Shown here: piece by piece, positions 1 through 35,255 of the stretch
Layout: every line of letters starts with the position of its first letter
Position numbering within the stretch: the first letter of the stretch is position 1
Assembly (NCBI GenBank): GCA_039935875.1
Contig: JBDTJK010000286.1
Location: 1 to 35,255 of the forward strand
DNA length: 35,255 nucleotides
From: Casimicrobiaceae bacterium
GTDB taxonomy: Bacteria > Pseudomonadota > Gammaproteobacteria > Burkholderiales > Casimicrobiaceae
Direction: 5' to 3'
Notes under the pieces: generated by a model
What the model was told of the DNA's origin: nothing
Database searches by the model: none
What the model saw: the letters and a program-made list of their open reading frames with translations, nothing else
Made by a program: the position numbers and the translations under genes

Positions 1-289
1 ACTTGCATTGCCGGCATTCAGGCGTGTACAGCGGGATCACGTGATCGCCCTTCTTCACGCTGGTCACGCCGGGACCGATATCGACGACGACGCCCGCTCC
101 TTCGTGCCCGAGTATCGCCGGGAACAGCCCCTCGGGATCGGCGCCGGAGCGCGTGAATTCGTCGGTATGGCAGATGCCGGTGGCCTTGATCTCGACCAGC
201 ACTTCGCCGGCGCGCGGACCGTCGAGCGTGACGGTCTCGATCACCAGCGCGGCGCCCGCCTTGTGTGCGACTGCTGCGCGTACTTCCAC
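1..289 (-). CDS. adhC: Class III alcohol dehydrogenase / S-(hydroxymethyl)glutathione dehydrogenase, 5' part (runs off window)
   Basis: Not in the ORF track. Manual translation from GTG at 289 (AGGAG RBS upstream) gives [12 protein letters not shown]...[33 protein letters not shown]...[16 protein letters not shown], with the CHTD and GHEGAG Zn-ADH motifs. Confidence 0.93.
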
Positions 290-483
290 CCTGCACTCCT
301 GGTTGACGCCGGTTGCGGCAACCCCGAATCTAGCAAACCGGTGCGCCCGCCCTCGCGAGGCGTGCAAGCAATCGGTGGCCTCGGGGAAGTCATCGTGGCG
401 GCCACGTCCACGCCGGGACTTGTGAAACGGGGGCCGCGCATCCACGTGGAGAGGACAATCGGCCTGTTTTCCGAAAGCACCTG

Positions 484-924
484 ATGAACGACAGCCTGCA
501 CATCGTCTGCCCCCATTGCGACACGACCAACCGCGTCCCGCAGGAGCGGCTCGGCGCCGCGCCGGTGTGCGGCAACTGCAAGCAGGCGCTGTTCGACGCG
601 CATCCGGCGGTTCTGACCGCCGCCAGTTTCGACGCTCACGTCACGCGCAACGACATTCCCGTCGTCGTCGATTTCTGGGCAGAGTGGTGCGGGCCGTGCA
701 AGATGATGGCGCCGCAGTTTGCCAAGGCGGCGGCCGAACTCGAGCCGCGGATGCGCTTCGCCAAGCTCGACACCGAGGCAGCCCAGGAAATCGCCGCGCG
801 CTATGCGATCCGCAGCATTCCAACGATGATCGTGTTTCGCCAGGGCAAGGAAGTGGCGCGCCAATCGGGTGCGATGGATTCGGCGTCGATCGTGCGTTGG
901 GTAACGCCGCTGGCGACGGGCTGA
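484..924 (+). CDS. trxC: Thioredoxin 2 (Zn-finger thioredoxin)
   Basis: N-terminal CPHC...CGNC Zn motif and WCGPC active site. Confidence 0.93.
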
Positions 925-933
925 GCCGCCGCT

Positions 934-1527
934 TTACAGGTCGGCACCGACGTCGACATCGCGCAGCACGCCGGCATCGTCCACGTCGACTCGTCGGATC
1001 ACCGCTGCGTGCGCCGCGAGCAGGTCGCGCGCACCGCGGTCGCCGCGCAGTGCGATCAGCGCCGGTCCGTGGGCAGCCGCAAATGCCACGGGATTGCCGC
1101 GCTGCCCGCGGTGCCACGGCGCCGCGATCGACGCGCCGCCGCGCAATGCGTCGGCGAGCGCGCGAATCGTGGCTTGGCGCACCCAAGGCATGTCGCCCAG
1201 CGCCACCACCCAGCCATCGGCATCGGCGGTCGCGGCGATTGCGCAAGCGAGACTGTGTCCCATTCCGAGTCCCGCATCGGCGCAGGCTATGACGCGCGCG
1301 CCGGCGTCGCGCAACATCGCGTCCAGCGCAACGTCCGTCGTGCGAACGACGGCAATCGTCTCGGACAGCGCGTCGACCAGCTTGCGGCAGGTGACTACGC
1401 CCATCGGCACCCGACTCGCCTGCGGTGGCGCTGCGGCATCCCGCTCAGGCGCCAGCGGATGTCGCAGCTTGTCGCCGCCAAATCGGCTTCCGCTGCCGGC
1501 TGCCAGCAACACCCCGACGATATGCAT
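934..1527 (-). CDS. Nucleotidyltransferase, MocA-like (molybdenum cofactor cytidylyltransferase family)
   Basis: Start trimmed to MHIVGVLLAAGSGSRFGGDKL (LAAGxSxRFG motif). Also has GMGHSL, LGDMP, GNPV, GDRGAR and DVD motifs. Confidence 0.85.
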   Translation of the reverse strand: MHIVGVLLAAGSGSRFGGDKLRHPLAPERDAAAPPQASRVPMGVVTCRKLVDALSETIAVVRTTDVALDAMLRDAGARVIACADAGLGMGHSLACAIAATADADGWVVALGDMPWVRQATIRALADALRGGASIAAPWHRGQRGNPVAFAAAHGPALIALRGDRGARDLLAAHAAVIRRVDVDDAGVLRDVDVGADL

Positions 1528-1544
1528 GCGCGAGGTCGCGCCGC

Positions 1545-2714
1545 CTATTCGGCCAGCAGGCGGAACTTGCCACCCTTGACGGTGGCGAGTACGCGCGCTC
1601 GCTCGTCCATGCCGTTGTGGTTGGTGGGCGACATGTCGAACACGCCCTGGCAACCGACGACGCCATGCACGTTCTCCAGCGCGTCGCGCAACGCAACCCG
1701 AAACGCTTCGCTGCCCGGCTTCGCCGTGCGCAGCGCGACCGGAATCGCGCGCTCGAGCAACAATCCCGCATCCCAGGTGTTGGCGCCGAACGTCGCCGGA
1801 AGCGTGCCGAAACGCGCGCGATAAAGCGCGATATAGGCGCTGGCCACCTTCTTGGTGGGATTGGCATCGGGGATTTCGTCGATCACCAGCATCGGGCCCG
1901 CAGCGAGGATCGTGCCTTCGACCTTGTCCTTGCCGAGCTTGATGAAATCATCGGTCGCCACTGCATGCGTTTGGTAGATGCCCCCCTTGTAACCGCGATC
2001 GACCAGCGCCGCCTGCGGCAACACGGCAGGGCCGCCGACCGCCGCGATCAACACCGCGTCCGGATGCGTCGCCATCAGCTTCAGCGTCTGCCCGGTGACG
2101 CTCTGGTCGGTGCGCGCGTAACGCTCGGTGGCGGTGATGCGGATGCCAGCGCGGGTCGCAAGGTCTGCGAACACCTTGAACCAGTTTTCGCCGTACGCGT
2201 CGTTGAATCCGATCATAGCGACGCTGCCGACACCGGCCTTGTGCATCTGCGCCACCAGCGCTGCGGCGATAAGCTCGTCGTTCTGCGTGGTCTTGAATAC
2301 CCAGCGTTTCTTTGCGTCCAGCGGCTCGACGATTGCCGACGTGCCGACCGTGGCCATCATCGGCAGCTTGTTGTCGGCGATGATGTCGAGGATCGCGAAC
2401 GCGTTGGGTGTCGTCGACGGGCCGATCAGCGCGTCGATATGGTCCTCGGTGATCAATTTCCTGATGTTCTGCACCGCGCGCGTCGTGTCACCGCCGTCCT
2501 CCAGCGAAAAATACTCGACGCTCATGCCAGCGATTTTGCGCGGCAGGATTTCGCCGGTGTTCTTCTGCGGCAGGCCGATGGCCGATGTGGGACCGGTGGC
2601 CGACACCATCAGGCCGATCCTGATCTGCGCATTGGCCACAGCGGAAACCAAAGCGCATCCGGCAAGCAACGACAGCATCGCCGCGTGCCGCGCTTGATGA
2701 ATGAAAAATCGCAT
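1545..2714 (-). CDS. ABC transporter substrate-binding protein, branched-chain amino acid/aromatic (PBP1) family
   Basis: Signal peptide ending ANA-Q; IRIG..SATGP..IG, LIGPSTT, NDAYGE and GVFDMSPTNHNG motifs. No permease genes adjacent. Confidence 0.85.
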   Translation of the reverse strand: MRFFIHQARHAAMLSLLAGCALVSAVANAQIRIGLMVSATGPTSAIGLPQKNTGEILPRKIAGMSVEYFSLEDGGDTTRAVQNIRKLITEDHIDALIGPSTTPNAFAILDIIADNKLPMMATVGTSAIVEPLDAKKRWVFKTTQNDELIAAALVAQMHKAGVGSVAMIGFNDAYGENWFKVFADLATRAGIRITATERYARTDQSVTGQTLKLMATHPDAVLIAAVGGPAVLPQAALVDRGYKGGIYQTHAVATDDFIKLGKDKVEGTILAAGPMLVIDEIPDANPTKKVASAYIALYRARFGTLPATFGANTWDAGLLLERAIPVALRTAKPGSEAFRVALRDALENVHGVVGCQGVFDMSPTNHNGMDERARVLATVKGGKFRLLAE

Positions 2715-2813
2715 GATCGGGCCCTGCAGCGTTGGGATGCGCGAATCGTAGCAGGCGGCCGCCGCGAGATCGCAGCACCGCGGTCATTCCCGCGCAGCAC
2801 CGCCGTCAACAGC

Positions 2814-2949
2814 GAAGGCGATTCCCACCTTCCTTCGCTGGTCACCGATTCCTGCTGCGAGGACGCGCTGCAGGTGACCTGCGCGCCGAGCCATCCGCTG
2901 GCCACGCTGCAGTGTGTGACGCCGGAGGCGCTGACGCAGCACACCTACG
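2814..2949 (+). pseudogene. Probable remnant of a LysR-type regulator substrate-binding domain
   Basis: Frame reads EGDSHLPSLVTDSCCEDALQVTCAPSHPLATLQCVTPEALTQHTY, typical of the LysR 'ED.L.VV....HPLA....V....L..H.Y' segment. No HTH, start or C-terminus. Confidence 0.55.
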
Positions 2950-3093
2950 CCCATTCGCGCAATGGGCGCGGGCACGCGCGCTGGCACCCGCGGGGTGTGC
3001 AGCGACTGCGCGGCAACAAAACGATCACGATGATGTCACCGCTGGAGCCGGTCCGGGTTGATTCCCGTGCAATGGCCAGCCGCTCGGATGCGG

Positions 3094-3747
3094 TTACCAG
3101 CGAGCGAGCAGGCGGCGCTTCTCGATCCGGTGCGGGAACTCGGTGAGCGGACGATCGCCCTTGTCGATGCAGCGTCCGGTCTCGATGTCGAACGCCCACC
3201 CGTGCTTGGGGCAGGTGAGCCTGGATCCCTGCAGTGCGAAGTGAGGGATGTTGGTGACCTCGTGCGGGCAGCGGCTGTCATACACCTTGAGCGTGGAACC
3301 CTTGCGGAATACGAACAGGCTGCGACCATCGCAATCGAAATACGAAGTCTTGCCCGCTTTCACGGCGCTGATGGGTGCCACGTCGTGCCACTGCGCCCCC
3401 GCCGCATCCGTGTTCACCTCGCCGTCGGCGTCGGCACCGGCGAGCTGGAATTCGGGAAGGTCCATGCGCAGGATCACGTCGATCGCCCAGATGATTTTGG
3501 CCAGACCCAGCGCCGGAAAGGCCATCATCAGCGCGTCGAGCACCTCGTCGGCCGTGGCACCCTCGCGCAGCGCGCGCTTCAGGTACTGTCGCAGCCCGTT
3601 CTCGGTCTGTGCGTGCACCTTGGTGATCACCGAGATGAGGTTGCGCGTCTTCGGATCGAGGCGCGAACCGGCGTCCTTGAGAAACCTGAAATACGCGCCC
3701 ATTGCCTCCGGGCGGGCCTTGACAAGGTAGGACAGGGCGTCACTCAT
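3094..3747 (-). CDS. CMD/AhpD-like domain fused to a Rieske [2Fe-2S] domain
   Basis: N-terminal LDPKTRNLIS...ALREGATADEVLDAL (CMD-like) and C-terminal Rieske ligands CPHE...CPKHGW. Confidence 0.8.
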   Translation of the reverse strand: MSDALSYLVKARPEAMGAYFRFLKDAGSRLDPKTRNLISVITKVHAQTENGLRQYLKRALREGATADEVLDALMMAFPALGLAKIIWAIDVILRMDLPEFQLAGADADGEVNTDAAGAQWHDVAPISAVKAGKTSYFDCDGRSLFVFRKGSTLKVYDSRCPHEVTNIPHFALQGSRLTCPKHGWAFDIETGRCIDKGDRPLTEFPHRIEKRRLLARW

Positions 3748-3839
3748 GGCGCGGGGGCTCTCGGGGGCAAGCGCGGCGGGCGAGTCTTCCAGTATACAAA
3801 CGGCGCTCGCACGACAGCCGTATTATGATTCGACCTGTA

Positions 3840-3869
3840 CTACTCCTTAGGGGTAGGAGAACTACCCAT
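3840..3869. promoter_or_regulatory. Inverted repeat resembling a NarL-family operator in the divergent CMD-Rieske/tusA promoter region
   Basis: CTACTCCT-T-AGGGGTAG at 3840-3856 (8-1-8 with one mismatch) plus TACCCAT at 3863-3869. The heptamers match the NarL consensus TACYYMT, in a locally AT-rich stretch. Confidence 0.5.
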
Positions 3870-4041
3870 TTCGGCTATATACGCCTTCGGGTCGGTGGCG
3901 GCCTAATGGGACTTAGCCGGGCGTCGAGCGCCACTGCGAGGCTTGTGGTGGCGGTGGGTTCGTGGCGCGCACCGCGCCGGATATTTGTGCGGATCCGGCG
4001 CGGACGCGGGTCCGGCGATCGCAACCTTGGAGGTCACAATA

Positions 4042-4269
4042 GTGGATTTTGACAAGGAACTGGACGCGCGTGGGCTGTCCTGCCCGCTGCCGATCCTCAA
4101 GACCAAAAAAGCGCTGAACGACCTTTCCACCGGTCAGGTGCTGAAGGTGGTGGCGACGGATCCGGGGTCCGTCAAGGACATGCAGGCGTTCGCGACCCAG
4201 ACCGGTAATCCGTTGCTCGCGTCGGCGGAGGAGAACAAGACCTTCGTCTTCTTCATGCAGAAAAAGTAG
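4042..4269 (+). CDS. tusA: Sulfur carrier protein TusA
   Basis: GTG start at 4042 after GGAGG; MDFDKELDARGLSCPLPILKTKKAL...ATDPGS with the CPxP motif; 75 aa. Confidence 0.93.
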   Translation: MDFDKELDARGLSCPLPILKTKKALNDLSTGQVLKVVATDPGSVKDMQAFATQTGNPLLASAEENKTFVFFMQKK

Positions 4270-4354
4270 CCGGCAGGTAGCCGGTTCGCGCGCTCGCGCC
4301 AACCGTTCGCATGTGCATGTGTCAGCCTGAATGAGCCGAACGGAAAGGATACCC

Positions 4355-4993
4355 ATGGAAATGCAAGCCGAAAAGAGGGCTGTACTCCCGACCGACGCCG
4401 ATCTCGACCGCGCCATCGCCGAGCGCGTCGACGCGATACTCGACGAGCGGCTGGAGGCGAAGCTCGCGGCGCTCAAGGCGGCCAAGGTGCCGTCGATGAC
4501 CATCATCGCCACCAAGGGAACGCTGGACTGGGCATATCCGCCCTTCATCCTGGCGTCGACCGCCGCGGCACTCGGCTGGAACGTGTCGATGTTCTTCACG
4601 TTCTACGGGCTCGAGCTCCTCAAGAAGGACCTGTCCTCGTTGCGCGTGAGTCCGCTCGGCAATCCCGCGATGCCGATGAAGATGCCCTTCGGGCCGGAAT
4701 GGTTCAAGTCGATCGGCTGGAAGATCCCGAACGTCGTGCAGTCGAATGTCCCGGGATTCCAGAAGTTTTCCACCACGATGATGAAGCGGACGATCAGGAA
4801 CAACGGCGTGGCGGAAATTGCCGAGCTGCGCGAACTCTGCGTCGAGGCCGGCGTGAACCTGATCGGTTGCCAGATGACCGTCGACCTGTTCGGATACAAG
4901 CGCAAGGATTTCGTTGCCGACGTCACGGAATATGTCGGCGCCGCGAGTTTCCTGCCGATGGCGCGCGACGCCGATGTGAGTCTGTTCATTTAA
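4355..4993 (+). CDS. dsrE2: DsrE2-type sulfurtransferase (DsrE/F/H-like)
   Basis: TKGTLDWAYPPFILASTAAALG..FFTFYGL, PLGNPAMP, GCQMTVDLFG and GAASFL motifs; follows tusA. Start placed at the ATG after AAAGGA. Confidence 0.88.
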   Translation: MEMQAEKRAVLPTDADLDRAIAERVDAILDERLEAKLAALKAAKVPSMTIIATKGTLDWAYPPFILASTAAALGWNVSMFFTFYGLELLKKDLSSLRVSPLGNPAMPMKMPFGPEWFKSIGWKIPNVVQSNVPGFQKFSTTMMKRTIRNNGVAEIAELRELCVEAGVNLIGCQMTVDLFGYKRKDFVADVTEYVGAASFLPMARDADVSLFI

Positions 4994-5055
4994 GAGCGCG
5001 GTCCGGAGGACGGCGCAGTGCGCCGAAGTCAACGAGTTTTCCCTAGGGAGCTAAC

Positions 5056-6393
5056 GTGAAAACAAGAATGATTGTGGCGCTCGCTGCGATGGTGCCGTTC
5101 GCCGCACAGGCGACTGACGGCTATTTTGCCAATGGGTACGGCATGAAGTCGCTCGGCATGGGAGGTGCCGCCTCCGCCGTTGCGATGGAACCCTTTTCCG
5201 GCGCGGTGAATCCGGGGTCGGCGGCGTTCATGGACAATCAATGGCAAGTGGGAATGTCCTGGTTCTCGCCGCGCCGCAATGCATCGCGCTCGGATTCCGG
5301 GCCCGCCAGCATCGATGGCTATGCCGACAGTGGCAGCAATAATTTCTTCATTCCCGAAATCGGCATCAACTGGAAGTACAGTCCGAATATCGCGCTCGGC
5401 CTGACCGTTTACGGGAACGGCGGAATGAACACCGACTATCCCGGCGGGCAGATCACCGCGCAGAGCGCGTGCTCGCAGTTTCGCGGCGGGCAGGGCGCGC
5501 CGTACAACCTTTTATGCGGCAGCGGCAAACTCGGCGTCGATCTGATGCAGGTCATCTTCGCCCCGTACGCGTCGTGGCAGTTCACCAAGGGTCATTCGGT
5601 GGGCATCGCGCCGCTGATCGCCTACCAACGGTTCTCGGCCGACGGCCTGCAGGCGTTCGACAACCCGGGGTTTTCCTCCAGCCCCGGCAATGTGACCAAC
5701 AACGGCCACGACGACTCCTGGGGTGCCGGCGTGCGCATCGGCTACATGGGCCAGCTCACCGAGCAGTTCGCGGTGGCCGCCACGTATTCGACCAAGATCA
5801 GCATGGGCAATTTCGACAAGTACAAGGGATTGTTCGCACAAGGTGGCGGCTTCGACATTCCGTCGAGTTTCACCATCGGCACGGCATTGCGTCCGGTCAA
5901 GCCGCTGCTGGTCGCGGTCGATTACCAGCGCATCTTCTACGATGACGTGCCGTCGGTGAACAACCCGAGCGCGTCGATCGGGTACTGCCCGCCGCCGCCG
6001 ATGGGTGGCGGTCAACCGCAGTACTGCCTCGGCGCCGACAGTGGAGCGGGCTTCGGCTGGCAGAACGTCGACGTCTGGAAGATCGGCGTCCAGTACGACA
6101 TCAGCGACCAGTTGACGATTCGCGGCGGCTACAACCACACGGACAACCCGATCCGCTCGCAGGACGTGACCTTCAACATCATCGCGCCGGGGGTGGTCCA
6201 GAACCAGTGGACGGCGGGTGCGACGTGGCGCCTCGACAATGTCTCGGAGATCACCGGCGCGTTCATGTTCGCGCAAAACAAGTCGGTCACCGGCTCGAGC
6301 CTCCTGGTTGGATTCGGCCTGCCGCAGACGACGACCGAAACCATCGCGATGAAGCAATACCAGTTCGGGCTTGCCTACAACAGGAAGTTCTGA
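5056..6393 (+). CDS. Outer-membrane transporter, FadL/TodX/OmpP1 family
   Basis: Signal peptide (AQA-T), hatch TDGYF..GYG.KS.GMGG...NPG, YGNGGMNTDY, amphipathic beta strands and C-terminal Phe. Confidence 0.88.
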   Translation: MKTRMIVALAAMVPFAAQATDGYFANGYGMKSLGMGGAASAVAMEPFSGAVNPGSAAFMDNQWQVGMSWFSPRRNASRSDSGPASIDGYADSGSNNFFIPEIGINWKYSPNIALGLTVYGNGGMNTDYPGGQITAQSACSQFRGGQGAPYNLLCGSGKLGVDLMQVIFAPYASWQFTKGHSVGIAPLIAYQRFSADGLQAFDNPGFSSSPGNVTNNGHDDSWGAGVRIGYMGQLTEQFAVAATYSTKISMGNFDKYKGLFAQGGGFDIPSSFTIGTALRPVKPLLVAVDYQRIFYDDVPSVNNPSASIGYCPPPPMGGGQPQYCLGADSGAGFGWQNVDVWKIGVQYDISDQLTIRGGYNHTDNPIRSQDVTFNIIAPGVVQNQWTAGATWRLDNVSEITGAFMFAQNKSVTGSSLLVGFGLPQTTTETIAMKQYQFGLAYNRKF

Positions 6394-6399
6394 GGTTCG

Positions 6400-6441
6400 C
6401 CGACCCGCGTCGGACGCGGCGGGTGTCATCACGCCCGCCGC
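6400..6441 (+). promoter_or_regulatory. Tandem GC-rich hairpins between the FadL-like and SCP2 genes
   Basis: CCGAC-CCGC-GTCGG (6400-6413) and GCGGCGGGTGT-CATC-ACGCCCGCCGC (6416-6441). No U-tract follows, so more likely mRNA-stabilising than a terminator. Confidence 0.4.
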
Positions 6442-6457
6442 ATACTTGGGAGAATGT

Positions 6458-6976
6458 ATGCGCGCCAATGCGTTGATCGCCTCGCTGATCGCGATGGCGT
6501 TCGCCGGACCGGTTCTCGCCGCGCCGATGCTAATGTCGGGCGATTGGGCGAAGGACGCCTGCGATGCGTGGAACAAGGACCCCGTGCTTACCGACAAGCT
6601 GGTCGAAAGCGGCTGGGTCAAGAACGACAAGGGGCGCGGCTTCAAGGTCATGCAGGTCTACCGCTCCGACTGCGGCGACAAGCCCACTGCCGAAATGAGG
6701 ATTTCCCTCAAGGATGGCAAGGCGGCATGCGTCTACGGGGGAGCCATCGAAACCACGAAATTGGACGGCGACGCTGATTACGTCATGAAGGCCGAGTCGG
6801 CCCGCTGGGTCGAAATGGGCAAGGGTGAATATGGCCCGATGGCGGGAATGATGTTCAGACGCCTGGGCTTCGACGGACCGATGATGGAGGCGATGGGCAA
6901 CATGGGACCGTTCGAGAACTTCCTGCTGCTGGTCGGAAAGGTACCCTCCGACACGACCGCTTGTCCGCGCGATTGA
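6458..6976 (+). CDS. Exported SCP2 (sterol-carrier/lipid-binding)-like protein
   Basis: Start trimmed to MRANALIASLIAMAFAGPVLA (signal peptide). ADYVMKA...W..MGKGEYGPM.GMM..RL.FDGPMMEAM matches the SCP2 C-terminal pattern; four Cys. Confidence 0.72.
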   Translation: MRANALIASLIAMAFAGPVLAAPMLMSGDWAKDACDAWNKDPVLTDKLVESGWVKNDKGRGFKVMQVYRSDCGDKPTAEMRISLKDGKAACVYGGAIETTKLDGDADYVMKAESARWVEMGKGEYGPMAGMMFRRLGFDGPMMEAMGNMGPFENFLLLVGKVPSDTTACPRD

Positions 6977-7040
6977 GGCTGTCGCTGCGACGGCGGCATT
7001 GCGCAAGCTGATAACGCCTGCGTGATCGCGAAAGCGGCCG

Positions 7041-7433
7041 CTATCCAGGTTCGGGCGCGCCCTGCCAGAGCATGTCGTAGCTCAGTTCCTGGCTGTCGAT
7101 GCACATCTCGGCCAGCGCCGCGAATTTTTCGTTGAAGATTTTGTCCGCGTGCGAGCGTTCGTGCTGCTCGAACGAGCGCCAGTAGGTGACTATCGCGATA
7201 TGCGCGTCGGCGGGCTTGATCTCGCCCAGCGAGCCTTCGGGCGAGGCGAAGCCCGAGAACTTGAATACCTGTCCGCCGCAGAAACCGCCCTTCTCGTTCC
7301 CGTAGGTGTCCTTGACGACGTTGCACATCTCGCCGATGGCGAGTTCGACATCTTCCATTGCCACGTCCGGCTTGAGCTTGACGGTGTTGAACAGCATCTT
7401 GGCGCCGAAAGGGACGGCGAGCGCTTCGAACAT
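7041..7433 (-). CDS. Small dimeric alpha/beta-barrel protein resembling one domain of sulfur oxygenase reductase
   Basis: GGAGG RBS; motifs EMCNV, GGFCGGQ, TYWRSFEQHERSH and ELSY (see findings). The CDS is well supported; the function is inferred. Confidence 0.7.
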   Translation of the reverse strand: MFEALAVPFGAKMLFNTVKLKPDVAMEDVELAIGEMCNVVKDTYGNEKGGFCGGQVFKFSGFASPEGSLGEIKPADAHIAIVTYWRSFEQHERSHADKIFNEKFAALAEMCIDSQELSYDMLWQGAPEPG

Positions 7434-7659
7434 GTGGACCTCCGACGGCGTTGGGGAAAGGCCTATGATCGCGCCAAAATGGCGCTTTCACAAATCGCTC
7501 TCGCGTCCGGCAGGTCATCGAGCAGGCGTTTGGCAGCGAGGAGCGGCCCCGGGCAGGCCGAGCCTCGCATGTCGAGGGTTAGTTGAGGTTTTGGATACTT
7601 CGTCGTGACCATCAGACTTCGCCAGCGAAGATGTAGCCTGCTTATTATAAGCTTCCGCG

Positions 7660-8718
7660 ATGGGCAACGATCTTCGAAGACTCACCGTCGCGGTGCAGCG
7701 CAACTGCGACATCTCCGATGCCTGCTACGCGGGCGACTACGGGCTCTGCACGTTTCTGCTGAAGATGCGCGAGTACTATCGCTGGGAGCGTGGATTGCCG
7801 TTCAGCCACACCCTTTCCAGGGACGAACTGGGCGCATGGCTGGACACGCGCGAGCGCGCATGGAACGACCTCGAAGCCGAGGCATTCGCGCCGCTGCCAC
7901 TTGCCGGCGGAGCGCTCGATCCATTTGACGCGGATACCGCCAATCGGGAACTGCTGCCGCAGGGTTGCGTGTACAGCGCGGGCTATGGGCGCTTCCGCAA
8001 GCCGCTGTTCTTTCTTGGACGGCTGCTTCGGATCGAGGAGCGCGCAGGGCTGACCATCCTGATTTCTTCGCGCGAACTCGCGCGCGAGTTGGCCGCGCCG
8101 CCCGCAATGCTCCAGGGCCGCACTGTTTTCGTTCGCATGGAGTCGGTCCGCCGTTACCTCTGGGAAAAAATCGAGGAGTGGCAATTGCACAAACGGGCCA
8201 ATGCCATGGCACGAGCGCTTGCGAGCTACGATTTCGACGGCGACGCCGATGAAGCATTGCGGCGCATGGCCGACAACGAAGCGGAATCCATGATCCTGCA
8301 CGAGGTGGGCGAGGCAATGGCGGGCGAGCGCCTGGGCGTTGCGTGGCAGGAAATGACGACGGCGGCGGCGCGCACGCGCGGCGAGCCCGCATTGCGCGCG
8401 ATCCGCGACCTGCTCGCGGACTGCCTGTCGACACTGCCGGCACTCCTCGCGCGCGCCAACCCGGCGGCGTTGCATTTCCATTTTGCCTGCCTCGACGCGC
8501 CGCGGCGCCAGATGTTTCCGCAGGCGCTCGAAGCCTACGAGGAGTTTCTCCGCGATGGCACGACGCATCGGCTAGCGACGGTCGTGAACGAGGGCAGCGA
8601 ACGCTGGCTGGCGACGGCCGGAGAACTGCTCGCTCTCGACCCGGCCAGCCGGGAGTCGGCGTTGTACGCGCTGCTCGACAACTGCGAGGCGCAGGCGGGT
8701 ACGGCCGTCATTCGCTAG
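7660..8718 (+). CDS. dsrS: DsrS-like (Sfum_1244-type) conserved protein
   Basis: VQRNCDISDA...YGLCTFLLKMREYYRWE, YSAGYG, ILHEVGE and RAIRDLLADCL motifs, recognised from memory as the family found in Dsr-containing bacteria. Size (352 aa) fits DsrS; the symbol is tentative. Confidence 0.6.
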   Translation: MGNDLRRLTVAVQRNCDISDACYAGDYGLCTFLLKMREYYRWERGLPFSHTLSRDELGAWLDTRERAWNDLEAEAFAPLPLAGGALDPFDADTANRELLPQGCVYSAGYGRFRKPLFFLGRLLRIEERAGLTILISSRELARELAAPPAMLQGRTVFVRMESVRRYLWEKIEEWQLHKRANAMARALASYDFDGDADEALRRMADNEAESMILHEVGEAMAGERLGVAWQEMTTAAARTRGEPALRAIRDLLADCLSTLPALLARANPAALHFHFACLDAPRRQMFPQALEAYEEFLRDGTTHRLATVVNEGSERWLATAGELLALDPASRESALYALLDNCEAQAGTAVIR

Positions 8719-9298
8719 CGGGAGCCGCATCCACAGTCATATCCACCAGTTTGCGCACGAGCGGCAGCATTTCCGGGGCTTCGACGTCCATGACTTGTTC
8801 GACCACCCACTTGTTGTCACCGCTCGCCATCGCGTCAGATACCTTGGATGCAAGAAATAGCAGGCAGGGAAGCGGCGGTTCGCCATCGCGAAACACGAAC
8901 TCGGCGTACTCGCCGAAGCGCGCGTTGAGCAGGGCGACAAAAGGCTCGCGGTACTCGCCAGGGCCGAAGAGGTCCTGCTGGTTGTTTTCCATGGTCGCCG
9001 CCAGGTGGCGGGCCACTTCGCCGATGAGCGTGGCGCGGTCGGCTTCGTTCAACCTGCCGTACACCGCCCGATCGACGAGCTGGACGAGAAAGGCGATGAA
9101 CTCGGCGAGGACGTCGGTGACCATCCGGTCGGAACCGAATCGGAAGCCATCCCTTTCCATGTGCTTGAATATCTCGAGCGCGATTTTCCACACGTTCGCG
9201 CCGATTACGCTGGCGCGGTCGGCGAGGGTCCGGGGTTTCTTGTTGCGCCAGCGGGTTTTGACGAGAGCGATCGCCGGTCGACTGCTGATGATGGCCAT
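8708..9298 (-). CDS. Conserved hypothetical all-helical protein (196 aa)
   Basis: Protein-like composition (EFIAFLVQLVDR, LNARFGEYAEF, KWVVEQVMDVEAPE); converges on the dsrS-like gene with an 11-bp overlap. Confidence 0.75.
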   Translation of the reverse strand: MAIISSRPAIALVKTRWRNKKPRTLADRASVIGANVWKIALEIFKHMERDGFRFGSDRMVTDVLAEFIAFLVQLVDRAVYGRLNEADRATLIGEVARHLAATMENNQQDLFGPGEYREPFVALLNARFGEYAEFVFRDGEPPLPCLLFLASKVSDAMASGDNKWVVEQVMDVEAPEMLPLVRKLVDMTVDAAPASE

Positions 9299-9348
9299 GG
9301 GGTAGTGGGCTTCAACTGATTCGGCGATAATAGCCCCGCGGAGGAAAC

Positions 9349-9786
9349 ATGCCGGGACTGGACATCGAAATGGCGAGCGGCGTTGCCGCTTTCGAGGCCA
9401 AGGAATTCGCGCGGGCGATGCAACTGCTGCAGCCGCTGGCCGAGCGGGGCGATCCGCGCGCGCAGTATCGCGTCGCGATCATGGCGCAGGTAGGGCTGGG
9501 AATGGTGAAGAATTGCGCGACGGCGGTCAGGTGGATGCGTGCCGCCGCCGAGCAGGGGGATGCGCTGGCGCAGCACGGCCTGGGATTCATGTATTTCCAG
9601 GGCGAATGCACGAAATCCGACCCCGCCGAAGCCGCGCGGTGGTTCAGGCTTGCAGCCGATCAGGGACTCGCCGGATCGCGATCGATGCTCGCGTCGATGT
9701 ACGAAAAGGGCGTGGGTGTCGTCCGCGACCCCGTCGCGGCAGCCCACTGGAAGGTGCTGGCCGAGAAGGACTTCGACGCTTCCTGA
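9349..9786 (+). CDS. Sel1-like repeat protein
   Basis: GGAGG RBS; repeats AERGDPRAQY, AAEQGDALAQHGLGFMYFQGE and AADQGLAGS..LASMYEKGVGV; no signal peptide. Confidence 0.88.
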   Translation: MPGLDIEMASGVAAFEAKEFARAMQLLQPLAERGDPRAQYRVAIMAQVGLGMVKNCATAVRWMRAAAEQGDALAQHGLGFMYFQGECTKSDPAEAARWFRLAADQGLAGSRSMLASMYEKGVGVVRDPVAAAHWKVLAEKDFDAS

Positions 9787-10109
9787 TGCGCTTCAAGATC
9801 GTCATCGCGGAGCAGGTCTACGCGGTCGACGTGCCGGATGACGTGCTGCGCCAGGCGGCCGAGTTCAATGCCAAGCTGGACCGCGATATGGATCGGGGCT
9901 GGCAGATGAGCCGGGAGTTCGTGCAGCGGCCCGACCAGCTGCAGCGTTGCCAGATCGTCGCGGACAAGCTCCTGACCAGCATCATCAACGGCAACCAGAC
10001 GACCGCGATGCTGATGGCCGCGTACATTGCCCTGCGCGTACCCGGCACCACCGGCGTGGATGTGGACGCGTCCGGCGAAATGCAGAACACCGCGCTGCTG
10101 CATGGGTGA
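9786..10109 (+). CDS. Conserved hypothetical protein (107 aa)
   Basis: TGATG coupling to the Sel1 gene; MRFKIVI...KLDRDMDRGWQMSREFV..PD..QRCQIVADKLL...GEMQNT. Confidence 0.78.
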   Translation: MRFKIVIAEQVYAVDVPDDVLRQAAEFNAKLDRDMDRGWQMSREFVQRPDQLQRCQIVADKLLTSIINGNQTTAMLMAAYIALRVPGTTGVDVDASGEMQNTALLHG

Positions 10110-10112
10110 GCG

Positions 10113-10706
10113 ATGACGTTTTCCAGCGCGCGCATCCGCGAAGTCAAGCCGCTCAGCTTCATCTACGAGATGATCGGAGCGCTTCCCGCCGACGTCTGCA
10201 TCGAGGCGATCCGGCGTTTCGAGGACCGCGCCGACCAGCAGGTTCCCGGTCGCATCGGCCAAGCGGGCGAAGAGATGCCAGAGGTCAAGCGTTCGACGGA
10301 CCTGCGCATCAGCGGGCGCGACGACTGGTGCGACATCGACCGGACGCTGTCGCAGCAGCTCGTCGCCACGTTCAATGAATTCGCGCTCGAATTCCCGTTC
10401 TTTGCCAGCAACGCGTTCAAGGACATCGGCTACAACCTGCAGCGGACGCTGCCCGGCGAGTATTACCACTGGCACGTCGATGCCGGACCCGGACCGTTTC
10501 GGGATCGCCAGTTCGTGGCGATCTGGTACTTGAACGATGTTCCGGGGCCGGGCGGCGGGACCGAATTCCCGCTGCAGGACGTGGTGATCCGGCCCCAGCA
10601 GGGCAAGCTCCTGGTGTTCCCGCCGTTCTGGACCCACGTGCATCGCGGCGTCATCCTGGAACACGGCGTCAAGTACATTGCCACCACCTGGATCTGCTTC
10701 GCCTGA
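10113..10706 (+). CDS. Fe(II)/2-oxoglutarate oxygenase, prolyl-4-hydroxylase-like
   Basis: YHWHVD, IWYLNDV..GGGTEF, GKLLVFPP.WTHVHRG and KY motifs. Confidence 0.87.
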   Translation: MTFSSARIREVKPLSFIYEMIGALPADVCIEAIRRFEDRADQQVPGRIGQAGEEMPEVKRSTDLRISGRDDWCDIDRTLSQQLVATFNEFALEFPFFASNAFKDIGYNLQRTLPGEYYHWHVDAGPGPFRDRQFVAIWYLNDVPGPGGGTEFPLQDVVIRPQQGKLLVFPPFWTHVHRGVILEHGVKYIATTWICFA

Positions 10707-10718
10707 ACCAGCTGACCA

Positions 10719-11393
10719 ATGCTCCTGCCCATTCCCCGCGTTCTCAAGCCCGACGAGTTGACGCTCGTGCGCGACTGGCTCGCCGACGCGCATTTCGTCG
10801 AGGGTCGACTTTCGGCGGGCGCGGCGGCGCGCCGCGTGAAGAACAATCAGGAGGTCGAAGGCGACACGGCGGATGCCGCACGCATCAGTCGAGTCGTGAT
10901 GGGCGGACTCGTGCGCCATCCGGTCTATCGTGCCGGGGCGATGCCCCTGCACGCGGCAAGCCCGCTGTACGCGCGTTACCGTTCCGGCATGGCTTACGGC
11001 GATCACCTCGACGATCCAGTCATGGGCGCCGACGGCATCAAGTACCGTTCAGATATCGCGGTCACGATCTTCCTGAGCGGGCCGCAGGAGTACGACGGTG
11101 GCGAACTCGTGATCCGTTCGCCTGCGGGCGACCAGGAGGTGAAACTTCCTGCGGGCGACGCGGTCCTGTACCCCGCGGGCAGCATTCACCATGTCAATCC
11201 GGTCACGCGAGGCGAGCGTCTGGTCGCGCTTACCTGGGTGCAGAGCCTGATTCGCGATTGCGGCCAGCGCGAATTGCTCTACGGACTCAACGGGGCGCGG
11301 GAGACGCTGTTGCAACGCGCACCCGACGCTGCGGAAACCGCGCAGGTGAATGCAGCCTACCTGAACCTGATCCGCATGTGGTCGGACCTTTGA
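10719..11393 (+). CDS. PKHD-type Fe(II)-dependent hydroxylase (YbiX/PiuC family)
   Basis: GRLSAG..A.RVKNN, YGDHLD, RSDIAVTIFLS.P.EYDGGEL, HHVNPVTRGER and NLIRMWS motifs. Confidence 0.92.
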   Translation: MLLPIPRVLKPDELTLVRDWLADAHFVEGRLSAGAAARRVKNNQEVEGDTADAARISRVVMGGLVRHPVYRAGAMPLHAASPLYARYRSGMAYGDHLDDPVMGADGIKYRSDIAVTIFLSGPQEYDGGELVIRSPAGDQEVKLPAGDAVLYPAGSIHHVNPVTRGERLVALTWVQSLIRDCGQRELLYGLNGARETLLQRAPDAAETAQVNAAYLNLIRMWSDL

Positions 11394-11403
11394 GGCAGGC
11401 GCG

Positions 11404-11703
11404 ATGACAGAAGCGGAGCATTCCATTGAAGAACGGATCCTGCAGGCGGTGAAACTGACGCTTGCCTGCGTGATCCGGGACACCGCGACACCGCAGGGTA
11501 TGCGCCACCCGCTCTCCGACGGGACCATCCAGGATCTTCGGCAGTGCCTGGCGCTGATCAGCGCGCGCGAACGCGAGCTTGCGCAGGCCGCGGGAATGTC
11601 GATGAACTCCCGCCCGCATTACGCCGACGAAGCGGCGAGCGAGGACACGGTGATCCATTTTCACCGCAAAAAACCGTCCGGCAACGAAAGCCAGGATAGC
11701 TGA
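11404..11703 (+). CDS. Conserved hypothetical protein (99 aa)
   Basis: Fills the operon slot exactly; EERIL...L..VIRDTATP.GMRHPLSD.TIQD.RQCL.LISARE. Confidence 0.75.
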   Translation: MTEAEHSIEERILQAVKLTLACVIRDTATPQGMRHPLSDGTIQDLRQCLALISARERELAQAAGMSMNSRPHYADEAASEDTVIHFHRKKPSGNESQDS

Positions 11704-11705
11704 GC

Positions 11706-12020
11706 ATGTCTTCCGACAGCTGCAGCAAGCTCGAACCCTACGCGTTGCGCGTACTCGGCGACAGCATGGCGCCCGAATTCGCCGATGGCTGTGTGGTCAT
11801 CGTCGATCCGGGCCACGTGCCGCACGACGGGTCGTACGTGATCGTCGAGTTTGCCGGAGATGTCTTTTTCCGGCAGCTGGTCATCGACGGTGAGCGGCGC
11901 TATCTGGCGCCGCTCAACCCCAAGTACGGGCGCTTCGAACTCGTTTCGCCCTACAACATCCGCGGAGGCGTGGTGCAGCAGGCGGGGCGCAGGCGCGCGC
12001 AGCGCAGGCACTACGACTGA
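11706..12020 (+). CDS. Stand-alone S24/S26 (LexA/UmuD C-terminal-like) peptidase domain
   Basis: YALRVLGDSMAPEF.DG.VVIVDP...L.PLNP.Y; no HTH; the catalytic Lys position reads Arg (FFRQL). Confidence 0.82.
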   Translation: MSSDSCSKLEPYALRVLGDSMAPEFADGCVVIVDPGHVPHDGSYVIVEFAGDVFFRQLVIDGERRYLAPLNPKYGRFELVSPYNIRGGVVQQAGRRRAQRRHYD

Positions 12021-12026
12021 CGCCGG

Positions 12027-12368
12027 TCAGTAGCCACCTTTGCGCAGACTCTCCGGCAGCCCGGCAACCATGCCCGCCTGCTTGGACGGGTTGCCCGGGA
12101 AGAGATCGAACAGCGTCTTGTTGTCCACCTTCCGGTCGGGCCACTTTTCCTGCATCGCCTTCAGGATCGCGCGGTTGTTTGGCTGCTCGGCGTTGTTGTT
12201 GAAGTATGCATCACGCAGGTACTCGATCACGTCCCAATGGTCCTGGGTGAGACTCAAGCCTTCCGCGACCGCGATCGCCTCCGCGACATCCCTGTCCCAG
12301 TCCTCCGGCGACAGCAGGAATCCCGTCTGCGTGGCTTCGATCACTTTGCCCTGGATTTCGTAGGCCAT
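12027..12368 (-). CDS. DsrC/TusE-family paralogue with no cysteine (RspA-type)
   Basis: GAGGAGG RBS; GFL....DW...VAE.IA..EGL.LT.DHW.VI.YLR...LF.LFP..P.KQA...AGLP; ends RKGGY; contains no Cys. Confidence 0.88.
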   Translation of the reverse strand: MAYEIQGKVIEATQTGFLLSPEDWDRDVAEAIAVAEGLSLTQDHWDVIEYLRDAYFNNNAEQPNNRAILKAMQEKWPDRKVDNKTLFDLFPGNPSKQAGMVAGLPESLRKGGY

Positions 12369-12385
12369 ACGCGCCTCCTCTGTGA

Positions 12386-13075
12386 TCAATCCGACCTGGA
12401 ATGGAGGTCGCCGATGTCCTTGTGGGGAATGAAGATACCGCAGCCGAGCCGGCGCTCGACGCCCATTCCGCGCCGCTGCAGCACCAGCGATTGTGCCCGC
12501 GTGAGCCCGGCGAGCATCAGGCTACGGGTCTGGTAGACCTGCGCCGGGGTAGCAATCGGCGTCGCGCGGCCGCACAGCAGGGTTGCGGGAACGATCCCGA
12601 GCGTGCGCAACTCGTCCTCTGCGGCGGATACGAAAGCGATTTCGTCGTCGGCATCGGCGGCGGCGAACACGACGCTGTGCGCGTGCAGGGTTGTGATCCG
12701 CGAAAGCGATCGCACTGCGAGCCGGTCGACGTGCAGCGGCCAGCCAGCGACTTCGAGCGTGTGTCCGAGCAAGGCGGCGGCATCCTCGAGGCGATGCGCG
12801 GGCAGGCGCAGTGCCAGCTTTGCGCGATGCGAAAGCTGCAGCAGCGCGTCCGCACCTTCCGGCCGCATCCAGCCGCTGCCGGAGGTCGCACCATGAATGG
12901 TATGCAGGCCGGTATCCGGCTCGCCGGAAAACCACGGCAGCGCATTCGCGACCGCCTGCGACAGGGCCCATGCATGGTCGACGGGCAGACTGCGACAGGT
13001 GATTGCGAACACCGCATCCACGACGTCACCCTCAACGGTTTCGTTGCTGCCGAATGCCATGCGTGCAGGCGCCAT
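12386..13075 (-). CDS. cas6: Orphan Cas6-family RAMP protein (type I-MYXAN Cas6/Cmx6-like)
   Basis: N-terminal VDAVFAITCRSLPVDHAWAL, LRLP, and C-terminal SLVLQRRGMGVERRLGCGIFIP (Cas6 Gly-rich loop GhGxxxxhGhG). Start at ATG 13075 or 13060. Confidence 0.82.
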   Translation of the reverse strand: MAPARMAFGSNETVEGDVVDAVFAITCRSLPVDHAWALSQAVANALPWFSGEPDTGLHTIHGATSGSGWMRPEGADALLQLSHRAKLALRLPAHRLEDAAALLGHTLEVAGWPLHVDRLAVRSLSRITTLHAHSVVFAAADADDEIAFVSAAEDELRTLGIVPATLLCGRATPIATPAQVYQTRSLMLAGLTRAQSLVLQRRGMGVERRLGCGIFIPHKDIGDLHSRSD

Positions 13076-13079
13076 TCGC

Positions 13080-13802
13080 CTATGTCGTCGGCAGCGCGGC
13101 TTGGAGGGCGTCGCGATCGAACCACCAGTCGTCCTGGACCAGCACGTCGACGATGTTGCGCAGGCGCGGCAGGAACCGTTCGGGATCGTTGAGTTCCATG
13201 TCCACAATCCACTTGTCGAAAGCCTGTTGTCCGTCGACGCCGCTGTGCCGGCGCGCAACCGTGGCGAGCAACTGATTGACGTAGATAAGCAGGTGCTCGC
13301 GTTGCGGTTCGCCGGCCCGCAGATCGACCAGGTAGAAGGCCGTGATCGCGGCCACCGCTGCGCCGTCGGATTCCGGCGGCGTCTCCTCGACCACCCGCTG
13401 CAGCAAAGCCACGCTCAACTCGGGGTCGACCGGGTAGGTGACGGCGAGCCAGATGCCATTCCCCAGTGCCGGAAGCGAATCGGGCTGGTCGGCGAGGAAA
13501 AGGATGTCGCATGCTTGCACGGCGCCTTCCCACGCCAGCTCGGCCATGTAGAGATCGAAGGCCGCGCGCGCGGCGTCCCAGGCTTCGGACTGTTGCTCCA
13601 GCCGCACCAGCGCGCGGCCGAGTTGCAAAAGGATGTCCGCACGCCGCAAGGATTCCGCGCTGGGAGAGAGCCGCGCGAACTGGCCGCGCAGGTCGGCGAC
13701 CAGACGCTCCAGCATGCCGGTCGACTCCTTCGCGTCCTCGCTGCTGTCGGCATTGCCTACGCTGGGGTCTTCCTTGATGTACTTGAGGGGTATGTATTTC
13801 AT
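13080..13802 (-). CDS. Conserved hypothetical helical-repeat (TPR-like) protein (240 aa)
   Basis: ATGA overlap with the upstream tauD-like gene; RADILLQLGRALVRLE...AW..AR.AF; GIWLAVTYPVDPELSVALL; C-terminal WWFDRDALQ. Confidence 0.8.
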   Translation of the reverse strand: MKYIPLKYIKEDPSVGNADSSEDAKESTGMLERLVADLRGQFARLSPSAESLRRADILLQLGRALVRLEQQSEAWDAARAAFDLYMAELAWEGAVQACDILFLADQPDSLPALGNGIWLAVTYPVDPELSVALLQRVVEETPPESDGAAVAAITAFYLVDLRAGEPQREHLLIYVNQLLATVARRHSGVDGQQAFDKWIVDMELNDPERFLPRLRNIVDVLVQDDWWFDRDALQAALPTT

Positions 13803-14746
13803 TCGTCACCAGCGTTGTCTTGTTGGAACGGGCCGAGCGTGGCGACGCCGTCCGCGACGCGATCGAAATAGCGAGCGCGATAAACGAGCCGCCCCGGAGC
13901 CGGGGCCTCCGCGTTCGTGAAGGCGCTGCGGCCGTGCAGCACGTTGTTGCACACCAAGCCCTGCCCGCCCGTGAGGCGCAGCGTGAACACGTAGGGCGAC
14001 TTTGCGTCGAGGATCTGGTTGAGAAACTGCAGGGCGGCGCGCAGCGTCTCGTCGGTGCGCCATTCGATGCTGCGTGTGCGCGCCGTGTAGCGCATGTGCA
14101 ACGCGCCGCCGTCGGTCGCGAACACCGGACCGGAAACGGCCGGGCGAGGTGCCATGCCTGCGGAGTCGTTGGGGGGAATCGTCATGGCGTCAAGGCGGCA
14201 CAGCGCCTTGACGTAATCCGGGTTGGCGTCGCGCAACAGGATGTAGGCGATCTCGTGATCCAGCAGGCAGTTTTCGCCACCGACGGTGGCCGGATGCACG
14301 CAGTGCAGGATGAACGCACGGATGCGTTGCTGTTGGGTGTTGTAATAACCATCGGTGTGCCACAGCAGGCGACGGTTCGAATAGGGAATATATCCAAGCG
14401 CCGATTTTTCCGGCGTCGCTTCGAGTGCGCTGATGCCGTCCTCGTCCGCGAATGGATTTCCGGCAACGCGTAGCAGTCCGAGCCTCTCGCCCAGCCGGCG
14501 TGGAAGCTGCCGGTCGGCGACGCCAGCGAAAGCGCTCACGTAGACCGCCATGTTTGCAAGACCGATGATGCGCTGGATTGCCGCGATCTCGCTCTGGCGA
14601 GGGTTGCGCGGATCGCGCACTTCCACGACCAGGTCCTCGACCCGGCGCGGATAGCGCTCGAGCTTGCGCTCGCGCCAGCGGGCGTACGCCTGCGGCTGGT
14701 CCAGCGCAAACGGGTCTTCAGCGGCGGCGGCGAGTGGCGTATTCAA
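13799..14746 (-). CDS. TauD/TfdA (clavaminate synthase-like) Fe(II)/2OG dioxygenase
   Basis: WHTDGYY, LHC..PA..GGEN.LLD and NNVLHGRSAF...RL.YRARY motifs. Start placed at TTG 14746 (uncertain). Confidence 0.82.
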   Translation of the reverse strand: MNTPLAAAAEDPFALDQPQAYARWRERKLERYPRRVEDLVVEVRDPRNPRQSEIAAIQRIIGLANMAVYVSAFAGVADRQLPRRLGERLGLLRVAGNPFADEDGISALEATPEKSALGYIPYSNRRLLWHTDGYYNTQQQRIRAFILHCVHPATVGGENCLLDHEIAYILLRDANPDYVKALCRLDAMTIPPNDSAGMAPRPAVSGPVFATDGGALHMRYTARTRSIEWRTDETLRAALQFLNQILDAKSPYVFTLRLTGGQGLVCNNVLHGRSAFTNAEAPAPGRLVYRARYFDRVADGVATLGPFQQDNAGDE

Positions 14747-15030
14747 GCGCGGCGGTCTGCATTCGAGGTCAGGGGGAGAAGAACGTACCGCATCGGCATG
14801 ACGGAGAGAATGCCGATGCGCGCAGCATCGGCTGCCTGCGGCGCGACGATTGTCGGCAGAACGACCACAACTGCCGGAAAACAAAACGTTTTCTGAAATA
14901 TGCGACGGAAAGGTCTATCTCCAAAGGGGGGGGCATCCGATCGTGGGTACCTCCAATGACTTGTCAGTGTGCGTTCCTATGCGTCGCTACACTGTCGTCA
15001 CCGCGATTGCCTTTCCCGGAGGAAGACTTC
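14747..15030. promoter_or_regulatory. Divergent promoter region shared by the tauD-cas6 operon and dsrA
   Basis: Non-coding gap containing an 11-bp inverted repeat (14789-14820), a 6-bp inverted repeat (14854-14876), palindrome AAAACGTTTT (14883-14892), TAYCTCCAA twice (14916, 14948), -10-like TACACT (14988) and the GGAGGA RBS of dsrA. Confidence 0.6.
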
Positions 15031-16335
15031 ATGTCCGACCTGCAAAAGCCACCCAAAAATCCCGAGCGGCACAGCACCTACGTTCCTTCGGAAAGGAAGT
15101 CGACCAAGGCGTTCCATCCGACGCCGATGCTCGACCAGCTCGAAAGTGGCCCCTGGCCGAGTTTCGTCACTGGGCTGAAGCGGCTCGCGCACGACAACAA
15201 CATGATGGTCGACCTGCTGGGCCAGCTCGAGCATTCGTACAAGACGCGCATCGGTTACTGGAAAGGCGGCACGGTTTCGGTGTTCGGTTACGGCGGGGGC
15301 ATCATCCCGCGCTTCTCCGAAGTCGCCAGCATGTTCCCCGAGTCCAAGGAATTCCACACGCTGCGGGTGCAGCCGCCGGCCGGCAACCACTACACGACCA
15401 AGGTGCTACGCCAGCTCTCCGACTCCTGGAGCAAATGGGGGTCCGGGTTGATCGCCTTCCACGGCCAGACCGGCAACATCATGTTCATCGGCACCACGAC
15501 GGAGAATACCCAGCACTTCTTCGACGAAATCAACGAGTACGGTTTCGACCTGGGCGGCGCGGGTCCCTGCGTGCGCACGGCCATGTCTTGCGTGGGCGCG
15601 GCGCGCTGCGAGCAGTCGTGCACCAACGAGCACCGCATTCACCGCACGCTGGTCAACAATTTCATCGACGACATGCACCGGCCGGCGCTGCCCTACAAGT
15701 TCAAGTTCAAGGTCTCGGGCTGTCCCAACGACTGCATGAATTCCATACAGCGCGCGGATTTCGCGGTGATCGGCACCTGGCGCGACGACATGCAGGTCGA
15801 CCAGAAGGAGGTCAAGGCCTATGTCGACGGGCACGGCCGCAAGTACACGATCGATAACGTGATCGCGCGCTGCCCGACCAAGGCGCTGTCCCTCAACGAC
15901 GACGACACCCTCGAGGTGGACAACAAGAGCTGCGTGCGCTGCATGCACTGCATCAATGTCATGACCAAGGCGCTGAAGCCCGGCAAGGATCGCGGAATCA
16001 CGCTGCTCATTGGCGGCAAGCGCACGCTCAAGATCGGCGACACCATGGGCACGGTGATCGTGCCGTTCATGAAGATGGACACCGACGAGGATTACGACAA
16101 ACTGCGCGACCTTGCCGCGACGGTGATCGATTACTGGGCGGAAAACGGGTTGGAGCACGAGCGCTGTGGCGAGATGATCGAGCGGATCGGGTTGGCGAAT
16201 TTCCTGGAAGGTATCGGCATCGACGTTGACCCGAACATGATCGCCCATCCCCGTACCAGTTCCTACGTCCGCCTGGACGACTGGGATCAGGAAGCGCAGA
16301 AGTGGATCGACCGCCACCCGCAGCCGGTTGCCTGA
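15031..16335 (+). CDS. dsrA: Dissimilatory sulfite reductase alpha subunit (oxidative type)
   Basis: TPMLDQLESGPWPSFV, YWKGG, siroheme-[4Fe-4S] motif CVGAARC...FKFKVSGCPNDC and ferredoxin CVRCMHC. Start at the ATG after GGAGGA. Confidence 0.98.
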   Translation: MSDLQKPPKNPERHSTYVPSERKSTKAFHPTPMLDQLESGPWPSFVTGLKRLAHDNNMMVDLLGQLEHSYKTRIGYWKGGTVSVFGYGGGIIPRFSEVASMFPESKEFHTLRVQPPAGNHYTTKVLRQLSDSWSKWGSGLIAFHGQTGNIMFIGTTTENTQHFFDEINEYGFDLGGAGPCVRTAMSCVGAARCEQSCTNEHRIHRTLVNNFIDDMHRPALPYKFKFKVSGCPNDCMNSIQRADFAVIGTWRDDMQVDQKEVKAYVDGHGRKYTIDNVIARCPTKALSLNDDDTLEVDNKSCVRCMHCINVMTKALKPGKDRGITLLIGGKRTLKIGDTMGTVIVPFMKMDTDEDYDKLRDLAATVIDYWAENGLEHERCGEMIERIGLANFLEGIGIDVDPNMIAHPRTSSYVRLDDWDQEAQKWIDRHPQPVA

Positions 16336-16339
16336 GGAG

Positions 16340-17443
16340 ATGGCCGTGGCCCAAGCACAGGTAGCAGTGGAAAGAAAGAAGATGCGCACGCCGATCGAAA
16401 GCGGGTGCCCCGACGGCGTGCAGTACATGCATCCGCTGATGGTCAAGAACTTCGGCAACTGGAAATACCACGACCGCCCGCGACCAGGAGTGCTGCATCA
16501 CGTCGCCTACTCGGGCGACGAGATCTGGACGGTGCGCGTCGGCACGCAGCGCCAGCTCGGTCCCTACGAGATCAACCTGCTGTGCGACATCATCGACAAG
16601 TATGGCGAAGGCCATGTGCGATTCACCATCCGCTCGAACATGGAAGTCATGGTGTCCAGTTCCGACAAGGTCGGCCCGTTGATCCAGGCCTTCAACGACG
16701 CGGGTTACCCGGTCGGTGGCACCGGCAACTCGGTGACCATGATCTCGCATACGCAGGGATGGCTACACTGCGACATCCCCGCCACCGATGCCTCGGGCGT
16801 GGTGAAGTCGCTGATGGACGAACTCTACGAGGAGTTCATCAAGGAGGAGATGCCCAACCGCGTGCACATCACCACCTCCTGCTGCCAGATCAACTGTGGC
16901 GGACAGGGCGATATCGCGATCAACATCCAGCACACCAAGCCGCCGAAGATCAACCATGACCTCGTGGCCAACGTGTGCGAGCGCCCGTCGGTGGTTGCGC
17001 GCTGCCCGGTGGCGGCGATCCGGCCGGCGATCGTGAACGGCAAGCCGTCGCTCGAAGTGGACGAGAAAAAATGCATCTGCTGCGGCGCGTGCTATCCCCC
17101 CTGCCCGCCGATGCAGATCAACGATCCGGAGCACTCAAAGCTCGCCATCTGGGTGGGCGGGAAGAACTCGAACGCGCGCTCCAAGCCGATGTTCCAGAAG
17201 CTGGTCGCGGCCGGCCTGCCCAACAACCCGCCGCGCTGGCCCGAAGTCGCCGCAGTGGTGAAGAAAATCCTCTACACCTACAAGAAGGACGCGCGCGACT
17301 GGGAGCGGGTCGGCGACTGGGTGGAGCGCATCGGCTGGCCGCGGTTTTTTGAAATGACCGGACTGCCGTTCACCAAGTTCCACATCGACAACTGGCGCGG
17401 CTCGCGTAACAGCCTCAACGCGTCGGCGCACATTCGCTTCTGA
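16340..17443 (+). CDS. dsrB: Dissimilatory sulfite reductase beta subunit
   Basis: HTQGWLHCDIP, CCQINCG, CICCGACYPPCP, NNPPRWPE and ERIGWPRFF motifs. Confidence 0.98.
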   Translation: MAVAQAQVAVERKKMRTPIESGCPDGVQYMHPLMVKNFGNWKYHDRPRPGVLHHVAYSGDEIWTVRVGTQRQLGPYEINLLCDIIDKYGEGHVRFTIRSNMEVMVSSSDKVGPLIQAFNDAGYPVGGTGNSVTMISHTQGWLHCDIPATDASGVVKSLMDELYEEFIKEEMPNRVHITTSCCQINCGGQGDIAINIQHTKPPKINHDLVANVCERPSVVARCPVAAIRPAIVNGKPSLEVDEKKCICCGACYPPCPPMQINDPEHSKLAIWVGGKNSNARSKPMFQKLVAAGLPNNPPRWPEVAAVVKKILYTYKKDARDWERVGDWVERIGWPRFFEMTGLPFTKFHIDNWRGSRNSLNASAHIRF

Positions 17444-17457
17444 GCCCCGGGCGCGGC

Positions 17458-17850
17458 ATGAAACTCGGCGTTCTGGTCAACGAGGGCCCGTACACCCACC
17501 AAGCCTCGGACACTGCCTATCAGTTCACCAAGGCCGCCTTGGCGATGGGTCACGAGATCTATCGCGTGTTCTTCTATCACGACGGCGTGAATAACGGGAC
17601 GCGCCTCACCGTTCCGCCCCAGGACGACCGCAACATCGTCAAGCGCTGGAGCGAGCTCGCCGCGCAGCACAAGCTCGACCTGGTGCTGTGCGTCGCCGCC
17701 GCGCAGCGGCGCGGATTGCTGGACGCGAGCGAAGCCAAGCGCAATGGCAAGGACGCCGACAACATCGCACCCGGTTTCCGCATCTCGGGCCTGGGCCAGC
17801 TTATCGAGGCCGGTATCCAGGCCGATCGCCTCGTGGTCTTCGGCGGTTGA
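17458..17850 (+). CDS. dsrE: Sulfurtransferase complex subunit DsrE
   Basis: NEGPYTHQASD, FFYHDGV, CVAAAQRRG (active Cys) and ISGLGQL motifs. Confidence 0.96.
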   Translation: MKLGVLVNEGPYTHQASDTAYQFTKAALAMGHEIYRVFFYHDGVNNGTRLTVPPQDDRNIVKRWSELAAQHKLDLVLCVAAAQRRGLLDASEAKRNGKDADNIAPGFRISGLGQLIEAGIQADRLVVFGG

Positions 17851-17873
17851 CGCGGTATTCAAGGGAAAAGGGA

Positions 17874-18257
17874 ATGGACGCAGAGAACGCAGAATGCGTT
17901 GCGAAGAAATTCCTCTATGTGAACCGCAAAGCGCCCTACGGAACGATCTACGCGCTCGAGTCGCTCGAAGTGGTGCTGATCGGAGCGGCGTTCGACCAGA
18001 ACGTGAGCGTCGCGTTCCTGGGTGACGGGGTCTACCAACTGGTGAAGGGTGAGGACACCAAGGGCGTGGAAATGAAGAACTTCTCACCGACCTACGGAGC
18101 GCTGGACGACTACGACGTCAACCAGCTCTATGTGGAGCAGGAGGCGATGCAGGCGCGGGGCCTGGTCGAGGCCGACCTGGTGGTGCCCGTCGAGATGGTC
18201 AGTGCCGAGCGAATGGCCGAGATCATGGAAAGCCAGGACGTGATCTTGAGCTTCTGA
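17874..18257 (+). CDS. dsrF: DsrF
   Basis: KKFLYVNRKAPYGTIYALESLEVVLIGAAFDQ and DGVYQL motifs; start trimmed to ATG 17874. Confidence 0.95.
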   Translation: MDAENAECVAKKFLYVNRKAPYGTIYALESLEVVLIGAAFDQNVSVAFLGDGVYQLVKGEDTKGVEMKNFSPTYGALDDYDVNQLYVEQEAMQARGLVEADLVVPVEMVSAERMAEIMESQDVILSF

Positions 18258-18268
18258 GGACGACAACG

Positions 18269-18574
18269 ATGACGATTTTGCATACGGTCAACAAGTCGCC
18301 TTTCGACAATGGCACCCTTCGCTGCTGCCTCAAGTTCGCCCGGCAGGGCAGCGCGGTGCTGCTGATCGAGGACGGCGTGTACGCGGCGGCGCAGGGCACC
18401 GCAGTGGCGAAAGACGTGCAGACGGCGATGGGCAGCGTGGCGATCTATGCGCTCCGACCCGATATCGAGGCGCGGGGCATGCAGAACCGGGTGATGGACG
18501 GCGTTCGCCTGGTCGACTACGAGGGCTTCGTGGATCTCGTGGTGGAGCACAGCGCCGTGCAATCCTGGATTTGA
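18269..18574 (+). CDS. dsrH: DsrH
   Basis: ILHTVNKSPF, LLIEDGVY, ARG and VDYEGFVDL motifs. Confidence 0.96.
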   Translation: MTILHTVNKSPFDNGTLRCCLKFARQGSAVLLIEDGVYAAAQGTAVAKDVQTAMGSVAIYALRPDIEARGMQNRVMDGVRLVDYEGFVDLVVEHSAVQSWI

Positions 18575-18604
18575 ATCCGATTAGAAACCAAGGGAACAAG
18601 CGCC

Positions 18605-18937
18605 ATGACGATCGAAGTGAACGGCCAGACCATTGAAACCGACGAGGAAGGCTATCTCGCGAACCGTGCCGACTGGAGCGAGGACGTTGCGAAGGAAATG
18701 GCGCGACTCGAGGACTGCGACCTCACCGAAAGCCATTGGGAAGTGATCAATTTCCTGCGCGAATACTATGAGCAGTACCAGATTGCGCCCGCGGTGCGGG
18801 TGCTGACCAAGGCGATCGGCAAGAAGCTGGGCGCCGACAAGGGCAACAGCAAGTACCTGTACGTGCTCTACCCCTACGGCCCCGCCAAGCAGGCCTGCAA
18901 GTATGCGGGACTGCCCAAGCCGACCGGCTGCGTCTAG
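18605..18937 (+). CDS. dsrC: DsrC with both C-terminal cysteines
   Basis: ETDEEGYL...YPYGPAKQACKYAGLPKPTGCV. Confidence 0.97.
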   Translation: MTIEVNGQTIETDEEGYLANRADWSEDVAKEMARLEDCDLTESHWEVINFLREYYEQYQIAPAVRVLTKAIGKKLGADKGNSKYLYVLYPYGPAKQACKYAGLPKPTGCV

Positions 18938-18964
18938 AGTGAGCCGCGACGCGCGGAGGCCCGG

Positions 18965-19714
18965 TTGTCCGCATTGACGATCGTCTACGCGCTGCTCTTC
19001 TATTTTGCCGTCGCGGTGCTGGTCGGCGGCGTGGCCAGGAAATGCTGGGTGTATGCGCGCACGCCGCAGCCGCTGAAGATCCCGATTCCGCCGGCGCCGA
19101 CCACGCGCCGCGGCGTTGCATTGCGCATGCTGATGGAGGTGACATTGTTCCGGAGCCTGTTCCGCTCCAACAAGTGGATCTGGCTCTTCGGCTGGATCTT
19201 TCATGTCGCGCTGCTGGTGGTGCTCCTGCGCCACCTGCGCTATTTCACCGAGCCAGTATGGCACTGGGTTGCGCTTGTCCAGCCATTCGGTGTCTACGCG
19301 GGATTCGTGATGATCGTCGGGCTGGCGGGATTGTGGGCACGGCGGTTTCTGGTGGACCGTGTTCGCTACATCAGCGCTCCGTCCGACCACCTGATGCTGG
19401 CATTGCTTATCGCCATCGCGGCGAGCGGCCTTGCCATGAAGTACTTCGTGCATACCGACATCGTCTCGCTCAAGGCATTCGTCCTCGGGCTGATGGTGTT
19501 CGACTGGCAGGAGCTTCCGGCCGACCCGGCACTCCTGGTCCATCTGGCGCTGGTCGCAACGCTGATGATCGTTTTCCCGCTGTCCAAGCTGATGCACGCG
19601 CCGGGCGTGTTCTTCAGCCCGAGCCTCAACCAGGTGGACGACGCGCGGGAGCGACGGCACGCGGCAGGCTGGTCGGCGCGGATCGTCCGCGCGCAACCAC
19701 CGGCGCCGAACTGA
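18965..19714 (+). CDS. dsrM: DsrM, NarI-like membrane cytochrome b
   Basis: TTG start after GGAGG; LFRSLF, GWIFH...LRHLRYF, RVRYIS..SD and H...FP.SKLMH motifs. Confidence 0.95.
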   Translation: MSALTIVYALLFYFAVAVLVGGVARKCWVYARTPQPLKIPIPPAPTTRRGVALRMLMEVTLFRSLFRSNKWIWLFGWIFHVALLVVLLRHLRYFTEPVWHWVALVQPFGVYAGFVMIVGLAGLWARRFLVDRVRYISAPSDHLMLALLIAIAASGLAMKYFVHTDIVSLKAFVLGLMVFDWQELPADPALLVHLALVATLMIVFPLSKLMHAPGVFFSPSLNQVDDARERRHAAGWSARIVRAQPPAPN

Positions 19715-19715
19715 C

Positions 19716-21206
19716 ATGGCGACGTTCGACACTCCGCCGCTCGGCAAGTATCCGGTGATTCCGCTGTTGCGCGAAGGTGTGATGGCGCACAGCAAGCCTT
19801 TCGTGGCCAAGCCCGAGATCCAGAAGGCGATCGGCTTCCCCGGCGAACTGGTGCCGGACTGGGAGCAGGTCGCGGTGAAGCGCCTGGGCGAACTGGTCTC
19901 GCAGTCGCGCGCGCTGCAGGTGTTTCTCGACACCTGCGTCAAGTGCGGCGCCTGCACGGACAAGTGCCATTACTACCTTGGAACCTCGGACCCCAAGAAC
20001 ATGCCGGTGGCGCGCCAGGACCTGTTGCGCTCGGTTTACCGCCGGTACTACACCTTCGCGGGCAAGCATTTTCCGAGGCTCGTGGGCGCGCGCGACATGA
20101 CTCGCACGGTCCTGGACGAGTGGTACAGTTACTTCCACCAGTGCTCGCAGTGCCGGCGCTGCGCGGTGTTCTGTCCCTACGGCATCGACACTGCCGAGAT
20201 CTCGATGGCGGCGCGCGACATCATGGACAGCGTCGGCGTGGGCCAGAAGTACAGCAACGAGATCATCGGCAAGGTGCACAAGATTGGCAACAACCTGGGC
20301 CTTCCCGAGCCTGCGCTGCGCGACACGCTCGATGGCCTGGAAGAGGATGTCAAGGAAGAGACCGGCGTGGATGTCAAGTTCCCGCTTGACGTCAAGGGCG
20401 CCGAGGTGCTGCTGATCACGCCGAGTGCGGATTTTTTCGCCGAGCCTCACATCGACGGCCTGATTGGATACGCCAAGGTATTCCACGCCGCGGGCATCTC
20501 ATGGACGCTTTCATCGCACGCGTCGGAAGCCGCGAACTTCTCTCTTTTCATCGGCAATCACGACAACCTGCAGAAGGTGGCTGAGCGCATCCGCGACGCG
20601 GCGCTCGATCTCGGCGTGAAGAGGATCGTCGTGGGCGAATGCGGCCACGCGTGGCGCGTCGCCTACAGTTTCTGGAACACCCTCATCGGGCCGTTCGACT
20701 TCCTCGATCCGCGCTATCCGGCGCCGCAGCATATCTGCGAACTCACCCTTGATCTGATCAGCCGCGGCGCGCTGACGCTCGACAAGAGCGCCAACGACGA
20801 CAAGGTCGTCACCTTCCACGATTCCTGCAACGTGTCGCGCGCGTCGCGCATGGGCGACGTGCCCGGTGGACAGTTCCGGATCCCGCGCGAGATCATCCGC
20901 GCCTGCGTCAACAAGTTCGTCGATATGGCCCCCGAGACCATCGGCGAAACCACCTTCTGCTGTGGCGGCGGCGGCGGTCTGCTCACCGATGACCTGATCG
21001 AGCTGCGCGTCAAGGGCGCGCTGCCGCGCATGCAGGCGCTGCAGCAGGTGGTGGAAGACCACGGGGTCAACTACATGGCCGCGATCTGCGCCATCTGCAA
21101 GAGCCAGTTCACCAAGGTTCTGCCCTACTACAAGCACCCGATGGACATGATCGGCAGCGTGCACGGACTCGTGAGCAAGGCGATCGTGCTGGAGCCGAAG
21201 CAATGA
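19716..21206 (+). CDS. dsrK: DsrK, HdrD-like Fe-S protein
   Basis: CVKCGACTDKC, CSQCRRCAVFCP, GECGH, HDSCN, CCGGGGG and CAICK motifs. Confidence 0.97.
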   Translation: MATFDTPPLGKYPVIPLLREGVMAHSKPFVAKPEIQKAIGFPGELVPDWEQVAVKRLGELVSQSRALQVFLDTCVKCGACTDKCHYYLGTSDPKNMPVARQDLLRSVYRRYYTFAGKHFPRLVGARDMTRTVLDEWYSYFHQCSQCRRCAVFCPYGIDTAEISMAARDIMDSVGVGQKYSNEIIGKVHKIGNNLGLPEPALRDTLDGLEEDVKEETGVDVKFPLDVKGAEVLLITPSADFFAEPHIDGLIGYAKVFHAAGISWTLSSHASEAANFSLFIGNHDNLQKVAERIRDAALDLGVKRIVVGECGHAWRVAYSFWNTLIGPFDFLDPRYPAPQHICELTLDLISRGALTLDKSANDDKVVTFHDSCNVSRASRMGDVPGGQFRIPREIIRACVNKFVDMAPETIGETTFCCGGGGGLLTDDLIELRVKGALPRMQALQQVVEDHGVNYMAAICAICKSQFTKVLPYYKHPMDMIGSVHGLVSKAIVLEPKQ

Positions 21207-21228
21207 TCCGCATCGATTGGAGATAGCC

Positions 21229-23229
21229 ATGCCAGCGCCAACAGGCAAACCCCCGGAAAAGAGCGGACACACGGTTCGCAAGTTCAAGGACGGTGACCAC
21301 GAGTGGGGGTCGGCTCAGGACATGATCTTCAGCGCCGACGAGACCGACAAGTGCCCGACCTATGTTCACACGACGCCGCCCTGCCAGGCGAGCTGTCCCT
21401 CCGGCGAGGATATCCGCGGCTGGCTCAATATCGTGCGCGGGGTGGAGAAGCCGCCCAAGGACACGAGCATGCAGGAGTACGCGTTCCGGCGCGTGGCGGC
21501 GGCCAATCCGTTTCCGTCGATGATGGGGCGGGTATGCCCGGCGCCGTGCCAGGCGGGCTGCAACCGCAACGAGGTGGACGACACCGTCGGCATCAACGCG
21601 GTCGAGCAGTACATCGGCGACTACGCGCTGGAAAAGAGCTTTGCGTTCGAGGCGGGGCCGGAAACCGGCAAGCGTGTCGCGATCGTGGGCGGCGGACCGG
21701 CCGGGCTCTCGGCCGCGTATCAGCTGCGCTGCAAGGGGCACGCCGTCACGCTGTTCGACGATCACGCTGAACTCGGGGGCATGGCCAAGTATGGCGTCCC
21801 CGGGTATCGGCTGCCGCGCACGCACCTGGATGGCGAGATCAACCGCATCATCGCCATGGGGGTCGAGCTCCGCATGAACACCCGCGTTGGTCGCGACACC
21901 GCGTTGAGCGAGCTGGAAACAGGTTACGACGCGGTGCTGCTCACGATCGGATGCAAGGCGGGCCGTGGCCTGCCGGTGCCGGGGGCCGACGCGCCCAACT
22001 GCATAAGCGGTGTTGCGTTCCTGGAGGCGTTCAACCAGGGTCGCCTCAAATCCGTCGCCGGGCGAGTGGTGGTGGTCGGCGGTGGTGATACCTCGGTTGA
22101 CGTCGTTTCGGTAGCGCGTCGTTTGGGCTATGCCAAGGATCTGAAGGAAACTGAGCGTCCGGAATTCGTGGTACTTGGACACACCGCGCACGATGTCTCC
22201 GCCATGGCCGCGCGCGAAGGCGCCGATGTCACTCTGATCACGATGCAGCCGATCGAGCAAATGAACGCGGCCAAGCACGAGATCGAGGACGCGCAACGCG
22301 AAGGCGTCAGCATCCGCGGCAAACTGCTGCCGGTCAAGGTCCTGCTGGACGAGAAGACCGGGCGTGCCAGGGCGCTGCGGGTGATCGAACTGGATTATTC
22401 GAGCGGTAAGCCAGTCGAGAAGCCGGGCACCGAGATGGATCTCGACGCGGATCTCATCGTATCCGCCATCGGCCAGTCCGGCGATCTCGAAGGCATGGCC
22501 GACCTGGACAACGGCCGTGGCCTGATCGCGGCCGACAAGTTCTATCAGGTGCCGAATCGCCGGGGCCTGTTCGCCTGCGGCGATATCATCCGCCCGCATT
22601 TGCTCACCACCGTCATCGGTCAGGGATCAATTGCGGCTGACAGCATCGACCAGTATCTCCAACACAGGGAAATGGTCAAAAGACCGAAGGTCGACGTGCA
22701 CCATTTCAATCTTCTGGACAAGCTGCGCGAGGTGAATCTCGAGCCCGAGGCGTTCGCGCCGCTCGATGACCGCGCGCTGCGCGAGATCGACCGCGGAGTG
22801 CGCGGCACCTCGCTCGTTGGCAAGTCGGTGGGCGGCATCGCCGTCCACAACTACGAGGATCGCAGCGCGTCGGCAGTGTGCAAGTCCGAATCACTCTTCC
22901 TCGGGCATTTTCCGCTGCTGGAACGCAACAAGCGCACCGAGATCGGGCCGTCCGCCGAAGAGGTCCTGGGGCACTTTGCGGAACGCATGGTCGGCTATAC
23001 CGACAAGCAGGCGGTCGACGAGGCGAAGCGCTGCATGAGCTGCGGCATGTGCTTCGAGTGCGATAACTGCGTCATCTACTGTCCGCAGATCGCGGTCAAG
23101 CGCACGCCCAAGGCGGAGGCCACGATGGGCCGTTACGTCTACACGGATTACGACCTGTGCATCGGCTGCCATATCTGCGCCGACGTCTGCCCCACCGGCT
23201 ACATCAAGATGGGCATGGGCGACCACTGA
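21229..23229 (+). CDS. dsrL: DsrL NAD(H):acceptor Fe-S flavoprotein (DsrL-1-like)
   Basis: PPCQASCP, GRVCPAPC, GGGPAG, GGGDT without a downstream YRR, RCMSCGMCFECDNC and CIGCHICADVCP motifs. Confidence 0.96.
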   Translation: MPAPTGKPPEKSGHTVRKFKDGDHEWGSAQDMIFSADETDKCPTYVHTTPPCQASCPSGEDIRGWLNIVRGVEKPPKDTSMQEYAFRRVAAANPFPSMMGRVCPAPCQAGCNRNEVDDTVGINAVEQYIGDYALEKSFAFEAGPETGKRVAIVGGGPAGLSAAYQLRCKGHAVTLFDDHAELGGMAKYGVPGYRLPRTHLDGEINRIIAMGVELRMNTRVGRDTALSELETGYDAVLLTIGCKAGRGLPVPGADAPNCISGVAFLEAFNQGRLKSVAGRVVVVGGGDTSVDVVSVARRLGYAKDLKETERPEFVVLGHTAHDVSAMAAREGADVTLITMQPIEQMNAAKHEIEDAQREGVSIRGKLLPVKVLLDEKTGRARALRVIELDYSSGKPVEKPGTEMDLDADLIVSAIGQSGDLEGMADLDNGRGLIAADKFYQVPNRRGLFACGDIIRPHLLTTVIGQGSIAADSIDQYLQHREMVKRPKVDVHHFNLLDKLREVNLEPEAFAPLDDRALREIDRGVRGTSLVGKSVGGIAVHNYEDRSASAVCKSESLFLGHFPLLERNKRTEIGPSAEEVLGHFAERMVGYTDKQAVDEAKRCMSCGMCFECDNCVIYCPQIAVKRTPKAEATMGRYVYTDYDLCIGCHICADVCPTGYIKMGMGDH

Positions 23230-23245
23230 CGATGGGTGACGGGGA

Positions 23246-23632
23246 ATGATGCGACTCGTCATCGGAGTCCTGGCTGCTGCGCTCGCGGTTGTCGCGCATT
23301 CCGACGCGGGCATGCCGCGACTGTCACGAGTCCCCGAGCCGGAGATCAAGATCGAGCGAGGCGACGCCTGTGTCGCGCCGACCGCGGAAATGCGCCGTGA
23401 CCACATGCAGATGCTCTATCATCAGCGTGACAGGACCGTCCGCTACGGCTTGCGCGAATCCCGCTTCAGCCTCAAGAACTGTGTCAACTGCCACGCCAGC
23501 AGGGAGACCGGCAGCGTGCTCGGCAACGACGGATTCTGTGCGAGCTGTCACGCCTACGCGTCAGTGAAGATCGATTGTTTCGAGTGCCATTCTCCGCTGC
23601 GCCAGAGCAAGGTCGCCGGGGCGCCCCGATGA
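23246..23632 (+). CDS. dsrJ: DsrJ triheme cytochrome c
   Basis: N-terminal signal/anchor, CV....EMRRDHM and three CxxCH motifs (CVNCH, CASCH, CFECH). Confidence 0.95.
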   Translation: MMRLVIGVLAAALAVVAHSDAGMPRLSRVPEPEIKIERGDACVAPTAEMRRDHMQMLYHQRDRTVRYGLRESRFSLKNCVNCHASRETGSVLGNDGFCASCHAYASVKIDCFECHSPLRQSKVAGAPR

Positions 23633-24354
23633 CCATTGAGCGCCGGCAGTTCCTGACCTGGGGCGCCGCCGCTGTCGCCATCTCCGCGCTCGCCCCGGGA
23701 TTCAGGCTGGTCGAGCTCGCGCTGGCGCGATCGCCGCAGGAAGCCGCGTCGGCGCTGCAGCGCTGGGGAATGCTGATTGACATCACCAGGTGCGTCGATT
23801 GCGACGTCTGCGTGACCGCCTGCCACGACGAGAACGCCTTGTCTGGCCACGGTCGTCCGGCGACGGACCCCCAATGGATTCGCAAGGTGGATCTGCACGA
23901 CAAGCGCACCGGCCATGCGCAGACGCTGCCGCTCATGTGCCAGCACTGCGAGGATCCGCCTTGTGTCGACGTGTGTCCGACCGGCGCCTCGTTCCGGCGT
24001 GCCGACGGCATCGTGCTGGTCGACAAGCACACCTGCATCGGCTGCCGCTACTGTGTCCTGGCCTGCCCGTATGGCGCGCGTTCCTTCGTCCACGAGACGA
24101 CAAGCGGCCAGAAGGCCGACGTGCCGCGCGGCAAGGGCACGGCGGAGTCCTGCACGTTTTGCGTGCAGCGTGTGGATCGCGACGAGACGCCCGCCTGCGT
24201 GGAGGCGTGCAACCGCGACGGCGGCAAAGCGATGGCCTTCGGCGACCTCAACGACCCGTCGACGGAGATCTACCGCCGGCTGCGCGCGGCGCCATCGAGC
24301 CAGATCCGCGCCGACCTGGCGCTCGACACCGGCGTGCGCTACCAGGGCTTGTGA
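23629..24354 (+). CDS. dsrO: DsrO periplasmic Fe-S protein
   Basis: ATGA overlap with dsrJ; Tat signal ERRQFL; CVDCDVCVTAC, CQHCEDPPCVDVCP, CIGCRYCVLACP and CTFC motifs. Confidence 0.95.
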   Translation: MTIERRQFLTWGAAAVAISALAPGFRLVELALARSPQEAASALQRWGMLIDITRCVDCDVCVTACHDENALSGHGRPATDPQWIRKVDLHDKRTGHAQTLPLMCQHCEDPPCVDVCPTGASFRRADGIVLVDKHTCIGCRYCVLACPYGARSFVHETTSGQKADVPRGKGTAESCTFCVQRVDRDETPACVEACNRDGGKAMAFGDLNDPSTEIYRRLRAAPSSQIRADLALDTGVRYQGL

Positions 24355-24356
24355 CC

Positions 24357-25562
24357 ATGGCAAGCGTCCAGTACCGGGAGCTCGCCTGCCGCAACGGCGC
24401 TTATTACGTGCTGCTCGGAGTGCTCGGCGCGCTGGTCGCAGCCGGGCTCGGCGCGGCCTGGGCCATGGAGCACCAGGGTCATTACATCACCGGCATGAGC
24501 AACCGCATCGTATGGGGGACGCCGCACGTGTTCGCGGTGTTCCTGATCGTCGCCGCGTCGGGCGCTCTCAACGTCGCTTCGATCGCGTCGGTCTTCGGGC
24601 GGGACTTCTACAAGCCGCTGGCGCGGCTCTCCGGTTTGCTCGCAATGACGCTGCTGGCCGGGGGCCTCGCGGTTCTGGTGCTCGACCTCGGGCGACCCGA
24701 CCGCCTGATCGTCGCGATGACCCACTACAACTTCAAGTCGATCTTCGCCTGGAACATCTTTCTCTACACGGGATTTTTCGCCGTCGTGGCGCTCTACCTG
24801 TGGACGATGTTCGAGCGCCGCATGAACGGCTACAGCAGCCGCGCAGGTCTGTTCGCATTCTTCTGGCGCCTGGTCCTCACCACGGGCACCGGGTTGATCT
24901 TCGGGTTGCTGGTGGCACGCGAGGCTTACTACGGCGCACTGCTGCCGCCGCTGTTCATCAGCATGTCGTTTTCCTTCGGGCTGGCGGTGTTCTTGCTCGT
25001 GCTGATGGCCGCCTGCCGGCTCGGGGGCCGCGAACTGGGCGCAGTGCCGCTGCAGCGACTCGGAAGATTGCTTGGCGTGTTCGTGGCCGCGGTCATGTAT
25101 TTCGTCGCGCTGTATCACCTCGTCAACGTGTACGTCGCGCGCCAGCACGACCTCGAGCGCTTTCTTCTCCTGGATGGCGGCGTGTATACGGTGCTGTTCT
25201 GGCTCGGGCAGATCCTCGTCGGCAGCATCGTCCCGCTCGCGCTGCTGTTCAGCCGCAAGTGGGGCCGATCCCCGCGTGCCATCGCGGTCGCGTCGCTCTG
25301 CGTGATCGCGGGCGGCCTGACGCAGCTGTACGTGATCATCATCGGCGGTCAGGCGTATCCGCAGCAGATGTTCCCGGGCAAGGAAGTGACGAGCCGCGCA
25401 TTCGACGGCGTGGTCGCGGCTTACGCTCCGAGCCTGCCGGAAATCGCGCTCGGCGTCGGGGGCGTGGCGCTGGCGCTGGCGCTGACCGTCGTGGCGCTGC
25501 GGGTGCTCCCCTTCCTGCCGCTGAATCTTGCGGACGCCGACGTCCAGCCGACCGCAGGATGA
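24357..25562 (+). CDS. dsrP: DsrP NrfD-type membrane protein
   Basis: GHYITGM.N.IVWG.PHVFAVFLIVAASGALN and LDLGRPDRL motifs; about 10 transmembrane segments. Confidence 0.95.
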   Translation: MASVQYRELACRNGAYYVLLGVLGALVAAGLGAAWAMEHQGHYITGMSNRIVWGTPHVFAVFLIVAASGALNVASIASVFGRDFYKPLARLSGLLAMTLLAGGLAVLVLDLGRPDRLIVAMTHYNFKSIFAWNIFLYTGFFAVVALYLWTMFERRMNGYSSRAGLFAFFWRLVLTTGTGLIFGLLVAREAYYGALLPPLFISMSFSFGLAVFLLVLMAACRLGGRELGAVPLQRLGRLLGVFVAAVMYFVALYHLVNVYVARQHDLERFLLLDGGVYTVLFWLGQILVGSIVPLALLFSRKWGRSPRAIAVASLCVIAGGLTQLYVIIIGGQAYPQQMFPGKEVTSRAFDGVVAAYAPSLPEIALGVGGVALALALTVVALRVLPFLPLNLADADVQPTAG

Positions 25563-26971
25563 ACCGCCTGCTGGTCTCCGCCGCCCACAAGTCCTCGGGC
25601 AAGACGACAGTGGCCATCGGCTTGTGCGCGGCACTGCGCGCCCGCGGCGAGGTGGTGCAGCCGTTCAAGAAGGGCCCGGATTACATCGACCCCGCGTGGC
25701 TCGCGCTGGCGGCAGGCCGACCTTGCTACAACCTCGACCCGTGGCTCAGCGACGCACAGGAAATTCGCTCCGAGGTCGCGCGACGCATGCGCGGCGCCTC
25801 GCTGGGCCTCGTCGAGGGCAATAAGGGTCTGTACGATGGAATCGACCTTGACGGCAGCAACAGCAATGCCGCACTCGCCGTGTCCATCAACACGCCGGTG
25901 CTGCTCGTGATCGACACGCGTGGGATGACGCGCGGCATTGCGCCGCTGGTTCTCGGCTACCAGGCGTTCGACCGGAACGTCCGCATCGCCGGGGTGATCC
26001 TGAATCAGCTTGGAGGTGCGCGCCATGAATCCAAGCTGCGGGCGGTGATGGAGCACTACACCGGCGTGCCGGTGCTGGGCGCGGTCGCGCATGACGAGCG
26101 GATGACGATCGTCGAGCGTCACCTGGGTCTCGTCCCCAGCAACGAGGACGAGATCGCGCGCGCGCGCGTCGACGAGATCGCTTCCCGCATCGCCGCCGAG
26201 GTCGATCTTGACGCCGTACTCGCCGCCGCCGGCGCGGCCGGGCCGTTGACGAATTGCGAGCCGGCGGCCGACACCGCCCCGCCGGTGCCGGGCGATAGGG
26301 TGCGCGTCGGCATAGCGCGCGACACGGCCTTCGGTTTCTACTACCCCGGCGACCTGGAGGGCCTGTGCGACGCCGGGGCGGAGTTGGTGCCCTTCGACGC
26401 CTTGCACGATGCTCGACTACCGCCGATGGATGGACTGTTTATCGGCGGCGGCTTTCCGGAGACGCACATGGACGCGCTCGCTGCCAACCGCGTACTGTGC
26501 GCCGAACTGCGAGCGGCGATCAACGCAGGCCTGCCGGCCTACGCTGAGTGCGGCGGATTCATGTACCTGGCGCGCAGCATCGAATGGAACGGGCGCCGCG
26601 TGCAGATGGCCGGAGCCCTTCCCGCGGACATCGTCATGCACGCGCGACCGGTCGGTCGCGGCTACGTGGTGTTGCGGGAAACCGGGCAGGGATTGTGGCC
26701 GGCGCCGCCGGGTGGCGCCGGGACGCTCATTCGAGCACATGAATTTCACTACTCCAGCGTCGAGAACCTTGCGCCCGGCACCAGGTTCGCCTACACGGTC
26801 GAACGCGGCCATGGCATCGACGGCCAGCACGACGGCATCGTGCACGGGAACCTGCTGGCGTCCTACGCCCACCTGCGCGATGTTCGCGCGCATCGGTGGG
26901 CATCGCGTTTTGTCGAGTTCATCCGGCGCTGCAAGCTCGACACGAATCGTTGCGCGCAGCGCCTGAACTGA
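25559..26971 (+). CDS. dsrN: DsrN siroheme amidase (CbiA/CobB-like)
   Basis: ATGA overlap with dsrP; SAAHKSSGKTT, FKKGPDYIDP, EGNKGLYDG, ERHLGL, AECGG and HEFHYS motifs. Confidence 0.95.
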   Translation: MNRLLVSAAHKSSGKTTVAIGLCAALRARGEVVQPFKKGPDYIDPAWLALAAGRPCYNLDPWLSDAQEIRSEVARRMRGASLGLVEGNKGLYDGIDLDGSNSNAALAVSINTPVLLVIDTRGMTRGIAPLVLGYQAFDRNVRIAGVILNQLGGARHESKLRAVMEHYTGVPVLGAVAHDERMTIVERHLGLVPSNEDEIARARVDEIASRIAAEVDLDAVLAAAGAAGPLTNCEPAADTAPPVPGDRVRVGIARDTAFGFYYPGDLEGLCDAGAELVPFDALHDARLPPMDGLFIGGGFPETHMDALAANRVLCAELRAAINAGLPAYAECGGFMYLARSIEWNGRRVQMAGALPADIVMHARPVGRGYVVLRETGQGLWPAPPGGAGTLIRAHEFHYSSVENLAPGTRFAYTVERGHGIDGQHDGIVHGNLLASYAHLRDVRAHRWASRFVEFIRRCKLDTNRCAQRLN

Positions 26972-26985
26972 TCGAGGCGGAGAGA

Positions 26986-27324
26986 ATGACACTTGCTGAC
27001 GGGGGAAGGACTGTACCGACCGATGACGAAGGCTACCTGATCGAGCCCGCGGACTGGAACCGTGAAATCGCGGGACAAATGGCGCGCCAGGAACACATCG
27101 TGCTGACGGATGCGCACTGGGCGGTGATTGGATTCATGCGCGAATACTTCGAGCAGCACCAGATCGCTCCGGATGCGCGCCACGTCATCAAATTCCTGGC
27201 CCGGTACAGGGGCGAGGATAGCGGCGGTCGAAACGAGTTGTTCAAGCTCTTTCCCTATGGCTATGTCAAGCAGGCCTGCCGCATCGCCGGTATGCGCAGG
27301 CCCCGCGCATGGAGTACCGGCTGA
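26986..27324 (+). CDS. DsrC/TusE-family paralogue retaining only the upstream Cys (RspA-type)
   Basis: TDDEGYL...LFPYGYVKQACRIAGMRRPRAWSTG; lacks the penultimate Cys. Confidence 0.9.
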   Translation: MTLADGGRTVPTDDEGYLIEPADWNREIAGQMARQEHIVLTDAHWAVIGFMREYFEQHQIAPDARHVIKFLARYRGEDSGGRNELFKLFPYGYVKQACRIAGMRRPRAWSTG

Positions 27325-27346
27325 GCACCGTGCCCGAGGCGAAATC

Positions 27347-27664
27347 ATGATCACCATCACGCCGCAGGCAGCAGAGCAGATTCAGAAATCGGCACGGGAA
27401 GCCGGTCTGCCGGAGGCCTGTCTGCGGCTGGCGGCGCGCCTGGGTGACCAGGGGACAATCGAATACGGGATGGGCTTCGATGAACCGGGCGAGGCCGACA
27501 CGCAGGTCGTGACGGGCGCGATCAGGTTGCTGGTGTCCGCCGGCTGCGTCGAACTTCTGACCGGGGCCACGCTGGACTACGCCGAAATCAACCCCGGCGA
27601 GCATCGCTTCATTTTCATCAATCCGAACGATCCGTCGCACAAGGCGCCGAAGTCGGCGCCCTGA
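27347..27664 (+). CDS. dsrR: DsrR, IscA-like protein
   Basis: MITITPQAAEQI...LRLAA...EYGMGFD...LDY.E..PG...FIF.NPND; lacks the IscA CGCG motif. Confidence 0.88.
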   Translation: MITITPQAAEQIQKSAREAGLPEACLRLAARLGDQGTIEYGMGFDEPGEADTQVVTGAIRLLVSAGCVELLTGATLDYAEINPGEHRFIFINPNDPSHKAPKSAP

Positions 27665-27741
27665 ACCCGATGCTGGACGCGAAGGCGCCGGCCAAGTAGT
27701 CTCGCCGCTTGTCCACAGTCGGCGCCGCCCAGGTCCGTTGC

Positions 27742-28971
27742 ATGTCCGAGCCCCAAGCTCCGCACCCAGGCAAGTATGCAGATGACCTGGCGGACGCGGG
27801 GGCGCAGGCGCGCATCCCGATGGTGCGCCTGGCGCGCAAGACCCAGTCGCTCGACATCCTGTATGCGATCGCCACGGTCCTGAGTCAGCCCGGCAGCCTG
27901 GAGCAGCTGCTGGAGAACTTCCTCGACACCTTGATCGAGCTCGTCGACGCGCGCGCGGCCAGCGTGCGCGTCGGAACCGAGGACGGCAATACGCGGCTCA
28001 TCGCCAGCCGCGGCCTTGCGCGCGAGGTTGTTGAGCGGGATCGGCTGATGCCGGCCGGGCAATGTCCCTGCGGCTGGGCGGCGACCACGGGCGAACTGCG
28101 TATCCAGCGTGGCACCGCGCCGTGTGCGGCGCTGATCGGTCAGCCGATGCTCGATTCCGACTGCGCGGAATTCGTCGTCGTGCCGGTTCACTATCAAGAC
28201 CGGGTGCTCGGGGTGTACAACCTGTTTCTGGATCGCCCGCTCGTCGCCATGGGCGAGGATGTGCACGATCTGCTGATTACCGTGGGCCGGCACCTGGGGC
28301 TTGTCATCGAGAAGGCGCGCCTGGAAAGCGAAGCGCGCCGCTTCGCGATTCTGGAGGAGCGCAACATCATCGGCGTCGAGTTGCACGATTCGCTGGCGCA
28401 ATCGCTGATTGGCATGCGCCTGCAGCTGACAATGCTGAGCGAAGCGCTGGCACGGGAGGACATCGGCGGCGCACGCCAGGAGGCAAGCGGCCTCACCCTT
28501 GCGATGACGCAGGCCAACGCGGACGTACGTGATCTGCTGACTAACTATCGCCTGAAGATCGACGCCGCCGGACTCGTGCAGACGCTCGCCAATCTGGTCG
28601 AGCGCTTCGGCAGGGAAACCGGCATCGCCGTGTACTTCCAGAACGAATGCGTGCCATTGGCGCTTTCGCCGGCCCAGGAGGTCCAGGTCTTCTACATCAT
28701 CCAGGAGGCGCTCGCCAATATCCGCAGGCACAGCGAAGCGAGCAACGTACGCATCATGCTCAACAACGAGGATGATCTGTATACGGTGCTGATCGAGGAC
28801 GACGGACTCGGCATGATCGGATCCGACGACGGCACGCCGGAGAAGCACGCGGGGCTGACCATCATGCGCGAACGCACGCTGCGCCTGCGCGGCCAGATCG
28901 TGATCGAGAGCGAGCCGGGCGAGGGCACGCGCATCGTACTGATCTTCAACGCGCCTCCGAGGCGGAGCTGA
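27742..28971 (+). CDS. Soluble NarX/NarQ-like sensor histidine kinase (GAF + HisKA_3 + HATPase)
   Basis: EERNII..ELHDSLAQSL, QEALANIRRH, EDDGLG and ESEPGEGT motifs; Cys-rich GAF; no TM helix. Start at 27742 (or TTG 27709). Confidence 0.88.
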   Translation: MSEPQAPHPGKYADDLADAGAQARIPMVRLARKTQSLDILYAIATVLSQPGSLEQLLENFLDTLIELVDARAASVRVGTEDGNTRLIASRGLAREVVERDRLMPAGQCPCGWAATTGELRIQRGTAPCAALIGQPMLDSDCAEFVVVPVHYQDRVLGVYNLFLDRPLVAMGEDVHDLLITVGRHLGLVIEKARLESEARRFAILEERNIIGVELHDSLAQSLIGMRLQLTMLSEALAREDIGGARQEASGLTLAMTQANADVRDLLTNYRLKIDAAGLVQTLANLVERFGRETGIAVYFQNECVPLALSPAQEVQVFYIIQEALANIRRHSEASNVRIMLNNEDDLYTVLIEDDGLGMIGSDDGTPEKHAGLTIMRERTLRLRGQIVIESEPGEGTRIVLIFNAPPRRS

Positions 28972-28972
28972 A

Positions 28973-29671
28973 ATGAACCCGCCCGGGATGCGCGTCCTGC
29001 TGATCGACGACCATGCGCTGGTCCGCAAGGGCATCGAGGAGCTGCTGCGAAGTCGCGGAGTGCAGGTAGTGGCCTCGGCAAGCTCCGGAGAGGAAGGCAT
29101 TCGCAAGGCCGGCGAACTCACCGCCGACATCATCCTGCTCGATATCAAGATGCCGCGGATGACGGGCATCGAGACGTTGACGAAGATTCGCGCGGCAGGA
29201 ATTAGTACGCCGGTGGTGATGCTCACGATGAGCCGTGAGGATGCCGACCTGTCGGCGGCCCTGCGCGGTGGTGCCCAGGGCTTCCTGTTAAAGGACATCG
29301 AGCCGGAGGAGCTGGTGCCCGCGCTCGAAGCCGTGCTTGCCGGCGCCAATGTCGTGGCGCGGGAGATGGTGGGGACACTGGCCCGCCACGTGGGAGGCGA
29401 GGAGAGTCAGGAACGCGCTGCGCTGCGCCCAGCGGCACTGTTTTCCGAACTCACGCCCCGCGAGCTCGAAATCCTGGAGCACGTCGCCGATGGCTCAAGC
29501 AACAAGATGATCGCGCGCCACCTGGACATCGCCGAGGGAACGGTCAAGCTGCACGTCAAAGCGATTCTGCGCAAGCTCAACATGCGCTCGCGCGTCGAGG
29601 CCGCCGTCGCCGCAGTGGAACATGGACTCGGCAAGTACCGGAGGAAGTCGCCTCCGGTGTCCGGCAAATGA
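28973..29671 (+). CDS. NarL-family response regulator
   Basis: REC domain (LIDDH, LLDIKMP, GFLLK) and LuxR HTH (LTPRELEIL...SNKMIA..L.I.EGTVKLHVKAILRKL). Confidence 0.92.
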   Translation: MNPPGMRVLLIDDHALVRKGIEELLRSRGVQVVASASSGEEGIRKAGELTADIILLDIKMPRMTGIETLTKIRAAGISTPVVMLTMSREDADLSAALRGGAQGFLLKDIEPEELVPALEAVLAGANVVAREMVGTLARHVGGEESQERAALRPAALFSELTPRELEILEHVADGSSNKMIARHLDIAEGTVKLHVKAILRKLNMRSRVEAAVAAVEHGLGKYRRKSPPVSGK

Positions 29672-29701
29672 GCATCACCGGGGGCAGCGGCAGCGTTCGC
29701 G

Positions 29702-31183
29702 TCAGTGCTCGACTGTGTCGATGAACAGCTGCGCGCGCGGCAGGCCGTGCAGCAGCAGCAGGGACTGCGCGGCATTCGTCAGTCGCGCGGGTCCGGCAAC
29801 GTAGACGTCGTAGTCGCCGAGCGCGGGATGGGCGTCCAGCAGTGGCTGCAGCGCGCGCGGCGCGGCCATCGCGTACGGCAGCGCGGCATCTTCAGTCAAC
29901 GGGACGTAACGGAAATTGTCCAGCGCGTCATTCCAGGAACGGCACAGGTTGTCGAGGTAATGCCCACCCCTGCCGGAGGTCACCCAGTAAAGATGCAGCA
30001 TCTCCGCCGTATCCAGCGCCAGCGCGTGCTCCACGAGACTCTTGACGGGGGCAAAGCCGGTCTCGCCGGCGATGAAGATGAGCGGTCGAAGCGAGTCTTC
30101 GTCGAGCACGAACTCGCCACGGGGGCCTTCGATGCGCACGGTGTCCGCATCTTTCAAGGCGTCGAACAGCTGAGCGGAGAACGCGTCGCCCGGGCGACGG
30201 CGTATGTGGAAGTGCAGGTTGCGCTCGTCGCAGGGGCAGCTCGCCACCGGATGCGACGCACTCTGCCCGCCTGGGAGCGTGAGCGACACCCTCTGGCCGG
30301 CAAGAAAACGCAGGCGATTGCTGCGCGGCGTCTGCAAGTGAAGCAGGCGAAGGTCGTCGGTGAGCGGAACGACCGACTTGACCTTCGCGTCGATGCTTTG
30401 CAACGGCATGTCGGCGGCGCTGTGCGCCTCGCGCGACTCGATCACGAGGTCGCCGACGGCGGTATTGCTGCACATGAGCACGACGCCGGCATTTTTCTCG
30501 GCCGCCGTGAGGGGGTAATCGGAATGGCGTGTCCGATGCACCTCGCCGGAAACGATCCTCGCCTTGCATTTTCCGCAGCTACCGATGCTGCAGCCGTAGT
30601 CGAGCGCCAGTCCGGCGCGCAGGGCCGCCTCGAGCACGCTTTCGTTGCCGTCGACGAAGAATTCGCGGCCGCTCGGGATGACCTTCACGTGCGCCGTCAT
30701 GATCCTGAGGAAATTCTCCTGCACCTGCAGTGGCTCGGGTTCCTCGTTTCCCACCGGAGGCTCCAGATGTTGTTCGAGCCAGTCGAGCAGTTCCTCTGCC
30801 AGGTCGCGCGGCAAAGTCGCCGGATCGCGAGGCTCGCGCAGCTTGGCTTGCAGCAGCGCCATGATCGAACGGTGATGCTCGAGCTCGACCTCGACGTGCA
30901 TCCTCTGCCTGCCCAGCTCCGCCAAGCGCGCGACCAGCACATCGGAACTTGGCAGAAGGCGCTCGCGCATGCGGCGGGTGAACGCCGCGTCCTTGATCGT
31001 CTCGAACTTCTCCATGGCGGCATGGTCCTCCAGCCTGACCTTGGGGAAGACACGCAGCAGATCTTCGGTCGATACCATGCCCTCGAACGCAGCGAGCTCG
31101 CCGCTCTTGATCTTGCTCTGCAGCGCACCGCGCCGGACGCCGACCAGGCGCGCTGCGCGGAAAAGGGTAAGAAGCTGGGGCAT
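29702..31183 (-). CDS. Fusion of a putative N-terminal HTH/coiled coil, a [2Fe-2S] ferredoxin and an FNR-like FAD/NAD domain
   Basis: N-terminal LTLFRAARLVGVRRGALQSKIKSGEL, YGCSIGSCGKC...LMC, FLAGQ, EGPRGEF and ETGFAPVKS motifs. Confidence 0.82.
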   Translation of the reverse strand: MPQLLTLFRAARLVGVRRGALQSKIKSGELAAFEGMVSTEDLLRVFPKVRLEDHAAMEKFETIKDAAFTRRMRERLLPSSDVLVARLAELGRQRMHVEVELEHHRSIMALLQAKLREPRDPATLPRDLAEELLDWLEQHLEPPVGNEEPEPLQVQENFLRIMTAHVKVIPSGREFFVDGNESVLEAALRAGLALDYGCSIGSCGKCKARIVSGEVHRTRHSDYPLTAAEKNAGVVLMCSNTAVGDLVIESREAHSAADMPLQSIDAKVKSVVPLTDDLRLLHLQTPRSNRLRFLAGQRVSLTLPGGQSASHPVASCPCDERNLHFHIRRRPGDAFSAQLFDALKDADTVRIEGPRGEFVLDEDSLRPLIFIAGETGFAPVKSLVEHALALDTAEMLHLYWVTSGRGGHYLDNLCRSWNDALDNFRYVPLTEDAALPYAMAAPRALQPLLDAHPALGDYDVYVAGPARLTNAAQSLLLLHGLPRAQLFIDTVEH

Positions 31184-31246
31184 GGGTCCTGCACTTCGAC
31201 TTCATCATATCGGAAATTCCACAACCGGCCGCAGGGCTAGGAACAC

Positions 31247-32623
31247 ATGGACTTTCTACCGGTCTTTCTGGATGTCCGCGGTCGGCCCTGCCTGGTGGTG
31301 GGCGGTGGTGAAGCGGCGGCGCGCAAGACTGCGTTGCTTCTGCGCGCCGGAGCACGGGTGACGGTACAGGCACCAGACCTCACCGCCGGATTCGCAAACG
31401 ATCTCGACCTGACGCGTGTTTCCCGGCGTGCGACGAGTTTCCGCGACGAGGACATCGACGGATTCGAACTGGCCATCGCGGCGACCGACGACGACACAGT
31501 GAACCGAGCGGTCGCGGCAGCCGCGCGCGCGCGGCATATCCTGGTGAATGTGGTCGACGTGCCAGCGCTGTGCTCGTTCATCGTGCCTTCCATCGTCGAT
31601 CGCTCGCCGGTGATCGTGGCGGTTTCCAGCGGGGGCACTTCGCCGGTGCTGGCGCGTCTGCTGCGCGCACGCCTGGAAACGTTCATACCGACCGGGTACG
31701 GGCGTCTCGCCGCACTGGTCGGTGCGTTTCGGGATCGGGTCAAGCAGCGCTTCAAGCCGCTGGAACGGCGGCGTTTCTGGGAGCATGTGCTGCAGGGCCC
31801 GATCGCCGAGCTGGCATTCAGTGGCCGCGAAGCCGGAGCCGCCAAGGCGCTGGAGGAAGCGCTCACCGACACGCGCCTCGCATTCCAAGGTGGCGAGGTG
31901 TCGCTGGTGGGGGCGGGACCGGGCGACCCGGATCTGCTCACTTTTCGGGCGCTGCGCCTCATGCAGCAGGCTGATGTCGTCGTGTACGACCGACTGGTAT
32001 CGCGCCCGATTCTCGACCTGGTGCGGGTCGATGCCGAGCGCATCTATGCGGGCAAGGAACGCGCGAAACACGCGCTTCCGCAGGAAGACATCAATCGTCT
32101 GCTGGTGCGTCTCGCGCGCGACGGCAAGCGCGTGGTGCGCCTCAAGGGCGGCGATCCGTTCATCTTCGGGCGCGGTGGGGAGGAAATCGACACGCTGGCC
32201 GCCGAAGGCATTCCCTTTCAGGTGGTACCCGGTATCACCGCCGCATCCGGGTGTGCGGCCTACGCCGGCATTCCGCTGACCCACCGCGACTATTCGCAAT
32301 CGGTCGTGTTCGTCACCGGCCACCTGCGCGACGGCAGCATGGATCTCAACTGGCAGGCACTGGCGCAGCCGCGTCAGACCATCGTGTTCTACATGGGACT
32401 GGTTGGCGTCGACGTTCTGTGCCGCGAGCTGATAGCGCATGGAATGCCAGGCGTCACACCGGCCGCGCTCATCCAGCAGGGTACGACGCCGCAGCAGCGT
32501 GTGCTGGTGGCCACGCTCGATACGCTGCCGGAAGACGTGCGGCGAAGCGAAGTAAAGGCGCCGACGCTGATCATCATCGGCGAGGTCGTCCGGCTTCGCA
32601 ACACGCTCAACTGGTTCAATTGA
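31247..32623 (+). CDS. cysG: Siroheme synthase (multifunctional)
   Basis: [54 protein letters not shown] and VVPGITAA motifs. Confidence 0.97.
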
Positions 32624-32645
32624 CCGCGCCCTGAGCGCACGAGCC

Positions 32646-32670
32646 GGGTCCGCTTTCGCGGGGATGACGG
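32646..32670 (-). repeat. REP-like palindromic element remnant
   Basis: Minus strand reads CCGTCATCCCCGCGAAAGCGGACCC, resembling the proteobacterial GTCATYCCCGCGNANGCGGG repeat. It lies between convergent genes; a related GTCATTCCCGCGCAG is at 2783-2797. Confidence 0.4.
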
Positions 32671-32714
32671 TTACACGATGCAGCTCGGCCGCCCGCGTTA
32701 CTGGGAAGTGGCCT

Positions 32715-34334
32715 TCAGGCCGCGAGGTTCAGTCGCGCGAGTTGCACATCAAAGCGCTTGTCGCCACGCAGGATGTCGAACACCGGCTCCACGCGGGCGT
32801 GCGACACGAGCTCACCGCGACCGCGCGCGATCGCCTGGTCGAGGTGCAGGAGCGCGCCTTCGACGTCGCCGCCTGCGGCGTCGAGCATCGCCGCGTGATA
32901 GAACAGTCCGCGCCCTCCCCGCGCGAAGTGTGCGACCTCGCGCCGCGCGTGGTCGAAACGCGCGGCGTCGCCGCTCGCGAACGCAGCGCAACCCTCGGCG
33001 AACGGACCGAACAATTTGCGCAAGCCGTCGTCCATCGTCGCGACATGCGCGCGCGTGCGGTCATTGTCGCGCAACAGCAGTCCCAACAGTCCGGCCTTGC
33101 TGACCCAGGCGAAACCCTGTCCCGACGCGATCGCCAGCATCTGGTCGAAGTTTGCGAGCGCGGGCGCGTACTCACGGCGCCAGAAATGTATGCCGGCCTG
33201 GATCTGCAGCAGGTTCATCGAGCGATCGAGGTCGCGTACTACGCGCGCAGTGTCGGTCGCGGCATCGAGCTTGCCACGGACCGCTTGCGCGTACGCAAAA
33301 TTCACGCGCGCCGTCGACTCCGACGGCAGCGCGGACAGCAACGCGCCATACAGCCGGTCACCCCGCTCCCAGTCGAAGTCGTAATGCACTGACAGGCGCG
33401 CATCGAGCAGTTGCGTCGTGGCGAGCTGCGGTGCCCGCTCGACGCACTCGGCGGCCAGCCGCCGCACGCGCGCGTACTCGTCCGGGTCACCATTGTGGAA
33501 ATACTGGTAGGTGTGTGCGGCGGCCGTCGCGCGCGCCACATGTGCGGGCGCGAATCCGGGATCGATCGCCAGCGCTTCGTCCGCCAGAGAACTCGCAAGG
33601 CGCAGCGATTCGACCGACATCCTCGACAGCGCATCCATCGAGCGGATGTACGCGAGAAAGGCTGCCGGATCAACCGGCCGGTTCCAGAACGGTTCGACCA
33701 TCCGCTCGCCAATATGCAGCGCCAGGTGCCCGCTGACCGCCTCCGCGATCGTGCGCTGCAAATGCAGCGCATCGTTGCCGTGTGCGACGAATCGATCGGC
33801 GAACACCACGCGATCCTCGACCGCGTCGACCACACGCACATCGATGTTCCAGCGTGCGCCGGCTTCGTCGATGCCGCCTTCGACCAGGTAGCGAATGCCG
33901 AGATCGGCGGCAAGTTCGTCCGCGCGCTTGTTCGATTGCCGGTAAGCGCGCGCCGTCGTACTGGACAGCACGCGCAAATCATCCAACGGCGCCACCGCCA
34001 GCCGGTTCAACACCTCGCTCGCCACCGCGTCGCCGACAAACGCGCGCTCGTCGCGATCGGGCCCGCGATATTCAAATGGCAGCACGAGCAGGCCCGGGCT
34101 GCGGGCCTTCGGCGTGGACGCCGCGGCAGTCGCGGTGCTGGCCACGGAGGCCGGTCGCAGCCAGGTCGCAAGCTCCGCAGCGTAGGCGTAGACGCTTTGC
34201 CCGGGACCGCCGGGAATGCGGTGGACGGGCATTCTCCGCTCGCGCTCCCACAACTGTGCAGTACGAACGTCGCGACCGAGGTAGCGGCCTATTGCCTTCC
34301 AGCCTGTCAAGCGATCGTCGGTAAGCGAGAACAT
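32715..34334 (-). CDS. Putative regulator: N-terminal HTH + TolB-N-like + TPR domains
   Basis: RLTGWKAIGRYLGRDVRTAQLWE...PVHR....VYAY..EL..W; LLVLPF...LRVLS......Y...LGIRYLVEG; TPR-like ALAIDPGFAPAH; typical C-terminus PVFDILRGDKRF. Confidence 0.8.
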   Translation of the reverse strand: MFSLTDDRLTGWKAIGRYLGRDVRTAQLWERERRMPVHRIPGGPGQSVYAYAAELATWLRPASVASTATAAASTPKARSPGLLVLPFEYRGPDRDERAFVGDAVASEVLNRLAVAPLDDLRVLSSTTARAYRQSNKRADELAADLGIRYLVEGGIDEAGARWNIDVRVVDAVEDRVVFADRFVAHGNDALHLQRTIAEAVSGHLALHIGERMVEPFWNRPVDPAAFLAYIRSMDALSRMSVESLRLASSLADEALAIDPGFAPAHVARATAAAHTYQYFHNGDPDEYARVRRLAAECVERAPQLATTQLLDARLSVHYDFDWERGDRLYGALLSALPSESTARVNFAYAQAVRGKLDAATDTARVVRDLDRSMNLLQIQAGIHFWRREYAPALANFDQMLAIASGQGFAWVSKAGLLGLLLRDNDRTRAHVATMDDGLRKLFGPFAEGCAAFASGDAARFDHARREVAHFARGGRGLFYHAAMLDAAGGDVEGALLHLDQAIARGRGELVSHARVEPVFDILRGDKRFDVQLARLNLAA

Positions 34335-34499
34335 GAAGCCCTGGCGAGTGTGCAATCGACAAATTCTAACAGGGTGGCCGCTGGCGCTTGTCGCCGCGAT
34401 TTCGCTCTATTTCGCAACTTTTCGCAGGGGGTGCCCGCGTGATTGCCGCTAGCCTTCGGCAACGCCCACGCGCTGTCGCGCGCCAGAGTCGCCCACCCG

Positions 34500-35255
34500 A
34501 TGATCACTGCATTGCATGCCCGCGTCGCTCGCCACGCACTCGTCGTCGTGGCGCTTTGTGCATCGATCGCATCCGCACAAGCCGCTGAACATCGTTTCGA
34601 CCTGCTGCTCGACACCGACAACAATGCCGCGAGCGGTTGCACGGTCTCCGAGCCCACCGGAAGCATCGCCGGCATCGAGCAGAAATTCAGTGTTTACATC
34701 GGCACATCGACGACCGCTGCGGCGGTGCTGCGCATCGGCCGCCAGGTGTGCAATGCCGGGACACTGGGCGCCGAAACCATCGCCGACGCCGGCGGTTGGC
34801 CGGTTGGCCTCGGCCAAGGCAGCGGCGCCACCGCCGCGATCGAAGCCTACGTGACACGCAACCTGTTGCCGGCGACGGGCACGATGCGCGTGGTCACCGC
34901 GAGCAGCAGCGACGGCGAAGGTGACGTCGCGCCAGCCTTCACGCTGGCGCTCGGTGATCCCGCACCTCCGCCCGCCACCGCCGCAACTGTTCCGGTGCCG
35001 CTCGCGCCATGGCTTGCGGGCGCGATCGCGCTGCTGCTCGCGCTCTCCACGCTGGCATGGCATCGCCGCCATCCGCAGCAGACGTCGCTGCTGCTGCTGG
35101 TCGCGCTGTGCAGCGCTTCCGCCATCGTATGGGCGGCGAGCGTCGTGCTCGATGGACGCGTCGACGACTGGGCCGGTGTGAGTGCCAGCGTCACCGACCC
35201 CAAGGGTGACGCGCCGGTCGACACCGACATCGTCGCCGTGTATGCGCAACGCGAT
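34500..35255 (+). CDS. Secreted/surface protein, 5' part (runs off window), with an internal sorting-signal-like segment
   Basis: Not in the ORF track (no stop codon in the window). Open frame MITALHARVARHALVVVALCASIASAQA-AEHRFDLLLDTDNNAASGC...TVPVPLAPWLAGAIALLLALSTLAWHRRHPQQTSLLLLVALCSASAIVWAASVVLDG.VDDW...D.KGDA. Confidence 0.72.
   Translation, partial: MITALHARVARHALVVVALCASIASAQAAEHRFDLLLDTDNNAASGCTVSEPTGSIAGIEQKFSVYIGTSTTAAAVLRIGRQVCNAGTLGAETIADAGGWPVGLGQGSGATAAIEAYVTRNLLPATGTMRVVTASSSDGEGDVAPAFTLALGDPAPPPATAATVPVPLAPWLAGAIALLLALSTLAWHRRHPQQTSLLLLVALCSASAIVWAASVVLDGRVDDWAGVSASVTDPKGDAPVDTDIVAVYAQRD

Follow-up and report, generated by a model that had tools for sequence, protein, structure and literature searches.

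A half-size homolog of sulfur oxygenase reductase (SOR), which very probably keeps the SOR active site, was recognized in the window, i.e., the whole stretch of 35,255 nucleotides that was analyzed (contig JBDTJK010000286.1 of assembly GCA_039935875.1, Casimicrobiaceae bacterium). The protein has 130 aa and a single predicted domain. Its homology to the catalytic half of SOR, with the four key residues kept, was proposed in the initial annotation and was borne out by sequence profiles, HHalign, three MAFFT modes, and the invariance of these residues.

Gene prediction and genomic context

The ORF was read from the window sequence and the ORF list, and the gene is genuine (Table 1). Its GC3 is 0.85. 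The ORFs overlapping it at 6778-7518, 7149-7586, and 7306-7608 were rejected as the real gene, because the ribosome-binding site, the codon bias, and the homologs belong to the 130-aa frame. A search of its own genome found the gene in single copy. No terminator was recognized at the gene, and the promoter scan gave one weak site, placed on the plus strand and directed at the neighbor.

Table 1. Positions of the SOR-like gene, its key residues, and the genes around it in the window
Feature	Position	Strand	Basis or remark
Gene for 130-aa single-domain SOR-like protein, subfamily A	7041..7433	-	predicted beta-alpha-beta-beta-alpha-alpha-beta barrel half
GGAGG ribosome-binding site, 5 nt ahead of ATG	7439..7443	-	read from sequence
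N-terminal arm, residues 1-10 (...PFGAK), aligned with the linker before the SOR second half	7404..7433	-	VIA alignment, weak HHalign match, predicted dimer interface
Cys37, counterpart of SOR essential Cys31	7323..7325	-	conservation, MAFFT, available text of PMC7398979
beta2-beta3 loop, G61, S64, and G67 invariant, like the loop of the SOR second half	7224..7259	-	conserved; predicted in dimer interface
His91, counterpart of SOR iron ligand His86	7161..7163	-	profile alignment, conservation, MAFFT
His95, counterpart of SOR iron ligand His90	7149..7151	-	profile alignment, conservation, MAFFT
Cys111, placed on SOR accessory Cys101 by 2 of the 3 MAFFT modes	7101..7103	-	conservation, MAFFT
Glu116, counterpart of SOR iron ligand Glu114	7086..7088	-	Pfam alignment, conservation, MAFFT
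tusA, dsrE2, FadL-type outer-membrane protein, SCP2-like gene	3943..6976	+	context, convergent with the SOR-like gene
Sfum_1244-family (DUF6866) gene	7660..8718	+	context, divergent from the SOR-like gene
dsrA, B, E, F, H, C, K, DsrL-like flavoprotein, J, O	15130..24354	+	context

The dsr genes of the window are presumably of the oxidative type, as read from dsrEFH plus dsrL. The SOR-like gene had been described as sitting beside an rDsr pathway. It is near the dsr genes, with dsrA at a distance of 7.7 kb, but it lies outside the dsr operon, and its sulfur-gene neighbors are on the opposite strand. A conserved operon with the dsr genes was rejected. The neighborhoods vary; in 60 of 80 close loci, not a single one of the 20 window neighbors tested was found. 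In the own genome (81% complete), soxB matches are present in split form, and a full SOR was not found.

Other genes of the window were also described. At 3094-3747 (minus strand), a carboxymuconolactone-decarboxylase-like domain fused to a Rieske domain was predicted, upstream of tusA and on the opposite strand. A FadL-type outer-membrane channel and an exported SCP2-like protein are encoded directly 3' of dsrE2, at 5056-6976 (plus strand), and the channel was found next to the SOR-like gene again in 9 of 80 loci. As a speculation, the two proteins are candidates for a route of hydrophobic sulfur uptake. The stretch 7660-14884 holds poorly known genes, i.e., Sfum_1244/DUF6866, a Sel1 repeat gene, two 2OG-Fe(II) oxygenases, an S24 peptidase-like gene, and a TauD-like gene, and this run was found again as a block adjoining dsrA in L023 and L046. 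In the close relatives L017 and L030, a DsrC-like gene is placed between the SOR-like gene and Sfum_1244, upstream of the SOR-like gene; the one of L017 is without the C-terminal cysteines. In the window, the SOR-like gene and Sfum_1244 are 226 bp apart with no DsrC-like gene between them.

Key residues and their conservation

The motifs named in the initial annotation, i.e., C37 (EMCNV), GGFCGGQ, TYWRSFEQH91ERSH95, and E116LSY, are all present in the sequence. The SOR residues given there, C31, H86, H90, and E114, were also correct. According to the available text of PMC7398979, the iron ligands of SOR are H86, H90, and E114, and both activities are lost when any of these, or C31, is replaced by alanine. 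The four residues are at the same positions in a metagenomic SOR of 309 aa (L088; PF07682 E 1e-137). The spacing agrees closely, as had been noticed, with 54 against 55 residues from the Cys to the first His and 21 against 24 from the second His to the Glu.

MAFFT aligned C37, H91, H95, and E116 with C31, H86, H90, and E114 of SOR in all three modes. It also paired N16/N9, G50-F51/G39-F40, T83/T78, W85/W80, and Y119/Y117 (query/SOR). In the profile search against PDB, C37 was also aligned with a Cys of 9rdn. For the Sulfolobales SORs, HMMER shifts the Cys by one column, and the HHalign alignment does not reach the Glu cleanly.

Conservation was followed in 129 genome-derived loci with 35-86% identity to the query, of which 101 belong to subfamily A and 28 to subfamily B. 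C37, H91, H95, and E116 are invariant in all of them, within 22 invariant columns, and they are intact in the 21 viral and the five Nitrospirota copies (one of the latter is also within the 129). H91 or H95 is absent in 6 of 20 divergent representatives hand-picked from 150 listed, several of which look frameshifted or decayed. C111 is kept in 127/129 genome homologs. C52, the Cys of GGFCGGQ, is kept in only 10/101 subfamily-A loci and was rejected as a functional residue.

Sequence relation to SOR

The query alone did not match SOR, i.e., there was no match to PF07682 at E ≤ 10 in Pfam, no chain of any kind in PDB, and no SOR in NCBIfam. A profile of 120 close homologs gave only chance DnaJ and MCM matches in PDB, and the ESM Atlas neighbors were unnamed clusters and ABM-like proteins with no SOR. 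When divergent members were added to the profile, SOR became the best PDB match, and 8 of 9 matches were SOR at E 0.2-1.8. The best PDB match of a family profile was the SOR 6m35 (E 7.8e-4), and with a 55-row alignment the top 9 of 29 PDB matches were all SOR. In the reverse direction, five of the 21 sequences in alignment A2 were matched by PF07682 at E ≤ 1. Its best match, in the divergent member P0218, covers profile positions 34-117 (E 9.5e-5) with 21.8 bits, and all PF07682 matches in the family are under the Pfam gathering cut-off of 25 bits.

In HHalign, a 29-row family profile reached 85% and a score of 37.9 against the SOR N-half, 20% and 26.6 against the C-half, and 13% and 23.3 against 11 ABM controls, although the SOR profile holds only 4 distinct sequences and these probabilities are rough. 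The maximum score of 60 column shuffles against the N-half was 19.0. The ABM score is also above its own shuffles, as would be expected from a shared fold. The family HMM gave 14.8-19.5 bits on all four SOR N-halves and at most 5.0 bits on ABMs, and a second HMMER stretch of the family profile fell on SOR 165-211. Segments PFGAK and the GF.G loop had been said to echo the second half of SOR; a weak echo was found, in the VIA alignment and a weak HHalign match.

For direct comparison with SOR, metagenomes were scanned with a short motif pattern. Of the 77 loci obtained, 11 are full-length SORs, and 63 are ORFs or fragments that belong to a different single-domain family; one is a chance ORF, and two have no matching ORF. 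Longer fused forms were also searched. Among 7,999 longer candidates, six matches were obtained, which are unrelated-looking fusions or read-throughs with none annotated as SOR, and this is weak evidence.

In a tree of 38 rows, each family was recovered as a group. The half-size family is possibly the unduplicated ancestor form of SOR, as was first suggested, but the tree does not decide this reading, because the fork joining the half-size family, the rhodanese-fused family, and the SOR N-half has a support of only 86/48 and long branches meet there.

Fold and predicted dimer

AlphaFold2 predicted one ferredoxin-like domain with four strands (pLDDT 82.6), and with a wider alignment the pLDDT was 92.9 for residues 11-125. 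The single barrel half proposed in the initial annotation was recovered in the models. In Foldseek and VIA, ABM-type proteins ranked first, with ABM monooxygenases and cyclases at Z 13-14.6. SnoaB (3kg0) was aligned over 97 residues (Z 13.8, rmsd 1.8 Å), and RslO4 (7bio) over 94 residues of the trimmed model (VIA Z 14.6, rmsd 1.6 Å). SOR was recovered by VIA at Z 11.0-11.4 and rmsd 3.0-3.3 Å, over 121-123 of the 130 residues, i.e., the longest alignments listed. VIA aligned residues 1-127 of the model to the C-terminal, non-catalytic half of SOR (residues 147-307). SOR was absent among the Foldseek matches listed for either model, and also from the best 50 of VIA once the N-terminal arm was removed. 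The best structural matches are generic ABM proteins, which is half of one refuting outcome named in the initial annotation. By its modeled fold, the protein belongs to the dimeric alpha+beta barrel superfamily, but the fold does not point to SOR in particular.

The homodimer model had a score of 0.81 against 0.00 for the best control, the runs agreed in at least 79% of contacts, and pLDDT was at least 83. For comparison, 20/30 solved homodimers and 1/23 monomers attained the mark, and the pass may come from resemblance to ABM dimers of known structure. In the predicted dimer, strand 2 is paired with strand 4, a packing described as Type-1 in the available text of PMC4835899. The predicted interface lists C37, H91, H95, C111, E116, and most of residues 51-75. 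In the model, the His pair is on helix 88-95 and the Glu on strand 111-120, and from this topology and the homology a facial triad of H91, H95, and E116 may be expected. In SOR, the distance between the Cys and the iron is 9.5-13 Å. One chain may unite catalytic residues like those of the SOR N-half with an arm and a loop like those of the C-half, as would be expected of a single chain that serves both functions within a symmetric dimer.

Comparison with known systems

Like SOR, the half-size protein has the ferredoxin-like barrel half, and the order and alignment columns of its Cys, His-x3-His, and Glu are those of SOR. Both also have GF following helix 1, T[YF]W ahead of the two His, and E-x-x-Y on strand 4, and both are linked to sulfur oxidation. 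However, it is not a member of the SOR family (PF07682), from which it is separated by score, length, second half, chimney, and C104. SOR has about 310 aa with both barrel halves in one chain and forms a fused barrel in a hollow 24-mer, whereas the half-size protein, with its four strands, is a predicted homodimer. The chimney (125-152) and C-terminal pore methionines described in the available text of PMC7398979, i.e., the elements by which SOR is supplied with S0, are missing, and strand 4 is followed by about 10 more residues. The lack of these elements speaks against SOR-like chemistry. Against the accessory C101-x-x-C104 of SOR, only C111 is present, with no counterpart of C104. The half-size family is found in dsr-bearing mesophilic proteobacteria; a full SOR was found in none of 301 genomes sampled from their phylum, a weak result since the positive control was silent. 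By inference, the protein would work like the catalytic half of SOR.

The ABM monooxygenases (PF03992; SnoaB 3kg0, RslO4 7bio, IsdG) have the same fold, size class, and predicted strand-2/strand-4 packing. The identity to the half-size protein is 6-19% in structural alignments, and the half-size protein differs in a longer beta2-beta3 loop and an N-terminal arm. The PF03992 cut-off is 23.1 bits; the query had no match, and the best family member had 19.7 bits.

Family, subfamilies, and names

The homolog search gave 3,921 clusters of 71-228 aa, and the best 120 are all unnamed or "hypothetical" and without Pfam domain. Among 1.84 billion representatives at 50% identity, 276 proteins matched, many of them fragments, which points to a family of large size with little divergence. 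Subfamily B, of the same family, has about 150 aa, is about 35-40% identical, and carries an additional helix-like C-terminal extension of about 20 residues. All four residues are invariant in its 28 loci. The NCBI label of subfamily B is "ligand-binding protein SH3". Pfam found no SH3 domain in three members, and the name looks like a mis-annotation. Subfamily B genes (L159-L172, L206-L219) often adjoin a NUDIX hydrolase gene and nuoLMN-like genes. Both subfamilies were found in three genomes, i.e., G532, G614, and G719.

The available supplements of PMC6413534, PMC8269255, and PMC7787665 had no row for the half-size family under the SH3 label. No half-size SOR family was found described in the literature searched, which lay mostly outside subscription journals and bioRxiv supplements. 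A partial copy in the class sample (G713:C6:19275-19517) has an in-frame TGA and is possibly a pseudogene.

Rhodanese-fused relative

A third family, of about 194 aa, has a rhodanese domain (PF00581, E about 1e-11) and one SOR-like half (PF03992 plus weak PF07682). Its loci include L086:204-785, L083:1010-1603, L085:745-1326, and related ones (proteins P0295 and P0334-P0451). It comprises 207 clusters, and Candidatus Bathyarchaeota is named in all five rows that name a taxon among 120 listed. These 120 members share at least 80% identity with the query domain. All of them have the His pair and Glu, 118 have the rhodanese Cys, and 116 show the barrel Cys pattern. The fusion and half-size families have the same Cys, His, His, and Glu in one barrel half. 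The fusion family differs in its N-terminal rhodanese, its archaeal hosts, and the HEE[FM]H of SOR in place of HExSH. In HHalign, it links the groups, matching the half-size family at 96-97%, the SOR N-half at 96%, and the SOR C-half at 91%; ABMs, to which it is closer than the half-size family, are matched at 94%. The fusion ties the single-domain Cys/His/His/Glu site to sulfane sulfur, independently of the rDsr profile. Bathyarchaeota are anaerobes, so the label fits an oxygenase poorly. At L104:43-1111, two PF04143 sulfur-transport genes (YeeE/YedE-type) end beside a fusion-family member.

Distribution

In the order sample (200 genomes), 24 carriers were found, of which 22 have dsrA and one more has dsrB. 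The gene is carried by 22/42 genomes with dsrA against 2/158 without it. The class sample was scored for 299 genomes; two weak matches near E 1e-4 were dropped and one genome was unscored. Here, 48 of 55 carriers have dsrB and two more have dsrA, with the gene in 48/91 dsrB genomes against 7/208 without dsrB. Fisher's p of 1e-22 for the dsrB link overstates it, because kin are not independent. All seven carriers of other classes have dsrB. Among the proteobacterial carriers without dsr, soxB was found in 5/5 tested, and the sixth has a sub-cut-off match only. The carriers among proteobacteria are sulfur oxidizers, and the link is strong at the genome level.

In the Nitrospirota phylum sample, 5/81 genomes carry the gene (G772, G791, G814, G821, and G832; L241-L249), all of subfamily A. 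None of the five has dsrB or soxB, and none of the 37 dsrB genomes, which are probably of the reductive type, carries the gene. This reversal means that the gene is tied neither to Dsr itself nor, in any strict way, to dissimilatory oxidation, and a specific rDsr role is weakened by the five carriers. A core component of rDsr was also rejected, as the gene was not found in 43/91 dsrB genomes and is present in five Nitrospirota and six proteobacterial genomes without detected dsrAB. At one Nitrospirota copy, tusA and dsrE2-like genes are present at a distance of about 7 kb.

Intact copies were also found on 21 viral contigs (L220-L240). Many of these contigs are apparently T4-like by their neighboring genes. 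One viral copy is beside a DsrC-like gene, and two are upstream of a ring-hydroxylating-oxygenase-like gene.

Proposed function and alternatives

The half-size protein is proposed to be a one-domain relative of SOR that dimerizes to a full barrel, holds one iron per subunit, and performs SOR-like chemistry on sulfane sulfur, a reading about evenly balanced between right and wrong. Two subunits are predicted to pair strand 2 with strand 4, so that the beta2-beta3 loop of each would cover the site of its partner. By homology, H91, H95, and E116 would bind a mononuclear non-heme iron. C37 may then accept a chain of persulfide or polysulfide, the donor being either polysulfide in solution or a carrier such as TusA, DsrE2, a DsrC-like protein, or a rhodanese. 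In the least certain step, O2 and iron would oxidize and disproportionate the chain to sulfite and H2S. Without a 24-mer cage, the enzyme would act in the open cytoplasm and may relieve an overflow of sulfane sulfur, or detoxify it, alongside the Dsr and Sox pathways, without being an obligatory step. Iron binding is quite likely and sulfane sulfur is a likely substrate, whereas for the O2-dependent SOR-type reaction the chance is near one half.

The same iron/cysteine site may instead work without O2 and cleave, shorten, or transfer polysulfide chains, i.e., as a sulfur carrier or a polysulfide lyase/disproportionase feeding a TusA/DsrE2/DsrC relay. This is possible, but rather unlikely. The rhodanese fusion labeled Bathyarchaeota, the sulfur-transport genes beside its L104 locus, the tusA and dsrE2 genes in the window and near one Nitrospirota copy, and the missing cage are in its favor. 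So is a DsrC-like gene within 300 bp in 10/101 subfamily-A loci (0/28 in subfamily B). However, according to the available texts of PMC7398979 and PMC5023260, SOR performs neither of its activities without O2 or without the iron ligands. An invariant 2-His-1-Glu set would be unneeded by a plain carrier, and the absence from dsrB-bearing Nitrospirota, probably of the reductive type, also speaks against it.

An accessory role in iron or sulfur supply, i.e., a donor, store, or sensor for Fe-S or siroheme clusters that binds iron without turnover, is improbable. Dsr hosts have a large Fe-S demand, and viral loci have an IscA-like gene within 1.5 kb in 10/21 cases and an IscU-like gene in 1/21. However, no IscA-like gene was found within 1.5 kb in the 129 cellular loci, and the viral neighbors come partly from related phages and are not independent.

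Least probable of all is a generic ABM-type monooxygenase, e.g., heme-degrading or cofactor-free, which is like SOR in the shared barrel fold only: SnoaB, RslO4, and other ABM proteins are the top structural matches, the sole Pfam match of the query is Monooxy_af470-like (E 0.05), and JGI labels two members "heme-degrading monooxygenase HmoA", but sequence profiles favor SOR over ABMs, the W-x5-H-x3-H motif is in 0/11 ABM controls, and the phylogenetic profile is tied to sulfur oxidizers.

Biological meaning

SOR has so far been regarded as rare, an enzyme found in thermoacidophiles and in a few bacteria. Tentatively, and with the odds against it, SOR may be the fused and caged offshoot of a much larger, unrecognized superfamily of single-domain iron/cysteine sulfur enzymes, of which the half-size family would preserve the unduplicated form. 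This superfamily would include the two proteobacterial subfamilies, the phage and Nitrospirota copies, and the archaeal rhodanese fusion. If this is true, one chain gives both the catalytic residues of the first half of SOR and the capping loop of the second half.

Correct labels would replace "hypothetical protein" and "ligand-binding protein SH3" in databases. The small, probably soluble protein would be a scaffold to probe the disputed mechanism of SOR without the 24-mer cage. The cytoplasmic mobilization and control of zero-valent sulfur in Dsr-type oxidizers are incompletely understood. The finding would add an unrecognized sulfur enzyme to about half of the Dsr-type oxidizers sampled. 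If the superfamily reading is true, this enzyme would be their missing cytoplasmic activator of zero-valent sulfur, which phages carry as a metabolic gene.

Follow-up and report, generated by a model that had tools for sequence, protein, structure and literature searches.

A Cas6-like protein of gammaproteobacterial reverse-Dsr loci has likely lost its nuclease site and may serve as an adaptor in sulfur oxidation

Our comparative analysis supports the exaptation of a CRISPR Cas6 protein into sulfur oxidation: gammaproteobacteria with the reverse-Dsr (rDsr) pathway encode a Cas6-like protein that forms its own clade, tracks dsrA across genomes and stands apart from cas genes. This protein likely no longer cuts RNA, and we favor, at a probability of roughly 0.45, a role as a non-catalytic, protein-level accessory factor or binding adaptor that, acting with its neighbors, would help build or protect the Dsr sulfur relay. 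The original prediction had proposed exaptation for the control or processing of dsr RNA; the exaptation is upheld by the clade, the tracking of dsrA and the lack of cas genes, whereas the processing of transcripts is not.

Gene organization of the dsr-linked cas6 locus

The window analyzed here is a stretch of 35,255 nucleotides from a Casimicrobiaceae bacterium, in which a minus-strand operon diverges from dsrA:

12027..12368, minus strand: cysteine-less DsrC paralog with a KGGY tail, RspA-like (113 aa; PF04358, E 1.9e-31)
12374..12379, minus strand: AGGAGG ribosome-binding site of the DsrC paralog, just past the cas6 stop (from the sequence)
12386..13075, minus strand: dsr-linked Cas6/Cmx6-fold protein of the long subclade, with the SGxGWxRP insertion (229 aa; PF09559, TIGR02807)
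13080..13802, minus strand: acidic TPR-like helical protein without a named family (240 aa; structure-based)
13799..14746, minus strand: TauD-like Fe(II)/2-oxoglutarate dioxygenase, identical to dsrQ (315 aa; PF02668, E 3.6e-17; TTG start inferred)
15031..16335, plus strand: dsrA, which opens the dsrABEFHCMKL... cluster (Pfam)

The cluster opened by dsrA gives Pfam matches for DsrA/B, E, H, C, M, K and L-type genes, with DsrE and DsrF recovered through NCBIfam, and 284 bp separate the dsrA start at 15031 from the start of the minus-strand operon. The four co-oriented genes are as tightly packed as first described: the TauD-like and helical genes overlap by ATGA at 13799-13802, a 4-nt gap (13076-13079) leads from the helical gene to the cas6-like gene, and a ribosome-binding site follows the cas6 stop. 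An Rfam search of the window returned zero matches. The four-gene set divergent from dsrA is complete in 40 of the 46 related loci with sufficient flank, drawn from the 80 closest matches, an arrangement conserved beyond chance. The predicted four-gene unit is thus real here but does not extend class-wide, where the helical gene lies upstream of cas6 in only 84 of 174 loci; across the class, the four genes are not an obligate module, and the Cas6-like gene is their sole constant member.

Phyletic distribution and independence from CRISPR

Among 399 gammaproteobacterial genomes, 119 of the 124 that bear dsrA also carry the cas6-like gene, in line with the original remark that a Cmx6-annotated gene recurs next to dsr genes in other sulfur oxidizers. 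Both genes occur together in 119 genomes, PF09559 alone in 6, dsrA alone in 5 and neither in 269 (phi 0.94, ignoring kinship). In 93 genomes the two genes lie within 4.5 kb of each other, and all 93 pairs are divergent. The six genomes with PF09559 only can be accounted for: two hold true type I-B loci, one has a partial dsrA, one has a dsrHCMK run cut by the contig start, and two show dsr accessory context near contig ends. Forty dsrA-bearing genomes from non-gammaproteobacterial classes yielded no cas6-like gene, and the gene is therefore dispensable for Dsr chemistry as such.

The association is independent of CRISPR, with cas neighbors at 0 of 155 dsr-type loci; scans around dsr-type loci likewise showed neither repeats nor arrays. 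A k-mer scan of the window and of the 3.0-Mb assembly (81% complete) detected no CRISPR array, and neither Cas1 nor a second PF09559 gene was found; the earlier reading of the 35 kb as free of arrays and other cas genes is thereby confirmed. Processing in trans of a CRISPR array elsewhere in the genome is barely plausible, as is a neutral passenger gene. Cas1 does occur somewhere in 20 of 39 genomes with the cas6-like gene, but the other 19 have none, seven of them single-contig, and the cognate Myxan-type I-B Cas7 was detected in 0 of the 39, with the positive control recovered. Closed genomes devoid of CRISPR largely refute the distant-array reading, and a neutral passenger sits poorly with a single-copy gene whose invariant residues hold in over 90 genera. 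Phage and viral collections contained zero homologs of the protein.

A literature search that covered few subscription journals and no supplements retrieved no paper tying Cas6 to dsr genes. The available text of PMC10952691, PMC3368242 and PMC5944118 mentions cas6 or CRISPR in CRISPR contexts only, and that of PMC11096372 concerns another I-B Cascade, with no catalytic residue given for Cas6.

The Cas6 fold is retained and the likely catalytic site is lost

The protein matches PF09559 with 183.6 bits (E 5.2e-54) and TIGR02807 with 108.7 bits, above the curated cut-off of 98.85. Its predicted structure (pLDDT 91.5) is a tandem RRM fold whose closest match is 8FCJ_B, the solved Cas6 of a type I-B CAST (Foldseek E 2.7e-15, TM 0.74, 20% identity), with 3QJJ among the further fold matches; prediction and Foldseek agree on the double-RRM/RAMP fold of Cas6. 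Both segments originally singled out, LPVDH (LPxDH) and the C-terminal Gly-rich loop GMGVERRLGCGIF, are present. Phylogenetically, the dsr-linked proteins form a branch separate from CRISPR-linked Cmx6. They share with type I-B (I-MYXAN) Cas6/Cmx6 the double-RRM fold, a PxDH opening helix alpha1, R90, Q200 and a Gly loop with GCG; a type I-B Cas6 is their likely ancestor.

In TtCas6A/B, the catalytic His sits in the alpha1-beta2 loop and a beta-hairpin reads the RNA stem (PMC3902920, available text); we assigned the catalytic-His column by secondary-structure position after that account. On this basis, the alpha1-beta2 loop His is the likely catalytic residue of Cas6, and it is present in 58 of 60 CRISPR Cmx6 proteins versus 1 of 185 dsr copies. 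A Pro-Trp motif stands in its place in the remaining 184, and only 17 of the 185 have any His within residues 47-54. The RRTxRxKxK-type beta-hairpin segment is likewise lost, with a median of 2-3 K/R residues compared with 5 in CRISPR copies; core net charge is +1 to +2 rather than +6, and median pI is 6.4 versus 9.8. Besides this loss of the loop His, the less basic hairpin, the separate clade and the absence of cas genes or arrays, the dsr copies differ from type I-B Cmx6 in newly conserved positions, namely W48, R84, C168 and a C-terminal H/Q/Y-K pair (HK), and copies of the long subclade also carry an MxWxE N-terminus and the SGNGWxRP insertion. The hallmarks of a CRISPR-Cas6 endoribonuclease (loop His, basic stem-reading hairpin, cas or array context) are thus lacking, and the protein likely no longer cuts RNA. 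Given the loss of the likely catalytic His, the protein likely assists sulfur oxidation without cutting and is unlikely to act in immunity.

Processing of dsr transcripts by a still active endoribonuclease, with H34, H58 or R208 replacing the lost His, is accordingly unlikely. D33-H34 is kept in 152 of 185 copies, H58 in 165 and the Gly loop remains, and the active site of TtCas6B includes a helix alpha1 His, His23 (PMC3902920, available text). Against this stand the His-to-Pro-Trp change, the thinned set of hairpin-reading residues, and the lack of a conserved hairpin substrate or of any repeat near the loci scanned. No conserved RNA or non-coding element emerged from eight sets of flanking or intergenic regions (both flanks of cas6, the region 3' of the DsrC paralog, and the dsrA-B, B-E, E-F, H-C and C-M intervals), a survey of non-coding regions that a target within coding sequence would escape. 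Together, the His census, the less basic hairpin and this null result speak against the proposed processing of dsr transcripts.

The same survey bears on a non-cutting RNA binder, which would hold single-stranded dsr mRNA or other RNA in the inter-RRM groove and tune its translation or stability. The RAMP fold persists; the Gly loop (GhGxxxxxGhG) is intact in 182 of 185 copies, with at least one K/R inside it in 178; R84 and R90 are each found in 185 of 185; R133, R184, R208 and K219 are also conserved; and in family f142 the cas6-like gene stands head-to-head with rnc-era. In Cas6 proteins, single-stranded RNA has a second basic groove at a distal position, and Pyrococcus horikoshii encodes a non-catalytic homolog that has the Cas6 fold but does not cleave (PMC3902920, available text). 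Among the fold matches, 3QJJ represents this homolog, which is under study as an RNA binder in a CRISPR-bearing archaeon, whereas the dsr copy is fixed in an energy-metabolism cluster. The eight element-free region sets, a dsrA leader whose length ranges between about 30 and several hundred bases, and the drop in median pI all weigh against RNA binding, which we regard as doubtful, although it ranks next after the adaptor role.

Ferredoxin-like folds have been reused for tetrapyrroles, and the protein could instead carry or chaperone an anionic small molecule or cofactor such as siroheme, or handle sulfur through its new Cys. Several conserved His and Arg residues, the presence of cysG within the same clusters, and C168 (142 of 185 dsr copies, 0 of 60 CRISPR copies) would fit; but C168 is not invariant, and the cofactor in question is also made by non-gammaproteobacterial rDsr bacteria, which have no cas6-like gene, leaving this reading with slim prospects.

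Operon neighbors and candidate partners

The gene before cas6 in 174 loci is the helical gene in 84, DUF6967 in 46 and neither in 44; the two never occur there together (0/174). The helical protein has zero Pfam or NCBIfam matches, forms a conserved family by alignment, carries a net charge of -17 and is TPR-like in its Atlas structure (TM 0.53-0.68 to TPR clusters). Co-folding scored its predicted complex with the Cas6-like protein at 0.34, a value in the range where complex predictions are more often wrong than right, against 0.00 for the best control. Runs share at least 36% of contacts, partner pLDDT is at least 78, and swapping the TPR-like chain drops the score to 0.00. Of 157 solved complexes, 116 attained the mark for weak support, as did 2 of 215 mismatches; at scores of 0.60 or less, only 18 solved complexes did so, along with both mismatches. 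The scaffold once suggested for this operon hence gains weak support for the TPR-like neighbor but not for the DsrC paralog. In two genomes from a single genus, DUF6967 and cas6 share a reading frame. No longer fused forms of the Cas6-like protein were found, a weak negative, and an apparent TPR-Cas6 fusion frame in one locus (L138) looks like a frameshift artifact.

The TauD-like gene has the attributes of DsrQ, an HxD...H iron triad and divergence from dsrA; full-length homologs keep HxD in 108 of 108 and the distal His and Arg in 106 of 108. It corresponds in identity, position and orientation to the gene already named dsrQ (Lenk et al. 2012, via PMC7596348), whose substrate is only speculated upon in the available text. 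Unlike the published dsrQ, presented in the main text of that paper without mention of Cas6, dsrQ here heads a longer operon. It is also present at 5 of 5 non-gammaproteobacterial rDsr loci.

The DsrC paralog lies directly 3' of cas6 in 143 of 172 loci. RspA proteins are without C-terminal cysteines. The paralog resembles the DsrC/TusE/RspA family (PMC8477390, available text) in its PF04358 fold and lacks the C-terminal cysteines; it differs in forming its own subfamily, marked by an invariant KGGY terminus, and is RspA-like by its features. It contains no Cys at all, RKGGY is invariant in 70 of 70 aligned homologs preselected for a GGY end, and the tail form, RKGGY or GKGGY, matches the cas6 subclade. 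Seven of 10 genomes checked lack the KGGY paralog (six of the seven have cas6), and it is present in 3 of 4 non-gammaproteobacterial rDsr genomes without cas6.

Candidate operator and candidate NarL-type regulator of dsrA

Upstream of dsrA and further along the window, we recognized the following elements:

14916..14931, no strand assigned: putative palindromic operator site 1, TATCYC-N4-GRGRKR (PWM 24.6)
14948..14963, no strand assigned: second, weaker putative operator site, at about -41 (by spacing)
14988..14993, plus strand: TACACT, likely the -10 hexamer of dsrA (by spacing)
27709..29671, plus strand: GAF-HisKA_3 kinase and NarL-type response regulator (Pfam)

Site 1 has the best PWM score of the assembly, where it is essentially unique to dsrA, and lies about -76 from the inferred transcription start at a fixed distance from the -10 hexamer. 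Across 86 scanned loci, a -10-like hexamer follows site 1 at +71 to +75 in 59, and the second site is offset by +34 to +37 in 51 of the 56 with a matched second half-site. A strict sigma-70 scan upstream of dsrA gave no full promoter.

The response regulator combines REC and LuxR HTH domains with a cognate HisKA_3 kinase, and its DNA-binding domain is closest to NarL (E 1.3e-16). NarL recognizes a 7-2-7 operator consensus. Like NarL/NarP systems, the locus has a recognition helix TVK(L/V)HVK, a 16-bp inverted repeat and sites at about -76/-41; unlike them, the long-subclade half-site opens with TAT in place of TAC, and the kinase has a GAF input. The regulator is found in 43 of 47 gammaproteobacterial rDsr genomes and, judging from co-occurrence and geometry, likely binds the dsrA palindrome.

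That the Cas6-like protein itself recognizes the palindrome as a DNA-binding activator is very improbable. Of 85 training loci, 82 contain the palindrome, compared with 0 of 5 non-gammaproteobacterial rDsr loci without cas6; the two cas6 subclades have it in different forms, and five genomes lack a CsoR-family gene. Yet three genomes (G199, G344 and G048) have cas6 beside dsrA, a palindrome of only 4.9, -3.7 and 4.0 bits and no close ortholog of the NarL-type regulator, whose recognition helix matches NarL. The conserved palindrome follows the dsr-linked NarL-type regulator, not Cas6. Two 1.1-Mb genomes keep cas6 beside dsrA with neither regulator nor operator, a retention more in keeping with housekeeping than with regulation.

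Other candidates were rejected: a CsoR-family binder, with no such gene in the five genomes; the KGGY/RspA-like paralog, whose occurrence does not follow the operator across the genomes checked; and an RNA hairpin, given A-G mismatches in 42 of 86 loci and the fixed distance upstream of the -10 element. Right-arm changes are compatible with G-U pairs at three positions.

A working model and its implications

Under the favored adaptor reading, an early member of the gammaproteobacterial rDsr lineage would have acquired a type I-B cas6 behind an older dsrQ, in divergent orientation to dsrA. The operon and dsrA would be co-regulated from their shared region by the NarL-type regulator, and the Cas6-like protein would bind an acidic partner, either the TPR-like neighbor or the DUF6967 protein that replaces it. 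Together with the Cys-less KGGY DsrC mimic, it might then act on the assembly or availability of DsrAB/DsrC, the least supported step. Several observations run against an adaptor: there is no obligate partner, neither upstream gene being present at 44 of 174 loci; RNA-binding-type features (Gly loop, K/R, R84, R90, DH) remain; and the KGGY paralog is missing from some genomes with cas6 and present in some without it.

The full picture is a shade more tentative than the adaptor role itself. A CRISPR enzyme, domesticated once and stripped of its nuclease site, may have become a near-universal part of gammaproteobacterial rDsr, an adaptor that works with the TPR-like or DUF6967 protein, the DsrC mimic and an O2-using dioxygenase to build or gate the relay under a NarL-type switch.

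The cas6-like gene comes close to dsrA as a marker for gammaproteobacterial reverse-Dsr sulfur oxidation. Database names (JGI, NCBI) call it a CRISPR protein, a label that inflates CRISPR counts and hides an uncharacterized part of a sulfur pathway of global importance. With a concrete candidate regulator and operator for the dsr operon, the switching-on of sulfur oxidation becomes directly testable. If the protein is indeed a pseudo-nuclease adaptor, a Cas protein would have been taken into energy metabolism, rather than into defense, transposition or cas regulation, and a domesticated Cas protein would be a component of core energy metabolism.

Organization of the dsr-linked operon

The four minus-strand genes of the original prediction, with their ATGA overlap, 4-nt gap and AGGAGG site, were all read in the sequence as described. 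Pfam and NCBIfam identified a TauD-like dioxygenase, a Cas6/Cmx6 protein scoring over both curated cut-offs, and a cysteine-free (KGGY) DsrC paralogue; neither gave a family for the helical, TPR-like protein. The TauD-like gene, named dsrQ in PMC7596348, has an intact iron triad. The operon starts 284 bp from the start of dsrA on the opposite strand. No CRISPR array (k-mer scan) and no Cas1 were found in the assembly, although at 3.0 Mb in 469 contigs and 81% completeness this alone is weak evidence; PF09559 is represented there by a single gene.

Other features of the window (coordinates, strand, content)
4331-6976, +, dsrE2, FadL/porin-like outer-membrane protein and SCP2-domain gene, preceding the accessory run
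7660-12020, +, accessory run: DUF6866/Sfum_1244-family gene, unknown, Sel1-like, unknown, two 2OG-Fe(II) oxygenases, 99-aa helical protein, stand-alone S24 peptidase domain
26986-27324, +, third DsrC paralogue, directly after dsrN and ahead of the two-component genes
27709-29671, +, GAF-HisKA_3 kinase and NarL-type response regulator, end of the dsr cluster

The accessory run, a second conserved block converging on the operon, recurs near cas6 in many loci; its DUF6866 member may be DsrS. Three 2OG oxygenases lie beside dsr in the window, and the dsrE2 group is possibly linked to sulfur uptake.

Distribution with dsrA and independence from CRISPR

Of 400 genomes drawn evenly from the window's class, 399 were scored for both genes, and PF09559 tracked with dsrA as expected: both in 119, PF09559 only in 6, dsrA only in 5 and neither in 269, counts in which kin are not independent. 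The two genes lie within 4.5 kb in 93 of the 119 genomes, divergently in all 93, and PF09559 matches come from over 90 genera. Real type I-B loci explain two of the six 'PF09559 only' genomes, and in the other four the dsr context is cut off by contig ends. A contig end lies within ~1 kb upstream of dsrA in three of the five genomes with 'dsrA only', and a sensitive search recovered no cas6-like gene in any of the five. Genuine type I-B (Myxan) cas loci occur in two dsrA-negative gammaproteobacterial genomes (L038:19-1219 and L042); a further stretch of L038 consists of long tandem repeats, spaced at short and varying intervals, and is perhaps no CRISPR array.

Within 40 close relatives, the cas6-like gene lies within 2 kb of dsrA in 5/5 dsrA genomes; in a phylum-wide draw of 300 it was found in 0/40 dsrA-positive genomes outside the class. 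The TauD-like gene is still divergent from dsrA in the five outside-class genomes with the closest DsrA. Since these non-gammaproteobacterial reverse-Dsr (rDsr) loci keep this arrangement without cas6, we infer that dsrQ was there first and that the Cas6 gene was added specifically in this class. Two families depart from the common layout: in f142 (L043, L045, L046) the cas6-like gene has left dsr and stands head-to-head with rnc-era while the operator remains at dsrA, and in f137 (L259, L398, L406) a second dsrA locus type has no cassette and a weak operator, with a LysR-like gene divergent from dsrA in L259.

The proposed independence from CRISPR was upheld: in 39 chosen genomes carrying the cas6-like gene, 19 (seven closed) lack Cas1 and none has a cognate Cas7, so the gene does not need CRISPR. 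That it serves CRISPR in trans, or is a passenger, is barely plausible.

A Cas6 fold in a separate dsr-linked clade

The AlphaFold model (pLDDT 91.5; 132-row alignment) supports the proposed Cas6 fold, its best structural match being a type I-B CAST Cas6 (8FCJ_B; E 2.7e-15, TM 0.74), followed by other Cas6 structures. When 240 loci were sorted by the closer profile, 155 fell to the window's (dsr-type neighbours 147, none of the query genes 8, cas genes 0) and 85 to the CRISPR profile (cas genes 68, short contigs without context 17, dsr genes 0). A FastTree phylogeny of 190 sequences, including random draws of 20 later dsr loci and 35 metagenomic CRISPR loci, recovered a single clade holding every one of the 150 dsr-type sequences (SH-like 0.977, stem 0.80), apart from CRISPR Cmx6 as anticipated. 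The root was set on a cyanobacterial CRISPR Cas6, and the CRISPR-to-dsr direction is therefore an inferred one.

Probable loss of catalytic and RNA-reading features

In Thermus Cas6A and Cas6B, PMC3902920 places the catalytic His in the alpha1-beta2 loop, with a beta-hairpin reading the RNA stem and a Gly loop aiding binding. At the column matched to this His by position in predicted secondary structure, His is found in 58/60 CRISPR Cmx6 but 1/185 dsr-clade sequences, making an active RNase improbable. The beta-hairpin has a median of 2-3 basic residues where CRISPR Cmx6 has 5, and the net charge of the core drops from +6 to +1 or +2. Both groups share the Gly loop, D33-H34, H58 and R90. The dsr clade is marked by W48 (169/185 versus 0/60 in CRISPR Cmx6), R84 (185/185 versus 12/60), C168 (142/185 versus 0/60) and a C-terminal H/Q/Y-K/R pair (180/185 versus 1/60). 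The protein falls outside the CRISPR Cas6 endoribonucleases in a membership test, and looks like a putative pseudo-nuclease whose binding surface has been remodelled. The Cas6 fold, dsrQ and Cys-less DsrC paralogues were already known; we found no print record of a Cas6 clade tied to dsr and probably without catalytic activity in the searchable literature, outside which most subscription journals lie.

The suggestion that dsr transcripts are processed was not borne out: besides the probable loss of the cutting and hairpin-reading parts, no conserved target emerged from eight sets of flanking and intergenic non-coding regions, each set holding 11 to 138 non-redundant sequences; their sole clearly enriched words came from neighbouring coding sequence and ribosome-binding sites. 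Such a search would overlook a target lying within a gene. The dsrB-dsrE interval has a slight word excess (5/23 versus 3 in shuffles). Given the retained Gly loop and invariant arginines, non-cutting RNA binding is the strongest alternative to the accessory role favoured below, and the less probable of the two.

Variation of the operon around Cas6

Most close loci (40 of 46) retain the complete four-gene unit, but across 174 loci the gene upstream of cas6 varies: TPR-like in 84, DUF6967 in 46, neither in 44 and both in none. The KGGY paralogue directly follows cas6 in 143/172 loci, is absent from 7/10 genomes checked, and occurs without cas6 in 3/4 non-gammaproteobacterial genomes. The operon is thus a variable cassette whose constant member is Cas6.

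We favour, at a probability of roughly 0.45, a non-catalytic, protein-level accessory factor for the dsr system, because the gene survives in 1.1-Mb genomes without the regulator, has probably lost RNA-cutting and RNA-reading parts, and yielded no RNA target in the non-coding regions searched. Direct support is thin, comprising a weak three-chain complex prediction (0.34 versus 0.00) that depends on the acidic TPR-like chain, and an in-frame DUF6967/cas6-like pair in two congeneric genomes (L329:1477-2448, -; L331:1531-2496, -). A ligand or sulfur carrier is distinctly less probable. As an accessory factor, the protein would work like a repurposed Cas6 scaffold.

The probable dsrA operator and its candidate regulator

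A palindrome, TATCYC-N4-GRGRKR, exceeds 8 bits in 82/85 training loci (also the scoring set; shuffled 99th percentile 9.6) and reaches 17-25 bits in five held-out loci; it was not found in the five non-gammaproteobacterial rDsr loci scored. Loci of the short cas6 subclade have tandem TACCC...GGGTA variants. In 59/86 loci a -10-like hexamer is located 71-75 bases downstream, although the dsrA distance varies between 104 and 419; a second half-site follows at +34 to +37. This fixed -10 spacing with a varying dsrA distance, together with the second half-site, suggests an activator geometry outside the putative dsrA transcript.

The Cas6-like protein was considered as the palindrome's binder and set aside, as three genomes (G199, G344, G048) retain cas6 beside dsrA while motif and regulator are both absent; a DNA-binding role is thus highly improbable, and the element is probably a DNA operator owned by another factor. 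DsrC, reported in PMC5944118 to bind the A. vinosum DNA that lies upstream of dsr, is another candidate. The response regulator's DNA-binding domain is closest to NarL. Among at most 36 candidates per genome, close homologues occur in 43/47 gammaproteobacterial rDsr genomes (within 25 kb of dsrA in 29/43), 9/14 Burkholderiales with the cas6-like gene, 0/7 non-gammaproteobacterial dsrA genomes and, at low identity, 2/12 dsrA-negative genomes. Two genomes with the regulator have weak motif scores (G394, 3.3; G434, 7.2), which counts against the pairing. Gammaproteobacterial dsr clusters conserve the kinase-regulator pair at their end, and together with the matching two-site operator upstream of dsrA (window 14916-14993) it is a candidate switch for sulfur oxidation.
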